Virus record (IMG/VR): IMGVR_UViG_3300031998_000020
DNA: 64,000 nucleotides
Origin: a virus
Lineage: Duplodnaviria; Heunggongvirae; Uroviricota; Caudoviricetes
Reading direction: 5' to 3' (one strand)
The stretch's first letter is position 1. Every line of letters starts with the position of its first letter. Positions 1 through 64,000 of the stretch are shown here, one piece after another. The translations under genes and the position numbers were made by a program. The notes under the pieces were generated by a model. It saw only the letters and a list, made by a program, of their open reading frames with translations, did not search any database and was not told the DNA's origin.

Positions 1-756
1 TTCAAACCTGTACTTGGCAAGGAAGTTAGCAAGAGCAAAGAAGAAGAAATCAATAGGAAAGCCTATAGTGATATTAACAAGGAGGTCGACAAGGTAAACA
101 AGTCAGCTAAGAGTGAGAAGGTTAATGTTAACCAGCAACCACAAATGACCAGAAATGGCATGAGCGACTTGGAATATGACAGCATAAATGATACCTTCAA
201 GAAAAACGCTGTAGCTGGCCTAAAAGGTTACACTTCTGCCAATGATGAAAAGAACCATGGCAAGGAGGCACTTGGAAACGGTTATCATAATGATGACGAG
301 TTTGCAAAACAGTTTACCAATGCAGCAAAAGACAAACTTGACACTCGAAACAAGGAGGCTGAAACAGGACTTCAAGCCAGGGAGAGAAAGCCCGAAGACA
401 CACACTTGCATGACAGTGTTGTAGAATCAAAGAAGATTCCGCTTCTCAAGTTCAAACACGTTCAGTTTATCTCTGAGAGCCAGATGATGGTACATATTCC
501 CGATGACTACAAAACAGAGGGTAAGAGATTCTATATGCAAGACCATCAAGGTAATAAATACCTTGTAGAGTGGCATGAGAAACCAGAGGTACAGAAGATG
601 CTCAATGAGCAGAAGGCAGGTGCCGAACTTGACAGAATCAAATATCTCTTCGATTATTCTTCAAAAGAATCACAGAGTAATGGTTCAGTAAGGATGAACG
701 AAGAAAAGAAAGTCGAGGATATGCTTGGCAAAATGAGGAAACTCATGAAGAGTTAA
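1..756 (+). CDS. Hypothetical phage protein, 5'-truncated (frame open from base 1)
   Basis: Frame 1 has no stop from position 1 to TAA at 754-756; ORF track gives 145..756. Charged protein, no recognised motif. Confidence 0.75.
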   Translation, partial: FKPVLGKEVSKSKEEEINRKAYSDINKEVDKVNKSAKSEKVNVNQQPQMTRNGMSDLEYDSINDTFKKNAVAGLKGYTSANDEKNHGKEALGNGYHNDDEFAKQFTNAAKDKLDTRNKEAETGLQARERKPEDTHLHDSVVESKKIPLLKFKHVQFISESQMMVHIPDDYKTEGKRFYMQDHQGNKYLVEWHEKPEVQKMLNEQKAGAELDRIKYLFDYSSKESQSNGSVRMNEEKKVEDMLGKMRKLMKS

Positions 757-796
757 ATAAAGTCAGATAATAAACTAATTAAGTACATATACTATT

Positions 797-1183
797 ATGG
801 CAATTGAGGCAGCAGTGGCATTGTTCTGCATTTCCATGGCAGGAAATATCTACCAATTCTGGGCTAATCGGAAGGGGAGGGATTTAGATGCCATAAAGAA
901 AGAGTTTGACCTTTTCCAAGAACTTCGCTCGGCAAAAGACAGGGCCTATGAGGAAGCGCAAAAAAGAAAGGACATTCAGATTACAAGACTAACCGAGGAA
1001 TTGAATGCACAACAAGAGCTAATCAATTCCAATGCTGATGAATTGAAACGGATGAACAAGATGATAACTTTTTTGATTTCTCAGGGATGCCAAGATGCTA
1101 AACGATGTCCTGACCATTGTCCATATAGCATAGCGGATATTGCTGACATAATCAAGAGAGACGAAATGAGCAAGAAGAGATAA
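797..1183 (+). CDS. Membrane-anchored coiled-coil protein (possibly lysis-related)
   Basis: N-terminal hydrophobic segment, long heptad region, C-terminal Cys cluster GCQDAKRCPDHCP. Confidence 0.55.
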   Translation: MAIEAAVALFCISMAGNIYQFWANRKGRDLDAIKKEFDLFQELRSAKDRAYEEAQKRKDIQITRLTEELNAQQELINSNADELKRMNKMITFLISQGCQDAKRCPDHCPYSIADIADIIKRDEMSKKR

Positions 1184-1210
1184 AAGTGAGGCTAATAACC
1201 TCACTTTTTT
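1183..1210 (+). terminator. Intrinsic terminator
   Basis: AAAGTGAGG-ctaataa-CCTCACTTT followed by T tract, at the 797..1183 stop. Confidence 0.7.
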
Positions 1211-1253
1211 GTTTATTGTATTATGATTTCTATTTTTTAGTAAAAGGATAGAA

Positions 1254-1460
1254 ATGGAATTTATAATCAAATTAATTGACAAGGGCCTTGAGGCTATTAG
1301 TATGTTTGGGTTTATATTCTCAATCCTATATGTTCTCAAGGTAGTATATGAAATTGCCAAAGTTTATACACTCAGGGAGGGTCAGGTAACACTTGGTAAG
1401 CACGGGCTGCTTTATTTGGCATGTGCCATCTCTTTTATTTTAACTTTTATTCTGGTATAG
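1254..1460 (+). CDS. Small two-TM membrane protein
   Basis: 68 aa, two hydrophobic stretches. Confidence 0.65.
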   Translation: MEFIIKLIDKGLEAISMFGFIFSILYVLKVVYEIAKVYTLREGQVTLGKHGLLYLACAISFILTFILV

Positions 1461-1461
1461 T

Positions 1462-2160
1462 ATGTTAGAAGAGAAATTGGAAAGACTCAAGGGTGTATGG
1501 TGCTCTATTGAGTATTATAGTGGAAAGTTTGCTGTATCAGCAGCATTTCCAGAGGGGTATAGTGTTTTCACTGATTCTCTTGATAGAATCCAGGTTGTGA
1601 ATGACACTGACAAGAGTGGAAAATACTGGTATATAGGAAAAGATAACGCCATCCGTATAAGTGATATTATCGATTTCATTGACGAGACGGTTAAAATCAA
1701 CGAAGAGGCTATCAAAAAGGCTAAATTGTACGAGGAAAAAGTAAAAGAATTACGAGATTGCTTCAATAACGATAAATTCTCTTACAGGGACCTTGAGAGG
1801 TTGTCGTTTAGTGTAAGGGATGAACTAAACACCCAACCGATTGGACAGGTAGTGACAAAACCGATGCCAAAAAAGCCAGTTGTACCCAAGAATGGCAGAA
1901 AGCCAAAGGAGGAAACCAACGGTGAGGTTGTGACAGAGGTTGAAAAAGCGGCTACAGAGGCCAATAAACAGCCTGTTCAGGACAACAGTACCCAAGCAGA
2001 GAAATCAGTGTCTACAGAGCCTAAAACAGCCAATTTTAGTGATTTTAAAGCCCCAAAGGACTCAAAGGGAAGGAAAATCATTAACAATGTGGACGTAACC
2101 GACTTAATCGGTGAAGAAGGGGGAGGCACTGAGCAAGAATTAAACGACGAACAACGATAA
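1462..2160 (+). CDS. Hypothetical protein
   Basis: 232-aa ORF abutting both neighbours. Confidence 0.75.
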   Translation: MLEEKLERLKGVWCSIEYYSGKFAVSAAFPEGYSVFTDSLDRIQVVNDTDKSGKYWYIGKDNAIRISDIIDFIDETVKINEEAIKKAKLYEEKVKELRDCFNNDKFSYRDLERLSFSVRDELNTQPIGQVVTKPMPKKPVVPKNGRKPKEETNGEVVTEVEKAATEANKQPVQDNSTQAEKSVSTEPKTANFSDFKAPKDSKGRKIINNVDVTDLIGEEGGGTEQELNDEQR

Positions 2161-2525
2161 TGGAGAACGTATTCATTTACACATTGGCTGTCTATGGTAT
2201 TTCGGCAGCACTTGTATATTTCGGCGGTCCGTTTGACATAATCAAGAAGTTCAGGGAATGGGTAGAAAAGAATCTGCCTGGGACATTCACTGATTTACTG
2301 TCATGTATGTTCTGCCTCCCGACCAATGTGGGTATTATACTATCCATTATTGCATTGTTAAGTGGAACGTATTTTACTCCATTCACCGATATGTTGGGCA
2401 ATACGAATTGCTGGCTTTTAAGCATTGTTCTTGACGGTGCCTATTGTGGCGGTATTGTATCAATCATAGACGGTTTAGTAGAGACATCATTAAACAAAGT
2501 TGGCGTATGGAAGGAAGAGGAGTAG
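2160..2525 (+). CDS. Membrane protein, DUF1360-like
   Basis: Hydrophobic segments around LLSCMFC (CxxC), as in DUF1360-type phage proteins. Confidence 0.55.
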   Translation: MENVFIYTLAVYGISAALVYFGGPFDIIKKFREWVEKNLPGTFTDLLSCMFCLPTNVGIILSIIALLSGTYFTPFTDMLGNTNCWLLSIVLDGAYCGGIVSIIDGLVETSLNKVGVWKEEE

Positions 2526-2731
2526 AACTTAATAGAGAGGTGAGGGGTCTAAAAAATGACCAGAACATGACACGTATAGCCGTAGAGAGCCAAAAGAATA
2601 GAATAGCCGAAGAACTATGCGGTGATATGGGAGAAGACATGAATGCTGTACTAAAGGGGGAGAAATTTGTAGAATTAGAGATGAAGTTTAAGATAAGAGA
2701 TTGGTTTAGAAGATTATTCAGGATGTTTTAA
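2507..2731 (+). CDS. Hypothetical protein
   Basis: ORF track 2444..2731; ATG 2507 (MEGRG) chosen as likely start because it minimises overlap. Confidence 0.6.
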   Translation: MEGRGVELNREVRGLKNDQNMTRIAVESQKNRIAEELCGDMGEDMNAVLKGEKFVELEMKFKIRDWFRRLFRMF

Positions 2732-2760
2732 CGGTAGGATTTTTATTCCTACCGTTTTTT
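2730..2760. terminator. Terminator hairpin between convergent genes
   Basis: AACGGTAGGA / TCCTACCGTT stem followed by T tract. Confidence 0.7.
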
Positions 2761-3526
2761 AGTCCCTTGTAGTGTTCTTTTTAATTTTTCGGTCAGACCA
2801 GTTTGTAAGCTCTTTGATTTTGTTGAACCAAGTCAGATAAGAATGCATACTTTTGTAAATGTCACCAGCAAATAGTATGTATTTTAGTTTTTTGTCTTTG
2901 GCGTATTCTTCTATGAAGTTATAAAGCCTGACACTATCAATATGATTCTTGCAGATTATCAATTCCATCTTATCGACAGAATTGATAATAAGTTTATTCT
3001 TGAATACTACAATTTCCTTGAAGAAGTATTTGTTATTTCTATTGACTTGGAGGATATTATCGATAATAAAATGTATGGTTTTCCTCTGTCGTTTAGGGTT
3101 ATAGCCATATACCCAGAATGTCTCTTCTACCTTGTACGGCATGGCTTCCAGGAACAGCCAGTCATCATTGTCGGTGACACAATCCACAAAGGCACCGTAT
3201 TCATCCCTTATCTTACCATGAGTGGTTTCATGGCCCTCTTTCTTTTTGATGAGCATTAGCTGATAGTCAGCTTCGACAAATGTCTTAGTCTTCTTGGAGG
3301 ACACGAATTTGACAGGGAAGAGAACTTTGTCGTTCCATTCCTTCTGTAGTTGTCTCATTTTTGTCAATGCCGTCTTTGAACTGACGGCAGAGTAAATATC
3401 CTCAAGTTGTGTGCCACAGCTTGTGGTGATTATATGGTAAGGCCTCTTTAAACCGACATAAGTGTGTACTACGGGCTTTTTCTTCTTCTTAGGGCCACGT
3501 TTTTTCTTTCTTCCTCTTTTTGCCAT
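2759..3526 (-). CDS. Hypothetical protein with basic N-terminus
   Basis: ORF track 2759..3586; likely start ATG 3526 (MAKRGRKKKRG). Confidence 0.75.
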   Translation of the reverse strand: MAKRGRKKKRGPKKKKKPVVHTYVGLKRPYHIITTSCGTQLEDIYSAVSSKTALTKMRQLQKEWNDKVLFPVKFVSSKKTKTFVEADYQLMLIKKKEGHETTHGKIRDEYGAFVDCVTDNDDWLFLEAMPYKVEETFWVYGYNPKRQRKTIHFIIDNILQVNRNNKYFFKEIVVFKNKLIINSVDKMELIICKNHIDSVRLYNFIEEYAKDKKLKYILFAGDIYKSMHSYLTWFNKIKELTNWSDRKIKKNTTRD

Positions 3527-3573
3527 TTTATTGTACTGCAAATATTTATATATAATAAAATATAGAATTAAAA

Positions 3574-4113
3574 ATGCCAAATACAAACGATGTGAAATTA
3601 ATGCAATTCTCGGACCGAGAAGGGCAGATGATAGCAGGGTTCACTCCAGAGCATGCTGTCTACGATACCAATGGCATTAGGCTTGATGTAAAGCTACAGG
3701 CGTTGGACGTTGACAGGATAATGGCATTGCTTCAAAGAGCTTCGGTTGGCGGTAACGGCATAAGCGCAATATTCCAGATAGGGAATAATGAAAGCGCATT
3801 CATGAGTGCTGTTGAAGAAACGATGAGAAATGTAAATGAAGGAACGTCGGCAGTTGGTGGACTTGCATATAACACATACCTTGCAGTTCTTGCTATAGAC
3901 TTCTATAATTTCATGGACATTGAGATTTCGGAAGAGAATAACACAACAGCCTACGCTCTGGCTGTAATCAGTATGGGTACGGATGGTGGCTACAACGTTA
4001 AGTTCGACCTTGGTTTTGATACTTACAGGTATTATTTCAATAAGACGATTGTGGATTTAGAGGGACAACCTCAAAGTAAGTTATACTACGAAGAAAGAGG
4101 TATAGAAAATTAA
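3574..4113 (+). CDS. Hypothetical virion-associated protein
   Basis: 179-aa ORF preceded by TATTTATA (3543-3550), first gene of the tail-fibre cluster. Confidence 0.65.
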   Translation: MPNTNDVKLMQFSDREGQMIAGFTPEHAVYDTNGIRLDVKLQALDVDRIMALLQRASVGGNGISAIFQIGNNESAFMSAVEETMRNVNEGTSAVGGLAYNTYLAVLAIDFYNFMDIEISEENNTTAYALAVISMGTDGGYNVKFDLGFDTYRYYFNKTIVDLEGQPQSKLYYEERGIEN

Positions 4114-4126
4114 AACGATAAGATAA

Positions 4127-6070
4127 ATGGATAAAATTCAAAAATACCCGAAGACCATTGGTGATTATGTTAAGGTAAAGGACTATTCAAAAGAGAATAG
4201 CAGCGTTGCCTCTGACCAAGCTAATGCCTCGGCTAATACTACAGAACTCAACGAAGCCTTGAAGAATGCCGTAGAGAGGGTAGATAGTGTTAATAACGTA
4301 GGTACGATAACGGATAGTGGCTTGACACAGGCAATCAAGGTTATCGGTACTGATGGTAAGGAATACCTCGTCAAGGCAATGTTATGGGATAAGCCTACAC
4401 AGCCAACTATCAAGGCTGACTTCGTGCCTAAAGGAGGTACGAGAAAGACTACCGTAACTTCTGGTGCGTGTGTTTCCGTCGAGGATGCATTTAAGGTAAC
4501 TATAAGCCATACTAATGCAGGTGGTAAGATTTACTATACCACTGGAACAACCGTTGAGGGCACAGCTACACCAACGACATCGAGTACACGATATAGCAGT
4601 GAGATAACATTCCATCCTAATCTGGCAACAGAAAGGCAGGATATTGTTATCAAGGCTATTGTTAACTATACAGGACAGAATTCAGATGTGAGGGTAGCAA
4701 CATTGTCATTCTACCGAAAAATTAAACTTACTCTGGCATACAGCCCAAGCAATGTAGCGGATACAACTACACCTGGTATGGGTGGCCATTCTCCTATGTA
4801 CTTTAGTGCGTATGGTACCGTTACGGCATCAACCAATGGTGCTAATAGCCCAACCTGGACCAATTCAAAGGGTGGCAATACCAATAGTATGACATTCTAT
4901 GAAGACACACCAGGTACATATTGGTTCAAGGCTACAGAGTCAGGCTGGCTGGATTCAGATATCACATACGGTGTACCACTTGAAATTAGGCACCTGAGAC
5001 TATTCAGTATATACGAACAATCACCTGAAATCAATTTGGGCGATAATGGTGCGTATGAACCATACAAGAGGTTCGGTGTGACAGTTAGTGGTACTACAAC
5101 AGATACAAATGGCAACCAAGTTAATCCTACATTACATTACAAGATTGCATACAGTAATCCAAGCAGGACTGATGTAACAAGTACGATGGAGTTAGGTATT
5201 ACAAGGTCGGTAAGTGGTAACTGTATTGTTAGTGCGTGGACAACGGCAAGTGGTGAGTCTGGCTATCCAGATTGGCAAGGACAGAGTGCAGACAAGGATA
5301 TTGCATGTAGGAATCTGCCAGCACCAACTATTACTTACACAAGGACAGGTGATTCACACCAAAACGGTTCAAGTGTTAGTGGCAATACTAACCAATGGGC
5401 GAGTGGTATGACATTCACCGTGGCTGGTACTGCCTTAAAGGATAGTGACAATAGTACGGCAGTAGCATTGGGCTTGTATTACTCAAGTGGTAACTCAGCT
5501 AATGTGAACACACAATATGGAAGTTCGTTTACTATTTCATTCGGCAACAGTGCAACAGGTGGTACAATCCAAGCAAATAGCGTAAAGGCACAAAGAAGAG
5601 TGAGTGGCTGGACTGATTCACCAATAGCTACAGCACCGTCAAGCAATCAGGTGATTAGTAAGCCTCACGTATATGTTGGCACATATTCTTATGATGATGG
5701 TAATAACGGTCAGACAGCCAAGAATTATTCAGCAGCCCAGATTGATGCCATATTCACAGGCTGGAAGAATGGAGGCACATTAAGTAGTGTTGTTACCAAT
5801 CCAAGTAGCATGAATTATGTCCATGCCGAGAAGTCGACTATAAGTGAGATATATAATTTCCCGTTGACTTTCGTGACAGGTCTGAATGCTCCGCTTATTG
5901 CATATCCTAAAGCATGGGGAGAAGTTAAGACTATCACTGACGGACAGCAGGATTACACCAAGACTTACAACAAGATAGAGTGTAATATTGGTGGATTGAC
6001 ATATTACGTGTATTATTTCAACACGCTCGGTTCGGACAATACTTTGGCATTTAACATTATTTTTAACTAA
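4127..6070 (+). CDS. Ig-like/Fn3-associated repeat virion (tail or decoration) protein
   Basis: Ser/Thr/Gly-rich beta protein with KIYYTTG...PTTSSTRYS...IVIKAIV (chitobiase/Fn3-associated-like) and further similar modules. Confidence 0.6.
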   Translation: MDKIQKYPKTIGDYVKVKDYSKENSSVASDQANASANTTELNEALKNAVERVDSVNNVGTITDSGLTQAIKVIGTDGKEYLVKAMLWDKPTQPTIKADFVPKGGTRKTTVTSGACVSVEDAFKVTISHTNAGGKIYYTTGTTVEGTATPTTSSTRYSSEITFHPNLATERQDIVIKAIVNYTGQNSDVRVATLSFYRKIKLTLAYSPSNVADTTTPGMGGHSPMYFSAYGTVTASTNGANSPTWTNSKGGNTNSMTFYEDTPGTYWFKATESGWLDSDITYGVPLEIRHLRLFSIYEQSPEINLGDNGAYEPYKRFGVTVSGTTTDTNGNQVNPTLHYKIAYSNPSRTDVTSTMELGITRSVSGNCIVSAWTTASGESGYPDWQGQSADKDIACRNLPAPTITYTRTGDSHQNGSSVSGNTNQWASGMTFTVAGTALKDSDNSTAVALGLYYSSGNSANVNTQYGSSFTISFGNSATGGTIQANSVKAQRRVSGWTDSPIATAPSSNQVISKPHVYVGTYSYDDGNNGQTAKNYSAAQIDAIFTGWKNGGTLSSVVTNPSSMNYVHAEKSTISEIYNFPLTFVTGLNAPLIAYPKAWGEVKTITDGQQDYTKTYNKIECNIGGLTYYVYYFNTLGSDNTLAFNIIFN

Positions 6071-6079
6071 TAAGGTGAG

Positions 6080-7306
6080 ATGGTTAGCATAGAAGATATA
6101 AAGAGTAGAATTGCCCAAGGTGTTGCTCTTGGTGCTCCGTTCAACTTGAAAGGTTCAGTCCCACTTTCAAAAAGGGACGAATTGGAAACCCTTGAGGAAC
6201 TTGAGGCAATCAGAGACGAGGATAACATCTATCCACGAGGTTATAGGGTGTATTGTAAGGAAGATACAAACCTTTATATATTCCGTGGTAATGATGGCAA
6301 GACCCACGACAGGGGACAGTTCGACGTAATCGGCTTTGTTTCGCCAAATGACAAGACCAAAGTCTTTGAGTTCAAGGGGCAAGTAGCTAATTTTAGTGGC
6401 ATCACATCACCAGAGGTTGGTGACATCTGGAGAGTAAGTGGTGACAGTGAAAATACTGTAACCGTGGTTATACCTTCGGGAAATTCCGCAAGTAACACTG
6501 CGGTTTCCGCTTCTACAGGAGATATGCTTGTTTGTATCGGCAACACAAACAACACTTCTACATGGTCAGTATTACAGAATAATATTGATGATGAAAACAT
6601 TGTCCAGAAGAGCGAGGGTAACTATTCAGCAGGACAGGTTGCAATATTTGCCAACAACAAGGGAAACCGATTGTCTGGTAGTACTTTGCTGGCTGACAAA
6701 ATCGTTCAGTTGGAAACAAATCCGCAATACACTAACGTAAACGGCACCCAACTATACAATCTGTCTGGAACAACCAAGTCCGTACCGATAGTCAACAGTG
6801 ACGGAAAGCTTGAGGACAGCATGGTTGATGTCAAGATACTCCAAGACCTACAAAAGGAACTTGGCGGTACGGCAATAGCAGAACTTCCTCAGAATCCTGT
6901 AGCTGGTACTTTGGCTGATATGATGCAAAAATACCGAGACAATAACTATAACCTCGGTAGTAACTTTGCTCCGATAAGTGCGACCACAGAGAGTGACTTC
7001 AAAGAGGATATCCAGGGTATTATAAGTGCAAGTACCAATAATGTAGGCTTCGTTGTTCCTGTGGTTATCATGAAAAGCGATGACCCTGAAAACGAAAAAT
7101 TCATCTTTGAAGACTTCATCCCCGATGGTGACGATATCGCTAATGTAGAGGCGAGAATCAGAAAGGACGGTGCCGAGGGTGATGATATTCGGTTCCATGT
7201 CGATTTCGAGATAGAGAAACATAATCTTCAATACTGGTACAAAGGAAATGGTGAAAGTATCCTCTATCACGAGGATTACGGGTTTAGTGAAGATGAAAAC
7301 GTTTAG
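6080..7306 (+). CDS. Tail-fibre-type structural protein
   Basis: Motifs typical of phage fibre proteins (FEFKGQV...GDIWRV...GDMLV...WSVLQNNID); lies between fibre genes. Confidence 0.55.
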   Translation: MVSIEDIKSRIAQGVALGAPFNLKGSVPLSKRDELETLEELEAIRDEDNIYPRGYRVYCKEDTNLYIFRGNDGKTHDRGQFDVIGFVSPNDKTKVFEFKGQVANFSGITSPEVGDIWRVSGDSENTVTVVIPSGNSASNTAVSASTGDMLVCIGNTNNTSTWSVLQNNIDDENIVQKSEGNYSAGQVAIFANNKGNRLSGSTLLADKIVQLETNPQYTNVNGTQLYNLSGTTKSVPIVNSDGKLEDSMVDVKILQDLQKELGGTAIAELPQNPVAGTLADMMQKYRDNNYNLGSNFAPISATTESDFKEDIQGIISASTNNVGFVVPVVIMKSDDPENEKFIFEDFIPDGDDIANVEARIRKDGAEGDDIRFHVDFEIEKHNLQYWYKGNGESILYHEDYGFSEDENV

Positions 7307-7411
7307 GAATAAAAGGAATAGCCAAAAAGGTTATTCCTTTTTTCTTGAATATAAGCGATATTTCTCCATATTATAGAAGACGAACTATTTATAATTGTAA
7401 AATAATATCCC

Positions 7412-7528
7412 ATGGAGAAAATTCAGAAACTTCCAAAAACTAATACAGACAATGTAAAATATAGCGGAGAAACGCTTACCACCGTTGTAACGAAAGTGAT
7501 TCAATCGTTCGATGCTGGCGAGTGGTAA
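7412..7528 (+). CDS. 38-aa ORF paralogous to the N-terminus of 4127..6070
   Basis: Hand translation MEKIQKLPKTNTDNVKYSGETLTTVVTKVIQSFDAGEW; preceded by TATTTATA at 7386; not in ORF track. Confidence 0.55.
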   Translation: MEKIQKLPKTNTDNVKYSGETLTTVVTKVIQSFDAGEW

Positions 7529-7560
7529 AGATATGTTGTTTTTATAAAATTAGATAGACT

Positions 7561-8988
7561 ATGATTAATTTAACAGATAGAATAAAAGCCGTTACCGTAG
7601 AGGGGATATTGACAGGTGCCGAACAGATTGAATATATCGATGCGAGTGGTAATACGAGCAATATAAAAGCGACACTTGATAGTATTGGTAGCAAATTGGA
7701 TATAATTCTCAATAACATGGACCTGGAGAGTACATTTGCCTACGGAATACAGTGGGACAAAACTTCAACAAGTCCAGATTGTACAAGGGTGGGTAATATG
7801 TTACTACATTCAATGCTTCCTATTCAAAGCCAGATGAGAGGGTGCTTATTGGACGATGATGGTAATGTTATCAAATACCTTCCTGACAGTGGCTGGACCG
7901 AAGAGACATTGGATGGGTCGGCAGGGCAGGTAATGGTAGAAATTCCGAAGTTCTACTGGAAATTCTCCGAAAGTGGTAATACACAGACTGTAATGCTTTC
8001 ACAGGTTGCTATCGACGGTTACAAGAAGGTAGAAAAAAGTTACGTTTCGGCTTATGAGGCAACTATAGATAGGCAAAACACAAGCAAACTCAAGCTCGCT
8101 TCCGTGAAGAGTGACAATGTGAGATATAGAGGTTGTAACAATACAGCAGCCAATGATGAAACTTATCAAACAGGTCTAAGAAGACCCGTTACGTCTCTTA
8201 CAATGACTAATGCAAGGACATATGCAAGGAACAGGAAAGACGGGTCGTATAATTGGAATGTGGGCTATTATCAACAGCACAAGGCAATATTCTGGCTATT
8301 CGCTGTAGAGTATGCTACAAGAAATACCCAGAAGGCCGTTAATACAGAAACCACAGTTAGTGGGTTTAAACAAGGAGGATTGGGAAATGGCGTGACAACT
8401 GTTGCTGATGGCGCATGGAATGCATTCAATGGACGTTATCCTTTTGTTCCTATTGGTACTACGGATAGTCTGGGCAATGGCAGTGGTGAAGTTGAATATA
8501 TATCATATAGTGGAGAAGGTGAATCATGGGCGACTGTGAAGGTTCCAAGATATCGAGGTATCGAAAATCCTTTTGGGCATATCTGGAAAACTCTGGATGG
8601 AATCAAAATATTAGTCGAATCAGGTGAAACTGGAAACAGTAGCGTATATATTTGTAATGACTTTTCACTATGGAATGACAGAAGTGATACCGAAGGGTAT
8701 ATTTATATGTGTAACGAAGATAGGGCAGGTGGCTATATCAAGGAAATAGTCTTTGGTGAAAACGGTGACATAATAGCCAAAACCACTGGAGGTGGCAGTA
8801 CAACCTATTACTGCGATTACCACTATGTAAACACCACGTCGGCCACAGTGTATAGGGCCCTTCGTGTTGGCGGTGCTTCGTATCCTGGCGTGTCTTCGGG
8901 TCTCGTGTGCTCGTATTCGTCTAACGCCCCCTCGTCTACGACTACGTCTTCTGGCTTTCGGCTCAGTTTTATACCTACAATGATTTAA
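7561..8988 (+). CDS. DGR target: receptor-binding/tail-fibre protein with C-terminal CLec-type variable domain
   Basis: YRGIENPFGHIW and terminal GFRLSF motifs; 3' end contains the VR matching TR at 9540-9655. Confidence 0.9.
   Translation: MINLTDRIKAVTVEGILTGAEQIEYIDASGNTSNIKATLDSIGSKLDIILNNMDLESTFAYGIQWDKTSTSPDCTRVGNMLLHSMLPIQSQMRGCLLDDDGNVIKYLPDSGWTEETLDGSAGQVMVEIPKFYWKFSESGNTQTVMLSQVAIDGYKKVEKSYVSAYEATIDRQNTSKLKLASVKSDNVRYRGCNNTAANDETYQTGLRRPVTSLTMTNARTYARNRKDGSYNWNVGYYQQHKAIFWLFAVEYATRNTQKAVNTETTVSGFKQGGLGNGVTTVADGAWNAFNGRYPFVPIGTTDSLGNGSGEVEYISYSGEGESWATVKVPRYRGIENPFGHIWKTLDGIKILVESGETGNSSVYICNDFSLWNDRSDTEGYIYMCNEDRAGGYIKEIVFGENGDIIAKTTGGGSTTYYCDYHYVNTTSATVYRALRVGGASYPGVSSGLVCSYSSNAPSSTTTSSGFRLSFIPTMI
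8855..8970 (+). repeat. DGR variable region (VR)
   Basis: 116-bp ungapped alignment with 9540-9655; 20 mismatches, every one opposite an A in TR. Confidence 0.97.
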
Positions 8989-9028
8989 TTATATACAATC
9001 ACACAACAACTCGGAAATCCTTCCATTT

Positions 9029-9056
9029 AGTCTGGCAGAAATGCCAGACTTTTTTA
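9029..9056 (+). terminator. Hairpin downstream of VR (terminator and/or DGR target-recognition cruciform)
   Basis: Perfect 9-bp stem AGTCTGGCA-GAAA-TGCCAGACT followed by T tract. Confidence 0.75.
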
Positions 9057-9090
9057 TTAAATGTTAAAGGATGTTATTTTATTGAATTTT

Positions 9091-9122
9091 TTTGGAGGTT
9101 TCAGAAAAAGGTAGTATCTTTG
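9091..9122 (+). promoter_or_regulatory. Bacteroidota sigma-A type promoter of the DGR cassette
   Basis: TTTG (9091-9094), 20 nt, TATCTTTG (9115-9122). Confidence 0.75.
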
Positions 9123-9156
9123 CAAGCAATTTTTGATATTTAAAAATATTTTATTA

Positions 9157-9510
9157 ATGACAGGAAAAGTAGAAAACAGAATAGATGATGGCTCATTGAG
9201 CTTTTTGGGTATAGGTCCCAATCCTGATGGTAATCGTTTTTATCATTGCAAAAGGGTGAAGCAAAGTCAGTTAGCTGACAAGACTTTCTGGGTGCACGGA
9301 TATTCAGATGTTTCTGAGACAAAGTATGGCCCTGGTAGGGTTGTAGTCTTGGTAGGGCGTGAACCCAATTCCCCCGAAGAGCAGTGTGCAAAATTTTTCA
9401 GTAACAGTTCTGGTGTGAAGTACGTCTTGAGAAAAATAAAGGAGCTGAATGCCTTTCCAAGAAAGGTGACGTTAAAGAAAGACGATTATGGGCAGTTTTA
9501 TATGATTTAA
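9157..9510 (+). CDS. DGR accessory protein in the Avd position (does not look like a classical Avd helical bundle)
   Basis: Directly upstream of TR; ATG 9157 (track starts at TTG 9133); motifs DDGSLSFLG and AFPRKVTL. Confidence 0.7.
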   Translation: MTGKVENRIDDGSLSFLGIGPNPDGNRFYHCKRVKQSQLADKTFWVHGYSDVSETKYGPGRVVVLVGREPNSPEEQCAKFFSNSSGVKYVLRKIKELNAFPRKVTLKKDDYGQFYMI

Positions 9511-9539
9511 TGTAAAATAAAAGGTTGCTTGGCCTTTAC

Positions 9540-9655
9540 GGGCCCTTCGTGTTGGCGGTACTTCGAATAATGGCGTGAATTCAGGTCTCGTGTACTCGAA
9601 TTCGAATAACACCCCCTCGAATACGAATACGAATTATGGCTTTCAGCTAAGTTTT
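9540..9655 (+). repeat. DGR template region (TR)
   Basis: AAY-codon-rich in the VR frame (GTSNNGVNSGLVYSNSNNTPSNTNTNYGFQL); 28 adenines, 20 substituted in VR; lies between accessory gene and RT. Confidence 0.97.
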
Positions 9656-9752
9656 TATGTTCCTGGATTAGCTCAGGAACCTGCGCCAAGGACCTCACTA
9701 TTTAAGTGAAAAATTTAAAGTGTTAAATAGGTTTTGGTAATCTGAAACATAG

Positions 9753-10814
9753 ATGAAGAATCCTCTAACATTAAAAACTGACATGAAGAGATATAATAAT
9801 CTTTTTGATGAAATAATTTCCATAGAGAATCTTAGAATAGCAGACAGCAAGGCACGAAAAGGCAAAACGGAAAGCTATGGTGTTCGTCTTCATGACAAGA
9901 AGAGGGAAGAAAACATTCAAAAGCTCCATCAAATATTGAAGGACGGACGATTCAGGACTTCAAATTATTGTGTTTTTAAAATATATGAGCCAAAGGAAAG
10001 GGACATATACAGGCTTCCGTACTATCCTGACAGAATCGTACACCATGCAATAATGAACGTCCTGGAACCTATTTGGGTTAATATTTTCACGGCCGATACA
10101 TGTTCATGCATCAAAAGGCGTGGAATAATGGAAGCATATAGAAGGACAAAAAGATACCTAAAAGACAAAGAAGGGACTAAATATTGCCTGAAAATCGATA
10201 TAAGAAAATACTATCCATCTATTCAGCATGACAAACTGAAAGAAATCATAAGAAAGAAAATCAAGGACAGGAGACTGTTGGCTTTGCTGGATGAGATTAT
10301 AGACTCGGCAGACGGTGTGCCTATAGGGAATTATCTTTCTCAATATTTTGCCAATTTATATCTTGCCTATTTCGACCATTACGTGAAAGAGGTTTTAAAG
10401 GTAAAATACTATGTGAGGTATGCTGATGACATGGTGTTTTTTGCTTCCACCAAGGAGGAATTGACTTTTATTTTTGAAAAAGTCAAGCAATACATTGGTG
10501 ATTTGTCATTAAGTCTGAAAGGTAATGAACAAATATTCCCTGTTGGTAGCAATCGCCAAGACAGGCATAAAAGAGGAATTGATTTTGTTGGATATGTCTT
10601 CTATCATAACCAGATATTAATAAGGAAATCAATCAAGAAAGCCTTTGTCGGAAAAGCAAGTTATCTAAATAAAAAGAGGGGTTTGTCGGATATGTCATAC
10701 AAGCAAGGTATTGCTTCCTGGTGGGGATGGCTTAAAACCTCGAATTCTCATAACTTAAGAAAAAAAATGATAAGACCGTTGATATTGACAAGTTTAGAAA
10801 AGAGGAGAAAATAG
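9753..10814 (+). CDS. DGR reverse transcriptase
   Basis: LKIDIRKYY, GVPIGNYLSQYFANLYL (DGR-type SQ), YVRYADD, IDFVGY; no maturase or endonuclease extension; alternative start ATG 9783 (MKRY). Confidence 0.95.
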   Translation: MKNPLTLKTDMKRYNNLFDEIISIENLRIADSKARKGKTESYGVRLHDKKREENIQKLHQILKDGRFRTSNYCVFKIYEPKERDIYRLPYYPDRIVHHAIMNVLEPIWVNIFTADTCSCIKRRGIMEAYRRTKRYLKDKEGTKYCLKIDIRKYYPSIQHDKLKEIIRKKIKDRRLLALLDEIIDSADGVPIGNYLSQYFANLYLAYFDHYVKEVLKVKYYVRYADDMVFFASTKEELTFIFEKVKQYIGDLSLSLKGNEQIFPVGSNRQDRHKRGIDFVGYVFYHNQILIRKSIKKAFVGKASYLNKKRGLSDMSYKQGIASWWGWLKTSNSHNLRKKMIRPLILTSLEKRRK

Positions 10815-10872
10815 TTTTTTTGGATATAAAACAGTTATGTATATATTTTCCATATAAAGATTAATTTTTATA

Positions 10873-12102
10873 ATGGAAAAGAAGAAAATCAAACTTTTGG
10901 TTGTGCCTGACGATGTTCATGGCGTTGGTAAGTTCAGGTCTATTGACCCACACGTTTATCTGCAAGAGAAGTACGGTGATGAATTTGACGTTGACATTGT
11001 ATTTCTCAAAGACTTCCCACAAGACCTAACAGGGTTCCTGTCACAGTACGACTTGATACAGATGCACAAGCAGTTCGACAAGAATATGCAGGTGATGGAG
11101 ACTATTAAGTTCCTTGATATTCCTGTTATTCTGGATATTGATGACCACTTCTCTCTCGGTCCTGACCATCCAATGCATCTAACCTCTAAGCGAGAAGGCT
11201 GGGCTGACACTATCATCAAACACATCAAGGAGGCAAGTCTTGTTACTACGACAACACCTTTGTTTGCCGAGGTACTAAAGAAATATAATCCTAATGTGGC
11301 TGTCATCCCAAATGCTATCAACCCAACAGAGGCACAGTTCAATGTACCAAAGAAAAAGTCAGAGAAGATGAGGTTTGGTATTGTCTGCGGTTCTGCACAC
11401 CTTAAGGATATCGAACTTATGGAGGGTCTAATGAATCTCCCTAAAGAGGTTAAAGACAAGATGCAGATTGTAATGTGTGGATTTGACACCAACGGCACCA
11501 CAACAATCTACAATCAGAGGACTGGAGAGGTAACAAGAAGGCCAATCAGACCAGAAGAAAGTGTATGGGTTAAATACGAAGCGATTCTTTCGGACAGGTA
11601 TAGTAATCTATCACCACAGCATAAGGACTTCCTTAAGAAGTACATGGCACACGTTGATGACCCATTCGAAAACGAGAGTTACCGAAGGATGTGCACAAGA
11701 GACATCAAGCGTTATGCCACACACTACGAGAATGTGGATGTATTGCTTGCACCACTCAAGGAGAACGACTTCAACTACGTGAAGAGCCAGTTAAAGGAGA
11801 TTGAGGCTGGTTTCACAGATTGTGCCATTATAGCCCAGAATTTCGGACCTTATACAATTGATTTGAAGCCATATATACTCAAAGGTGGTGAAATCGACGA
11901 GGAAGGTAATGCTCTGCTTGTGGAGACACGTAAAAACCATAAGGATTGGGCAAAATACATCAAGTTCTGTGTGGAGCACCCAGAAGCGGTAGAGAAGATG
12001 AAGGAGAATCTCAAGAAAATGGTTCAAGAGAAGTATTCACTGGATAATGTGACTAAGGAGAGGGCAGAAATCTACAAAAACCTGTTAAATAAAGTTAAAT
12101 AA
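10873..12102 (+). CDS. Glycosyltransferase, GT-B/GT4-like
   Basis: LDIDD, VTTTTP...VIPNAI, DVLLAPL...NYVKSQLKEIEAG...AIIAQNFGPY. Confidence 0.85.
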   Translation: MEKKKIKLLVVPDDVHGVGKFRSIDPHVYLQEKYGDEFDVDIVFLKDFPQDLTGFLSQYDLIQMHKQFDKNMQVMETIKFLDIPVILDIDDHFSLGPDHPMHLTSKREGWADTIIKHIKEASLVTTTTPLFAEVLKKYNPNVAVIPNAINPTEAQFNVPKKKSEKMRFGIVCGSAHLKDIELMEGLMNLPKEVKDKMQIVMCGFDTNGTTTIYNQRTGEVTRRPIRPEESVWVKYEAILSDRYSNLSPQHKDFLKKYMAHVDDPFENESYRRMCTRDIKRYATHYENVDVLLAPLKENDFNYVKSQLKEIEAGFTDCAIIAQNFGPYTIDLKPYILKGGEIDEEGNALLVETRKNHKDWAKYIKFCVEHPEAVEKMKENLKKMVQEKYSLDNVTKERAEIYKNLLNKVK

Positions 12103-12113
12103 TTGATTATTCT

Positions 12114-12151
12114 AGGAGAGATGCAAGAAAAAAATGCATTTCTCCTTTTTT
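12114..12151 (+). terminator. Intrinsic terminator
   Basis: AGGAGAGATGCA / TGCATTTCTCCT stem plus T tract. Confidence 0.65.
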
Positions 12152-12222
12152 ATTTCAAGAAAAATACATAACTTTGTAACAGTAATTGTAAATCATAGTT
12201 TTTAACCAAAAAATTAATTAAA

Positions 12223-12813
12223 ATGGAATATTCTAAGTGGTTTGACACCTATTTTAAGAAATTGGTCAGTTTCGGTGTCCCAGAAGAGAGTGTTAACCTC
12301 CTTAAGGAGAAGTATGGTGAATCTTTGATGTCGGCAAGTATTGCTACTAAGGCTGACAGTGGCTGTGCCTATGAGGGTTCTTTGATTGAGACAGTTGTTA
12401 CCAAGGTGACGAAGTATGCTGTATTAATCAACGACCAGTTGGATGAGCGTGTAAGGGTCAACAAGAATGTTCTTTGCAAGATTTGTTTCCTCAGTCTTAT
12501 TGGTATGGCAGACAGAGTAGTGCCACAGACAGACGAGTGGAGAAAGAAGAACTTGGGCGAGTGTTACACTTACAAAGAAGGTAACGCTGCAATTCCAACA
12601 ACACTTCATTCTGTAGCCATGTGTAGTGAGTGTGGTATTAGTTTTACTCCAGAAGAGATAGAGGCTATGACTATCATTGACCGTAAGGAGGATGACAAGC
12701 AAGCTAAGTATTATAGCTCAATGCTTTCTCAGATTGTAAAGTCAGCTTACGAGCTTACTTTCACCGAGTGCAGGGAGTTGCACAAGGAAGTTGGGGGTGT
12801 ATCAAATAATTAA
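12223..12813 (+). CDS. HD-domain-like (YhaM-type) protein with degenerate metal ligands
   Basis: AYEGSL and downstream layout resemble YhaM-like HD proteins, but the expected HD position reads FLSLIG; preceded by TAACTTTG at 12169. Confidence 0.5.
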   Translation: MEYSKWFDTYFKKLVSFGVPEESVNLLKEKYGESLMSASIATKADSGCAYEGSLIETVVTKVTKYAVLINDQLDERVRVNKNVLCKICFLSLIGMADRVVPQTDEWRKKNLGECYTYKEGNAAIPTTLHSVAMCSECGISFTPEEIEAMTIIDRKEDDKQAKYYSSMLSQIVKSAYELTFTECRELHKEVGGVSNN

Positions 12814-12826
12814 TTTGAATTAAGAA

Positions 12827-13504
12827 ATGGAAGAGATTCTTTTCAAAAAATATGGCCTTTGCCCTGTAACAATTACTGGGAAAGGTAGTCAGGTTATTAC
12901 TGACGATGAGGGAGCGTTTAAGGTTGATACTGTAATATTCGAAGTTAATACAGGTACATATATAACTGTTGAAGTAGGACGTTGCAGCGAGAGCAATAAT
13001 GTCAAGTACTTTGTTAGTATCAAGCCTTCCGACGATGACTTTTTCAATTTTCAGGGAACCAAGAAGGAGCTTATGCTTAATGTATTTGCTGGTGGGCATG
13101 ATGATTGGGAAGGTGAGGCTATGGGAATTGTTTTTTCATTGCTTAGCGATTTGTTTCTCCATCCAGAATTGTTCCAGGATTGCCTTAAGAGAATCACTGC
13201 GAAAACAGGTAAGTTAGAGACATTCACATCGTATCTGAAAGAAAGCTTGGAGCTTTACGAAAACAACAAGTCTTACAGAGGAATTTCCGAGTTGTCCAAA
13301 AAGTATCATATTACTCCTATTTCTAAAGAGAAATTCATCGAGTGTGGTTTCAAGAGAACTGCTAAGTACGTCGACGAAATTATATCTAACAAGGAGTATT
13401 GCCAGAAGGTTTATGACTTTGTACGTGACAAGTCAGGATGTATGGATGCACCTGTATATAGCGTTGGTAATCTTTCAGTAGAAGATAAGTGTTACGCTTT
13501 TTAA
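12827..13504 (+). CDS. Hypothetical protein
   Basis: 225-aa ORF in operon; no recognised motif. Confidence 0.75.
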   Translation: MEEILFKKYGLCPVTITGKGSQVITDDEGAFKVDTVIFEVNTGTYITVEVGRCSESNNVKYFVSIKPSDDDFFNFQGTKKELMLNVFAGGHDDWEGEAMGIVFSLLSDLFLHPELFQDCLKRITAKTGKLETFTSYLKESLELYENNKSYRGISELSKKYHITPISKEKFIECGFKRTAKYVDEIISNKEYCQKVYDFVRDKSGCMDAPVYSVGNLSVEDKCYAF

Positions 13505-13522
13505 ACAAGAGTATAATACAAT

Positions 13523-14098
13523 ATGGTTGACGTTAAGTTTAAGAAAATTCACCCAGATGCGGTAATACCATCATACGCACATGATGGTGATATGTGTTTC
13601 GACCTGACGGCTGTATCAGTTGAGTACGATGAAAAGAATGATTCTTACATCTACCATACAGGATTACAGATGGAATTGGGTTATGGATATGGTGCAAATC
13701 TTGTCCCTCGTTCAAAGAATGTTAAGACCGAGTGTTATCTTGCCAATATGGAAGGTAAGATAGATGCCTATGGCTATAGAGGCGAGGTTATGGCTGTCTA
13801 CAAGAACAGGACATCTTGGGAGGTACGTCAGATGCTTGCTGAGTGGAACCTCATGAAGAGAGCAACAAAAGGCTTAAATTTCTCAGAGGATGAGCCAATT
13901 GGTGAGACCGTAAGGAAGTTAAGGGAGAATGCCAAGGATGGCAAGACCTCAATGCATCCTATGGATTTTGCACCGTACAAGGTTGGTGACAGAATGTGCC
14001 AGATGGAGATTATCAAGGTCATTCAGGCTAACATTATCAAATCGGATGAACTGTCTGAACCAAAGAGAGGTAACGGCTTCGGCTCAAGTGGTGACTAA
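13523..14098 (+). CDS. dut: Trimeric dUTPase with internal insertion
   Basis: MCFDL, PRS, GKIDAYGYRGEV, KVGDRMCQ, RGNGFGSSG motifs. Confidence 0.9.
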   Translation: MVDVKFKKIHPDAVIPSYAHDGDMCFDLTAVSVEYDEKNDSYIYHTGLQMELGYGYGANLVPRSKNVKTECYLANMEGKIDAYGYRGEVMAVYKNRTSWEVRQMLAEWNLMKRATKGLNFSEDEPIGETVRKLRENAKDGKTSMHPMDFAPYKVGDRMCQMEIIKVIQANIIKSDELSEPKRGNGFGSSGD

Positions 14099-14169
14099 GA
14101 AGATAGGAGAGGATTTGGATATTTCCTCTCCTTTTCTATTTTTTAATAGATTAACTAATATACATTATT

Positions 14170-14910
14170 ATGTCTAAGAATAAACAAAAAACAGATGACC
14201 AGGTCGAAAAACCTTGGATGAGTATTGTAATCTCGTCAAAAAAAGTTGGCAGTGAGCTTGAAGCTGTCGTAAAGAGATATAGAGACACCATGACATGTAA
14301 GAATGTCAATACGAAGGTTTTCTTGTTTAACAACGATGGCAGTTTAGGGCTAACCAGGTTATATGGTGAATTTCTGAAAAATGAGAGTATACCTGGCAGT
14401 ATAATGATATTTTGTCACGATGACCTCACATTCTTACGTGAGGGCTGGGATGATGAAGTTTATCGATTATTCAAAGATAACCCAGAATATGGGATTATCG
14501 GAGTTGCTGGCTCTGCTGAATTCGATGAAAGGGGTGCATGGTGGATGTACAAGGACATCTACGGTGTAGTTCTGCATCCAAACGGACTTACACGTTTTTC
14601 CCCGTTACTTAAAAAGGACTTGGAGGAAGTGTGTGTTATTGACGGTCTGTTTATGGCAGTGAACAGAGAGAGAATAAGCAAGAATTTCGACCCAGACATA
14701 AAGGGGTTCCATTTTTACGATATCGATTTCTGTCTTGCTAATTATTTGGACGGAAAATCAAAAATCGGTGTTACTACAAATATCAGGATAAAACATGATT
14801 CCGAAGGTAGTTCGGCACTATCGGAGAGTTGGGCAAAGAACAGGCAGCAAGTCGCACTGAAATATAAGGAATTTTTTCCAATTAAAGTGAAGAAGAAAAA
14901 TGGAAAGTAA
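14170..14910 (+). CDS. Glycosyltransferase family 2-like (StrF/Glyco_tranf_2_5 type)
   Basis: FCHDD, YGIIGVAG, VIDGLFMA, FHFYDIDFCL. Confidence 0.8.
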   Translation: MSKNKQKTDDQVEKPWMSIVISSKKVGSELEAVVKRYRDTMTCKNVNTKVFLFNNDGSLGLTRLYGEFLKNESIPGSIMIFCHDDLTFLREGWDDEVYRLFKDNPEYGIIGVAGSAEFDERGAWWMYKDIYGVVLHPNGLTRFSPLLKKDLEEVCVIDGLFMAVNRERISKNFDPDIKGFHFYDIDFCLANYLDGKSKIGVTTNIRIKHDSEGSSALSESWAKNRQQVALKYKEFFPIKVKKKNGK

Positions 14911-15181
14911 ACAATGTTTTGAATACATCCAAATACTGGATGAAATCTGCAATTTTCATGGTAGGCAAGCAGAACTCAACAGGGATAATCAAGCTAACAT
15001 AAATAGCTTCAATAGAGCACACCGATTGAGGAAGGTACTAATCGAAAAGCTCGAAACAATGATATATCCTGAAATAGAAGAAGCACTCCAGGAAAAGAAA
15101 GAAGAAAAAGTGCTTTTGACGGAAAATAAAGAGATTAAAAAGAAAAAGAATGTTCAAAAAGATAAGAAAAACAATAAGTAA
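14900..15181 (+). CDS. Hypothetical protein
   Basis: 93-aa ORF overlapping both neighbours. Confidence 0.6.
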   Translation: MESKQCFEYIQILDEICNFHGRQAELNRDNQANINSFNRAHRLRKVLIEKLETMIYPEIEEALQEKKEEKVLLTENKEIKKKKNVQKDKKNNK

Positions 15182-16100
15182 ATTTTTATACGCCCTTCCA
15201 TTCGGCTTGAAGGCTGGTGATGAAGTCATCACGGCTCCTACGGTTGATGGAAGTGAAGGTGCTGGAATACATCAGCAAAAGGCCACAAATAACGTTCTCA
15301 ATGATTTGCTGGAAGGTAGGGTTACAGAGGAAGTTCAAGCCCTTAGATATAGCACATTTCTAGTAGAAGAGAGAGCTAACGATTACAAGTATGTAGGTGG
15401 AGGTAGAGCTAAAAAGGTAGAAAAGCCTAAAAGTATCAGGAAGTTCAAAATGGGTAATATTGACCTTGATTACACAGGTGAGGAATCGCTCGAAATGCTT
15501 TATAAAGAGAAATACGACCTAACTGGATTTCCTACAAGAAAGGCAATTCAGGTCACAAACCGTGATAGTGTTACTCGTTTCAAGCTTGACGGGTACATTA
15601 ATAGCATTTGTGTAAATCTGGATTCAAACCCAATGACCATTAAGTTGAGATTCGAAAATGACATGCGAAGTAGGCTTATGAGGCCGTTCATCAATCATTT
15701 GCGTGATATCATGGGAAAACTCAATGAAGGCAAGGAGGAGGTAGTTAAAAAGACTATCAGTAATGAGGATGTGTTGAGTGGTATCGAGAAGATAGAGTTT
15801 ACTACATACGGTTGTTCCAATAATATCCCGAATGGTATTCATTATGTACTCTACGGTATTAAATTCAAGGAAATTAAAGACGAGGTAGAATTTGTAAGCA
15901 TTGTTTATACAGTGGATAGATACGAGGATGGTAAGAAGTTATCAGAACAGTACTATTCAGAGAAACAAGACAAACGCTATAAGAACAAGGAGGCGAAACC
16001 AGGTGCTGCTGCGTTGATTGACATTGCCAATGCAAATAAGAGCCTTGAGGGAAAGGACAAACAAGACCCACCAAGCACGGGTAGACATAATAATTTATAA
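15150..16100 (+). CDS. Hypothetical phage protein
   Basis: 316-aa ORF followed by terminator. Confidence 0.75.
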   Translation: MFKKIRKTISKFLYALPFGLKAGDEVITAPTVDGSEGAGIHQQKATNNVLNDLLEGRVTEEVQALRYSTFLVEERANDYKYVGGGRAKKVEKPKSIRKFKMGNIDLDYTGEESLEMLYKEKYDLTGFPTRKAIQVTNRDSVTRFKLDGYINSICVNLDSNPMTIKLRFENDMRSRLMRPFINHLRDIMGKLNEGKEEVVKKTISNEDVLSGIEKIEFTTYGCSNNIPNGIHYVLYGIKFKEIKDEVEFVSIVYTVDRYEDGKKLSEQYYSEKQDKRYKNKEAKPGAAALIDIANANKSLEGKDKQDPPSTGRHNNL

Positions 16101-16107
16101 AGTTTGG

Positions 16108-16141
16108 AGACTGTCATCTATTCAGGTGGCAGTCTTTTTTT
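16108..16141 (+). terminator. Intrinsic terminator
   Basis: AGACTGTCATCT / AGGTGGCAGTCT stem plus T tract. Confidence 0.7.
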
Positions 16142-16191
16142 GTTTGTTGTTGGACTTTTCATATATTATATATAGATAAAGAAAAACAGTA

Positions 16192-16890
16192 ATGGCAAAA
16201 CAGAAAATCAGGATTGGCATTGAATTGGACCATGTTATACGTAACATCAACAAACAGATTGCCAAGTACTATCAACAAGACTATGATGGCAGCATCGACC
16301 TTGACGAATTAAATTACAAGGATGACATTCTAAACGATGTGTGTGAATTCTACAGTAAAGAAGAAGTCAGGGACTTTCTATACATCAAGTATCCTTATGA
16401 GGTATTCGGCTGTGCAAATGAATGTACGAGATTTCTGATAAGAGACTTGAATGCATGGGATAAGGAACTTCTCAACCAGGAAAAGTACGATGTTGAAATA
16501 TTCTTGTATTCAATGAAAGAATTTGATTTAACGATTGCAAGCACATATTTCTTCTTAAGTAAGGCTGGTGCAAGAATCAGGGAAATTCACATGCCGAGAA
16601 ATTATGACGAACTGGAGAAACTTGGTGATGTCTTTATCACGGCAGACCCCAAAGTAGCCAGTTTCAAGAAAAAAGGAAGTATTGTTATCAAGAACAATTT
16701 CAATCAGAAAGCCCAAGACCAAGGGAACTTGGTTTATGAGGATATGAGGGACTTCCTGGATGAGGATAATAAATTAAACATTATTATAGAATGTCTAAAA
16801 ACAAAAAAGCAGAACACAAACTCATGTGGAATTTGGACCTGGATGAAATCTGCTCTTTCATCTTTAATTGGAGTCCTGAAAACAAAGTAA
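16192..16890 (+). CDS. HAD-family 5'(3')-deoxyribonucleotidase-like protein
   Basis: N-terminal IGIELDHVIR (HAD motif I-like), PYEVFGCA, TYFFLSK, DVFITADP. Confidence 0.6.
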   Translation: MAKQKIRIGIELDHVIRNINKQIAKYYQQDYDGSIDLDELNYKDDILNDVCEFYSKEEVRDFLYIKYPYEVFGCANECTRFLIRDLNAWDKELLNQEKYDVEIFLYSMKEFDLTIASTYFFLSKAGARIREIHMPRNYDELEKLGDVFITADPKVASFKKKGSIVIKNNFNQKAQDQGNLVYEDMRDFLDEDNKLNIIIECLKTKKQNTNSCGIWTWMKSALSSLIGVLKTK

Positions 16891-17177
16891 ATGGTGTTAT
16901 TGATGGTAAAATCAACAGTATCATCAAAGAAACATATGAGGCTGGCAATTCTACAGACAAGCTTGCTCTTAAAGAAAAGGTTGTAACTGAAAACAAGGTA
17001 CAAAACATTACATCAGAACAAAGAATGAGAATGGAACTTGTTATGTGGTTGCTGGACGGCTTGAATACCACTTACATACGAACGGAAGATAATCTCCCCG
17101 ACGGGGAAATTGAATCAAGTACGCTGGCAGAGAAAGTGATTGTAAACACACTCTACCGATACGGATTTCTTATTTAA
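16791..17177 (+). CDS. Hypothetical protein
   Basis: 128-aa ORF overlapping the previous gene by 100 nt. Confidence 0.7.
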   Translation: MSKNKKAEHKLMWNLDLDEICSFIFNWSPENKVNGVIDGKINSIIKETYEAGNSTDKLALKEKVVTENKVQNITSEQRMRMELVMWLLDGLNTTYIRTEDNLPDGEIESSTLAEKVIVNTLYRYGFLI

Positions 17178-17201
17178 TTGATTTTAATATTATATCAGAT
17201 A

Positions 17202-18326
17202 ATGTCAAACAAAGATTTAGAAAAGAAAATTTCTATTGTCAAGGCAGAAATTGACAAAATAGACAAGAAGGAAAGTAATGTATTCTTCTATGTAATTGAT
17301 ACTGAGGGATATGCATCAGGTAGCCTTGCATATATCTATCAGCTTGCAAAGTTCCTTTATGATGATGGATACAATGTGAAGATGATATACCAGACTGATG
17401 GTAACGGTAAAGAGAAGGAAGAGTTTGTCGGTGTTGGAGGCTGGCTTGGAGAGGAATATGCTTCACTTCCACATTACGATACTCGGAGTAAGACAGGCAT
17501 TGATATTAACCAGTCAGACATCCTCTTTATTCCTGACATCTATTCACAGGTGATGGCTCAGACAAAGCATCTTCCTTGTAAGAGGATTGCGATTTTCCAG
17601 AACTTTGACTTTGTCGTATCACAAATGCCTTATTCTGCACAGTGGGGTGACTATGGTATCAAAGATGTACTTACCAACACAAAGGAGAATGCTGAGTTAA
17701 TCAAGTCTATCTTCCCATACGTCAAGACAACGGTTGTTGACCCATTCATCGAGAAGAGGTTTGGCTGTGGTCAGGAGCCAAAGAAGATGATTGTGAATGT
17801 AATTTCAAAGAATCAGGATGATACTGTTCGACTGATGAAGCCGTTCTTCTGGAAGTATCCTGATTTTAAGTGGATTACATTCAGAGACTTGAGTGGCATG
17901 TCAAAGGAGAACTTTGCTAATTGTCTCAGGGAGGGTGCAATTACCGTATGGATGGATGAGAATGCATCATTCGGATACTCAGCTATTGAGGCGATGAAGA
18001 GTAATAACGTGGTGTTCGGTAAGCTACCAAAGGAAACCAAGGAGTGGATGCTTGACGAAAACGGCAATCTAACTGACTGTTGTATTTGGTTTGATGACAT
18101 CAACAAGTTACACCAAAACCTGGCCATTGTAATCAGGTCTTTCTTGAAGGACGGTATTCCAGATAAGGTATTCAAGTCACAGGAGAGGGCTAAGAATCTG
18201 TATTCAGAAGAGAGAACAAAGGCAGAAATACTCGAATATGTCAAGAACCAGCTTGCCGACAGGAAGAATGTTCTCGAAGAGTTTATCAGACTCGCAAACA
18301 AAGAAATTGAAAAGGATAAGGATTAA
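17202..18326 (+). CDS. Glycosyltransferase, GT-B/GT4-like
   Basis: GSLAYIYQLA, ILFIPDIY, AIFQNF, ASFGYSAIEAMKS...VFG; ATG 17202 (track TTG 17178). Confidence 0.75.
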   Translation: MSNKDLEKKISIVKAEIDKIDKKESNVFFYVIDTEGYASGSLAYIYQLAKFLYDDGYNVKMIYQTDGNGKEKEEFVGVGGWLGEEYASLPHYDTRSKTGIDINQSDILFIPDIYSQVMAQTKHLPCKRIAIFQNFDFVVSQMPYSAQWGDYGIKDVLTNTKENAELIKSIFPYVKTTVVDPFIEKRFGCGQEPKKMIVNVISKNQDDTVRLMKPFFWKYPDFKWITFRDLSGMSKENFANCLREGAITVWMDENASFGYSAIEAMKSNNVVFGKLPKETKEWMLDENGNLTDCCIWFDDINKLHQNLAIVIRSFLKDGIPDKVFKSQERAKNLYSEERTKAEILEYVKNQLADRKNVLEEFIRLANKEIEKDKD

Positions 18327-18342
18327 TTAAGAAAGGAACGAA

Positions 18343-19164
18343 ATGTTAACAAACAAGAATATTACAGTGATTGTGCCATTGCACAGATACGACAATGATA
18401 TCCCAGATATGCTCGATAACGCATTGAAGAGTGTGCCAAAGGATGTTAAGATTATTATCTCCACAGGTGACAAGTTCGACATCAAGACCTCTGACTTCAA
18501 GACAAGGGTGGTAAAGGACAAGAGAGTTACTTGGGTAGCTAATGCAACAGAAGACACAAGTTTTCAGAACCTTGTGAATCTTGGTGTTGAGGCTGTCAAG
18601 ACAGATTGGTTCAGTATCCTCGAATTCGATGACGTATATACACCTAATTGGTTTGAGAACTTCGAGAAGTACCAGGAATATAACCAGCAATACAACATTT
18701 TCTTCCCAATCGTTGACTTGTATGATACAAGTTCAGAGGAACGTAAGTTTATTGGCTATGGTAACGAGGCACCTTGGGCAGCAGCGTTCTCGGAAACTAT
18801 CGGTGTAATCGACGAAAAGTCACTTGAGAATTTCTTCAATTTCTACCCTACAGGCGGTATCTTTAACAAGAAGGTATGGGTTGAGGTAGGAGGCCTTAAG
18901 ACAAATATCAAGCTCACATTCTGGTATGAATTCATGAGAAGGTTTGTCAGCACGGAAGGTGGAAACATTTATGTTGTACCTAAAATCGGCTATGAGCATG
19001 GTCTCGGCAGGAAGGATTCACTATTGGATATCTACAGGACAACCATTGACAAGACAGAGTCAGATTTCTGGTTCAGGACTGCCAAGAAGGAGTCTTACTT
19101 CAAGGAGATGAGGGAGGTAGCGTATAAGCCTAAGACTAAGGTAGTGGAAGAAGAGAAGAAGTAG
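18343..19164 (+). CDS. Glycosyltransferase family 2
   Basis: ITVIVPLH, NLGVEAVKTDWFSILEFDD (DxD-like), GGIFNKKVW. Confidence 0.8.
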   Translation: MLTNKNITVIVPLHRYDNDIPDMLDNALKSVPKDVKIIISTGDKFDIKTSDFKTRVVKDKRVTWVANATEDTSFQNLVNLGVEAVKTDWFSILEFDDVYTPNWFENFEKYQEYNQQYNIFFPIVDLYDTSSEERKFIGYGNEAPWAAAFSETIGVIDEKSLENFFNFYPTGGIFNKKVWVEVGGLKTNIKLTFWYEFMRRFVSTEGGNIYVVPKIGYEHGLGRKDSLLDIYRTTIDKTESDFWFRTAKKESYFKEMREVAYKPKTKVVEEEKK

Positions 19165-19255
19165 AAGTAGAAACTGTCAAACTAACCAAACGGAGGGTGG
19201 TGGTAGAGATATTACCACCCTCTCTTTATTAAGAGGGATTTTTTTACATTATACA

Positions 19256-19984
19256 ATGGCGAAAAGAGGACGAAAAAGAAAAGGTTACTTCTACGAAGAA
19301 CAAGAACAGGCTGTTGTTGATTACCTTAATGAGAAAGATGATAAGAAAAGAGAGGTAATATTCAATACTTGGCTCCATCCAGCATTCACAAAAATGGTGG
19401 ATTGTATTATCAGGAGGTATAAATTTTTCTATACAACCGAAGATTATAACCAGACATGGGTTGATACATATTCTTACCTCATAACCAAACTTGACAAGTT
19501 TGACCCAAGCAAGGGAACCAAGGCTTACTCTTATTTCGGTACTGTGTGTAAGCATTACCTGATTATGAAGGCCGAGAAGTATGAAAAGGTAAAGGAGAAA
19601 CTGGAATCTTACGAAGACAACCTTCAATGGCTTAGCAATCACAATCAGACAGCCGAGGCAGAGGCCGAGAATAATCAACTCGAATTTCTTAACAAGCTCA
19701 TCGATGGAACGTGTCATGAGATACAAAGAGTTATTGATACAGAAGCGATAACCCTGACCGATAACGAAATCAAGGTTGGATTGGCACTTATCAACGTCTT
19801 CCAGAATTGGAGTGAAATCTTTATGGAAGACTTAGGGTCCAAGAAATTCAACAAATCGAAGATTCTGTTACATCTTAAGGAATTAACAAGACTAAAGACA
19901 CCTGAAATCAGAAACAACATGAAAAGATTCAAATGTGTTTATTATGGTCTGAAAAAAATGATGCTGGAGGATGAGGGATATTGA
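19256..19984 (+). CDS. Phage RNA polymerase sigma factor (putative late, T4 gp55-like)
   Basis: YFYEEQEQAVVDYL...KFDPSKGTKAYSYFGTVCKHYLI, sigma region-2-like. Confidence 0.75.
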   Translation: MAKRGRKRKGYFYEEQEQAVVDYLNEKDDKKREVIFNTWLHPAFTKMVDCIIRRYKFFYTTEDYNQTWVDTYSYLITKLDKFDPSKGTKAYSYFGTVCKHYLIMKAEKYEKVKEKLESYEDNLQWLSNHNQTAEAEAENNQLEFLNKLIDGTCHEIQRVIDTEAITLTDNEIKVGLALINVFQNWSEIFMEDLGSKKFNKSKILLHLKELTRLKTPEIRNNMKRFKCVYYGLKKMMLEDEGY

Positions 19985-20021
19985 TTTTCAAGTATTTATT
20001 GTTAATAAATAACAATTAATT

Positions 20022-20429
20022 ATGGCACGTAGTCTTAAAAATTTCAAAATTGAACTTAATTCTGCCGACAATCTGAGAGACCTGTTACAGCAAATCATGG
20101 ATTTGGCTGACGAACAGCTAATTCAAATACAAGCGGAAATTGAAAAATTGAAAAACTCAACAGACCTCACCCAGGAGCCTATGGATGGCAAAGCAAAATA
20201 TGCCAAAGCTATTAACGACTTTTTATCTGTCAAGGATAAGACTGTAAGCAAAAAGATTGAAGTGGCAAAAATGCTTAATGATGTCATGGCACACAATGGT
20301 GATGTCAAAGCTACACTTGAGGATAGCAATAGCAGTAGTGGTGGCTTCGACCTGCAAAGTCTCAGGGATGAGCTCGAAAAAATGGATGCAAGGGATTCAG
20401 TAGTAAAAACCATTAACCTGAAAAAGTAA
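20022..20429 (+). CDS. Hypothetical coiled-coil late protein
   Basis: 135 aa; preceded by TATTTATT at 19993. Confidence 0.7.
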   Translation: MARSLKNFKIELNSADNLRDLLQQIMDLADEQLIQIQAEIEKLKNSTDLTQEPMDGKAKYAKAINDFLSVKDKTVSKKIEVAKMLNDVMAHNGDVKATLEDSNSSSGGFDLQSLRDELEKMDARDSVVKTINLKK

Positions 20430-20434
20430 AAAGC

Positions 20435-22840
20435 ATGGCAAGCGGACAGGATTTAATTTTTGGACAAATTGGTGCTGCAAAGATATTTTGCGGTAAGCTC
20501 TCTGACAACCTTAACGTAAAGAAGGTCGGCAGGGACAAACAAATATCCGAATTAGAAGAACAGATTGCACATGCCGATGATGACAGACAGATAACTAAGC
20601 TCAGAAAGAAACAAGACAGGCTTACCAAATTAAGGAATAAGACTGCAATGGCTGAACAAAGGGCTGAGAATGCGGTTGATTACCTTAGTAGGATTGCAGA
20701 AACCGTTGATATTGGTAGGGATAAGATAATTGAGTTTATTGCAGATACAATTACCGTTGCAATGCCAGCAATGGAACTTGCGGTAAAGACAGCTTTGCTG
20801 GCCAATATCAAGAAGCTCACAGCGTGTGCGTTGGATGTAAGGATTCCAGAGGTATTAAGAAAAGAGGGTATGCTACTCAATGAGACTGAGATAGACCCAA
20901 GGATGATACTTTTCATGCCTCCAATGTCCAAATACGGACACTTCCAGTATTTCGGCTGTGACAGAGAAGGCATGAGTAGCTACGAATTGGCTAAAGCTGA
21001 GGACATGAATGCTTTTATCTGGTTTGTCAAGAACTGTGCAATGTTCGTGAATCCTATCATAATCAACAACGGAACGAACAGTATGAGCACATACTTCAAG
21101 AATGCGAGTGGCATATTGAAAGAAGGTGTTTATACCAAGGCAGATGACCATCCAGGCTTAACCGTAGGTACGGTACTAAAAGACACATCAGCTTCCAATA
21201 CTCTGTATCTGATTGATAGTGTGTCACACGAGAACGACACGACAACCTATAGTATTAAGCCGATTTCCAACACTACAACTTCCGTAAACTGGTACGGTAA
21301 GGCTAAAATACAGAATGCCGAGAATAGAAGGAAGCAGCCACTTTTCAGCTTGACGTATTCCAACGTATACAATTCGTCAGCAAAGCTTCCACTTCACAAC
21401 TTCAAATTCAAGATTCTCCAGGAGCCATTCAAGGTAAATACAGTTCTTGCTTCTGGTGATTTAACAGGTATATTACCTCAAAAGGTGTTATTTGATGAGG
21501 ATGGCACCTATAACAGAAGGGGTAAATTCACAATCAGAGAAGACCTGTTTACTATAACCAATGTCACAAGCCAAATGGCAGGTGATAATCCGCAGAACAG
21601 ATATGTGTCATATCACCTAATACCAAAAGTGGACATCGGAGGTGATGTGTACCTTGTTTACGAAAAATCCAGTGGACTATTCAAATTCGGCAGGACAACG
21701 GACACAGGTAATCATTTGTGGACGTTCGTTGAAAACGAAAGAGAGATAAGAGTCAGGGAATTGGATGGGCAAAACAGCCAAGAAGATGCTATACTGGCAA
21801 CAAAAGTACTCACAGAATGCTATAAGGGTGACACTGTATATGAGTTCAACCATGATTATCTCATGTCATTCAAGTTATTCGACGAGAAGGTAATTGCAGC
21901 CAATGTTATCAATGCTCTTTTGTCCATTGACCTGCCAATCTCGTTAGAATCGTTGATGAAATCTGTGCTGAATAAGAAACAACAAACAGCTTCGTCATAT
22001 AATCAATTGTATATCAATACAATGACGGACAGGATGATACAGAAAATCCTTGACAGCGAAACAGACGAGTATAGTTCTTGTTTTTATACTTTTAGTAATC
22101 AGGAGTATATTGACATGGAGGAACAGACAGCACTCAAGGTTATCAATGGACAGTTAGTCAAGCAAGAAACTGTCAGTGCCTTAACAAGTGCTTTCAATAT
22201 CCTCGATGCCTACGATACAGAAGCTTCTCTCAACGAAAAGAAAGAGACTATTACACGAAGCATTATCAAAGCTCTTGAGACAACAGAGCAAAACGGTGAC
22301 AATTATCTGGCTACTTCCGACGTGAATAGCAGTAATGGTGTTAATAGAAGTGATTCTACAAGTTCTTTCATCAAGAAGGCAATGAGGGCTTTGATTAAGG
22401 AATTAACCTATGCCATCCTAAGTCCAAAGGTGCTAATGCTGATTGCAGTGAACCAGAGACTAATGCGAAATGAGCTAACAAGTAATGAGAACTACAAATT
22501 CAGCATTGAGGACGTTTTAAAGGGCGTACAGGGCATTATAAAGTCCATAGTGGGGGAAATTATCGATTCAATCGAAAAAGAGCTTCTACGAGTGATTTTG
22601 GCGAGAATTACAGAGATAATGAACGGTTACACGTTAGCCCTGGCCAAAGAATACGCCTCAAAATGGAAAGCTTTCATAAAAAGCCTTCTTTCCTGCTTCA
22701 AGGGAAGTAGTTCGAGAAGAAGACAAGGCTACGGTGATAACACTGATGATACGATTGACGAAATCTTAACTCAGATTGATACTGCCGACCTTGATGAGCT
22801 TGCAGACCAGATTATACCAGACACAAACCCTTGTGATTAA
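20435..22840 (+). CDS. Large hypothetical (probably structural) protein
   Basis: 801-aa ORF in the baseplate cluster. Confidence 0.7.
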   Translation: MASGQDLIFGQIGAAKIFCGKLSDNLNVKKVGRDKQISELEEQIAHADDDRQITKLRKKQDRLTKLRNKTAMAEQRAENAVDYLSRIAETVDIGRDKIIEFIADTITVAMPAMELAVKTALLANIKKLTACALDVRIPEVLRKEGMLLNETEIDPRMILFMPPMSKYGHFQYFGCDREGMSSYELAKAEDMNAFIWFVKNCAMFVNPIIINNGTNSMSTYFKNASGILKEGVYTKADDHPGLTVGTVLKDTSASNTLYLIDSVSHENDTTTYSIKPISNTTTSVNWYGKAKIQNAENRRKQPLFSLTYSNVYNSSAKLPLHNFKFKILQEPFKVNTVLASGDLTGILPQKVLFDEDGTYNRRGKFTIREDLFTITNVTSQMAGDNPQNRYVSYHLIPKVDIGGDVYLVYEKSSGLFKFGRTTDTGNHLWTFVENEREIRVRELDGQNSQEDAILATKVLTECYKGDTVYEFNHDYLMSFKLFDEKVIAANVINALLSIDLPISLESLMKSVLNKKQQTASSYNQLYINTMTDRMIQKILDSETDEYSSCFYTFSNQEYIDMEEQTALKVINGQLVKQETVSALTSAFNILDAYDTEASLNEKKETITRSIIKALETTEQNGDNYLATSDVNSSNGVNRSDSTSSFIKKAMRALIKELTYAILSPKVLMLIAVNQRLMRNELTSNENYKFSIEDVLKGVQGIIKSIVGEIIDSIEKELLRVILARITEIMNGYTLALAKEYASKWKAFIKSLLSCFKGSSSRRRQGYGDNTDDTIDEILTQIDTADLDELADQIIPDTNPCD

Positions 22841-22853
22841 TATTTAAGAAATC

Positions 22854-23243
22854 ATGAAAATAGACCAAATAACAAGCAAGATTAACAGTTTTCTTGGGGC
22901 AGCCAACTCCAAGGTTACACAAATGATACCTGCACCTGCAATATTATTGTTGTGTGCATCATTGACGAGGCCAGGTCTAAGTCCTCTGAGGTCTATAAGC
23001 AATATATGCACAGCGTTAGAGGGTTTGGGTATTCCGACGGGTGATAATCCAGACGGAAGTCCTAACTTGGTTGTCAGGGCGATATACGAGATTGTCAAGG
23101 AAACAGACAGGGCTATGTGTGAAGATGCAAGCATACAGGGAGCAGGTGAAATTGGCTCGATTGTTGCAGCAGGTGCCAATGCTGGCGGTCCTGTGACGGT
23201 AACGAATATTCTGCCATTTTCTATTAAAGGATTAATTCAATAG
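22854..23243 (+). CDS. Hypothetical baseplate-region protein
   Basis: 129-aa ORF upstream of the gp5-like gene. Confidence 0.65.
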   Translation: MKIDQITSKINSFLGAANSKVTQMIPAPAILLLCASLTRPGLSPLRSISNICTALEGLGIPTGDNPDGSPNLVVRAIYEIVKETDRAMCEDASIQGAGEIGSIVAAGANAGGPVTVTNILPFSIKGLIQ

Positions 23244-23245
23244 TT

Positions 23246-23404
23246 ATGACTAAAGAAGAAATTCAAAACGAAATGCTTAAATTGGCTGAAAAATTTGTCA
23301 AATTGAAGCAGATTGCCGAAAAATTAGGTGATGAATTGAATAAAGTCAGTCAAGAATATCATAGATACGAAAAAGAACTTAAAGAAATAGACGATGGACA
23401 ATAA
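23246..23404 (+). CDS. Small coiled-coil protein (52 aa)
   Basis: Hand translation MTKEEIQNEMLKLAEKFVKLKQIAEKLGDELNKVSQEYHRYEKELKEIDDGQ; fills the gap between two ORFs. Confidence 0.6.
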   Translation: MTKEEIQNEMLKLAEKFVKLKQIAEKLGDELNKVSQEYHRYEKELKEIDDGQ

Positions 23405-24386
23405 TTTTACTCTTCTTGGCTTGGGTGAAGTCGAATATGTAGAGGGCGGTTCCTTTAGTTTCGATGACGATGCCAATGCAGGACGAATTAAAGTCAGGGT
23501 AGATTCTGACGGTAATAAAACCACAGAAGAACTGGCGTATGCTTTTCCGTTGCTACCAAAATCCCTTCACGTACTGCCACAAGTAGGTGAAGGTGTAATT
23601 GTTTTGGTATCTAAAATAGGTAATTTTGAAAGCCAGAGATATTATGTCGGTCCTATTATCTCCCAACCACAATTCAATACAAGGTGTACCTATGAAAAGG
23701 GTAGGGGTGATGCTGTTTCATTGCTACAGGACAAAAAGGCCCCAGCAAAGAGTCCGCTTGAGGCTTTGTCAAGGGCTGGTGAATCTGTAAAGGGTTCGTT
23801 CCCTAATCCTAATGACGTTGCTCTTATCGGACGAGGAAGGGAAGACGTAATATGTAGATACAGGGATAGTGATAAAGTCAGTGAGGTAAATATCCGTGCT
23901 GGTATCAGGCTGGAGCCTTCTGATATTGATGTTAAGTTTATAAAAGGTAACGTGGTATTCAACCATGTGGACCCTGCATACATACAAGTCAAACACAAGG
24001 TTGGTGGCGTTTGCGGACTAAAAGAAACACCTTATGACAACGACCCGAACAGCTACGAATCTCCCGAAGTAAGGGAAGGTAACAGTGTAGTCAATGTTGT
24101 TGCAGATAAATTCAATTTTATTTCAAATAAAGCACATTTTGGCGAATCAGTAACCGACCCAGAACAAGGAGTAAAAGAGGAAGACATAGATTATGTAATG
24201 TCACAACTTCATAGGGGAGTGTATGGAGATGAGCTTATTGTGCTGCTCAAATTGATTGTCAAGGCACTTTTTCAGCACACACATCCTTTTTCTATGCTTC
24301 CACCAACTGTCGGAGGAACGCCACTAAAAGACCTCATGGACTATCCATATGAGAAGATTCTATCTCAACATTTCAGGATTAGCTAA
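23394..24386 (+). CDS. Baseplate hub/spike protein (T4 gp5/Vgr OB-fold-like)
   Basis: DDANAGRIKVRV...AFPLLPK...LPQVGEGVIV OB-fold pattern; C-terminal HTHP. Confidence 0.75.
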   Translation: MDNNFTLLGLGEVEYVEGGSFSFDDDANAGRIKVRVDSDGNKTTEELAYAFPLLPKSLHVLPQVGEGVIVLVSKIGNFESQRYYVGPIISQPQFNTRCTYEKGRGDAVSLLQDKKAPAKSPLEALSRAGESVKGSFPNPNDVALIGRGREDVICRYRDSDKVSEVNIRAGIRLEPSDIDVKFIKGNVVFNHVDPAYIQVKHKVGGVCGLKETPYDNDPNSYESPEVREGNSVVNVVADKFNFISNKAHFGESVTDPEQGVKEEDIDYVMSQLHRGVYGDELIVLLKLIVKALFQHTHPFSMLPPTVGGTPLKDLMDYPYEKILSQHFRIS

Positions 24387-24439
24387 ATAAACAGTTTGAT
24401 TTTTCTCGCTATTTATAGTATAATGAATCTTTTTTAAGA

Positions 24440-26350
24440 ATGTTTTACAACAGAACTTATCTCGATAAATGTGCCACAATCGTAAAGGGGAGTGATTTTA
24501 ACACAGGTCTAAATCCTGTGTCAGAACTCGTATGGGGTAGGAACCTGTCAAGGTTTCTTGTTCATTTCGACCATAGTAAATTAAAGAAAATGGTCGATGA
24601 CGAGACTTATGCTGATATTTCAAAGCTACATCACAGGTTAAAAATAACCAATGCAGGGTCATTGGATATGTCTGAGACACACAAAGTGTATCAGAGCCAA
24701 ATTGACGGTGATGCTAAAAAACGCACGTCATCATTTGACCTTATTTTCTTCCTTATTCCTGAATTATGGGATGAGGGTAAGGGTTTTGACTATAGCAAGT
24801 CTTATTTCAACACTGACTATTACGATAAGCAGACATACGATTATGCCCTCTACAAACTCCAGGAGGGTGTAAACTGGCACCAATCCAGAAGTGGTTATGA
24901 CTGGAAAGAAGAAGATAAGTATCAAAAGTCCAAAAAGGAATTGTTCGACTTTTATATCAAGGCGAACAAAAAGGTGATTGCTGGTGTCGGTGATACGGTT
25001 ACATTCAGGTTTTATTGCGAATGCGGTGTAAACAAGTGTAATACAGGTCTCAAACTTGAACTCACGAAGAGCGTGGGCAATGATAACAAGATAGAGATTG
25101 GTACACCTGTATACTTTGCAAAGAACGGCAATATTTGTAAAACAAAGGAACAAAAGGAGAGATATTGTGATTACGTAGAGGTGGCTGTAAAGATTCCTGA
25201 GAATGATAGCGGAATGGCCATCAAACGTAGTTTCAGGGTGTCGCTGACAATAAATGAGGATGACGAGAACCTGAAAAAAGAATTCAAGTCCCTCTCATAC
25301 AGGATTACACAATTATCCAAGACACAAGAATTCTATCCACAGACGGAAGACGGTGTGTATTCAACACACACATTGGAAAAGGAGCTAGACAAATACCTTG
25401 CAGGTAAAAAGTCTATAGTTATCGGTACACAGCACTTTGACAATGGTCTTGAGAACATTGATGTCGACATTACATCTACTGTGAATAAGTTCATTAAGGG
25501 TGAATTGGAAAATTATGGTATCGGTATTGCATTTTCTCCAAAACAGGAGTATTCCGATTCAATATACGAGAACTATATTGGCTTACTTACCAATAAGACT
25601 AATTCATTCTTTGAACCATTCCTCGAAACGACATATGATGGTATAATAGAAGATGATAGGGCGAATTTCATCCCAGGCAAGGATAACCATATCTATCTCT
25701 ATTCTAATATCGGTAATAAGCTGACACCGTTAGACGAGCTTCCTACTTGTACAATTGAAGTAGTAATGGAGGATGGCGAAATAGTCCCTAAGAGTTTCCC
25801 TGTTAGTGTAGTAACAAGGGGTGTATATTGTGCAACAGTGAATTTACCTATTAGTGGTTATACAAGTCCTACAATGCTATATGACGTATGGGATAACCTC
25901 AAGTATCAAGGCAATCCTTTACCTCCTGTAGAGCTTAACTTTACAACACAAGACCCGTTTGATTACTTCAAATTGGACAATAGTCTTCCTGGACAGAATG
26001 AATTCACACCTAACTGTTATGGCATCAAGAACAACGAACAGATAAGAAGAGGTGATATCAGGAAGATAAACATTGTTACACGTAAGAACTACTCCAAGAA
26101 TACAGCCGTAAGGATTGGTGATGTCTATGCAAGGTTGTATGTAATGGACGGAACGGCACAGTGTGATGTGATACCATACCATAAAGTGAATAGGGGTTTT
26201 ACCGAGAATTATACCGAAATTGATACAAGTATATTACCTCCTAACCAATATTTTCTGGATGTGAAAATAATTTATGGAATGGAATGTATTGAACATCAAG
26301 ACGTTCTAAGATTTACCATTGTTAATGACCTTAATAATAAGTATAATTGA
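24440..26350 (+). CDS. Structural (baseplate/tail) protein
   Basis: 636 aa, FDLIFFLIPELWDEGKGFDY motif, beta-rich C-terminus; preceded by TATTTATA at 24410. Confidence 0.55.
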   Translation: MFYNRTYLDKCATIVKGSDFNTGLNPVSELVWGRNLSRFLVHFDHSKLKKMVDDETYADISKLHHRLKITNAGSLDMSETHKVYQSQIDGDAKKRTSSFDLIFFLIPELWDEGKGFDYSKSYFNTDYYDKQTYDYALYKLQEGVNWHQSRSGYDWKEEDKYQKSKKELFDFYIKANKKVIAGVGDTVTFRFYCECGVNKCNTGLKLELTKSVGNDNKIEIGTPVYFAKNGNICKTKEQKERYCDYVEVAVKIPENDSGMAIKRSFRVSLTINEDDENLKKEFKSLSYRITQLSKTQEFYPQTEDGVYSTHTLEKELDKYLAGKKSIVIGTQHFDNGLENIDVDITSTVNKFIKGELENYGIGIAFSPKQEYSDSIYENYIGLLTNKTNSFFEPFLETTYDGIIEDDRANFIPGKDNHIYLYSNIGNKLTPLDELPTCTIEVVMEDGEIVPKSFPVSVVTRGVYCATVNLPISGYTSPTMLYDVWDNLKYQGNPLPPVELNFTTQDPFDYFKLDNSLPGQNEFTPNCYGIKNNEQIRRGDIRKINIVTRKNYSKNTAVRIGDVYARLYVMDGTAQCDVIPYHKVNRGFTENYTEIDTSILPPNQYFLDVKIIYGMECIEHQDVLRFTIVNDLNNKYN

Positions 26351-26691
26351 TGTTTCGGAAGATATTTATTGGTATAGTGGCATTGATGATGATAGCCTGT
26401 AATCCGAAGGTTAGCGATAATATAGCCAAGGATATTCAGACACAATCCATCCAAAGCACCACTAAAAAGTACGACAGCAAAAACGGTTTGGTTGGCTATT
26501 GTGATAGCCTCAATATCCCAAACGACTTAGAGCTATGGGAGAGAACCGTTTTCAAGGGGTACGAAAGCAATAAAATCGTCGAGGAATACTTTTATATAAG
26601 ATACGACGATGCAAGTGACGTATTCCGAGCAAAGATAAGTGTTGAGGGCAATGATACAAGTATAGTTGTCACACACAGGATTATGAGATAA
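26350..26691 (+). CDS. Lipoprotein
   Basis: Signal peptide ending in lipobox MIA-C. Confidence 0.65.
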   Translation: MFRKIFIGIVALMMIACNPKVSDNIAKDIQTQSIQSTTKKYDSKNGLVGYCDSLNIPNDLELWERTVFKGYESNKIVEEYFYIRYDDASDVFRAKISVEGNDTSIVVTHRIMR

Positions 26692-26704
26692 ACAATAATT
26701 GCTT

Positions 26705-27301
26705 ATGGTTTATAGCGGTTGTAAACCCTCTAAGATGGACGGAACCGAGCATAAGTTCGGTTATGCAAAGACCAAGATACCTGAGACATTCAGTTACGTT
26801 CCTGCAATGCCTCCGATTACCGACCAAGGTTCAAGCCAAAAGTGTGTTGCCCATGCACTGACAGCATATCTTGACTGGAACAAAAATCAGTACGAAGGTG
26901 ATAATAATGGAGGACAATTTGATATTGACACGTTATACGCTTGCAGGGCTGATAAAAGTGTTGAGGGGATGCAGATTAAGGAAGCCCTACACTTTTTGCT
27001 CCACAAAGGCTTAAATGGGGCAAAAATCGAGGAATATGCCTTAGTTGGCTCAGAAGTCGCTTTGCAAAACGCACTTATTTTGAATGGCCCATGTCCTCTG
27101 GCACTTCCTGTCAAATCAGAAGACAAGGAATTTTGGAAGGGCAACAAGTCACTGGGAGGCCATTGTGTGTTAGTTGTTGGATACAACAAAAAAGGATTCA
27201 TTATACGAAACTCTTGGGGAAAGAGTTATGGGGATAAGGGCTACGCCATACTGCCCTATGAAGATTTTGACAAGATAATAGAGTGTTGGACAGTTATCTA
27301 A
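26705..27301 (+). CDS. Papain-like (C1) cysteine peptidase
   Basis: DQGSSQKCV (Gln/Cys), GGHCVLVVGY (His), IRNSWGKSYGDKGY (Asn); ATG 26705 (track TTG 26699). Confidence 0.9.
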   Translation: MVYSGCKPSKMDGTEHKFGYAKTKIPETFSYVPAMPPITDQGSSQKCVAHALTAYLDWNKNQYEGDNNGGQFDIDTLYACRADKSVEGMQIKEALHFLLHKGLNGAKIEEYALVGSEVALQNALILNGPCPLALPVKSEDKEFWKGNKSLGGHCVLVVGYNKKGFIIRNSWGKSYGDKGYAILPYEDFDKIIECWTVI

Positions 27302-27389
27302 TTGATAATAAGAACCTTACTTAAGCATTAAGTTGTTTAAGTGAGGTTTTTTCGGCTATAATAAATTAATAAAATTAAACCCTTTGTTT

Positions 27390-28196
27390 ATGGGCAAAAA
27401 AGCAAGATTAAACGAAGCCATCAGTCATGAGGAACTGATGTACATCGAAGAAAAGAAATCAGGGGCTAAGTTCCAGTACCTTGATGCCTACAAGAACCAA
27501 TTAAAGACTCAAACTGCTATGAAGGTGGAAATTAAGTGTAAGAACGAAAAGCAGAAGCAGTTTTTGAACCAGTTAAAAGACAAGTCAAAGGAAATCGTGA
27601 TAGGCTGTGGTTCTGCTGGTTGCGGAAAGTCATTCGTCAGTTTGGCCTATGCATTGAAAGCTCTCAAGGAAAACGACTTTGAAAGGGTTGTTATGGTGAT
27701 TCCAACTGCCCCTGCTGGAGGCAAGGATATGGATTTGGGGCTCTTAAAAGGAGAGCTATCATCCAAGGTGGAACCATACCAACAGGCTGATAAAGAGACG
27801 ATTAAGAAGATTCTTAAGTTGAGTGGAACCCAGGATTGGGATAGTATGGCAGAGAATCTAATCAGGTCAGGACAGATACAATATGAATTTATTAACTATC
27901 TCTTAGGTAAAACATTTGATGATGCCTTGATTTGTGTAAATGAAGCTGAGCAATTCACGAAGAGTAATATGAGGTTGATTCTCAGTAGAATGGGAGAGAA
28001 TAGCAAAATTGTTATTACAGGAGATTCCAAACAGGTTAACAGAAGGGATATTGTCAACAAGAAAGACATTAGTGGACTTGATTTCGTCATTAACAATCTT
28101 AACCAACTGGACGAGGTGGGAATAACGGAGTTCATCGAAGAGGATATTGTAAGAAATCCACTGATAACAAAGATTCTGAAAATTTTTGACAAATAA
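27390..28196 (+). CDS. phoH: PhoH-like ATPase
   Basis: GSAGCGKS, LGLLKGEL, LSRMGENSKIVITGDSKQ, DIVRNPLI. Confidence 0.9.
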   Translation: MGKKARLNEAISHEELMYIEEKKSGAKFQYLDAYKNQLKTQTAMKVEIKCKNEKQKQFLNQLKDKSKEIVIGCGSAGCGKSFVSLAYALKALKENDFERVVMVIPTAPAGGKDMDLGLLKGELSSKVEPYQQADKETIKKILKLSGTQDWDSMAENLIRSGQIQYEFINYLLGKTFDDALICVNEAEQFTKSNMRLILSRMGENSKIVITGDSKQVNRRDIVNKKDISGLDFVINNLNQLDEVGITEFIEEDIVRNPLITKILKIFDK

Positions 28197-28316
28197 ACAA
28201 AAAAAGGCAGGGAGATATACAACTCCTTGCCTTTTACAATAAAAACCACCCACAAATAGACAAACTACTTATGGGTGGAAAAAATTAGTATTAAATATGA
28301 GAAAAAGTTTGCTCAA

Positions 28317-28808
28317 TTAGAATGGAAGGTCATCCTCTTGCTCGGCTACCTGTGGAGCAGGTGCTGCCTTTGACTTGGATGGCTTAACAGTAGCTGACAT
28401 CTCAGCAATCTTGGCATCCTTTGATGGAGCAGATGCGTTAGTGTCACCACTTGCACCACTTGCACCATTTGCACCATTTGCACCATTCTCACCCTGACCG
28501 CCACCGAGGTTAGCAAACTCGATACTGTCTGCCGATACCTTATGGTCGATACCAGGTGTACCGTCCTTGGCTGTGTAAATGGTAGAACGGAGGCTTCCTG
28601 TAACAAACACTGCACTGCCCTTCTTGAGGTGTGGCAAGAGATTCTTGTATCTCTCTGAGTTTGCATTGACAGTAACCCATGTGGTCACATTCTCCTTGTT
28701 AATTCTCTCGTTGCTTGCTACTCTCATAGAGATAAAGGATGAACCGTTAGAAGTCTGAACCTCTCTTGCATCCTCGCCAAGCCTACCTAATAATGTTGTC
28801 TTGAACAT
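28317..28808 (-). CDS. ssb: Single-stranded DNA-binding protein
   Basis: LLGRLGED, LKKGSAVFVTGSL, Gly/Ala/Asn linker, acidic C-terminus EDDLPF. Confidence 0.92.
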   Translation of the reverse strand: MFKTTLLGRLGEDAREVQTSNGSSFISMRVASNERINKENVTTWVTVNANSERYKNLLPHLKKGSAVFVTGSLRSTIYTAKDGTPGIDHKVSADSIEFANLGGGQGENGANGANGASGASGDTNASAPSKDAKIAEMSATVKPSKSKAAPAPQVAEQEDDLPF

Positions 28809-28937
28809 GTTGTTAAAAATTAAAAATTACGGTTAAAACTAAATTACTTTATGACAATGGCTTCAAATCCAACCTAAAAAATTATCAGCCTCAAACCATA
28901 TGCCGATGGTTTATAGAATTTGTAGAATTTTCTGCTG

Positions 28938-28989
28938 CAAAGTTATGCTTTTTTCTTGAAACAACAAAGAAAAAATCAGATTTTTAACA
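28938..28989 (-). promoter_or_regulatory. Bacteroidota-type promoter with upstream TGTTAA box (ssb)
   Basis: Minus strand: TGTTAA (28989-28984), TTTG (28968-28965), TAACTTTG (28945-28938). Confidence 0.65.
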
Positions 28990-29259
28990 GATTTTAATAA
29001 TATTTGTTAAATCAGAATTCAAAATCCATCCTTGAAGGGCAAAATCAATAACTTCCTTGTCTGTAAATTTATAAAGCTCATCCAACAGGATACTATAATA
29101 GTATTTGCCGAGTATCTTATCAAACTGGAAAATAACTTCGGTTCTGACGTTAAGCGAATCCCATTCAGAAAGAGATAGCCTTCCGTCTTTTCTCTCGGCA
29201 TTAAGGAATATTTCAATGAGATTATCCTTAGATAAATCGTTTAGTTTCTGATGCTTCAT
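28984..29259 (-). CDS. Hypothetical protein
   Basis: 91-aa ORF with TAATTTTG/TTTG promoter upstream (29285-29316, minus strand). Confidence 0.65.
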   Translation of the reverse strand: MKHQKLNDLSKDNLIEIFLNAERKDGRLSLSEWDSLNVRTEVIFQFDKILGKYYYSILLDELYKFTDKEVIDFALQGWILNSDLTNIIKIC

Positions 29260-29371
29260 TTTATGTTAAAATTGTTTTACGGGGCAAAATTACGGAAAAA
29301 ACGGCAAAAAGCCAAATATCTTAACATTTTTTAATGAAAAATATTTATAATATATTAATACCTTATATATT

Positions 29372-29938
29372 ATGCTGACAAAAGAACAGATTATTAATAA
29401 GACAATTATCTCAGAAGGTGGATATACGGCACCGATAAACGGTGACACAGGCGGTGAAACCTACAAGGGAATTGCCCGTAACTACCACCCAAGATGGTCT
29501 GGGTGGGCAATTGTTGATGGAAACAAACCTTTGAAAAAAGGTGCTATCATAAAGAATAAGACGTTAGATGCATTGGTAGCTAAATTCTACGAGGAAAATT
29601 TTTACAATGCTGCAAAGTGCGACCAATACGAATCATCTGTGATTAAGATGCAGGTCTATGACCTTGCAGTGAACGCAGGTATTAAGAGGGCGTGTATCAC
29701 TCTACAAAAAGCTGTAAACGCTATCTATAAGGCTAATATCAGTGTTGATGGACTTATTGGTAAGATTACCCTTGGCTATGTCAACAAAAAGGATAAAATT
29801 GCCGAATTGGGCAAGGCTTTCAGGGACCAGAGAATCGCTTATTATAAGAGTATCGGTGTGGGGAGCAGGGCAAAATTCCTCAAAGGCTGGGTGAATAGGG
29901 CTAACGAAATTTACGAATATGCTGTTAAAAATTCTTAA
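29372..29938 (+). CDS. Endolysin, glycoside hydrolase family 108 with peptidoglycan-binding C-terminus
   Basis: SEGGY...GDTGGETYKGI, VNAG, VDGLIG, FLKGWVNR. Confidence 0.9.
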   Translation: MLTKEQIINKTIISEGGYTAPINGDTGGETYKGIARNYHPRWSGWAIVDGNKPLKKGAIIKNKTLDALVAKFYEENFYNAAKCDQYESSVIKMQVYDLAVNAGIKRACITLQKAVNAIYKANISVDGLIGKITLGYVNKKDKIAELGKAFRDQRIAYYKSIGVGSRAKFLKGWVNRANEIYEYAVKNS

Positions 29939-29974
29939 TTTGTTTGGTGTTTTCAATTACATTTTGTAATTTTG
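29923..29974 (+). promoter_or_regulatory. Bacteroidota-type promoter with upstream TGTTAA box
   Basis: TGTTAA 29923-29928, TTTG 29943-29946, TAATTTTG 29967-29974. Confidence 0.65.
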
Positions 29975-29988
29975 CAAACAAAAAAGAA

Positions 29989-30258
29989 ATGGCAAACAGT
30001 AATGAAATTTTCGGGCCGTCACTTTTTGACAATGACAATGCCTATCAAGCTGATTTGGCTAAGGCAAAAGCAAGTGGCAAGAAGCCAAAAAGGGTGACAA
30101 GGAAAAAAGAGAAAATCGGTCATGTAGGTGAAATCGATGCCATTGTCAAGAAACAGGAAGAGGATGGCAGACGAAGAGCCAAGGAATATGACAGATTGAA
30201 GAAACAAGGCCTTATAAAGGATATCTTCGAGAATAATAAACAACAATCACTATGTTAG
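29989..30258 (+). CDS. Small basic hypothetical protein
   Basis: ATG 29989 (MANSNEIFG) just after the promoter; track start 29944. Confidence 0.65.
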   Translation: MANSNEIFGPSLFDNDNAYQADLAKAKASGKKPKRVTRKKEKIGHVGEIDAIVKKQEEDGRRRAKEYDRLKKQGLIKDIFENNKQQSLC

Positions 30259-30419
30259 GGATTAAGGCAATGAGAGACCCAGTCAGGGGAGATGTGGCAA
30301 GGCAGATTCGTGATGCTGTTATCCGTGTTGCCACGGGACAGCTTAGTGAGCACGAATTGGCAAGTGTCAAGAAATCCCAAAAAGCCCTAAAACGTTATAA
30401 AATACAATGGGAACTATAA
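30252..30419 (+). CDS. Small hypothetical protein (55 aa)
   Basis: Hand translation MLGIKAMRDPVRGDVARQIRDAVIRVATGQLSEHELASVKKSQKALKRYKIQWEL; ends at the terminator. Confidence 0.5.
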   Translation: MLGIKAMRDPVRGDVARQIRDAVIRVATGQLSEHELASVKKSQKALKRYKIQWEL

Positions 30420-30452
30420 AAAAGAACCTCTAAAGAAAATAGAGGTTCTTTT
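30419..30452. terminator. Bidirectional terminator
   Basis: AAAGAACCTCTA / TAGAGGTTCTTT between convergent genes. Confidence 0.75.
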
Positions 30453-30457
30453 ATTTT

Positions 30458-30703
30458 TTAACGGTACAAGTCACCGTCACCAAGGTCTACATATTCTTCG
30501 CCTTTGTATGCATCGGGGTCTTCCTCGTATGGATAGTCTTCTGGCTTTGGTGATTTACTGCTATCAAAGAAGTCAGGAAGATTATCATCACCGATTGAAC
30601 CGAAATGTTGGTTAGAAATGTTTTCTTGTATCAATTGGGTAATGTACTCCATAACCATGTCACGCACATCTGATTCTGTTATTCTGAATATTTGCTTTTT
30701 CAT
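30458..30703 (-). CDS. Small acidic late protein with RITESD motif
   Basis: MKKQIFRITESDVRDMVMEYITQLIQE; TATTTATA 15 nt upstream on the minus strand. Confidence 0.65.
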   Translation of the reverse strand: MKKQIFRITESDVRDMVMEYITQLIQENISNQHFGSIGDDNLPDFFDSSKSPKPEDYPYEEDPDAYKGEEYVDLGDGDLYR

Positions 30704-30822
30704 AATAAATGGTTTTTATATAAATAGCTTCTATTTGGATTAGAGGGTGTATTCCATATATTTTAAAGAGACGAGAAAACGACTATTTATATAATAATAT
30801 ATTAAATTTATTAAGTATAACG

Positions 30823-33800
30823 ATGGCGAATTATACTCAGAAGTACACACCTATCCAGCAAGGCATGAAAGGTATTGTAGTTGCGAATGTAACCAATACC
30901 AACTTTGCCAAAATATGGGAGGAACTCAATCGCTTGAAGGCTGAAAACGAAGAACTAAAGAGGACTGCGATGATTGGAAATAACGGCACTGGTGGAATTA
31001 CCAACGATGCCGTTGTTAATGTCATGTATAATCCTCAGACAATTATTGCCAAGACCGAATACGAGGATTGCGACTATTATGTTGATGTCAAGGTAATGTG
31101 TGGCCAGCAAGAACTCAAAGTGGGTACGGATAGCCCTGCTAAGTTCACATTCGAGGCAAGCTGTGATAATAATATCAGTGAAGCTGGTATTGTGGCTAAT
31201 GTTGCAATAGTCGAGACAGATGATGACAGACTAAGGCTTAAAGTTACAGTCAAGCCAGGTGCTATAAGTGATGGTAGCTTTGATTTTTACGTAAAATACA
31301 ATAATATCACCTACAACTACACTGTTACGGTTGTAGTAATCAATAGTGACTCTGGTATTGAATATGCTCAAGGCGTTTTCATGTCTACCATCTTTACAAG
31401 AAGTGATGGACAGCCAGAACGCCCTACAGGTGGTGATTTCAATATTCCACTACCAACTACATTGAGCAATGGACTCGGAATCATGCATCAAGGTTGGACT
31501 GATGGCATACCTTCTGGTACAAAGCCATTGTGGACTTCTCATCGTAAGTTCACCAATAATGGTAAAAGCCCACAGGACGATACTTGGTCAGAACCTATAC
31601 TGGCTATGGATAGTTCTGATTTTGACGTTTGCTTTACCTCTGGCACGACAAACGGCGATGTGCCACAAGAGCCATTACAACATGGAGACCAAGATGCCTA
31701 TGAAGACCCAAGCGGTTGGCATAACATCGGAAATGAATTCGATGTATGGATGGCTACAAGTGTAAAGAACGGTAATGAATGGGGACCTTGGAGTATCATA
31801 AAAGTCAAGGGTGAAGACGGCTCAATGAGTGACTGGAAAGACACTATTTACAAGGAGTCTTCCACACAACCAGCAACGCCAACAGCCAATGACCCTGACG
31901 ATTTCGTCGACAATCCATCTGCGGAAGCACCTAATGACGGTTGGCACGACATGCCAAACGACAACGGTACATGGTGGATGTCTTGTGCGTATGTGAATGG
32001 TGACACTGGTAAAGTTGATGAGTGGTCTATCCCTGTTATGGTAGCAGGTGGTACAGGACAAGGTGTGTTTGTATCAAATGTGTTTACAAGGTCATTCGAC
32101 AAGCCTTTCCAGCCTACAGGTGGCGATTATGGTACGCCTATACCAGATGGCGGTGACTGGTCAGACGGTATTCCTAGCGGTAATGGGAATGCTGCACCTG
32201 TGTGGACTTCACATAGAACATTCACAAGTGATGGTATGTCCCCACAGACTGATACTTGGTCAGAACCTATATTAATGGTGGATACTGCTGATTTTGACTG
32301 TTGTTTCAGTTCTTACGAGGGCATCCCAGAAGCACCTCAGAGACATGGAGACCAGAGTTCATATACTGACCCTTACGGTTGGCATAACGAAGGTACTTCT
32401 GATGATATCTGGATGGCTACTTCGTCTAAGCCAGCCAATAGCACACAATGGGGTAATTGGGTGATAACCAAAATCAAGGGTGAAAGCGGTGTGGATGGTA
32501 ACTATACAAGTTACATCTTCAAGTCTGCATCGGGTACTTCTATTGATGCACCTACAGTCACCATTCCTGAATATTTCGTCGATAAGGCTGATAATGAGCT
32601 TCGCTATGATACTGGTACCTCTATTCAGCCTGGCGATGATGCCTATGAACGTAACAGGGGTTGGAAAGACGGACCTGGTATTGACTACGAAAATGATGGG
32701 CTTACATGGTGGATGTCATGTGGTGTCATTGATGGTTCAACAGGCAGGGTAATGCAAGACGGCTGGTCAAAACCTATCCCGATGGATGGTAGGGACGGAG
32801 CATCTACAGAATACAGATATGGCATTAATGACAGTGAGGTAGACCCTCCAAGAATGGACCAGATTGATGATGATACAGTGTGGAGTGATACTGTGGCAGG
32901 TGCTTTGCATAATCAAAGTGTCAAAGACGGTGTAACTCCAGACTATGCAACTGTGCCTTCTAATCACTATATGTGGATGGCTATGAGAAGGTCTATTCTC
33001 GTAGAAGGCGTTCTTACCCCTCAGAGTTGGGAGTATTGTAGGGTGACAGGTGAGAAAGGTGAATCTGGTACACAACTAAAGGTCAAGGACACAAAAGAGA
33101 GTTACGAAGAGTTATTCTTGATTGCTGTTAATAGTAACAACACACCAAGGGCTACTCTTCCAGAAGACGGTGACACTTATGTTGTAAACAAGGATATGTG
33201 GGTATGGTCTGATGCTGCTGAATGGGTGCATGCAGACAACACAACCAGAAGCAAATACAACACTAACCTTGACCCAGCCAAGTGGAAGAATTGTGGACCT
33301 ATTGTCGGCCCTTCTGGTGCAACTACATATTTCCATGTTAAGTATGCTAAAGCTCTGACCCTGTCCGCAGAAACAGAGAATCATGAAATAATATGGTATC
33401 CAAACGAAGCCTTCAATAGTGCGGATGGTTGTAGATACCTTGGTACTCGTGTGGACATACAAAAAGAAGCCTTAGATGGGCCTCAATACTACTCAGGTTA
33501 TACTTGGGGTCAATTCACAGGTGAGGACGGTTATGGATATGAATACATTTACAGGTTGAGTGATACCAATCCAGCCCAATTTACCGTACCTACAAAGGAG
33601 CAGTGTACCCCTTACAACGGCAAGAACTTTGATGATAACGACTACGTACCTTCTGGCTGGACTGATAACCCGACAGGTATTAGTACATTGTATCCATACG
33701 AGTTTATGGCATCAAGAATTAGAGAGAACGGTGTATGGCAACCATTCAAGGGACAGCCAAGTTCAAATGTTACTCCTATACTCCATTCTTATAGAGGCAA

Positions 33801-36800
33801 AGATGCGCCTTACGAAGAGAGGCAGTGGCATGCCTTTCAGTCAATGGTGCTTACTGATGCCATGAAGAATGCGCTTGACTGGCAGACTACAATTCCTAAC
33901 GCTAATGTTTATCAGCACGATTATATCTGGCAGAGGACGAGGATTGTAACCCCTGCTTACGGTTCACAAACTGCTGATACGAGAACAGAATGGGAATACC
34001 TCAGAGTTTCAGGTGAAAAGGGTAATGTAGGTACAGGAATTCAGCTTAATGGAACTTGCAAAAGCCTTGATGAGCTGTTCAGGCTGGCATATGACAATCC
34101 TCAAGCAGGAACTGGTTATAGGGAGAATAAGATAAGCGGTGGTACTGCCTATACCGTATCAGGAGACTTGTGGGTATGGAACGAGGCGAACGACGATATC
34201 CTTTCAGCAAACACGGATGAACATGGTAGTCACGTTGATTATGGCACCAATATCCCTTGTCACCACTGGCGTAACGGTGGACAGATTAAGGGAGAGGCTT
34301 CACATATCCATATCAAGTACGCTAAAGTAGCATCGGCAGTAACCGAAAGCGTGAGTGGCGTTCAAGTGACAAAATACTATGTGCTTGATAATGACTGGCT
34401 TACAACCAAAATAACCCCTGGTGATGGTGAATTACCAGGTAAGTATATCGGTATTTGCTATAACAACACAGAGGATGACCCAGACCCAATACCTGAAGGT
34501 GGCGGTTTGGTTTCACCGTACTCATGGACTCTATTCCAAGGTGAGGATGGTCTTGATTACGAAATGATATACACTCGTACAAGTGGTAACACTGCCCCTG
34601 CTGTGCCTAATATCACAGGTAATCTCCTAAGTGGTAATACAACAGCAGTAGTTGCTGACGAGGACAGAGGCTTTAATGCCGATGGTTCGCCAAAATACTA
34701 TACGACAAAATATTATTCGGATGCCGATTTTGTGCCTTGTTATAAAAAGAACGATAATAGCAAGACAACAAGGGGTGATAATGGTCAGCCAGTTACAACC
34801 TGTAACTGGACGGATAACCCTATGGGTACCACAGAAGCACTTCCTTACGAATGGGCAGCAAAACGTGATAAGGTTAATGGTATTTGGACTGATTTCTACG
34901 GTAGGGCAGACAAAACAAACGAGTGTGTGTTGTATAACAAGTACGGCAGAAGCTCTATGGAAATCAACATCCCTACTGGCCAATACATCTATTATCCAAT
35001 AGGCAGTGACGGCTATGCTAACCAAGTTGATAAGGTAATTGAGTTTGTTATCTCGAAAGACGGTGAGATACTTAATGCCGATAGGATTGAATTCAGTGAT
35101 GTAAGTATTACTAATGACGGTAATCCTTCAACAAGTGGAATGAGTAATTATTTTAGCACTTATTCAGGCTATACAACAGGTGGTAGCAATGATTGTGCTA
35201 ATCCACATATCCACTTGATTAACAAGAGGTTTAAGCTGAACGACCAATATCAATACAGCTTTACTTGTACATTAACTATTGGTGGACAAGAATATAAGAA
35301 GACATTCTACTTCCAACTGGAGCCTAAAGGTGAAAAGGGTAAGGATGGTGAAAACATCGTTGAATACACCATTGTACCTGACAAAACATCCTTGAAAATG
35401 ACTTCGGCTGGTAGCTTGGATATGGGTACTAATGATGGTATTTCTATTGAGTGTTTTGTCAAAAGTGGTGATACTGTCACGAAGATTGCTTTCGGTAGTA
35501 TTGATGGTAACAAATACGGATTAACGTATAAGGTTGACAGTCTGGAGGAAGCTACTATATATCGTGATTCAAGAACTTCTGGCGGTGATATGTCTAATGG
35601 CTTCATACCGAAAAGCTCAATCCAGAATGTGACCAAACAAGTGACCTTGTATTTGAGAAATAACGGCAATGCTGTTCAGGCAATCACCATACCTACGGTA
35701 TATGATGGTCAGGGTGGAAGTAGAACAAACTTGTTCGGCAAGGAGAATCCTATTAAGTTTAGCGGTGGCAACAAGGTTGTTTCACAAGTCATGCATACGG
35801 ATACAGGATTTGCAGCAATCCTCGAAGTTACCAATATGGCATTCTTAAGTGCCAATATCGGTGATAATCCATTTGAGCCGTGTCTTGTTAGCGGAGATAC
35901 CTACATGCTGAGTTATGAAATCCGATTCAGGAACATAAGTAATTGTACAGCGATTAATTATTTTCCAGAAGACGTTGGCACGGGTCCACAAAGCCAGAGT
36001 CTCACACTTTCTGGGGATGGATTTACGAATTGGGTTAGTGCTTCAAGAAGAATTGATTGGTATAAGCCTGGGGATATAAGCAATGTAAGCGAGTATAATA
36101 GGATAAGGCTAAAAATTGGTTATCTGCAAGGTAGCAACAAGACATGGAAAATTGCAATGGAGGTGAGAAAACTCAAGCTTGAGCATCTACCTAATACTTC
36201 AATGCCAGCAACAGAGTTTGATGGGCTAGCCGTAGGTCACGGCATCCAAAACAACAACATACTACAAGGCAGTGGCGTATTTAAGGCACCTTTTGTAAAA
36301 CCAACCAGTAGCAGTTTAGTGACGAATATCATACCATACGGCTATTGTGGTAATCATGTGTTTACCGTATATGAGAAAAGCAATTCATATAACACTGCTA
36401 TTCTCAAATATACGACCAGAGTTTCTGAGGGTAAATATTATACTGTAAGTTGGTATCAGAAAGCCCAATACTCAGGAAGCACAAGCCCTGGTTATATCAG
36501 ATTCAGCTTAAAGGGTACGGATTGGTCACTATTGCCTGTAACTATGGCTGTTTGCTCAGAAGACGGGCCTGTGTTCAAGACAAATGTTAATAACCAGATT
36601 ATAGAGACTAGCCATGATTTGACAGGAGAATGGAAAAGGCATAGTATGACCTTCTATTCAAGTGGAGATGAAAGTTCGTCTGATGAATTTGAACTCAGGT
36701 GGTATTTCTATGTTAATGGGCATTACACAACTTCCGACAGGTCAACTGCATATATAGCAATGCCTAAACTTGAAGAATCTGACTATCCTACTGGCTGGTG

Positions 36801-38058
36801 CCCAAACGAGGCAGATAGGATAGGTAAGCCTTTAAGAGGCCCAAGAAATTGGGAGGCTGGTGAAGTCTATCAAGGCGGCGGTGTAGAGGATGATTTTCAG
36901 GATATCGTTATGCACTTAAACCAGAATGTCATGTACCTCTGTAAGGTAACACATACTGCAAGTAATGATAACAACCCTTCTAACGGTACTACGACTAACG
37001 GCTGGACCACATCAATGCCTTGGGCTGTGACACAGAAGGTAGCCTTTATTGCTTCAGATGTGATATGGTCTGAAAATTTCAAGTCTCACATGATGGACGT
37101 TGTCCAAGGAAGGGTAGAACAGCTTATCATTAATAAGTTAAATACAGAGAGTACAAACGGTGGAGCTACCATTAAGATTGAAAATGGTGTGATGGAGGCT
37201 TATGGAAGAAACGGTAATAAAAACATAGAAATTGGTGTAGATGACCAAGGTCGAGCCGTTCTGAAATTCTTCGACATCAATGGCAACTACCAGTACAATC
37301 TTGGCCCAGAGGACATTACATCGGAAGTCAAAAAAGCGGCTGCTTATTATAGTTCAATGAACTATGTCAGGATACAGGATAATGGTATTTTCCGAGACGG
37401 GCCTGATGCGCCAATGTGTTTTTATTTCAATGATAATTACAACGATTGGGTATATGCTGGAAGTAATGGCTATCTTATGGTTAATACAACAAAGGTATAT
37501 CAATTCCATGACGGTTACATAGCACAAGGTAATGTAATGAAATTCACGACAAGGTTAAGTATTTCAAGCTCTGGTGATACAGAATTCAACTTAGAGTCAC
37601 ATAGTACTTACCATGAGAGATTCTTCAGTTCGTCAGGAAACACAGGTGCATTAGAACCTTCGACTGGAAATTACTTGGGACCGATAACTAGTGGACAGAA
37701 AAGTTGGGTTGGTATATGTACAGCATCATTCGCACCAATATACCCTAATGTGGGTGCAGGATGGAGTCAAAACAGTAGTTTATTATTCTATGCGAATGGA
37801 ATTGCAGAGTTTACCATGAAACTTTATTTCAACAATTACAATGAAAACAACACCTACGAAAACTCGACTTTACATGCGTGGGCAAAAAACCTAGCAGGGG
37901 AATGGAAACATATTTCCAAGGTTGCTGGAATAAGTGTTGACAGTTGGTCTCAAATAGGAAACAAGACATATCGACAAGTTGCAGCTTGGCAGGACAGTTC
38001 GACATCGTGGGATGCATTTGATTGGGAAGCAGCTAAGAGCTTTAGAAAAAATACATAG
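30823..38058 (+). CDS. Giant modular tail fibre/adhesin (2411 aa)
   Basis: Duplicated Trp-rich modules joined by short collagen-like linkers (KGEDG, GRDG, GEKG); carbohydrate-binding-like modules (MPKLEESDYPTGW); IEIGVDDQGRAVLKF segment. Confidence 0.8.
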   Translation: MANYTQKYTPIQQGMKGIVVANVTNTNFAKIWEELNRLKAENEELKRTAMIGNNGTGGITNDAVVNVMYNPQTIIAKTEYEDCDYYVDVKVMCGQQELKVGTDSPAKFTFEASCDNNISEAGIVANVAIVETDDDRLRLKVTVKPGAISDGSFDFYVKYNNITYNYTVTVVVINSDSGIEYAQGVFMSTIFTRSDGQPERPTGGDFNIPLPTTLSNGLGIMHQGWTDGIPSGTKPLWTSHRKFTNNGKSPQDDTWSEPILAMDSSDFDVCFTSGTTNGDVPQEPLQHGDQDAYEDPSGWHNIGNEFDVWMATSVKNGNEWGPWSIIKVKGEDGSMSDWKDTIYKESSTQPATPTANDPDDFVDNPSAEAPNDGWHDMPNDNGTWWMSCAYVNGDTGKVDEWSIPVMVAGGTGQGVFVSNVFTRSFDKPFQPTGGDYGTPIPDGGDWSDGIPSGNGNAAPVWTSHRTFTSDGMSPQTDTWSEPILMVDTADFDCCFSSYEGIPEAPQRHGDQSSYTDPYGWHNEGTSDDIWMATSSKPANSTQWGNWVITKIKGESGVDGNYTSYIFKSASGTSIDAPTVTIPEYFVDKADNELRYDTGTSIQPGDDAYERNRGWKDGPGIDYENDGLTWWMSCGVIDGSTGRVMQDGWSKPIPMDGRDGASTEYRYGINDSEVDPPRMDQIDDDTVWSDTVAGALHNQSVKDGVTPDYATVPSNHYMWMAMRRSILVEGVLTPQSWEYCRVTGEKGESGTQLKVKDTKESYEELFLIAVNSNNTPRATLPEDGDTYVVNKDMWVWSDAAEWVHADNTTRSKYNTNLDPAKWKNCGPIVGPSGATTYFHVKYAKALTLSAETENHEIIWYPNEAFNSADGCRYLGTRVDIQKEALDGPQYYSGYTWGQFTGEDGYGYEYIYRLSDTNPAQFTVPTKEQCTPYNGKNFDDNDYVPSGWTDNPTGISTLYPYEFMASRIRENGVWQPFKGQPSSNVTPILHSYRGKDAPYEERQWHAFQSMVLTDAMKNALDWQTTIPNANVYQHDYIWQRTRIVTPAYGSQTADTRTEWEYLRVSGEKGNVGTGIQLNGTCKSLDELFRLAYDNPQAGTGYRENKISGGTAYTVSGDLWVWNEANDDILSANTDEHGSHVDYGTNIPCHHWRNGGQIKGEASHIHIKYAKVASAVTESVSGVQVTKYYVLDNDWLTTKITPGDGELPGKYIGICYNNTEDDPDPIPEGGGLVSPYSWTLFQGEDGLDYEMIYTRTSGNTAPAVPNITGNLLSGNTTAVVADEDRGFNADGSPKYYTTKYYSDADFVPCYKKNDNSKTTRGDNGQPVTTCNWTDNPMGTTEALPYEWAAKRDKVNGIWTDFYGRADKTNECVLYNKYGRSSMEINIPTGQYIYYPIGSDGYANQVDKVIEFVISKDGEILNADRIEFSDVSITNDGNPSTSGMSNYFSTYSGYTTGGSNDCANPHIHLINKRFKLNDQYQYSFTCTLTIGGQEYKKTFYFQLEPKGEKGKDGENIVEYTIVPDKTSLKMTSAGSLDMGTNDGISIECFVKSGDTVTKIAFGSIDGNKYGLTYKVDSLEEATIYRDSRTSGGDMSNGFIPKSSIQNVTKQVTLYLRNNGNAVQAITIPTVYDGQGGSRTNLFGKENPIKFSGGNKVVSQVMHTDTGFAAILEVTNMAFLSANIGDNPFEPCLVSGDTYMLSYEIRFRNISNCTAINYFPEDVGTGPQSQSLTLSGDGFTNWVSASRRIDWYKPGDISNVSEYNRIRLKIGYLQGSNKTWKIAMEVRKLKLEHLPNTSMPATEFDGLAVGHGIQNNNILQGSGVFKAPFVKPTSSSLVTNIIPYGYCGNHVFTVYEKSNSYNTAILKYTTRVSEGKYYTVSWYQKAQYSGSTSPGYIRFSLKGTDWSLLPVTMAVCSEDGPVFKTNVNNQIIETSHDLTGEWKRHSMTFYSSGDESSSDEFELRWYFYVNGHYTTSDRSTAYIAMPKLEESDYPTGWCPNEADRIGKPLRGPRNWEAGEVYQGGGVEDDFQDIVMHLNQNVMYLCKVTHTASNDNNPSNGTTTNGWTTSMPWAVTQKVAFIASDVIWSENFKSHMMDVVQGRVEQLIINKLNTESTNGGATIKIENGVMEAYGRNGNKNIEIGVDDQGRAVLKFFDINGNYQYNLGPEDITSEVKKAAAYYSSMNYVRIQDNGIFRDGPDAPMCFYFNDNYNDWVYAGSNGYLMVNTTKVYQFHDGYIAQGNVMKFTTRLSISSSGDTEFNLESHSTYHERFFSSSGNTGALEPSTGNYLGPITSGQKSWVGICTASFAPIYPNVGAGWSQNSSLLFYANGIAEFTMKLYFNNYNENNTYENSTLHAWAKNLAGEWKHISKVAGISVDSWSQIGNKTYRQVAAWQDSSTSWDAFDWEAAKSFRKNT

Positions 38059-38065
38059 TGTAAAT

Positions 38066-38102
38066 AAAAAAGGACCTCTATTGAATTAGAGGCCCTTTTT
38101 TT
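38066..38102. terminator. Bidirectional terminator
   Basis: A tract-GGACCTCTA / TAGAGGCCC-T tract between convergent genes. Confidence 0.75.
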
Positions 38103-39525
38103 ATTCTTGATTTTCTGGATTTGAATACCAACCTGCATCGAATCTCGGATGTAAGAAATAACCCGTATTATCATGTAATATAATGTATTCACTCAGGAAA
38201 CCAGACTGGTCTTGCATCCACACACTCTCACCTAAAGAAAGTTGCTTTTGCTCCCATTCATGACCGTCATATTGAATGAGGTAAACATGATATTCACCAA
38301 CAGGGAACGCATCACCAATAGAATAATTCAGATTAGATGTAATCCAGTATTGGCTACCTATTTTCTTAACCTGGTAATCATCACCTAAAATGTTGACGGT
38401 TGAATCAGACAAATCAATAGTAGTGCTTGAAACATCAGCAACAAGCCTAATGGAATATGATACTGAATTGTCAGTTTCACCTGAATCAATATCATCGTTT
38501 GCTGTACGAAGTTTAATGTACTGGCCATCTGCCGTAGCGTAGAAACAAGTGTCAAATTCTTCTTCATCCTCTTGTTCAAAGCCTGTAGGAAGAGCTTGGA
38601 ATCCAAAAACATCATAACCGTCCCATCCTGATTCTGCTTTGAGTGCCAATCCTCTTTCATTGTCAATACATTCTTGATTACTAAAGAGAATATCGAAGTC
38701 AGACATGCTTGGAACACGCCAAATTAAGCCCTCTGCAAGGAGTTTATCGTTTATCTGGGCAATTGTACTATTAGGGTACAAATAGCCCCTCACAGAAGCT
38801 TGTTTGGCAAGGACGTATCTATTACCATACACCTCTTCGGCATCACCTATTGAATTGACAATACCAAGAATCGGCTTTTTAGTGACAGCCTTATCGATGT
38901 GTGGTGTTGAAGTTGCAACATCAAGAGTTTTTTCTTCTTTGTATATAGGTACTGCAACTTCGTGAGGTGTTCCGTCAGAATCGGTCCAGTTGAGTATAAC
39001 AACAGTATTGCTGTCACCACTAAATGAAGCATGAACAGAAGTATCTACTGGTATCGGCTCATCCTCACCACCTGGTTCGGTTTCACCGCTTTCATCAGGT
39101 ATTATTTCAGGGTCTGTACCATTAAGGCTGATTACAATATCAGTAAGTCCAGAACCATTCCTTTCTAAGTGGATGGTGTTAGTATCTGCATCGTAGTAAC
39201 CGCTTTTGATATCGTAGTCCTTGAGTGTAAGGAAGTTCTCATCAAGGTCTTGAGCAGTCAGCTTACAGTTCTTGGTGACATCATCGGGAACTTGCACAAT
39301 CGTGGTAGTAGTTGTAGAACTAACACCACTAAAGGCATCGTATTTGGTTTCCACAATTATCGTCCTGCCTGATTCATCCTCAGTAACACTTGAGGTTGTT
39401 TCAGGTTCTTCATCATCTACCCACACATTGGTATCTACTCTGGTTTCCGTAACAGAGGATTCAGAAAAATAAGGGGTTTCCCTTTTGTAGAATATCAGTC
39501 TTTCTTTATCGTTTATGTTTTCCAT
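38101..39525 (-). CDS. Acidic structural protein with FISUMP (Fib_succ_major)-like domain
   Basis: GYLY, WRVPS, LKAESGW, GFQALPTG, YSIRLV, KIGSQYWITSNL; likely start ATG 39525 (track 39570). Confidence 0.65.
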   Translation of the reverse strand: MENINDKERLIFYKRETPYFSESSVTETRVDTNVWVDDEEPETTSSVTEDESGRTIIVETKYDAFSGVSSTTTTTIVQVPDDVTKNCKLTAQDLDENFLTLKDYDIKSGYYDADTNTIHLERNGSGLTDIVISLNGTDPEIIPDESGETEPGGEDEPIPVDTSVHASFSGDSNTVVILNWTDSDGTPHEVAVPIYKEEKTLDVATSTPHIDKAVTKKPILGIVNSIGDAEEVYGNRYVLAKQASVRGYLYPNSTIAQINDKLLAEGLIWRVPSMSDFDILFSNQECIDNERGLALKAESGWDGYDVFGFQALPTGFEQEDEEEFDTCFYATADGQYIKLRTANDDIDSGETDNSVSYSIRLVADVSSTTIDLSDSTVNILGDDYQVKKIGSQYWITSNLNYSIGDAFPVGEYHVYLIQYDGHEWEQKQLSLGESVWMQDQSGFLSEYIILHDNTGYFLHPRFDAGWYSNPENQE

Positions 39526-39532
39526 AGCAATT

Positions 39533-41146
39533 TTATTGACATGTATAAAATTTGAATGATTTGAAGTCACCTATGAAGGTGCCAGCAAAATGGCTTTCAA
39601 GTGGGTAAACTTCTGTTGGATTGAGCATATAGTGCGGAAGGATGGTTTCAGCAAGGCCCTGAGTGCCACCACCGAGAGAAATGTTATATGCCACACCTTC
39701 CTCTTTTTCGTCAAGTTCATCAAGTTCGTGGAGGTTAAGCTTTGGTAATTCCCTTGTTACGTATTTCAGCTTATCGTTTACGTAGAAGTAGAGTTTCATG
39801 ACTTCCTCGGAAGACTTAATCTTAACGTTTATCTTGGTCCATTCTCCTGTTTTCACCATATTTGGGAATGAGGCACCGCTTATAACAGCATAGTGACCGT
39901 CGTTATCTGCCTCACAATCCTTAATAAGATACCTATATCCCACACTACCATCCTCGTTTATGACAAATGCAAGTGCATTCTCGTATATATCCTTGTAGAA
40001 TGATTCATAGATGTCAAACGACCAGTCATCGGTGTACATATTTAAGGCTTCGGGTGCTGTGACACCTGTAGGTGTGTGATTGAAGAAAAGGAACGAGTTT
40101 TTCCAATGCACATCTACGTATGTGTCTCCTGTTGTATAGCCCGAAGGTATTTGGTGGAGATATGACAGTAGCTTTTCCCACGAAAAACCCTTTTTCCATG
40201 TCAGCATTACTTCTTCATCACCTTGTGCATTATTAGCAGTAAGGCCAGAAGGAGTCCTGTCAAACATAAGAAATTTATTGTCACTAATGAGATATTCGTC
40301 ATTTGCAGATTCAAGTTTAAACCCGTTAGATGTAGTGAATTCCATATCGTCGATAGGAATTTCAGTTTCTATACAATCCTCATCGAGGTATTCGTCACCT
40401 TCTTCTATGTCTTCACAGTCAAGCGTATCGTATACACCATCCTGTTCGAGACTTGTTTCTCCGCTTAACTTATTGTCGTACAAATAAATCCATTTATTCT
40501 CGGCTCTGGTGCCGATATAAAAGAAGATACCTTTATTTTGCGGATATTTGTCGTTCAGTGTCTTATCTGATTCTGGTTCATAGTCTTGGGGTCGCAAAAC
40601 GAATTCAAGGTTCCAGATATCACCATTACGAAGGTCCGAAGGCAGTACCATATAATCATCATCCGAACAGAAGAATCCCTGATAGAATCCTCCGTTTAGC
40701 TTGATAGTACCGTCTTCATTAACGGACATCGGATAGTCGTATTTGTGTGTATTGCCAGAAACGGCATAGAGATGAAGCCTTAAGTCATCATCTGGCAATA
40801 TGTAATGTGTTTTTGTATAGAGGTCATAGAAATCCTTATTAGTGATTTCATCTCTCTCGAACAAAGTGAAGCCATTGTCCATAGAAGTAAGACCGAAATT
40901 CTCAAGGTCTAAGCCATGAGAACACGCCTGAGAGTAGGTATATGCAGAGGTACTTGTAAGTGCCCTGCCACTAACACACTCAGGAAGGTCAGTGTCTATG
41001 TACGATGCAAGACAATCGTCGTATAATTCGAGTCCCTTAAACTTATAACTCCCCAGACTGTCGTGATTGACCACGAAGTCCCAATAGTCTTCCTCATCAA
41101 GAAGAAGGGCAAGTCTTGGAAAGTTATTTTGTGTGTAATTTGACAT
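39533..41146 (-). CDS. LamG/concanavalin A-like domain structural protein
   Basis: C-terminal WTKINV...LYFYVND...ISLGGG...FIGDFKSFKFY; start ATG 41146 (MSNYTQ) 15 nt after TATTTATA. Confidence 0.7.
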   Translation of the reverse strand: MSNYTQNNFPRLALLLDEEDYWDFVVNHDSLGSYKFKGLELYDDCLASYIDTDLPECVSGRALTSTSAYTYSQACSHGLDLENFGLTSMDNGFTLFERDEITNKDFYDLYTKTHYILPDDDLRLHLYAVSGNTHKYDYPMSVNEDGTIKLNGGFYQGFFCSDDDYMVLPSDLRNGDIWNLEFVLRPQDYEPESDKTLNDKYPQNKGIFFYIGTRAENKWIYLYDNKLSGETSLEQDGVYDTLDCEDIEEGDEYLDEDCIETEIPIDDMEFTTSNGFKLESANDEYLISDNKFLMFDRTPSGLTANNAQGDEEVMLTWKKGFSWEKLLSYLHQIPSGYTTGDTYVDVHWKNSFLFFNHTPTGVTAPEALNMYTDDWSFDIYESFYKDIYENALAFVINEDGSVGYRYLIKDCEADNDGHYAVISGASFPNMVKTGEWTKINVKIKSSEEVMKLYFYVNDKLKYVTRELPKLNLHELDELDEKEEGVAYNISLGGGTQGLAETILPHYMLNPTEVYPLESHFAGTFIGDFKSFKFYTCQ

Positions 41147-41181
41147 TAAGTTTTCTTTTCCTATAAATAGAGAGAGAGTAG

Positions 41182-41218
41182 AAAAAAGAAACCCCAAAGA
41201 ACTGAATCCTTGGGGTTT
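41182..41218 (-). terminator. Intrinsic terminator
   Basis: AAACCCCAAG / CTTTGGGGTTT stem plus T tract on the minus strand. Confidence 0.7.
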
Positions 41219-41223
41219 ATAAA

Positions 41224-41373
41224 CTACTGAATAGTATCAGTAACGATAGTGTCAACTGTGTCATTGATTACTGTATCAAGTGTGTCTGATACTACGTCAC
41301 CTGTGACCTGGTTGCCACAACTTGCAAAGGCAAGAGCTACCATGCCGAATGCAACAAACAAAATCTTTTTCAT
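41224..41373 (-). CDS. 49-aa lipopeptide with five D-T-(L/V/I) motifs
   Basis: Hand translation MKKILFVAFGMVALAFAS-CGNQVTGDVVSDTLDTVINDTVDTIVTDTIQ; lipobox FAS-C; not in ORF track. Confidence 0.8.
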   Translation of the reverse strand: MKKILFVAFGMVALAFASCGNQVTGDVVSDTLDTVINDTVDTIVTDTIQ

Positions 41374-41383
41374 TTTATGTTTT

Positions 41384-42535
41384 TTAATTAAATCCAATTG
41401 AATCCTTATTAGTTATATTCTCATTTCCATTGTCAGTAGTCGCATTATATACGTCACACAGTGGCATTGCTTCCGCTTTCTCTGGGTCAAGACCTTGCTT
41501 AATAAATAGTTTGGCAACTTTATCTTTAGCAAGAGGCTTGAATTCATACATGACTTTCATTCTACCCTTACGGAACAACGCTTTGTCTATTGCCTGTAAA
41601 TCGGTATTGAAAGTACAGATAAACTTCAACTTCAATGAGTCACCGAGCATACCATCAGAGATAGAGAGAAGGCTCTGCATTGCAGGATTATGAGCCTCGT
41701 CCCTTGATTTTAAGAGGCTTTCAGAATCCTCAAGAATAAATACTGCATTCTTACATGAAACAAGAAACTCCACGAAAGTAGATGTATCAATATAGCCGAA
41801 CAATGATGAATCAAGCCAATAGAACTTGATATCAGGATTTTCAGATATAAGATGTCTAATATAAGAAGTCTTTCCTGTACCAGGTACACCGTGAAGTATT
41901 ATAAGAGAGGAAGACTCGTCATGAATGGCATCAACGATTTTCTCGTGAACTGGATATAAGCTGTCATTATAATTTTCCTCGAAGCCACCTTTTGGAGCAA
42001 TGTCCATATAATGGGTGTCAATGTAACCTCGTGTATCTCTCAAGACATATCTGATTCGAGGCTTTTCCTCCTTATATACCCTACAGTCAAGCATTTTCTG
42101 TGGGAATTTAGGCTGGCTGAGATAGAACGTACAATTAAAGTAAACGAATTCATCATGGAAAATAAGACAGGACAGCAACTGTTGTGATGATTTAATATCT
42201 AAAACAACACACTCTGGGTACGCCTTAACAATATTAGCAAGAGTTTTATTAAGGTCAACACGGGCTAGTCTATCCTTAAAGTTTTCTTGGTCAACTTCAT
42301 CGTAATAAGGACGTGAGTCATCATAATCCATATCACACGAAGATTCACCTTGCTCTATGATATATCCATCCTGATTGTCCTCAGTGAGAACGCACATGAA
42401 TGGTAGTTTGTTTCCTAATTCCTGCGTAACGAATCTTTCAACAAGCCTTTGCAAGGAATAAGTGATGTTTTCATCATGAAGATTAGCAAGATAATCCTCA
42501 CCCAACTTTTGTCGTATTTCTACTTCTGTATACAT
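41384..42535 (-). CDS. AAA+ ATPase (BCS1-like)
   Basis: LHGVPGTGKT, ILEDSE, FICTFN, ALFRKGR. Confidence 0.85.
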   Translation of the reverse strand: MYTEVEIRQKLGEDYLANLHDENITYSLQRLVERFVTQELGNKLPFMCVLTEDNQDGYIIEQGESSCDMDYDDSRPYYDEVDQENFKDRLARVDLNKTLANIVKAYPECVVLDIKSSQQLLSCLIFHDEFVYFNCTFYLSQPKFPQKMLDCRVYKEEKPRIRYVLRDTRGYIDTHYMDIAPKGGFEENYNDSLYPVHEKIVDAIHDESSSLIILHGVPGTGKTSYIRHLISENPDIKFYWLDSSLFGYIDTSTFVEFLVSCKNAVFILEDSESLLKSRDEAHNPAMQSLLSISDGMLGDSLKLKFICTFNTDLQAIDKALFRKGRMKVMYEFKPLAKDKVAKLFIKQGLDPEKAEAMPLCDVYNATTDNGNENITNKDSIGFN

Positions 42536-42605
42536 TAAACAAAAAATTAATCTAATGCAAAGTTATGCCTTTTTTTTGACATAAGAAAACAAATCTTAAT
42601 CTTTT

Positions 42606-43025
42606 TTAAGAAAAAATTTGATTTTTGTTCTTTTGCACAAGAATATCCTCAAAACCCCTCTCTTTAAGAGACTGATTAAACCATTTAAGGAACTCCTGAT
42701 ACTGCTTAGATGTCAGTATATCCTTAACATAGAGTAATTCGTAGTCAATGGCATTGCAGATTAATTCATACTGTTTGTTCTTGTCGGAAACGATAGATGC
42801 CTTTGTCATCCGCTTACAAAACTCACTATGTATCTCAAGAATATCGTATGTCTTGAACTTGTCGATGTTGAGCTTATCTGATAACTTGTCTTCTGACAAC
42901 TCAAAATTGAAGTTCCTCACATCCTTTAGGATTATTGCTGACTTAACGTCAAACATGCTGGAATTATGTGCTGACATTGCTGTGAAACAAAACACAGTCA
43001 ATGCAAATATCAATAAATGTTTCAT
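42606..43025 (-). CDS. Secreted helical protein of a host-like (Prevotella-type) family
   Basis: Sec signal MKHLLIFALTVFCFTAMSA; helical mature region ending QYQEFLKWFNQSLKERGF. Family resemblance recalled, not searched. Confidence 0.6.
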   Translation of the reverse strand: MKHLLIFALTVFCFTAMSAHNSSMFDVKSAIILKDVRNFNFELSEDKLSDKLNIDKFKTYDILEIHSEFCKRMTKASIVSDKNKQYELICNAIDYELLYVKDILTSKQYQEFLKWFNQSLKERGFEDILVQKNKNQIFS

Positions 43026-43060
43026 TTTTGACTTTTACCTTTTTAATAAATCATCCCGAA

Positions 43061-43156
43061 TTAGATGATAGCAATCCAACTTGCTATCATCATACCAAAT
43101 GTACCGAGAGTGATGCCAATTGCCTCAACTTTCTCGTTTTTAATGAACTTTTTCAT
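43061..43156 (-). CDS. 31-aa single-TM peptide
   Basis: Hand translation MKKFIKNEKVEAIGITLGTFGMMIASWIAII. Confidence 0.5.
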   Translation of the reverse strand: MKKFIKNEKVEAIGITLGTFGMMIASWIAII

Positions 43157-43371
43157 AACTTTTACTTTATTTACTATAACTTTATTACTTTTTTACTATT
43201 TTTAAGGCATTGTGTGCCCACACAATTTATAAGTGTGTTATAATGCCTACCATTTTACTGGCTGCTTTCATATAATATATATGCTATAGTAAGGGGTTTT
43301 TCAATGTTTTCAGAGGGTATTTTGCAAAACAGTGCTTATTTTTGACATGCATCAAATAGGGGATAAAAAAA

Positions 43372-43400
43372 CTGCCCAACGTTATCACAACATGAGGCAG
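43372..43400 (-). terminator. Terminator hairpin with GTTNTCACAAC core (Bacteroidota-type intergenic hairpin)
   Basis: CTGCC...GTTATCACAAC...GGCAG with A tract on the plus-strand 5' side, downstream of 43485..43931. Confidence 0.6.
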
Positions 43401-43484
43401 CCAGCTAGTATAGTTAAAAAAGTAAAAGTTCTATTATAAATATGCTTAAATCTTACCTTATATTCAAAAATGGTTGATTTTCAG

Positions 43485-43931
43485 CTATTTTTTGTGGTGT
43501 CCTCTATGTGGGGTAGGTCTTGGACCGCCCATGTGTGGCCTATGACTGACATGAGGTCTTGCAACTGGTGGTCGATGACCATGAGGCCTATGAATATAAT
43601 GAGGCCTACGAACTACATGAGGTCTGTGGATGTATCGTGGGTGACTTACATGGTAGGTAACAAACTCTCGTGGTGCTGCCAGAGGTTCTATTAAGTACCT
43701 TTGCTCAACAGGGATAAGCCTGTAGTGCCAAGAATTATTAGCATAGAAACGGCAGTAAGGTACACCTTCTACATAGACTACAGGATAGTCCTGGTAGATG
43801 TAATAGTAGCTTGTAAGACTACCGAGTTCGGTTTCAAGAGTGGCACCGACAGTGACCTGTGCATAACTTCCACAGGATGTGAGCAACATAGTTGCCACGA
43901 AAAGCATAATGGTTAAAATCTTGTTCTTCAT
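43485..43931 (-). CDS. Lipoprotein with His/Pro/Arg-rich tail
   Basis: Lipobox LLTS-C; C-terminal HRPH repeats. Confidence 0.8.
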   Translation of the reverse strand: MKNKILTIMLFVATMLLTSCGSYAQVTVGATLETELGSLTSYYYIYQDYPVVYVEGVPYCRFYANNSWHYRLIPVEQRYLIEPLAAPREFVTYHVSHPRYIHRPHVVRRPHYIHRPHGHRPPVARPHVSHRPHMGGPRPTPHRGHHKK

Positions 43932-44017
43932 AATGATTAATTTTTATCTCTTTACTATAAAGACGTTTTAGAAACCATTTAATTTTCAGATTTTCCCTAT
44001 TATGCCATAGGATTTCC

Positions 44018-44242
44018 CTATTTCTCCATTTCCTCAAAATTACACATCACATAGCCACTGGTAATATCAGTATAACGATGATAATCACCAGGGGCGTAAT
44101 CTTTTTGAGGTCCCTCAACAGGAGGGCCGACATGATATCTGCATTCAGCAGCACACTCATGTTCGCCCACATTTGATTTAAATCCGTATGGACAAGGTGT
44201 AAGATAATCACACCATGTTCTTTCATAATTTATCTGTTTCAC
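44018..44242 (-). CDS. Small Cys-rich hypothetical protein
   Basis: CDYLTPCP...ECAAEC...MC. Confidence 0.6.
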   Translation of the reverse strand: MKQINYERTWCDYLTPCPYGFKSNVGEHECAAECRYHVGPPVEGPQKDYAPGDYHRYTDITSGYVMCNFEEMEK

Positions 44243-44745
44243 TGTGTTTTGCCTTTTTTGTTAATAATAATTTCTGCTTCTTTATTAAGTAATGCCTCTC
44301 TTACCTTGTCGGCGAAGGCTCCAGAGAGTAGTTTTGCACTTGATGCTCCCTTGGTCACGAGATTCTGGATTCGGACCACTTGGAGTTCAGGATAATTACT
44401 CAAGTCCTCCTTATCTATTGGCTCATGAAATGAATGGTCTCCAACGACAAAGAATAGATAGTAGTTATAAATACTTTCAAAATCGTTCTCATAAACCTCT
44501 TCATGAATACAGTCAGGTGTCAATAAATGGAGAATCTGAGATTTGTATCCGTAATACTTCTGCTCATTAGCGAGTGCCGAGTTAAACCAAGCATAGGAAT
44601 TGGGGCTATAAGAATGCTTGTACTGCCTTTTCTTGTCTCTCCAGTTCTTAGCCCTCTTGTTATAGGAAAAGAGAACATCACACAACATCTGTTCGGTGAC
44701 GATACCCTTTTCAAGGTTGTCGATATATGATTTAGGTGTTCTCAT
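44239..44745 (-). CDS. Hypothetical protein (YkyB-like motifs)
   Basis: FSYNKRAKNWRD and YYLFFVVGDHSFHEP. Confidence 0.5.
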   Translation of the reverse strand: MRTPKSYIDNLEKGIVTEQMLCDVLFSYNKRAKNWRDKKRQYKHSYSPNSYAWFNSALANEQKYYGYKSQILHLLTPDCIHEEVYENDFESIYNYYLFFVVGDHSFHEPIDKEDLSNYPELQVVRIQNLVTKGASSAKLLSGAFADKVREALLNKEAEIIINKKGKTQ

Positions 44746-45175
44746 GGCTGTTTAACGGTTTAATCGTGTGAGTAGTACCACAATACTGGCAGATTGTGCT
44801 GGCTTGCTGGGCTATGTCATCAATCAGGTTGCCAAGTGTGTGTGGTCGAAAGTTCAGTGATACATCAAGTTGACCATTATTGCTGAATACACGTCTAACC
44901 TGTATCTTCTCAACATGGGTTTCATCGGCATTATATTCGTCAATATAGTCGAATATTGACTGTAGCAACGGGAACCAGAATGGGCCACATTCCAATCCGA
45001 AGATATCAAAGTGTGTCTCCATCGGGGTCTCCATCTTAATGAATTGACAAGGTTCAAGCTTCTTTGTGGAATCCAACCTCTCATAGTAGTCTACCAGATT
45101 GGTCTGTAGGTTGTAATCCCCCCAAATATGGTAGTCCTTATTAGTCAATACATTATGAACATAATATTTCTTCAT
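44732..45175 (-). CDS. Hypothetical phage protein with C-terminal CxxC
   Basis: ECGPFW...ASTICQYCG. Confidence 0.6.
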   Translation of the reverse strand: MKKYYVHNVLTNKDYHIWGDYNLQTNLVDYYERLDSTKKLEPCQFIKMETPMETHFDIFGLECGPFWFPLLQSIFDYIDEYNADETHVEKIQVRRVFSNNGQLDVSLNFRPHTLGNLIDDIAQQASTICQYCGTTHTIKPLNSHENT

Positions 45176-45376
45176 AACAATATAATTTTAATCTATTAAA
45201 ATATATAGTCTGAAGACTGATTTCCAAAAATCGTGACAAAATTAAGGATTTTTCTTGATATAACCAAATAATTTCTTTAGTTTAACGATTTTTAGCAAAA
45301 AAAGTCTTAAAAAGTTTTGGTATATCAGTTTTTTTTTATAACTTTGCAGATGTAAACTCTTAAAATTATTATTAAT

Positions 45377-45901
45377 ATGGTAAAATTCAGTTATTATAAC
45401 AACGACAAGTCATTAGATAGAGTTTGGTTCGATTCATCCAATGTTTATTATGGAGAATGCGATGATAGCTCTAACAATCAATATAAGACAGTCAGAATCG
45501 TTTTCAAGAACGGTCTGATGTATCAATATAATAATGTATTGATTACAGACTGGCTTGATTTCAAGCATGCTCAGTCACAAGGCAAAGCCGTCAGGGAAAT
45601 TCTCATGGCAAGGGGTTATGAATATTCTAAGCTTGACCACAGAGCCGACATTGAGGGGCTTGAGACTATAGCCGACAAAATCCAAAACAAGGTTGTTACC
45701 ATTGAACTGAGAAAGGATGACGGTTACTTGGTAGCAACTGATTTCAACGAGAAGGTGATTAGCGAGATAGACTTCAAGGCATATGACCATGAGGATGTAC
45801 AATATCTCCTTATCAGGGACATTGTGGCACTATTGAAGAACGTAGGTTACAGCGTTAAGCTGTCTTCGGACTTAGAAGATAAATTCCCGATAAAAGACTA
45901 G
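45377..45901 (+). CDS. KTSC-domain protein
   Basis: DSSNV...IVFKNGLMYQYNNV...AQSQGK; promoter TTTG 45316 / TAACTTTG 45339. Confidence 0.75.
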   Translation: MVKFSYYNNDKSLDRVWFDSSNVYYGECDDSSNNQYKTVRIVFKNGLMYQYNNVLITDWLDFKHAQSQGKAVREILMARGYEYSKLDHRADIEGLETIADKIQNKVVTIELRKDDGYLVATDFNEKVISEIDFKAYDHEDVQYLLIRDIVALLKNVGYSVKLSSDLEDKFPIKD

Positions 45902-45903
45902 CA

Positions 45904-46128
45904 ATGTTTGTACCGACAAAAAGCTGCCTCAACATAGTATCAGTCATTCTGGTGCTACAGTTGATTACCATACTCATCAATATCCTTGGCTGGGTTGATT
46001 GGAGTATAATATGGATTCTAGCACCGTTATGGCTACCCTGGGTGCTCTTGGGTTTTTCCGTGTGCTACATCAAACTGTTTGCCATATTATTATATGGCTT
46101 ACACCCTGAGAATAATTTTATTAAATAA
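45904..46128 (+). CDS. Small membrane protein
   Basis: Hydrophobic, IDW/VDW-type [11 protein letters not shown] motif. Confidence 0.65.
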
Positions 46129-46139
46129 GTAGTAATCAA

Positions 46140-47207
46140 GTGAATAACGTAGACGAACAATATCTCAACACATTAAGGGAGGTTCTTAATTACGGGTATT
46201 ACAAGGATACCAGGAGTGGTGAAGTGTATTCCCGATTTGGTATGTCAATGAGATTCAACCTTCAAGAAGGTTTCCCTGTACTTACCACTAAGAAGATGTT
46301 TACAAGGGGATTCATCCACGAACTCTTATGGTTTTTGAAGGGTGATACCAATATCAAATACCTTGTTGATAACAACGTAAATTTCTGGACTCCAGATGCT
46401 TACAGATTCTTCAATGAACTTGTTAACAAAAATGACAGCATACTTGAAGTAGAGACACCTCGGATAACCCAGGAAGAATTCGTTGAAAGCGTGAAAAGTC
46501 AGAGGAAGATGAAGCTGGCTGTCAAGATTAACGAGAATGGTAATCCCGTCTATAAGTATTACACTTTTGGCGATATGGGTGACATCTATGGTAAGCAATG
46601 GAGGCATTGGGGTAATAGGGATTTCGACCAAATCAGAATGATTATCAATACCCTCAAGAAGAATCCGAATGACAGAAGACTTCTGTTGACTGGTTACAAT
46701 CCAGAGATAATAAAGGAAATAGCACTTCCACCTTGCCATACACTCTATCAGTTCTATGCAAGACCATTAAATAAGATGGAAAGGCTTGATTGGTGTCAGA
46801 AGCACATTGAAGGCACAGAAGAATGGGTTTACCCGACAGACGAAAAAATGGACGAATTGAATGTGCCAAAGTATGCACTTAGCCTCTGGTTCTCATGTCG
46901 TTCACAGGATTTGCCTCTTGGAACACCTGCCAATATCATGTCAGCCAGCCTGTTGGTGTCAATGATTGCACAGTGTGTGAATATGGTGCCAGAGGAAGTA
47001 ATATGGAATGGCGGTGACTGCCATATCTACCACAATCAGATTGACGGTGTCAGAGAACAGCTAACAAGGGACCCTCACAAGTACAACCTCCCTACGTTAT
47101 GGCTAAATCCAGATATCAAGAATATCGATGACTTCACAATAGATGATATCCGAATTGAGGGGTATCAATCTTATGATGCGATTAAAATGCCACTTAGCGT
47201 GGGATAA
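46140..47207 (+). CDS. thyA: Thymidylate synthase ThyA
   Basis: [29 protein letters not shown] (catalytic Cys), RSQD...[12 protein letters not shown]. Confidence 0.95.
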
Positions 47208-47212
47208 ATGTT

Positions 47213-49696
47213 ATGGAGAACAAGCAAGAAACTCACATGCCATATTCCCAAGAACTTGAGGATGTCATGGCATACATGTTTAAGGTCATTGTTGTGGATT
47301 TCAACTTAAAGACTTGTACACCACATGCTCTTTTGTTATCCATGATAGAGGAAAGCGATTGTAACGCTGCTACAATCATGCAGAAATACGCAATGTCCAC
47401 AAACATAATGAAGCTCACGAAGAATCTGGCCCAAACCATTGACTTGACAAACAATGGTTATCATGACAATGGCGCACAATTTGACGATGAGCTGGTTAAT
47501 GTGCTTGCCCAGGCAGAAATTGAGGCAAGGAGGCTTAAATCCCCTGAAATAGGCACACAGCATGTGTTATTAGCACTACTCCATGAGGGTGTGTGCTTCC
47601 CTTGTGGAGAAGAGTTGAGAAAGTATATCAATTACGATATGGTGTTAAGCACCTACAATAACTTACCAAATAAGAGTAAAATGTCAAAAAAACTTCCTAA
47701 GAGGAACCTCACAAACCTTCCGATTCAGTTAAAATCGGCTATCAACCCAGAAATTATCTATTTCGAGAGTTCAACAGAATATCTCGACAAGTACACGACA
47801 AACATCAATGAAATGGTAATGGATGGGAAATGCGAGAACTTGGTCAACAGGCCTAAATTGATGAGTAAAATCATACAGGTCTTGTCAAGAAGAAAGAAGA
47901 ACAATGTCGTACTTGTTGGCAACGGCGGTGTCGGCTCAACATCCCTCGTCCATCTTCTTGCATCACTCATTAATAATGACGAGGTTCCATCCGTACTCAA
48001 AGGCAAGACTATCTACATGCTTGATTCTGTGGCCTTGGTTAGCGGAACCTCACTGAAAGGTATGTTCGAGGAACGAGTTAATGGCCTTTTCAAAGAATTG
48101 ACAGCCAATGAAAACAACATCCTCTTTATCGATAACATGCAGACTGTTGTAAGAAACACAGGTAGAGATAAAGACGGTGACTTAACTGATATCCTCGGTC
48201 CTATTCTGACAGACGGTAAGGTAAGGGTGATTGGCACAATGTCGTTCAAAGACTACCGCAATGGTATAGAGAATGCCCCTGTCCTATCCCATAAGCTACA
48301 GAAAATAGTAGTGGAATCAACGACAGATGAAGAGACATTTGAGATTCTAAAGAATAATAGGAGCCTTTACGAGAAGTATCACCATGTATTATTCTCAGAC
48401 GATTGCCTCCGTAGGATTATCAAGCTCTCAAAGAGGTATATTACAAACAACAACCTTCCAGATTCAGCCATCGACGTAATGGATATTACTGGAGCAAGGA
48501 TGTCAAGAGGTGAGGACACGGCTTTAAGTAAAAGCAAGAAAGACCTCAAAAACATCAATAAGAGGAAAGCAAATGCAGTTGTGCATGGACAGTTTGAGAA
48601 GCTGGACATCTTGAGCAAGAAAGAGTCAAAAATCCTCAAGACAATAGATGAACTTAACCGTAGGTTCGAGAATGACAATAGTTCATGGTACAGTGTCAAT
48701 GAAGAGGATATTGATGACACAGTAGCATCAATGACCGACATTCCAATTGCAAAATTAAAGGCAAGTGACAGGAAGTCTATTCTTAATATTGGAAATATAC
48801 TCAAGCAAGACGTAATCGGCCAAGACGAGGCTATTGAAGAGATTGCCAAGGCTATTAAGCGTAATCGGGCAGGATTCAATGACAAAAACAAGGTTTATGC
48901 TACCTTTATGCTGATTTCACAGACGGGCTGCGGTAAGACCTTGCTTGCAAAGAAACTTGCAGAAAACATCTTCGGAAGTGAGAAAATGCTTGTTAGGTTC
49001 GATATGTCTGAGTACCAAGACAAGACAGCAGTCAATAAGCTTATCGGAAGCTCGGCTGGCTATGTGGGCTATGAGAATGGCGGTTTGCTCACAGAAGCTA
49101 TCAAGAACAAGCCACATTGTGTGCTTCTATTCGACGAGATAGAGAAAGCCGACGAGAGTATCTACAATCTGTTCCTCCAATTGTTTGATGAGGGTAGATT
49201 GACCGATAATAACGGTACTCTGGTAAACTTCAAGAATGTCATTGTAATCATGACATCAAATGTGGGTGCAAAGCAAGTTGCAGAGCTTGGAAAGAATATC
49301 GGTTTCAACGATAATTCAGCACAAAAGCAGAAAAGCATCTTCGACACGTCACTCAAGAGCAAGTTCAACCCTGAGTTCTTGAACAGAATTGACAAGATTA
49401 TCTACCTTAATCCTCTGGATGACAGCAATCTGAAAGCGATTAGCAAAATCGAATTAGATAAGATTGTTGAACGAGTAAAGGAAGAACATGTCAATATTCA
49501 GTATGATGAGTCTGTTGTTGATTTCATCTATAAGAAGGCTGTTGAGCAAAAGGAGTACGGCGCACGACCAATCATGAGAATTATTCAAGATAATATCTCT
49601 GATAAACTCTCAGATTACGTTCTCTGTTCTGAATCTAAAGATGTGACATTCGATGTAACCGTTCAAAATGAGGAAGTTAGGGTTTCTGTAAAGTAA
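47213..49696 (+). CDS. ClpC/ClpA-like AAA+ chaperone with degenerate first nucleotide-binding domain
   Basis: Clp-N repeats (IGTQHVLLALL), NBD1 GNGGVGST/FIDNM, coiled-coil middle region, NBD2 TGCGKT/LFDEIEKA, IGF loop, PEFLNRID, YGARP. Confidence 0.9.
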   Translation: MENKQETHMPYSQELEDVMAYMFKVIVVDFNLKTCTPHALLLSMIEESDCNAATIMQKYAMSTNIMKLTKNLAQTIDLTNNGYHDNGAQFDDELVNVLAQAEIEARRLKSPEIGTQHVLLALLHEGVCFPCGEELRKYINYDMVLSTYNNLPNKSKMSKKLPKRNLTNLPIQLKSAINPEIIYFESSTEYLDKYTTNINEMVMDGKCENLVNRPKLMSKIIQVLSRRKKNNVVLVGNGGVGSTSLVHLLASLINNDEVPSVLKGKTIYMLDSVALVSGTSLKGMFEERVNGLFKELTANENNILFIDNMQTVVRNTGRDKDGDLTDILGPILTDGKVRVIGTMSFKDYRNGIENAPVLSHKLQKIVVESTTDEETFEILKNNRSLYEKYHHVLFSDDCLRRIIKLSKRYITNNNLPDSAIDVMDITGARMSRGEDTALSKSKKDLKNINKRKANAVVHGQFEKLDILSKKESKILKTIDELNRRFENDNSSWYSVNEEDIDDTVASMTDIPIAKLKASDRKSILNIGNILKQDVIGQDEAIEEIAKAIKRNRAGFNDKNKVYATFMLISQTGCGKTLLAKKLAENIFGSEKMLVRFDMSEYQDKTAVNKLIGSSAGYVGYENGGLLTEAIKNKPHCVLLFDEIEKADESIYNLFLQLFDEGRLTDNNGTLVNFKNVIVIMTSNVGAKQVAELGKNIGFNDNSAQKQKSIFDTSLKSKFNPEFLNRIDKIIYLNPLDDSNLKAISKIELDKIVERVKEEHVNIQYDESVVDFIYKKAVEQKEYGARPIMRIIQDNISDKLSDYVLCSESKDVTFDVTVQNEEVRVSVK

Positions 49697-49743
49697 TCTT
49701 CTACAAATAAGCCTTTGAAGTATTTATATAAAAAGGTAATAGA

Positions 49744-50106
49744 ATGGCTAATATCATTATAACAGAAGAGCAGGAAGCACTACTCATGAACACAGTGCTG
49801 ACAAATAGCCCTGTAGAGGACTTAAGTGACAAGGTTCTTAGTGTTAAGAAGTATCTTGACAAGTATTTTCAGAAAGGGGATATCGACCAGATAAAGGACG
49901 GAAAACCCGATAAGCTGCAAATTGTGGTCATGAAAGCCGATAACGGCAAGATACTCAAGACATTGACAGACAAACAGTTATTTGACCAGGTACAGACTGA
50001 TTTCAGGAACATACTCCCAGAGAAAGACAGGGATGAGTTTCTCAAGAAAGTCATTATACATTGGTATAATAACAAAATAAGCGATTCAGGTACTATGCAA
50101 ACCTAA
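49744..50106 (+). CDS. Small late protein with IITEEQ motif
   Basis: MANIIITEEQEALL; TATTTATA at 49721. Confidence 0.7.
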   Translation: MANIIITEEQEALLMNTVLTNSPVEDLSDKVLSVKKYLDKYFQKGDIDQIKDGKPDKLQIVVMKADNGKILKTLTDKQLFDQVQTDFRNILPEKDRDEFLKKVIIHWYNNKISDSGTMQT

Positions 50107-50203
50107 TCGAAAGTATAACGAGGTGGCAAAGGTCCGTTAATATCACCATCGGATAGGACTGAGGACAATCAGATTGTCCAGCCTCACATTAAATTTTATT
50201 AAG

Positions 50204-50650
50204 ATGAGGAATTTTATTTTAAGAATTGCAGTCAGTTCAATTCTGTTAATCGGAATGACTGATGACTCTCCGAGAAAGGCCCCAGAAGGCCTTGAAACAC
50301 AGGTAGTGAACAACATTGCCAAGTGTGAAGAAAATGCTCCTACAGAGGCTAAAAAGCCTATTATAAGAGGCAAGGCAAGCCACTATGGAGGCAATTACAA
50401 GACTCAGAGAAAAATGGCTAACGGTGACTATTATCACCCAGGCAAGTATACGGCAGCAATGACCAAGGTGCCACTTGGTACGATGGTCAGGGTCAAGAAC
50501 CTCCAGAATGGCAAGGTTGTGGAAGTAGAGGTAACTGACAGAGGCCCTTTCGTCAAGGGCAGGGTTATAGACTTGTCGGTGATAGCAGCAGAAGCATTGG
50601 ATATCATTCATTGTGGTATTACAGACGTTGAAGTGACGGTGATGTCTTGA
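50204..50650 (+). CDS. rlpA: RlpA-like lytic transglycosylase (double-psi beta-barrel)
   Basis: GKASHYG, TAAM..VPLGTMVRVKNLQNGK.V.V.VTDRGPFVKGRVIDLS; signal peptide from ATG 50204. Confidence 0.9.
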   Translation: MRNFILRIAVSSILLIGMTDDSPRKAPEGLETQVVNNIAKCEENAPTEAKKPIIRGKASHYGGNYKTQRKMANGDYYHPGKYTAAMTKVPLGTMVRVKNLQNGKVVEVEVTDRGPFVKGRVIDLSVIAAEALDIIHCGITDVEVTVMS

Positions 50651-50654
50651 TATT

Positions 50655-50687
50655 AAAAGGTCAACAAGCTAATTGTTGGCCTTTTTT
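50655..50687 (+). terminator. Intrinsic terminator insulating the cas operon
   Basis: AAAAGGTCAACA / TGTTGGCCTTTT. Confidence 0.7.
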
Positions 50688-50716
50688 GTGTATTTTAGGC
50701 CTTTTTTGTTAACAAA

Positions 50717-50768
50717 TGTTAAAAAACGGCGAAAAATTTGGTGGTTCAAAAAAAAGTTCATACCTTTG
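50717..50768 (+). promoter_or_regulatory. Bacteroidota-type promoter of the cas operon
   Basis: TGTTAA 50717-50722, TTTG 50737-50740, TACCTTTG 50761-50768. Confidence 0.75.
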
Positions 50769-50817
50769 TACCCAGAAAACAAGGTATAGTACCGAAGTTG
50801 AATAAAATTTTGTTTGT

Positions 50818-51510
50818 ATGAAATATAGTATTCTAAAATTAAAAATTGAATTTGGTGGGACTGAGAAAGTCTTCACTGACCCAGTAGAGGATTATGTAAT
50901 TAGCTTTATCCACAAGGTTCTGGGTAAAAACAACAAATGGCACAGTGGATTTTCCGACTATAGTGTTTCGACACTACTCGGTGGTACTGCTAAAGATGGG
51001 GGCATGAGTTTTACAGATGGTGCCTATGTTTATGTATCTTCAACTAATGAGGATTTCATAAACACACTAACGGTTAACTTGGTCAAGAAGCAGGACGAAC
51101 TTTATCTTCGAGACATGAAGGTGACAAACTTTTCATTTCCGATGAGCACGGTCCATTCAGACTACGACCTTATCCGAACAAACAGCCCATTGCTATTGAA
51201 GGTCAAGGATGACAGGATTGTCACCTATCAAGATGAAGACTTCATTGACCTACTGACCAGTCAGTCACGCAAGAAGTTGTCACATCTCAATTGTTTCAGT
51301 GAGGATGAAATCGACAGCCTTAAAATTGAGCCATTCCATTTCGAGGGCGCATCTGTCAGATATGCAAAACGCAAGAATTTCTCTCTTCCAACCTCAATGG
51401 TAAAACTCATAGTAAAAGGAAAGGCAACATGCAGAAAGGCCCTTTACGAGATGGGGCTTGGAAATTCAACAGGATATTGCTTTGGCGCAGTAGAAATTTT
51501 AAGTAAGTAA
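50818..51510 (+). CDS. cas6: CRISPR-associated endoribonuclease Cas6
   Basis: IHKVLGKNNKWH...DYSVS, TNSPLLL, C-terminal Gly-rich loop GLGNSTGYCFG; first gene of the locus. Confidence 0.88.
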   Translation: MKYSILKLKIEFGGTEKVFTDPVEDYVISFIHKVLGKNNKWHSGFSDYSVSTLLGGTAKDGGMSFTDGAYVYVSSTNEDFINTLTVNLVKKQDELYLRDMKVTNFSFPMSTVHSDYDLIRTNSPLLLKVKDDRIVTYQDEDFIDLLTSQSRKKLSHLNCFSEDEIDSLKIEPFHFEGASVRYAKRKNFSLPTSMVKLIVKGKATCRKALYEMGLGNSTGYCFGAVEILSK

Positions 51511-51537
51511 GTAAATATAATTTATAAAGTTTTTATT

Positions 51538-52620
51538 ATGAAAAATTTATTGTTTAGAGTGGCCCTTAAGGGCAATGGCGTTGTTAATTTCGATGACAAC
51601 AAGCAGAAGAAGATGTTAGGTTTACATTGTGGTATGGACATTAGCTGGTCTTATAAGTACTACAACTTGAGTAAGAAGTCTTTCCGCAAGAAGGAAGGTG
51701 ATGACAAGGCTACCTACAACCTGAAAATCTCATCAACATGCCTTCGTCACGCATTGTTTGAGGACGATTACAAGGCAACCAATCCAACAATTTCTAAGGT
51801 TGACGTGTGTATGGCAGATTTCATTTCATCAGTTCCAGGTCTGTTGAGGGGATATATGTTCACTACACGAGGTTCAGGCAAGGGTGAGAATGCAGCGAAG
51901 GGTGACAAGGGCGAATGCTTTGTACTCAAGAGTCCTATTACTCTGACCAATGCAGAAGAGTGTACAGGAGCCATCCCTTACCTTGAGCTTAATTCCCCAA
52001 GCGGATACAAGCCTTCTAAGGAGAACGATGCAGACAAGAGTAGTACCAGTCTCTACTACACAGAGAATGTTGGTGACGTAATGTACAAGGCAAAGGGTGT
52101 AATTGACATCAAGTCGATGCAATTCCTGTCAGATGACCTACTCTTTGGACGTGTAGCGTTTAAGGACCAATGGCTTGAGGGTGACAGATTGCTGGACAAG
52201 GTATTTATGAACCATTACGGACGAATCCCTTACACAGAAGGCTTCTTCACCTCGACTAAGAATGTATTCGGTGAGCGTATTGCTGAGCATGGCGTAAAGT
52301 TCGACGATGAGTTTATCCGCTTCCTTGTTTGTGAAGCACTCAAGAGATTGCGCAAGATGAGTATCAAACGTGCAGGTGCTTATGCAGAGGTAACTTCTCT
52401 CCAGATTAAGATGGTCGACGATGGTACTTTTGACAACTTCGAGTCTGAGGACGGTTGGATGGAGGTGACTCCACAGTTGATTGAGAAGCTTTCCAAGGAG
52501 CTTGAAATCGATAACTTCTATGTCGAAGCCTCTGATACGCTCGTTAAGAAGACACGAGAGGAAATCGAAAAGGAGCTTCAAAAAGAGCGTGCTAAGGACA
52601 AGGCCAAGCAGAATGCTTAA
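51538..52620 (+). CDS. cas7: Cas7 backbone subunit (type I-B/DevR-like)
   Basis: N-terminal strand + N, KISSTCLRHALF, LRGYM, KSPITLTNA, SLYYTE...Y...IDI pattern of Cas7; CRISPR context. Confidence 0.8.
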   Translation: MKNLLFRVALKGNGVVNFDDNKQKKMLGLHCGMDISWSYKYYNLSKKSFRKKEGDDKATYNLKISSTCLRHALFEDDYKATNPTISKVDVCMADFISSVPGLLRGYMFTTRGSGKGENAAKGDKGECFVLKSPITLTNAEECTGAIPYLELNSPSGYKPSKENDADKSSTSLYYTENVGDVMYKAKGVIDIKSMQFLSDDLLFGRVAFKDQWLEGDRLLDKVFMNHYGRIPYTEGFFTSTKNVFGERIAEHGVKFDDEFIRFLVCEALKRLRKMSIKRAGAYAEVTSLQIKMVDDGTFDNFESEDGWMEVTPQLIEKLSKELEIDNFYVEASDTLVKKTREEIEKELQKERAKDKAKQNA

Positions 52621-52642
52621 AATAATGTAAATCAGAATAACT

Positions 52643-53560
52643 ATGACACATTATCTCATATTAAAGTTTGAGAATGCAGGACTGGTTTATGGAAGAAGTA
52701 AGCACTTTGTCAGAAGTACTTATGGGAATGTAGGAAATATAGAAGTGAGTGAGGGTCATGATTGTGTGACCCCCATTCCCTACACCCTACTTAGTAACAT
52801 ACTTCACAAGATGTGCGGTGAGATTCCAGTCCCCTCAAAGAGGCCAACCATATTCCACAGGAGTAAAGTGTTGGACGATATAGCCAAAAAGAGCTATGTC
52901 AAATACAATATCAAGCCTATTGCCAACGACAAGGGTTACGGATATGACAACACAGAAGTGTTTGTTACTGCAAAGTATGCTTATAATGCCCACCAAAAAG
53001 TCGACACGAAATTCACCCTACATGATGGTCGTGTAATTGAACGTGTAGGTAGGTATAACTGGTCATATTTGGAGAAGGCTTGTGATAGCAAAGCCAATTT
53101 CGATATTGTTTGTAACTTCTTGTCAGACATTATCGGTGAGGATTGTAGAAAATACACCATGAAGGAGTTTATCACGAAACTGTCAGAATATTGGGATAGC
53201 GAAGACTTCAAGGCAAAGTTTACTCAGTTCCTGACAGAAAACAAGTTCCTATCTAATGCATGGGTCAATTTGTTCACTAACAAATCATCATCGGGTAGTA
53301 ATACGAGTTACACATCAAAAACTCCATTACTCTACACAAGTGGTGTGTCAGATATTATATATCTTGATGGACAAATCGTGTGCCCGATTGATAACGAAGA
53401 CGTTATCCAGGCATTACATGATAACGGAGGTACGGCAACCATCCTTGAGCATGGTCTGGTTTACATCAAAAAGATTGTAACAAACCCCAACATGATAAAT
53501 CTGGAAGATGGTTACGAGAAAATCTTCGACGAGAATCAAGCACAAGCGATTGACAATTAA
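52643..53560 (+). CDS. cas5: Cas5-like RAMP, enlarged (305 aa) by a helical insertion
   Basis: YLILKFENAG first strand, TPIPYTLLSNILHKMCG helix, C-terminal GGTATILEHGLVYI loop; follows cas7. Confidence 0.65.
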   Translation: MTHYLILKFENAGLVYGRSKHFVRSTYGNVGNIEVSEGHDCVTPIPYTLLSNILHKMCGEIPVPSKRPTIFHRSKVLDDIAKKSYVKYNIKPIANDKGYGYDNTEVFVTAKYAYNAHQKVDTKFTLHDGRVIERVGRYNWSYLEKACDSKANFDIVCNFLSDIIGEDCRKYTMKEFITKLSEYWDSEDFKAKFTQFLTENKFLSNAWVNLFTNKSSSGSNTSYTSKTPLLYTSGVSDIIYLDGQIVCPIDNEDVIQALHDNGGTATILEHGLVYIKKIVTNPNMINLEDGYEKIFDENQAQAIDN

Positions 53561-53577
53561 GGTGTTATGGGCTATAG

Positions 53578-54461
53578 GTTGTTAGTCATATAGATACGTA
53601 AGGTAATCACAACGACAAACTGAATATGTCATCTGCTCACTTGTTGTTAGTCATATAGATACGTAAGGTAATCACAACCGTTCTTGATACCGTATTTTTT
53701 TCTTCTGGTTGTTAGTCATATAGATACGTAAGGTAATCACAACTAAAACATATCATTTGGAATCTGTATGATGCTGTTAGTCATATAGATACGTAAGGTA
53801 ATCACAACACACAGGCTCAGAATCTGGCAATCCAAGAGCTGTTAGTCATATAGATACGTAAGGTAATCACAACGACCAGTTAGCAGTTACTCCAAAGGCT
53901 CAGGCTGTTAGTCATATAGATACGTAAGGTAATCACAACGCCTGGGCGTTTCAATACACTCCCATCATGTTGTTAGTCATATAAATACGTAAGGTAATCA
54001 CAACTTCCACTTCTGGACAGCCGACACTTATCAGGTTGTTAGTCATATATATACGTCAGGTAATCACAACCCTGTGTTCCAACCTGCTTACTAAGAGACG
54101 TTGTTAGTCATATAGATACGTAAGGTAATCACAACGTTGGCGTATTTCCTGCCCTGGCAAGTCAGTTGTTAGTCATATAGATACGTAAGGTAATCACAAC
54201 GATGTGTGCCAGGATTACATTGCCCATGCAGTTGTTAGTCATATAGATACGTAAGGTAATCACAACTATATGTTCACTTGATTATGAATTCCTTTGTTGT
54301 TAGCCATATAGATACGTAAGGTAATCACAATACGTTTGAAGAGGCTCTTTGTGAAACCTAGTTGTTACTCATATATATACGTCAGGTAATCACAAAAGTG
54401 GTATTGGAGCCTTAGAACAAGCATTGCGTTTAACCATATAGATATGTAAGGTAATCAAAAT
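53578..54461 (+). CRISPR. CRISPR array: 14 repeats of 36 nt, 13 spacers of 29-30 nt
   Basis: Consensus GTTGTTAGTCATATAGATACGTAAGGTAATCACAAC; repeats start at 53578, 53643, 53708, 53773, 53838, 53904, 53969, 54035, 54100, 54165, 54231, 54296, 54361, 54426 (last degenerate). A further remnant lies at about 54489-54520. Confidence 0.99.
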
Positions 54462-54538
54462 AGAAAACAAGGCATAGTAATTGCTTTAATTGTTATATTT
54501 TTACGTAAGGTAATTTTTATTTTTTAAATTATTAATGC

Positions 54539-56974
54539 ATGAAAAATAATAGTAACAAAATTGCCAGTTTTTTAGGCAAAAGTGATGTTAATACATTAAA
54601 TCACTACTTGATTAATCATACTAAAATGGTTCTTAACCTTGGTATGAGATTGGCAGATAACGAAAAGGCATGTGGTTATCGAGAAACTATATGCAATGGG
54701 AAGGACGAGTTTATGAAGAAACTGGCCCTGACATTAGTATTGCATGATATTGGCAAAATTGTCAAGGATTTTCAGAGGTATCTGAGCAAGAAGAAGACAA
54801 AGGCAAAACTGCCTCATAAAGTTTATTCATGGGCATACGTATCCAAGCGAGTAAAAGGCATCAATACCGATAAAAGGGTATGTATCAAATCTGCTATACT
54901 CTATCATCATGCCAGTTATCACAAATATGACACGTCATCCAACACCATTCTGAACCAGATGAGTAATGAGGATTTGGCCAACATGGATGCTTTTTATCAG
55001 GAAATGTCAGATTATTGCGTTAAGACTTTTGGCGAGAAGTTCAATCTGACAAAAATGTTCCCAATTATTGAAGATAGTGATGAATACGGTCAGTCTGAAA
55101 CTATAGAGAAGGTTCCTCTATACCACGAGATAGAGTTCAATAATGACTACGAGAAGACTATGGATGCCTTTGAAATAGATTCAATGGCTCAGTTGATACG
55201 TGCAATTCTCATTAGGGTAGACAGATTGGTATCTGGAATTCGCAATCAGGATGAGTTACAGAAGATACTTGACAATGACATTGAGTTCATGGATAAGCAT
55301 TATTGCCAATTGTCAGAGGTAGAGTTCAAGGATTCCATTGAGTGTGTGGATACAAAAAAGTTTTTTATGAATAATGCCTCTAAGTATGATGTTGGGAGAT
55401 TGCAAGACCAATTCAGTATTCTTGACCTGACCAAGGAATTCAATCATAATGCTATCAAGGCATGTGCAGGTTTCGGTAAGACACTTTTGGGTTTAATGTG
55501 GTTTTTGAGGGAAAAGAAATCATTATTATGGGTTACATCCAAAAATACTATCGTATCGAACACCTATAATTCTATCAAGAAAGAGTTGATGACATTAGGA
55601 TTGTATGACAAGGTGCGTATTTGCTCGTATTTTGAAGGTAATGTCATAGACACTAACTGTCCAGAAATCAGTGAGGATGATATTGACAAATATGATATCC
55701 TTGTGACTAACATAGATAGTATAGTGAACCGTACAGCCAAGAATAGTAAGGCACACCTTATGTTCAATATGTATGAGTCACATGTGATTTTTGACGAATA
55801 CCATGAATTTAAGTCAAAGGAGGCCATATTCTCTGCGTTCATCAGATTGATGTACATAAGAATTCATCATACCAATGCCAAAACTCTTTTAATGAGTGCA
55901 ACAGCCTCTGATTTCAGCTATTTGTGGTGTAACGGAGTCAATATGATTAATGACACCGAGGTTTTGTATGGTAATGAAACAAACATAAAAGTCTTCTATC
56001 ATGCATATTGTAAGGATGAAAAAGTTAATCTTCCGTCAGGTGATGTTTTAGCTATTTGTCAAACAGTGCAACAAGCATGTGATTTGTATGAAACGAATAA
56101 GAATCATGATGATGCAACGCTAATTCATGCAAGGTTTACGAAGGCCGACAAAACTGCTAAATACGAGAAGATTATGTCAACTCATGGTGACGGTAAGTCA
56201 GACCTTTCAAAAAGAGGTCTGGTAATCGGTACAAGCATTATCGGTACTGGACTTGACATGAGCAGTAAGATTCTTTATGACGTGGCTACATCACCAGAGT
56301 CAACGATACAGAGGGCTTGTGGCAGATGTTCACGTTTCGGTGAATACAAAGACATTGAGTATCATGTTTGTGACATTATCGACGATAGCAAGACTATTGT
56401 CAAGCAAGACTATACATTACGACTAAATGAGTTGTGGTTGGCTAAGTTGAAAGAGTTAAACAATAAGACAATCACCAAAACAAGGCTCTATGAGTTGTAT
56501 GAAGAGTTCCAAAAGGAACATGAGTCGTTAATCAAGAAACATTATGCCGATTTCTTCAATACCAGTTCTAAGAAACTGGGGGCGATTAGGCCATACGGCA
56601 CATTGCGGAAAGATGATAAAGACGATGATGCAGAATACGTTGGAAAGAAAGGCTATAGAGGTGATAATGATAGTGTCTACGTCACTGCAAAAGACCCGAC
56701 AAATGGTAACAATTGGTCAAATGTAATTCTGGTTAACCTGTCACATCTCTCAAAGGAAGAGAAGAATTCACGCCCAAGGAAAAATTTCCTGGGAGACCCA
56801 CCAAAGCCATTTAATTACGGGGATGTGCTACGCTGGAAGACACTTTCCAGTTATTCAGCCGAAGAATGTCAACAATTTGCTTTTTGCAGCAAAAGTCCTA
56901 TACCATTGTTTGATTATATCTACGACTCTGAACTGGGCTTGAGATGTATTCATGGCAATGATGATAACGAATAA
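54539..56974 (+). CDS. cas3: Cas3 HD nuclease-helicase
   Basis: HD domain (NHT, LHDIGK, YHH, RVDRLVS) plus SF2 motifs CAGFGKT, IFDEYH, MSAT, IHARF, TGLD, QRACGRCSR. Confidence 0.95.
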   Translation: MKNNSNKIASFLGKSDVNTLNHYLINHTKMVLNLGMRLADNEKACGYRETICNGKDEFMKKLALTLVLHDIGKIVKDFQRYLSKKKTKAKLPHKVYSWAYVSKRVKGINTDKRVCIKSAILYHHASYHKYDTSSNTILNQMSNEDLANMDAFYQEMSDYCVKTFGEKFNLTKMFPIIEDSDEYGQSETIEKVPLYHEIEFNNDYEKTMDAFEIDSMAQLIRAILIRVDRLVSGIRNQDELQKILDNDIEFMDKHYCQLSEVEFKDSIECVDTKKFFMNNASKYDVGRLQDQFSILDLTKEFNHNAIKACAGFGKTLLGLMWFLREKKSLLWVTSKNTIVSNTYNSIKKELMTLGLYDKVRICSYFEGNVIDTNCPEISEDDIDKYDILVTNIDSIVNRTAKNSKAHLMFNMYESHVIFDEYHEFKSKEAIFSAFIRLMYIRIHHTNAKTLLMSATASDFSYLWCNGVNMINDTEVLYGNETNIKVFYHAYCKDEKVNLPSGDVLAICQTVQQACDLYETNKNHDDATLIHARFTKADKTAKYEKIMSTHGDGKSDLSKRGLVIGTSIIGTGLDMSSKILYDVATSPESTIQRACGRCSRFGEYKDIEYHVCDIIDDSKTIVKQDYTLRLNELWLAKLKELNNKTITKTRLYELYEEFQKEHESLIKKHYADFFNTSSKKLGAIRPYGTLRKDDKDDDAEYVGKKGYRGDNDSVYVTAKDPTNGNNWSNVILVNLSHLSKEEKNSRPRKNFLGDPPKPFNYGDVLRWKTLSSYSAEECQQFAFCSKSPIPLFDYIYDSELGLRCIHGNDDNE

Positions 56975-56977
56975 AAG

Positions 56978-57010
56978 AAAGGAGACTACCTTAACAGGTG
57001 GCCTCCTTTT
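56978..57010. terminator. Bidirectional terminator closing the cas locus
   Basis: AAAGGAGACTACCT / AGGTGGCCTCCTTT between convergent genes. Confidence 0.7.
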
Positions 57011-57013
57011 GTT

Positions 57014-57328
57014 TTAAGACTCTCCATCTCCAGTTTCGGGTTCGGGGTCATTCTCTTTCATCTTTGCCTCAATCTTTGCTCTTGTGTTGTCAATGATTGT
57101 CTTCGGAGCAGAAGACAAGCTTACCAAGGCACCGATGGAAATGACGAAAGCAGAAGCTCCGTACAGGTCAGTATCAATTTTTCCGTCTTTTGCATCCATG
57201 ATAATTGAAACTCCCAACATGATACCGAGGATGAAACCTAAGATAGTTGTTAGGAACATTGCAAATGACTTGACACTTATTTCAGACTTCGGAGTGAGAA
57301 TCTTGTAAAAAAAGCTAGTGTCTTTCAT
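57014..57328 (-). CDS. Two-TM membrane protein, holin candidate
   Basis: Two hydrophobic helices, charged C-terminus, TATTTATT late-type motif 20 nt upstream. Confidence 0.5.
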   Translation of the reverse strand: MKDTSFFYKILTPKSEISVKSFAMFLTTILGFILGIMLGVSIIMDAKDGKIDTDLYGASAFVISIGALVSLSSAPKTIIDNTRAKIEAKMKENDPEPETGDGES

Positions 57329-57425
57329 GTTTTTAAGTATTTGTTAGTAATAAATATCAAAAAAAACTTTCTTATGTAAAAAAAAATCAGTATCTTTGCA
57401 ATATAATTGTTTAAATATCACAATA

Positions 57426-58184
57426 ATGTCTAAAGAAAATTTCCCTAAAGAAAAAATGATATCAAGATTTGGAGCTTCCTTGGAATACAATGAGGTCACA
57501 ATTCTTGGTGAGGTAAAGGATATATTAGCAGAATATCCTTCACGTGTTATTGCTGAATTCACAGGTTTGGATGAGAACTATATTGACAGGATTCGAGCCA
57601 GGAGAGAGAAATTAAGCAACATAACTCTTGGAGATTTCTGTAAAATCAAGTCCATGAAGGCTGTTCCCGATTGGTATTGTCCAGAAATGTATAAGGACAA
57701 GGAATACGGGCCAGAGGTAAAAGAGGAAGACATAAAGCCAAGTACCAAGGAAACGCCAGAAGAGAATTGTGAGCAACCAAGGAATGATAAGGCAGTAAAC
57801 GGCAATACAGGTATTTTGGATGTTGCCAAAGTATATGCAGATGCAGCAGAAGAAGCCAAAATCAAGCTTTTCGGTAGAAAAATGCTGCCAAGTAGCATGA
57901 CTTTCGAAGAAATGAAGGAATGCCTGAAAGAAAACGGCTGGACAGATGAGTTCGACTTCGACGATGATGAAAAGAGTGACAGTATGAGACTGAGGGTTTT
58001 CCTATATAGAAAGCTGACTGAACTGACAAAGGAAATATACCAGGCAAGGAAGAATAAGCAAGAGAAAAAGGATACCCAGCCAAAACACAAGGACCAAAGT
58101 GACTATAAGAGCGAGTTAGCTGGTATACAGGAGCTTTTTGACAATCTGTTCGGTAAAGGAAACGTGTTTTTCAGTAAATTTTAA
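57426..58184 (+). CDS. Hypothetical protein with possible N-terminal HTH
   Basis: SRVIAEFTGLDENYIDRIRARREKLSNITLG is XRE-HTH-like; TATCTTTG at 57391; ATG 57426. Confidence 0.55.
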   Translation: MSKENFPKEKMISRFGASLEYNEVTILGEVKDILAEYPSRVIAEFTGLDENYIDRIRARREKLSNITLGDFCKIKSMKAVPDWYCPEMYKDKEYGPEVKEEDIKPSTKETPEENCEQPRNDKAVNGNTGILDVAKVYADAAEEAKIKLFGRKMLPSSMTFEEMKECLKENGWTDEFDFDDDEKSDSMRLRVFLYRKLTELTKEIYQARKNKQEKKDTQPKHKDQSDYKSELAGIQELFDNLFGKGNVFFSKF

Positions 58185-58187
58185 GTA

Positions 58188-59963
58188 ATGGAATATATCC
58201 CTTCCAAATATCAATTAGCGATATTTGATTTCGTCGAGAAAGACCACGGGAATGCTGTCATAGAGGCCGTGCCAGGGGCAGGTAAGACATACACCCTGAT
58301 ACAATGCCTCAAGCATATTCCCAAGAACGCCAAGGTATTGGTTGCTGCCTTCAACACAGACATCATAGGTGAGCTAAAAGGAAAGATAGCCAAACTGGAA
58401 GACAAGCCCAATATAGACTGTAGGACACTACACTCTCTGGGTTTGTCTATCCTTGTTTCCAACTATTACGACAAGATAGATACAACCCCATCCGACTATA
58501 AGTATAGCAATTATATAACAGCGTATCTTTCTGATTACAAGGAGGATGAGTACACACAGCTTTCCAAGAAAGAGAAGAAAGCATATGCTGAGAATATCAA
58601 GACATTTGTTGATTTCGGCAGGTACTACCTCTGTAAGACCGAAAAAGACCTCCAGAAGGTCCAAGACCAGTATTCCTTCGATTGCATCGGCAATGAGAAG
58701 AAAATAGCCCTAGAGGTCATGAAATGGGGCAAGGAGCATATAGAAATCATTGACTTCACTGATATGGTCTGGCTTCCTATAGTGCTCAACTGCAAGCCAT
58801 ACAACCATCTATATGACTGGATATTGGTGGATGAGGCACAGGACCTTGAGAAAGAGGAAAGGGTGCTGATTGAACTGTGTACCAAGATGCAAACCAGGAG
58901 GTTATTCTTCGGTGAAAAGAAACAGACCATCAACATATTCAAAGGTACTGACAACAAGACGTTTACGTCATTACAGGAAATACCCAATACCATTAAAATG
59001 CCTTTGTCCATTACATATAGGTGCCCAAAATCTGTTGTGCGTTTTCTTCATCGTTACAATCCACAGGTACAGGCAGCACCAAATGCTATTGAAGGTGTAG
59101 TAAAGTGGCATTGTGACATTAATGAGATTGAGGATGGGTCAATGGTGCTTTGCAGGGCTAATGCTCCGTTAATGGAGTTGTATGCCCAACTGTCTGACCT
59201 CGGCAAGACTGCCTTTATCAGAGGCAAAGACATAGGCAAGAATCTCATAAGCCTGATTGAGAACACACACGAAGAGAATCTGAACAAAGACCTGAAAGAT
59301 AAGGGTGTGTTTTCTGCTTTGTATGACCAGTTAATCAGCACTATTGACGAGGTGATGAGGAAGAATAGGATATCAGAGGAAATGGCAATAGAGGACTTGA
59401 ATGTGGCTCAGTTTTACGACAAGATAATGGCTCTTGAAGCCATCGTGGGAAATTGTACTACAGCCAAGGAAATGACCGACAAGATAGAGTCTCTTTTCTC
59501 AGATGAGGAAAAGACAGGTATCACATTGTCTACCGTACACAAAGCCAAAGGACTCGAAGCTGACAATGTGTATATATGCTGTCCGTCACTCTTACCTTCC
59601 AAGAATGCCAAATTGCCTTGGGAAATTGAATCAGAGGAAAATCTGTGCTATGTGGCATATTCAAGGCCTAAGAAGAAACTGTGTTTTCTCAATGAGGACA
59701 ACATGTCGAAATACTCCATGACATCACAGCAGAAGTTGAATGCCTTACAGCTAATCAAGGTTAAGATATTCTATTTGTATGGGGATGCAATAAGGTGTTC
59801 TGGAATCACACCAACTTTTGAGACTGCAAAAGTGATTATTGAGCATTCCACCAAGATTGAAGAGCTTAAGGAGAATGTTAAAACAGTTAACAATGTGGTA
59901 AATAACAGTTCTTTTTCATCATTCAAGAACTTTGGTTTGTCAAAAAAGAAGAAAAAATGTTAA
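58188..59963 (+). CDS. UvrD/Rep-like SF1 helicase
   Basis: AVPGAGKT, TLHSLG, LVDEAQD, LSITYRCP, LSTVHKAKGLE, YVAYSR. Confidence 0.9.
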   Translation: MEYIPSKYQLAIFDFVEKDHGNAVIEAVPGAGKTYTLIQCLKHIPKNAKVLVAAFNTDIIGELKGKIAKLEDKPNIDCRTLHSLGLSILVSNYYDKIDTTPSDYKYSNYITAYLSDYKEDEYTQLSKKEKKAYAENIKTFVDFGRYYLCKTEKDLQKVQDQYSFDCIGNEKKIALEVMKWGKEHIEIIDFTDMVWLPIVLNCKPYNHLYDWILVDEAQDLEKEERVLIELCTKMQTRRLFFGEKKQTINIFKGTDNKTFTSLQEIPNTIKMPLSITYRCPKSVVRFLHRYNPQVQAAPNAIEGVVKWHCDINEIEDGSMVLCRANAPLMELYAQLSDLGKTAFIRGKDIGKNLISLIENTHEENLNKDLKDKGVFSALYDQLISTIDEVMRKNRISEEMAIEDLNVAQFYDKIMALEAIVGNCTTAKEMTDKIESLFSDEEKTGITLSTVHKAKGLEADNVYICCPSLLPSKNAKLPWEIESEENLCYVAYSRPKKKLCFLNEDNMSKYSMTSQQKLNALQLIKVKIFYLYGDAIRCSGITPTFETAKVIIEHSTKIEELKENVKTVNNVVNNSSFSSFKNFGLSKKKKKC

Positions 59964-60009
59964 ATAGTGTAAAAACATTTGGATTTTAGAAATCTTTTTA
60001 TTATCTTTG
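59958..60009 (+). promoter_or_regulatory. Bacteroidota-type promoter with upstream TGTTAA box
   Basis: TGTTAA 59958-59963, TTTG 59978-59981, TATCTTTG 60002-60009. Confidence 0.7.
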
Positions 60010-60027
60010 CAACAAAATAGAAGTGAT

Positions 60028-60270
60028 ATGGAAATAAAGGAAACAAAGCACTCATGCTATGGCGATTGTGCAGGATGCGCATTTGATACGGGAGACCATT
60101 GTGGCTTGAGAGGTTTTATCTCTCAGGATAGATACCCCAGAGCCAAAGACACTTGCTCTGCAAGGAGTGAAAAAGCCCCAGAAGGTTATGAGCTTCAATC
60201 AGACGGGTATTTTTCCTGGGTTGAGCCAGCACCTGCTCCGCTAACATTGAGGGAAAAAATCAGATTTTAA
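60028..60270 (+). CDS. Small Cys-rich protein
   Basis: CYGDCAGCAF...HC; ATG 60028. Confidence 0.6.
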   Translation: MEIKETKHSCYGDCAGCAFDTGDHCGLRGFISQDRYPRAKDTCSARSEKAPEGYELQSDGYFSWVEPAPAPLTLREKIRF

Positions 60271-60271
60271 C

Positions 60272-60526
60272 ATGGTAAGAGCTGGTAGCGCATATGGCAA
60301 GAAGCCAAAGAAAAAGGTAGAAAAGGTAGTCAAGAAAAATGGACATTGTATAGAATGTGCCAAGGCTTACCTGATGCAAAGTGCCCCTCATAACCCCATA
60401 GTGGCTGAATGCGAAGTCAACCATCAAAGACAAGTCGCAGAGGTCAATATGTGCGGAATTGGCTGTTTTGAGGAGTTATCTGGTGCAACTGTCATACATA
60501 AGATGATTAAAGCAAAATTGTACTGA
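60272..60526 (+). CDS. Small Cys-rich protein
   Basis: HCIECAKAYLMQ...NPIVAEC...C. Confidence 0.6.
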   Translation: MVRAGSAYGKKPKKKVEKVVKKNGHCIECAKAYLMQSAPHNPIVAECEVNHQRQVAEVNMCGIGCFEELSGATVIHKMIKAKLY

Positions 60527-60530
60527 CAAA

Positions 60531-61064
60531 ATGAAAGAGAATTTTGATGACTTCATAGGGTATGAAATTGGTGTCCTTGATAAAAATTGCAAAGAGGTCA
60601 AAAAGATTACCATAGTAGATTATAAATACGTGGAATCCTCGGACACTACATTATTCATTGGTGATGATGGTGAGCTATATGGTGAATGGGACCTTAATTG
60701 GGTGTTCAGACTCACACCTGCTGCCGTTATGATGATGTGGCTTCTGGACAACAGAGAGGATATAATGAAGGTTTTGAATGACTTTGAATACATGTCAAGC
60801 GGAATCTTGTATTCATGGTTGGACATACTAAAAAAGCAGGGTATTATTGTTAGCAATGAAGACGATAAGGCTGATGCAAAGCCAAAGCCAGATTCGGTAG
60901 GAGATAAGCTATTATCCCAATGGTTGAAATTTAATTCTCACCAAGTGAGAACTATTCTCGTTGACGGGGATAACGTACTGTTTCACGAGAAAATTCTCAA
61001 TCAACTATTCAATGAACTAATGGGTTTGTTGGAAAAAAAAGAATATATTAAAAAGGAAGAATAA
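60531..61064 (+). CDS. Hypothetical protein
   Basis: 177-aa ORF in tight operon. Confidence 0.7.
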   Translation: MKENFDDFIGYEIGVLDKNCKEVKKITIVDYKYVESSDTTLFIGDDGELYGEWDLNWVFRLTPAAVMMMWLLDNREDIMKVLNDFEYMSSGILYSWLDILKKQGIIVSNEDDKADAKPKPDSVGDKLLSQWLKFNSHQVRTILVDGDNVLFHEKILNQLFNELMGLLEKKEYIKKEE

Positions 61065-61068
61065 AGAT

Positions 61069-61755
61069 ATGTCAAAAGGCAAATTTTACATAGATAGAAA
61101 AAGCATTATTGACGAGGCATACATTAGGTGTATGACTGAAATGTACGCCAAGGCACAGCCTTCTGCTGACTATAAAGAATTGATGGCCAAGAAGAAGACA
61201 GGGGAAATAGTGGATACAGACATTGACCCTATCTATCGAAGATATTATCTTTCACAAGAAGAGTATGAGTATATTCTAAACAAGTACATAGAGGCTTATA
61301 ATATGACAGTCCATTGGAAAGATAATATGGACCATGCTATTTCGTATCTGAGAGATGGTGGTTTGACCACTGCATACAAAGAGAATGCTTCTGGTGTTTC
61401 GTATAAAACGACCGAAAAGACTCCAAAGATAACGGATGTTATTGGTGAGGAACATGCAGGAGAGGTAATGAAATTGCTTGAACTCTGTAAGGACTTCTAT
61501 AAATTTGACAGAGAGAAAGATGACTTCTCTACTTCACTCGCCCTGTGGGGCTCACCAACATTCAATAAGGAGGGTGTCATTCGGTATTGGAAGGAGCATG
61601 GCCAGGATATAACCATTGAGGACAGAAATCCTGAAACATTCTGGTATAGGGATGCCTATGGTGATGGTTGGAAGGAAGTCTATGAATGGGAAATGGAGGA
61701 AGCGAAGAGATGGGAGGAAGAAGAAAAGGAATTTTTGAAAAAATGGAAGAAGTAA
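61069..61755 (+). CDS. Hypothetical protein
   Basis: 228-aa ORF in tight operon. Confidence 0.75.
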   Translation: MSKGKFYIDRKSIIDEAYIRCMTEMYAKAQPSADYKELMAKKKTGEIVDTDIDPIYRRYYLSQEEYEYILNKYIEAYNMTVHWKDNMDHAISYLRDGGLTTAYKENASGVSYKTTEKTPKITDVIGEEHAGEVMKLLELCKDFYKFDREKDDFSTSLALWGSPTFNKEGVIRYWKEHGQDITIEDRNPETFWYRDAYGDGWKEVYEWEMEEAKRWEEEEKEFLKKWKK

Positions 61756-62132
61756 AGAAATATACTGAAATTTTGAAGGAAGAAAGAAATCCGATGAAGA
61801 AATATTCTACCTATATCTCCAAGGATTTGGCAGATGAGCTTATTTCTATCGGATGCCCTATTAGAAAGGAGATGTTTCGTAGCCCTATTGGTGGCACTCA
61901 CAAGAATGCAGAGAATGCCGACCTGGATGGCTACGAGGAAAGGGCAAATTATATTCTTCCTACTTATGAGGAGGTTCTTAATTGGGTTGAGTCCGAATTT
62001 CATCAGTGGCTTATCCCTATCCTTCCTCATGTCAGATTGAAATCAAGGCTATCCTTTTATGATAGTCAAATACGTAAATTTATCAAAGAAATAAAAGATG
62101 GATACAAAACAGAAGGAGAGCCCCTGGTTTAA
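61743..62132 (+). CDS. Hypothetical protein
   Basis: Track 61686..62132; start uncertain (61743 or 61794). Confidence 0.55.
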   Translation: MEEVKKYTEILKEERNPMKKYSTYISKDLADELISIGCPIRKEMFRSPIGGTHKNAENADLDGYEERANYILPTYEEVLNWVESEFHQWLIPILPHVRLKSRLSFYDSQIRKFIKEIKDGYKTEGEPLV

Positions 62133-62754
62133 ACGTTTTGGCGATGGGTCAAATGTGTTCTTCACATCGGACACTCATTTCAGCCATGCCAACATATTGA
62201 AGTTCTGCGAACGTCCTTTCAAGACAATAGATGAAATGAACGAAGTCCTGATTGATAACTGGAACAAGGTTGTCAAGGAAGATGACATCGTGTTTCATTT
62301 GGGTGATTTTTGCTTTGGTGGTCCTCAGTTATGGGACAAATTCCTAGAGAGACTGAACGGCAAGAAGTACCTTATTTTGGGGAACCATGACATGCAGTAT
62401 GTAAGCAGAGACTCATTCCAGAAATACACAAAAAGGTTTTTCGAGGATGTTGCGCCACAGATGAACATTCTTATAGATGACTGGCATCTTTACCTGAATC
62501 ATTACCCATACTTGGCGTTTGGAGGGGCCTGGAACCCCAAACGTAAGGTCGGACAGGTATTTGGCCACGTACACTATTATAAAGGCTCAGAAGGGCTGGA
62601 TACGGCTCGTATGAAGTATCTCTTCCCTACCCAGATAGATGTCGGTGTTGATAACCATGACTATACTCCTGTGTCTTGGAAGAGGATTAAGGAAGAGTTC
62701 GAGAATAATATCAAGAATCATGTCAACATGGTTGGAGTCAAGAATAATTCATAG
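62098..62754 (+). CDS. Calcineurin-like metallophosphoesterase
   Basis: FTSDTHFSH, HLGDF, ILGNHD, NHYP, FGHVH. Confidence 0.9.
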   Translation: MDTKQKESPWFKRFGDGSNVFFTSDTHFSHANILKFCERPFKTIDEMNEVLIDNWNKVVKEDDIVFHLGDFCFGGPQLWDKFLERLNGKKYLILGNHDMQYVSRDSFQKYTKRFFEDVAPQMNILIDDWHLYLNHYPYLAFGGAWNPKRKVGQVFGHVHYYKGSEGLDTARMKYLFPTQIDVGVDNHDYTPVSWKRIKEEFENNIKNHVNMVGVKNNS

Positions 62755-62765
62755 GAGGACTTTAT

Positions 62766-63095
62766 ATGATTAAGAATGTAATTAAAATACCCGATTCTCC
62801 GTTACATCTGTTAACACATGATGTGGTAACTGCCTTAAAGAATACACTCAGAGATGAACTTGGTCGTAGATATGACATATATGGGGTATCAGTTCAACAG
62901 GATGAGAAAACTGGTATGGAAAGACTTGTCTACTACAACAGTTATTACGAAAAACAAGAGAATGTGTGTGATACAGACGGAAATGAAGTCATGGCAGAGA
63001 AAGGGGACCATCCGTTAATACAACTCTACAAAAGCATTCAGAATCTGGAAAAGTATGCCTATTATTCCGACAAACAACGGTCAAACAATATATAA
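62766..63095 (+). CDS. Hypothetical protein
   Basis: 109-aa ORF followed by terminator. Confidence 0.65.
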   Translation: MIKNVIKIPDSPLHLLTHDVVTALKNTLRDELGRRYDIYGVSVQQDEKTGMERLVYYNSYYEKQENVCDTDGNEVMAEKGDHPLIQLYKSIQNLEKYAYYSDKQRSNNI

Positions 63096-63125
63096 CATTT
63101 AAACGGATATGTAAATTTCAAGAAG

Positions 63126-63198
63126 GTGGTTGTCCGTGAGGATAGCCACTTTTTCTATGCACAAAAAAAGACTGCTAACGTTTTGGTTAACAGTCTTT
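63126..63198. terminator. Pair of terminators for convergent operons
   Basis: GTGGTTGTCC-GTGA-GGATAGCCAC plus T tract (plus strand); AAAAGACTG...CAGTCTTTT (minus strand). Confidence 0.65.
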
Positions 63199-63204
63199 TA
63201 ATCT

Positions 63205-63522
63205 TTAAGCCTTGTTCTCTGTGGTTTCTTCTTCGCCTCCGATTGGCTTTTTGAAGAATTCAATGATTTTGGTAATGAAATTAGTAACTGGCTTGAAGAA
63301 ATTGATAATCTTAACCTTGAAGATTTCGTATAGCATTACGACAAGGCAGAAGCCGTTACTTACCATCAACGGGACGTTGGATGTCATTGCACCATTGATA
63401 AACCAACAAAGGTTGCCAATACTAACAAGGTACTTTACCATATTGGCATTCTTGGCAAGCATACCTGCGCCACGAAAGAAAGTGGCAATCCAGGCGATAA
63501 TTTCAGCAATTACAGCAAACAT
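63205..63522 (-). CDS. YgjV-like inner-membrane protein
   Basis: Three TM segments; IGNLCWFINGAM...LMVSNGF pattern. Confidence 0.55.
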   Translation of the reverse strand: MFAVIAEIIAWIATFFRGAGMLAKNANMVKYLVSIGNLCWFINGAMTSNVPLMVSNGFCLVVMLYEIFKVKIINFFKPVTNFITKIIEFFKKPIGGEEETTENKA

Positions 63523-63544
63523 TGTGTAAGTTATTAAAAATCAA

Positions 63545-63805
63545 TTAGTTTTCGGTGAACATAACTCGATATGCATACCATGCGAGAACGGCTGCTGATA
63601 CAACCATGATAGCAATTGTCCAACCCAAAGGAAGCAATAATTCCCTATCAGGATTCTGAGGGTCTGGTACAAGCTGGATGATACCAAAAGCAACACCACT
63701 TGTGCCTAACACAGCAATAACCCATTTGATAACGTTCTTAACGTTTCGGCTGAGTTTACTCTTGATTTCGTTGAGTTTACTCTTGATTTTGTTAAAAAAT
63801 TCCAT
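63545..63805 (-). CDS. Two-TM membrane protein
   Basis: Basic N-terminus with 21-nt tandem duplication (KIKSKLN/EIKSKLS), two hydrophobic helices. Confidence 0.65.
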   Translation of the reverse strand: MEFFNKIKSKLNEIKSKLSRNVKNVIKWVIAVLGTSGVAFGIIQLVPDPQNPDRELLLPLGWTIAIMVVSAAVLAWYAYRVMFTEN

Positions 63806-63873
63806 AATTCAAAAAAGCATTAATATAATTATACTGCAAAAGTACTTATTTTTTTCCACGTGGAAAAGAAAAT

Positions 63874-63925
63874 TGTTAAAAAAAATAAAAATATTTGGCA
63901 TTTCGGAATTGTTTTATTATCTTTG
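63874..63925 (+). promoter_or_regulatory. Bacteroidota-type promoter with upstream TGTTAA box
   Basis: TGTTAA 63874-63879, TTTG 63894-63897, TATCTTTG 63918-63925. Confidence 0.7.
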
Positions 63926-63953
63926 CACCGTTATTATTTCAAATACGGTTATT

Positions 63954-64000
63954 ATGTCAAAAAGAAACGAATACACAAAAACAATTTGCATAGAGCTGTC
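63954..64000 (+). CDS. Start of a CDS running off the window
   Basis: ATG 63954 (MSKRNEYTKTICIEL...) downstream of the promoter. Confidence 0.5.
   Translation, partial: MSKRNEYTKTICIEL

Follow-up and report, generated by a model that had tools for sequence, protein, structure and literature searches.

A Cas5 protein with an inserted five-helix domain in a phage-borne type I CRISPR-Cas locus without Cas8 and Cas11 genes

Can a Cas5 protein of a phage take over the work of the large subunit of Cascade? The question is raised by a CRISPR-Cas locus in 64,000 nucleotides of DNA of a Caudoviricetes virus (IMG/VR record IMGVR_UViG_3300031998_000020; this whole stretch is called the window below). 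To our knowledge, no Cascade studied so far, except that of type I-F2, functions with neither a large nor a small subunit; the I-F2 complex is being developed into the most compact editing scaffold of type I. In this system the alpha-helical (AH) domain of Cas5fv acts in the absence of Cas8, reading the GG PAM from the major groove and wedging the duplex (PMC6546366; PMC12956352). The part of Cas11 is played by loops of Cas7, and Cas3 docks on Cas7 and Cas5 (PMC12956352). That a helical domain of Cas5 can stand in for Cas8 is thus already known. For the window, a reading of the sequence alone had proposed a Cas5 with a helical insertion that may replace the large subunit, arisen by convergent evolution in an I-B-like lineage. 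The locus consists of the following elements.

50818..51510, + strand: cas6, 230 aa, a generic or I-B-type endoribonuclease, not Cas6f (PF01881, TIGR01877, Cas6b)
51538..52620, + strand: cas7, 360 aa, backbone subunit homologous to Cas7fv of type I-F2
52643..53560, + strand: cas5 (protein P0001), 305 aa, ATG start
53578..54461, + strand: CRISPR array, 14 repeats of 36 nt and 13 spacers of 29-30 nt
54539..56974, + strand: cas3, 811 aa, HD nuclease and SF2 helicase, without Cas2 fusion

By the ORF coordinates, cas7 is separated from its neighbours cas6 and cas5 by just 22-28 nt, and so there is no room for a gene of a large or small subunit. The proposed large-subunit-free setting was confirmed: genes for Cas8 and Cas11 are absent from the window locus and from more than ten related loci. 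A scan of ORFs around the window locus revealed no cas1, cas2 or cas4, and neither cas1 nor cas2 was found in the related loci.

The peptides quoted in the sequence-only reading were all located in P0001 (YLILKFENAG, residues 4-13; TPIPYTLLSNILH, 43-55; GGTATILEHGLVYI, 262-275; and, from the helical stretch, WSYLEKAC, 140-147; FLSDIIG, 159-165; FITKLSEYW, 176-184; AWVNLF, 206-211), and the length of 305 aa given there is correct. An AlphaFold2 model, based on a 14-sequence alignment and having a mean pLDDT of 77, divides the gene as follows.

52643..53047, + strand: N-terminal half of the RRM palm and beta-hairpin region of Cas5, residues 1-135 (secondary structure of the model)
53048..53290, + strand: five-helix inserted domain of Cas5, residues 136-216
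53348..53482, + strand: C-terminal beta-alpha-beta of Cas5 with a glycine-rich loop, residues 236-280 (from the model)

A RAMP fold is present in the model, and the RAMP-type ends that had been suspected on both sides of the helical stretch are borne out, as the N- and C-terminal halves form an RRM palm. The N-terminal half starts with strand beta1 (3-16) and helix alpha1 (47-57), followed by more strands up to residue 135; its beta-hairpin at approximately 118-135 is an extra element of the Cas5 of the window subfamily, missing from a distant phage subfamily. Five helices at 140-212 (pLDDT 88-94) make up a compact domain of residues about 136-216. The helical stretch had thus been recognised correctly, but its length had been put at 65-70 aa, whereas in the model it is about 73-81 aa. 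A disordered Ser/Thr-rich linker (213-235) separates the helices from the C-terminal beta-alpha-beta unit (236-279), which ends in the glycine-rich GGTATILEHGLVYI motif.

P0001 has the ferredoxin/RRM-like palm and the glycine-rich C-terminal loop expected of the Cas5 (RAMP) superfamily. In the window, as well as in loci L002-L015, cas5 and cas7 are neighbours in a class 1 effector operon that includes a CRISPR array. The model places P0001 in the Cas5 superfamily. In a Foldseek search of the PDB with the model, Cas5fv of the Shewanella I-Fv Cascade was the first match (5o6u_F, E = 1.5e-4, probability 0.99), and 9g44_B, the Cas5 of a 2026 I-F2 structure, was the second (1e-3); all remaining matches were to other RAMPs at E>=0.06. 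Cas5fv is the top fold match of the whole protein by two methods, being tied with Cas5e-type chains by Z alone. As modelled, the fold can be called Cas5 firmly and Cas5fv-like weakly. Among the viral structures of BFVD, the fold search returned a single uncharacterised phage protein (E = 0.013).

At the sequence level, P0001 had no meaningful match in Pfam, NCBIfam, PADLOC, PHROGs or the PDB sequences. When 1.84 billion cluster representatives (clusters at 50% identity) were searched exhaustively with HMMER, a family of 256 representatives at E<=1e-3 emerged, with 95 at E<=1e-10. Most of these proteins are 270-340 aa long, and most full-length matches cover most of the query. Glycines G243 and G271 are invariant in the 113 aligned sequences. 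Judged by sequence, the cas5 gene is real and under selection. None of the ten family members checked in the source records has a functional name. A comparison of the 113 members with NCBIfam gave one irrelevant match and no CRISPR-associated model, and the profile of the same 113 sequences produced only noise against the PDB sequences. There were no tblastn matches to P0001 in INPHARED phages, and no relative was found in IMG/VR with the alignment of the close subfamily.

Each of the 113 aligned homologues has the helical block, at a length of 73-102 aa. As no member lacking it turned up among them, the helical domain seems to be a fixed feature of the family rather than a recent insertion. 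Its mean column entropy in this alignment is 2.96 bits, compared to 2.2-2.4 bits in the RRM core; greater surface variability of the helical domain is the pattern that a specificity module would show. The conserved positions of the block are mostly hydrophobic, with a nearly invariant tryptophan, W140, at its start. The net charge of the domain is about zero, while the N-terminal core of Cas5 is basic, with a median of +7 across the family. A neutral domain is not obviously DNA-binding, and this counts mildly against a simple DNA-clamp role. When the insert was compared with Cas8, Cas11 and Cas5fv in a Foldseek-type check, as the sequence-only reading had suggested, the isolated domain had no fold match. 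Nor did it show profile similarity to Cas5fv (hhalign probability below 1%, with a shallow Cas5fv alignment).

Related loci vary in gene order. L002, a JGI metagenome contig whose Cas5 is 41% identical to P0001, has the order cas6-cas7-cas5-mini-array-cas3-array; its two arrays (3119-3284 and 5799-6163) flank cas3 and have slightly different repeat variants. L003, a 9.8-kb contig from a Bacteroidia MAG, has cas7-cas5-cas6-array, with the array at 3035-3603. The 3' end of the window repeat, ...GTAAGGTAATCACAAC, is kept in the arrays of both, in keeping with the predicted binding of the crRNA 5' handle by Cas5. Twelve IMG/VR viral contigs, among them contigs of 124, 310, 340 and 362 kb, represent the distant subfamily and have the order cas3-cas7-cas5-cas6-array where the contig extends that far. 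The arrays of the window, L002 and L003 have a common repeat 3' end, GTAAGG(T/G)A(A/T)T(C/T)ACAA(C/T), despite an identity of only 30-40% between the Cas5 proteins of these distant family members. The order is thus permuted between cas6-cas7-cas5-array-cas3 in the window and L002 and cas3-cas7-cas5-cas6-array in L004-L014 (at about 4600-9600). In the related loci Cas7 is again Cas7fv-like and Cas6 is again Cas6b-like, and there is neither room for an additional subunit nor any further conserved ORF. The module is a conserved, mostly phage-borne type I system without Cas8 and Cas11, and the window order is one of its permutations. Since a contig of a Bacteroidia MAG carries the module, the hosts of these phages are probably Bacteroidota.

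The partner proteins bear on the proposed I-B-like origin. The cas6 product indeed matches Pfam PF01881 (1.2e-12), NCBIfam TIGR01877 (5e-16, above the cut-off) and PADLOC Cas6b (6.5e-28). Cas7, however, matches a single NCBIfam model, NF040577 (Cas7fv; 9.2e-25, 87.6 bits, which is under the 200-bit equivalog cut-off), as well as PADLOC Cas7fv (1.9e-16) and Cas7f (6.7e-12), Cas7fv chains 5o6u_C and 9g44_F among the PDB sequences (3-4e-10) and, in tblastn, annotated cas7fv genes on Acinetobacter plasmids (1e-10). By these matches it is a relative of the Cas7fv family, although not a member by the NCBI threshold. I-B-type Cas7 models of the Csh2/Cst2 families in NCBIfam and PADLOC did not match it. 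The cas3 product has Pfam domains Cas3_HD, HD, DEAD, Helicase_C and Cas3-like_C_2 and matches NCBIfam cas3_core and cas3_HD. Its best PADLOC profile is Cas3fv (4.2e-48), aligned from profile position 137 onward, and hence the Cas2 part is lacking.

The claim of convergence in an I-B-like lineage is therefore not supported: its I-B-like part is contradicted by Cas7 (NF040577, 9e-25; chain C of 5O6U, 3e-10; no I-B Cas7 model) and by Cas3 (Cas3fv, 4e-48). It also conflicts with the gene order of the distant members and with Cas5fv as the top fold match. In the reference I-Fv locus of an Acinetobacter plasmid (L001) the order is cas2-3, cas7fv, cas5fv, cas6f, and that of the IMG/VR relatives is the I-F2 order minus cas1 and the Cas2 fusion. 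The part that stands is the I-B likeness of Cas6 and of the 36-nt repeat; it does not extend to Cas7 and Cas3, and Cas8b is absent. The agreement of Cas7, Cas3, gene order and the best Cas5 fold match argues for common ancestry with I-F/I-F2, and the data point to a divergent relative of I-F2, not to a convergent I-B derivative. The best explanation is that a generic Cas6 with 36-nt repeats was swapped in, and that Cas1 and the Cas2 fusion were lost in the window lineage.

A direct comparison of the two Cas5 families was less clear. BLASTP between the P0001 family and Cas5fv gave nothing significant. With hhalign, the 113-sequence family against 16 Cas5fv sequences had a probability of 0.7%, the sensitivity being limited by the Cas5fv alignment, which was built from the gene of the Acinetobacter plasmid and related sequences, each with PF20158, and is shallow at 66-100% identity. 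The sole pairing in it, not significant either, was that of P0001 residues 233-279 with Cas5fv residues 280-336, the C-terminal beta-alpha-beta. Pfam PF20158, the family of the Cas5fv helical domain, did not match P0001, a direct negative that carries more weight than the missing fold match of the isolated domain. The structural alignment covers 3-280 of the model and 1-336 of the Cas5fv chain, with approximately 126 residues aligned. These ranges, together with the hhalign pairing, suggest that the insertion site, between the palm halves, is grossly the same in both proteins.

P0001 thus shares with Cas5fv (Shewanella putrefaciens CN-32; 5O6U, 5O7H, 9G44; PF20158) an RRM palm with an all-helical domain between its halves. 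As in I-F2, Cascade would consist of Cas5, Cas7 and Cas6 only, without Cas8 and Cas11, and the partner Cas7 is homologous. The differences are as follows. Cas6 is Cas6b-like and not Cas6f (Csy4), whereas L001 has cas6f. Cas3 is a stand-alone protein of about 750-810 aa, compared to Cas2-3 in I-F2, and there is no Cas1. The repeats are 36 nt long, whereas 28 nt is typical of I-F, and the window system is phage-borne. The helical domain has approximately 80 aa and five helices and no detectable fold match to the AH domain, which has about 140 aa and six helices (PMC6546366) and lies between Q113 and K253 of Cas5fv (PMC12956352). Type I-F2 as defined was rejected as an assignment, as the Cas5fv/PF20158, Cas6f with 28-nt repeats, Cas2-3 and Cas1f features are all missing. 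The window system is related to I-F2 and may well work like it, but it is a distinct variant.

We consider it fairly probable (roughly 0.6) that the window encodes a minimal phage Cascade, a relative of I-F2, in which the helical domain of Cas5 does the job of the large subunit. The simplest model is an I-F2-like division of labour, since Cas7 is homologous and the subunit set is the same. In a Cascade of Cas6, Cas7 and Cas5, the latter is predicted to be the cap binding the crRNA 5' handle, and the complex, having neither Cas8 nor Cas11, would be partnered by the stand-alone Cas3. The helical domain most likely projects into the space that a large subunit would occupy; it would clamp the PAM-proximal duplex, read the PAM and assist in strand separation. 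By the I-F2 precedent, guidance of the non-target strand and docking of Cas3 would fall to Cas7. Where the domain sits in the complex, and that it reads the PAM and acts as a wedge, is what we infer from the known system. The whole array gave no protospacer in the phage collection, the spacers had only chance matches of 11-15 nt in all the loci compared, and two spacers searched as exact 25-mers were not found in IMG/VR; as protospacers were not found, no PAM was derived.

The helical domain could also be non-homologous to the AH domain, gained separately in a lineage without Cas8 and converged on the same task. The absence of fold or profile similarity to Cas5fv for the domain alone fits this, as do the smaller size and number of helices (five in about 80 aa against six in about 140 aa; PMC6546366), the beta-hairpin elements that precede the domain in P0001, and Cas6 and repeats of another type than those of I-F2. 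On the other hand, small helical domains quickly diverge past recognition, the insert occupies grossly the same place in the RRM as the AH domain, and Cas7, Cas3, gene order and the best Cas5 fold match favour common descent with I-F2. With the I-B-like part of this scenario contradicted by the Cas7 and Cas3 results, we regard a separate gain as rather unlikely.

The other alternatives deny the helical domain its PAM-reading role. It might be a built-in small subunit or brace, stabilising the R-loop or the non-target strand, or a module recruiting Cas3, in which case PAM reading would fall to Cas7 or to loops in the palm of Cas5, or the system would be less strict about its PAM. Cas11 and the C-terminal domains of Cas8 are small helical bundles, and the domain is charge-neutral while the N-terminal core of Cas5 is basic (+7), but no structural match to Cas11 or Cas8 chains was seen. 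Cas5 also touches Cas3 in I-F2 (PMC12956352); however, the small-subunit role falls there to loops of Cas7, and the window Cas7 is a homologue of Cas7fv. Surface variability, too, suits specificity better than a fixed protein-protein interface, and a brace or docking module seems improbable. Finally, the module might be non-autonomous, borrowing a large subunit of the host or serving only for crRNA sequestration or regulation, which would leave the helical domain without a large-subunit function. Phage CRISPR loci are often incomplete (PMC7162821), and in the absence of adaptation genes the gain of spacers depends on something in trans. But the module always comes with an intact HD-helicase Cas3, the family is conserved over at least 256 clusters, and the identical set of three subunits suffices in I-F2 (PMC12956352), which makes this alternative very hard to credit.

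Other known systems are more distant from the minimal I-F2-like Cascade that we prefer for the window. Canonical Cas5 proteins of types I-E, I-B, I-A and I-C (5U07_N, 4TVX_H, 8FCJ_A, 7R21_P) are about 200-250 aa long, have no helical domain and work with Cas8 (and Cas11), unlike P0001, whose system has neither. Type I-B membership was rejected, as the window has no Cas8, Cas7 matches only Cas7fv/Cas7f models, and Cas6 alone resembles its I-B counterpart, Cas6b. In the ESM Atlas the nearest clusters are Cas5p of type I-PGING (PF27788) from Bacteroidota, at a cosine of 0.83-0.84, below the threshold of 0.9 for anything stronger than a hint. Identity with Cas5p was rejected on this value and for want of HMM support. 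PGING systems have Cas8, whereas the window system has none; the link to Bacteroidota, which for the window is through the probable host, is common to both. The incomplete type I systems of huge phages (PMC7162821) also reside on large phage genomes and likewise lack Cas1, Cas2 and Cas4. Their architecture is different: they are I-C-like, with no Cas6, a Cas5d-like Cas5 and another helicase replacing Cas3 (PMC7162821).

No published description of the window architecture was found in the openly searchable literature (that is, outside subscription journals), the 2025 classification update and the survey of huge phages included. What looks new is the phage-borne lineage itself, which is diverse and unannotated and whose helical module is structurally unrecognisable. 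More tentatively, and at somewhat less than even odds, this may be an undescribed subtype-level lineage of type I without Cas8 and Cas11, widespread in large phages, probably of Bacteroidota, with a new PAM-reading helical module of Cas5 that lacks detectable relatives in the PDB. If so, it would be a second structural solution to DNA targeting without a large subunit. A second lineage, with at least 256 clusters at 50% identity, mostly phage-borne and having the same three subunits with a different Cas5 module of half the size, would show that Cas8-less targeting is no one-off. It would provide natural variation for studying PAM reading built into Cas5 and a source of new compact Cascades, and it bears on how phages carry out CRISPR interference with a minimum of genes and none for adaptation.

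The window is phage-like, with a tail protein (phrog_5302, 9e-108), a reverse transcriptase (phrog_1423, 9e-117), a thymidylate synthase, a ClpA/B-like ATPase and PhoH. Directly 3' of cas3, at 57396-59963, a 262-aa ORF with no family match is followed by a 591-aa UvrD/GajB-like SF1 helicase (PADLOC GajB, 6e-31). These two genes are probably a separate module, since they are not conserved beside the cas genes in the relatives; possibly, it serves defence or counter-defence. The thymidylate synthase (355 aa), within 46140-49696, is matched by the models in two or three separate stretches, which points to an insert of some 40-90 aa. After it comes an 827-aa ClpA/ClpB-like double AAA+ ATPase, an unusual cargo for a phage. 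The phage-type reverse transcriptase at 9753-10814 is near the tail protein gene at 7561-8988, and the two could be a diversity-generating retroelement. Also upstream are a cluster of glycosyltransferase genes (10873-12102, 14170-14910 and 18343-19164; phrog_7162, PF13712, PF00535) and, at 30823-38058 on the + strand, a single ORF of 2411 aa.

Follow-up and report, generated by a model that had tools for sequence, protein, structure and literature searches.

Analysis of the window, which is the whole 64,000-nt (64-kb) stretch of viral DNA under study, established that a CRISPR array of class 2 style is paired with a class 1 effector. A sequence-only reading of the window had proposed such a pairing, and the proposal was supported by the repeats, which are of the II-C/VI-B family, and by the Cas3-based effector that the array serves. 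We lean towards the view that this is the working array of a phage-borne, I-F2-like system without adaptation genes, to which spacers would be added by host Cas1-Cas2, most plausibly of type II-C.

The array and its effector

The array lies at 53578..54461 on the + strand and consists of 14 full 36-nt repeats and 13 spacers of 29–30 nt, with a period of 65–66 nt. The consensus repeat starts GTTGTTAGT and ends GGTAATCACAAC; its 5-base termini, GTTGT and ACAAC, are reverse complements of each other, and its final 8 nt are ATCACAAC. The repeats are uniform on the 5′ side, 11 of the 14 being identical or 1–2 bases apart, and repeats 12–14 degenerate stepwise toward the 3′ end, where a decayed remnant of a 15th repeat marks the trailer end (54485..54520, + strand). 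Repeats 4–6 (53773, 53838 and 53904) start with GCTGTT. Spacer lengths are, in order, 29, 29, 29, 29, 30, 29, 30, 29, 29, 30, 29, 29 and 29 nt. Fourteen evenly spaced copies adjoining cas genes are far beyond chance, and the locus displays the regular repeats, constant-length spacers, neighbouring cas genes and decayed terminal repeat of CRISPR arrays in general. Every descriptive claim of the sequence-only reading was correct, namely the 36-nt repeats with GTTGT...ACAAC ends, the three GCTGTT starts, the spacer lengths and the 8-nt end.

A junction of 17 nt (53561..53577, + strand), near-identical in the sister phage of the window (L126–L133), separates the stop codon of a cas5-like gene from repeat 1 on the leader-proximal side. 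A search of Rfam with the window array identified no family, and folding of the single window repeat was not better than that of shuffled sequences. Across lineages of the family described below, cells of a 5-bp repeat hairpin at positions 16–20/26–30 were paired in 68% of cases, as against 58% in shuffles, which is modest support; the neighbouring register had no support across lineages.

The array is part of one + strand block, in the order cas6, Cas7fv-like gene, Cas5fv-like gene, array, cas3. The cas6 gene (50818..51510, + strand, 230 aa) encodes the presumed pre-crRNA endonuclease and matched TIGR01877 cas_cas6 (59.7 bits, cut-off 58.65) and PF01881 (1.2e-12), which places it in the general Cas6 family and not with Cas6f/Csy4. 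The Cas7fv-like backbone subunit (51538..52620, + strand, 360 aa) matched NF040577 Cas7fv (9.2e-25) and PF28157 (Cas7fv-like). A profile of 23 Cas7 homologues matched Cas7fv of the Shewanella I-Fv Cascade (5o6u_C, E 2.7e-32) and I-F2 Cas7 (9g44_F, E 2.9e-32). The Cas5fv-like subunit (52643..53560, + strand, 305 aa) has a helical insertion, and the 3′ end of its gene doubles as the array leader. This protein had no HMM match; its AF2 model (pLDDT 69) gave as best structural match Cas5fv 5o6u_F, with a moderate Z of 8.4, followed by Cas5 of types I-E, I-A, I-C and I-B (Z 6–7). Downstream of the array, cas3 (54539..56974, + strand, 811 aa) encodes an HD nuclease, beginning at residue 13, and an SF2 helicase, with no Cas2 domain (TIGR01596 cas3_HD, 2e-15; TIGR01587 cas3_core, 2.4e-25; PF18019; PF22590). 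Gaps in the block are 17–77 nt and leave no room for cas8 or cas11.

Cas3 with HD and SF2 helicase domains, together with Cas5, Cas7 and Cas6, is characteristic of type I, and Cas7fv with Cas5fv but no large or small subunit is characteristic of I-F2. The effector is thus a Cas8-less, Cas11-less, Cas3-based type I system that is I-F2-like, as indicated by the Cas7fv profile match and the Cas5fv best fold match. The sequence-only reading had taken it for type I-B; the Cas7fv match (E 2.7e-32) and the Cas5fv fold correct this. Three features of I-F2 were not found in the window: Cas6f, a Cas2-Cas3 fusion with Cas1, and the combination of 28-nt repeats with 32-nt spacers. Like the I-F2 (I-Fv) system of Shewanella putrefaciens CN-32, as presented in PMC4937334 and in 5O6U and 9G44, the phage system has a Cas7fv homologue and a Cas5fv-like helical insertion and has neither Cas8 nor Cas11. 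Unlike the Shewanella system, it has a general-family Cas6 instead of Cas6f, a stand-alone Cas3 instead of Cas2-3, and no Cas1; its repeats of 36 nt and spacers of 29–30 nt also differ from the 28/32 format, and its array is inside the operon.

Spacer turnover across the phage family

The module, together with the format of 36-nt repeats and ~30-nt spacers, recurs in at least 14 repeat lineages, all on phage-like metagenomic contigs. Repeats of the family are all 36 nt, with spacers of 29–31 nt in the 14 lineages read. Cas7 identity across the lineages falls to about 30%, and every family locus has the same four cas genes, arranged in one of a few orders, with the array directly after the cas5-like gene in most lineages. 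In an ungapped alignment of the family repeats, the conserved positions were T3, G4, T5, ATA at 11–13 and the 3′ block AAGGnAATCACAAC. The GTTG start has been lost in L134 and L140, which retain the ATCACAAC tag.

Homologues of Cas7 and Cas3 were found on metagenomic contigs only, many of them 123–743 kb long and full of phage-type or unknown genes. The window further encodes ThyA, a ClpA/B-like ATPase and an RlpA-like protein. The Cas7 profile had no match in 401 sampled Bacteroidota genomes; as a positive control, it was run on IMG/VR records and recovered the family (E 1e-79). When metagenomes were scanned for the window repeat junction, four loci came up, all from this phage family, and the window had no match in IMG/VR or INPHARED at the level of DNA or close protein. 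Public runs containing the locus were bovine and sheep gut metagenomes. The sister phage is 78% identical to the window in Cas7 and 51% in Cas3.

Adaptation genes were searched for in three ways. A custom HMM of 62 II-C Cas1 proteins had no match among six-frame ORFs of the 64-kb window and 12 family loci, the reach in these 12 relatives being about 20 kb around the module. No cas1 or cas2 was found within 10 kb of the module in about 15 related loci. The Pfam Cas1 and Cas2 models, whose controls worked, had no match in three IMG/VR relatives, which include a 173-kb record estimated by CheckV to be 82% complete. The cas1 and cas2 genes whose presence on the phage the sequence-only reading had named as counting against it were thus found in neither the window, the ~15 loci nor the 173-kb relative.

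Arrays of closely related strains differed at the leader end. L138, L140 and L139 represent one phage in three samples, with 100% identical Cas7 and nine trailer spacers in common, flanked by degenerate repeats. Towards cas5, L138 has six other spacers, L140 seven and L139 two, with four of these common to L138 and L140. Nested leader-side differences over a common trailer are the pattern expected from polarised integration. Loci L151, L152 and L150 likewise have a common trailer and differing cas5-side spacers, and in the sister phage of the window it is the first spacer that varies by sample (L126, L127 and L128). In L141, the end of the older repeats is ATCACAAC and that of every newer repeat is ATCAAAAC, so that the variant has spread from the leader end, as expected from duplication of a mutated first repeat.

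Further comparisons extended this to the phage of the window. A sheep-metagenome contig of this phage, with 98% identical flanks, contains a different spacer, and its array skips three units (196 nt). Array stretches that lacked contig cover in other samples were not counted as absent. Spacer 13, the oldest in the window (54397..54425, + strand), matches 28/29 nt of L153:163-191, in the sister-phage trailer just before cas3. Between lineages there was almost no sharing among 133 distinct spacers. Taken together, these array comparisons establish what appears to be ongoing, polarised spacer acquisition at the cas5-proximal end of family arrays. Leader-end variation between strains that lack adaptation genes is also what acquisition in trans would produce.

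Repeat kinship and the source of new spacers

To relate the window repeat to cellular arrays, species genomes were scanned for the pattern ...AATCACAAC, a gap of 29–30 nt, and G[C/T]TG...AATCACAAC. At least 120 loci were found, almost all of them from Bacteroidota among the matches listed. Among these listed matches, repeat lengths were mostly 46–47 nt, with a few of 35–36 nt; 97 distinct repeats were 43–49 nt long, and type II Cas1 was detected by phmmer at most 8 kb away in at least 66 loci. Large ORFs beside nine sampled arrays included Cas9 (TIGR01865) in 7/9, and type II Cas1 (TIGR03639) in the single array tested for it. Repeats of 35–36 nt were verified as II-C in five loci (L006, L046, L047, L101 and L039).

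The window repeat is identical to one 36-nt II-C repeat at 22/36 positions without gaps, a value reached by 1 in 10,000 shuffles, and family repeats reach up to 26/36 identical positions with 36-nt II-C repeats. Positions 10–22 from the 3′ end were chosen for a further comparison because the scan pattern leaves them unfixed. There, the fit to the II-C profile of 10/12 lineages exceeded at least 97.6% of internal shuffles (p = 0.011 for the window repeat). Both the ends and the last ~20 nt of the window repeat thus match Bacteroidota arrays that adjoin cas9 and type II cas1. The II-C loci run cas9, cas1, cas2, leader, followed by repeats in the GTTG...AATCACAAC orientation; 22/23 arrays have an intact first repeat and 10/23 a degenerate last one, a polarity that agrees with that of the phage arrays. 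The window has the G[T/C]TGT...AATCACAAC ends and 29–30-nt spacers of the II-C family. The ends that the sequence-only reading had given for Bacteroides II-C repeats hold for the Bacteroidota, where the genome scan found G[T/C]TG starts and AATCACAAC ends.

Likeness to VI-B was partial. The VI-B format consists of 36-nt repeats with GUUG...CAAC ends and 30-nt protospacers (bioRxiv 10.1101/092577), and the window repeat, its ends and its 29–30-nt spacers agree with it. The window repeat has no U-run and thus no poly-U loop as in VI-B, and its flanking genes are type I cas genes, not cas13b. A strict VI-B-format pattern had no match in the 401 Bacteroidota genomes, and no cas13b was found in the examined flanks of three orphan 36-nt arrays (L014, L035 and L117). 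A literature search by repeat sequence returned unrelated primers only. The Bergeyella Cas13b repeat ends GGGTAATCACAAC, which was kept out of the evidence. Leader-distal repeat motifs are common to II-C and VI-B across species (PMC8092290), and the VI-B format and the supply of spacers from II-C to VI-B, both named in the sequence-only reading, are borne out by the literature (bioRxiv 10.1101/092577; PMC8092290). Judged by sequence, the window repeat is a member of this Bacteroidota II-C/VI-B family, with 36 nt, a G[T/C]TGT start and a ...GAAAGG(T/A)AATCACAAC end. The Bacteroidota TAnnTTTG promoter box on the Cas9-sense strand was present in 51/104 II-C repeats vs 0/12 phage repeats. Its absence from the latter fits transcription in the VI-B direction, from the leader.

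We propose that transcription of the array would proceed from the cas operon or the leader along the + strand, and that Cas6 would cut each repeat to leave an 8-nt AUCACAAC 5′ tag, as placed by the presumed cut site. A small Cascade of Cas5, five or six Cas7 and Cas6 would then guide Cas3 against rival phages; this Cas7 number is inferred from the 6-nt periodicity shown for the I-Fv Cascade (PMC4937334), and the about five Cas7 proposed by the sequence-only reading would be of like size. Each new spacer would enter on the side next to cas5, the first repeat being copied in the process, and the integrating agent would most likely be host Cas1-Cas2 acting in trans. The most plausible donor would be the II-C module that is widespread in Bacteroidota, for which this role towards VI-B has been demonstrated in Flavobacterium columnare. 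A class 2-style array, no adaptation genes and polarised acquisition together make acquisition in trans by a host integrase the best reading, and we consider it probable.

Identification of the donor as II-C is more finely balanced. Repeat kinship, spacer length, polarity and precedent all argue for it. The leader argues against it, since a II-C leader PWM ranked the in-register position on the window leader 207 of 401 offsets, which is no match; the T-rich II-C leader motif, at about -58, fits L145 only, and weakly L003 and L141. Repeats of 36 nt, as opposed to 46–47 nt, would also be a problem for a length-measuring integrase, and count against a II-C donor; Hoikkala et al. likewise raise the length problem (PMC8092290). 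The PAM end of II-C spacers faces the leader (PMC8092290), which is the ATCACAAC side and the PAM side of a type I crRNA, so that II-C-captured spacers would be correctly oriented. Such spacers would carry a type I PAM by chance or selection only. If a Cas9 PAM governed their selection, most spacers would be without one unless the PAMs are compatible, which again speaks against II-C. The hijack of host II-C acquisition put forward by the sequence-only reading is therefore upheld in part: acquisition is active at the end expected for II-C, and no cas1 or cas2 was found, but the leader does not match and a II-C donor is no more than plausible. That a jumbo-phage family of Bacteroidota keeps the arrays of a class 1 effector compatible with host II-C Cas1-Cas2(-Cas9) is a tentative view, which we hold with some doubt.

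Integration in trans by a host module other than II-C seems unlikely, though it would account for several of these observations. Such a module could be a VI-B-linked RT-Cas1/Cas2 or one of type I-B, I-C or III-B, and the likeness to II-C would then reflect descent from a captured class 2 array together with constraints on the tag. The unlike leader and the repeat length of 36 nt, compared with the usual 46–47 nt of II-C, are in its favour, as is the fact that VI-B1 systems of gut bacteria carry their own RT-Cas1/Cas2 (PMC11662929). So is the loss of the GTTG start in some lineages that keep the ATCACAAC tag. As the presumed crRNA 5′ tag, the conserved ATCACAAC may be owed to Cascade (Cas5, Cas7) or Cas6 as much as to an integrase, since Cascade binding could explain its conservation. 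Against such a module, spacers of 29–30 nt match the length found in II-C and VI-B. Longer ones are generally made by the type I and III modules of Bacteroidota. In addition, II-C repeats of 36 nt exist, and the likeness to II-C spans ~20 nt of the leader-distal repeat, the portion that II-C and VI-B have in common across species (PMC8092290).

It is improbable that the phage has Cas1-Cas2 of its own outside the 64-kb window and borrows nothing. About 100 kb of the 166.5-kb contig does lie beyond the window, and ICP1-type phages carry a full adaptation module, as cited in PMC7162821. The window, however, yielded no Cas1-like ORF, nor did the ~20 kb that surround the module in each of 12 relatives; neither Cas1 nor Cas2 was found in the 173-kb relative rated 82% complete, and Cas1, Cas2 and Cas4 are missing from nearly all CRISPR systems of huge phages (PMC7162821). 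We give marginally less credence to an absence of de novo acquisition, with recombination, deletion and duplication between co-infecting relatives acting on spacers from an integrase-bearing ancestor. Tandem duplicated spacers in L152, L003 and L001, and the succession of GTTGTT, GCTGTT and GTTGTT variants along the window array, suggest some shuffling of this kind. It does not readily explain nested differences confined to the leader end over identical trailers in three independent lineages, new spacers, each of them unique and adjoined by an exact copy of repeat 1, or the scarcity of common spacers among the 133 from different lineages. Finally, the repeats could chiefly be mimics: transcripts of the opposite strand would base-pair with the tracrRNA of the host and either load its Cas9 or titrate it, which would amount to an RNA anti-CRISPR or to a hijack of Cas9. 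In favour of this, the repeat in reverse complement begins with GTTGTGATT, like Cas9 crRNA repeats. Such mimicry is very hard to credit: in every case the array lies enclosed by cas5 and cas3 of its own effector, the promoter box seen in about half of the II-C repeats (51/104) occurs in 0/12 phage repeats, and similarity is only partial past the first 9 nt of the Cas9-sense strand.

Known systems and the target of spacer 6

The closest precedent for acquisition in trans is F. columnare, in which VI-B acquires spacers via II-C Cas1 (Hoikkala et al. 2021, PMC8092290). Both systems have 36-nt repeats, 30-nt spacers, GTTG...CAAC ends and no adaptation genes at the locus, and in both transcription runs from leader to array and spacers are gained at the leader end. 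Unlike VI-B, with its Cas13b, the phage effector is a multi-subunit, DNA-targeting type I system with Cas3 that needs a PAM, and the array is viral, so donor and recipient would occupy different genomes. The F. columnare result rests on cas1 deletion, whereas we infer acquisition in trans for the phage. Plasmid type IV-A3 acquires spacers in trans from host I-E (bioRxiv 10.1101/2023.06.23.546257; PMC8092290). Like the phage system, it is a class 1 effector that is borne by a mobile element, lacks cas1-cas2, has host-like repeats and is directed against competing mobile elements. For IV-A3, donor and recipient are both class 1, with leader and PAM in common; the look-alike donor of the phage is instead class 2 (Cas9-based), the leader is not common, and the carrier is a jumbo phage of lytic type.

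According to Al-Shayeb et al. 2020 (PMC7162821), the CRISPR systems of huge phages are nearly all without Cas1, Cas2 and Cas4, their spacers target other phages and some repeats are shared with hosts; huge-phage CRISPR without Cas1/2/4 and with host-like repeats is already known in general. The systems described there are a variant of I-C without Cas6, along with class 2 systems; the available part of the paper contains no I-F2-like module, II-C-type repeats on type I or polarised turnover. A literature search found no description of this I-F2-like phage family, of a type I effector with II-C-type repeats or of natural spacer turnover in the family.

These data bear on how CRISPR systems without adaptation genes stay current. 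Trans-adaptation has so far been seen within one cell, from II-C to VI-B (class 2) and from I-E to IV-A3 (class 1). Here, a virus-borne class 1 effector apparently uses an array format whose other partners in Bacteroidota are Cas9 and Cas13b. If the arrays are indeed compatible with host II-C, the virus would outsource its immune memory to the infected cell, for use against rivals and their CRISPR loci. It would be the first instance in which two CRISPR classes, and a virus and its host, have adaptation in common. With a II-C donor, repeat ends and not effector type would decide which systems can use one adaptation machine in common, host immunity would be open to exploitation by phages in their warfare with other phages, and a compact, Cas8-less Cascade with 30-nt guides could be studied. 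The family lends itself to tests: it spans several lineages, its newest spacers are known and one target has been identified.

Searches for targets gave a single protospacer. The arrays of the window, L140 and L141 had no convincing protospacer in INPHARED, three newest spacers had only self matches in IMG/VR, and 1,740 cellular II-C spacers matched phage DNA at chance level only. Among the 133 family spacers, one had a true protospacer in the phage DNA searched, namely spacer 6 of the window (53940..53968, + strand). It matches 27/29 nt of L126:11518-11546 on the minus strand, and the protospacer is the antisense strand of the sister phage's cas5-like gene. The window's own cas5-like gene has many differing positions across the targeted stretch. 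A 317-nt bovine-metagenome contig also contains the spacer 6 protospacer, with at most 1 mismatch, between cas5-like flanks that resemble L126 and not an array. Its flanks are ...ATGTATACCT upstream and AATTTGAACG... downstream, and the match runs 2 bases (GT) past the spacer. The 5′ flank of the sole protospacer is ...TATACCT; because there is only one, no PAM can be derived. As read from this match, the phage is aiming spacer 6 at the CRISPR locus of a rival.

Sequence elements upstream of the first repeat

Comparison of the segment preceding the phage array (53480-53577 of the window) with its equivalents in the sister phage (L126) and in related phage-like contigs carrying the same module (L001, L134, L140, L141) showed that each contained a GAGAAAATTTT-like stretch, approximately 58 nt upstream of the cas5-proximal repeat (repeat 1). 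This stretch encodes a conserved EKIF close to the C-terminus of the Cas5-like protein. Its distance from the array was fixed, while the spacing between the stop codon and repeat 1 varied from 6 to 47 nt. The stretch could act as part of the leader, or as a promoter element, while lying within coding sequence.

Leaders of cellular Bacteroidota II-C loci were compared over the 70 nt upstream of repeat 1 (59 loci among L006-L125). They have in common a T-run at approximately -59 to -54 and, immediately after it in the sequence order, a motif resembling TCC/TCTAA. Within the II-C repeats themselves, read on the Cas9-sense strand, a TAnnTTTG box occurred at positions 23-25 in 51 of 104.

Spacer duplication and module order in related phages

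Tandem duplicated spacers were observed in three of the related arrays (L152:6600-7320; L003:12210-12340; L001:12331-12440). In L152, a single spacer occurred four times consecutively, flanked by a second spacer present twice. The arrays have therefore been reshaped by repeat-mediated recombination, alongside acquisition.

The order of the module in two metagenomic contigs, L151 (ODIQ01000108, whole locus) and L149 (ODJA01000067), differed from that in the window: a mini-array of two to three repeats was followed by cas3, cas6, cas7, the cas5-like gene and the main array. The two arrays of L149 lay approximately 8 kb apart, with several ORFs in the interval. A further order, cas3, cas7, cas5, cas6 and array, was found in L154 (NCBI MAG contig JBOGCI010000720, labelled Bacteroidales), where the module neighbours ART-PolyVal, Tad6 and NADAR genes. 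This contig is probably from a phage, mis-binned into a bacterial genome.

Cas3 divergence and genes near the module

The Cas3 of the window was only 51% identical to that of the sister phage (protein P0025), as against 78% for Cas7 and 72% for the Cas5-like protein, a difference that points either to faster evolution of Cas3 or to its exchange. Downstream of cas3 in the window (57396-59963) are two genes: a 262-aa ORF, for which no family match was found, and one for a 591-aa helicase of the UvrD/Rep-like type. Both are conserved as a pair in the sister phage (L153), but do not adjoin cas3 in more distant relatives.

Two of the related phages carried TnpB/OrfB_IS605 (Cas12f1-like_TNB) genes within a few kb of the module (L134:1-1190; L139:3146-4399). 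Of two copies of the latter phage from different samples (L138, L139), one contained the gene and the other lacked it.
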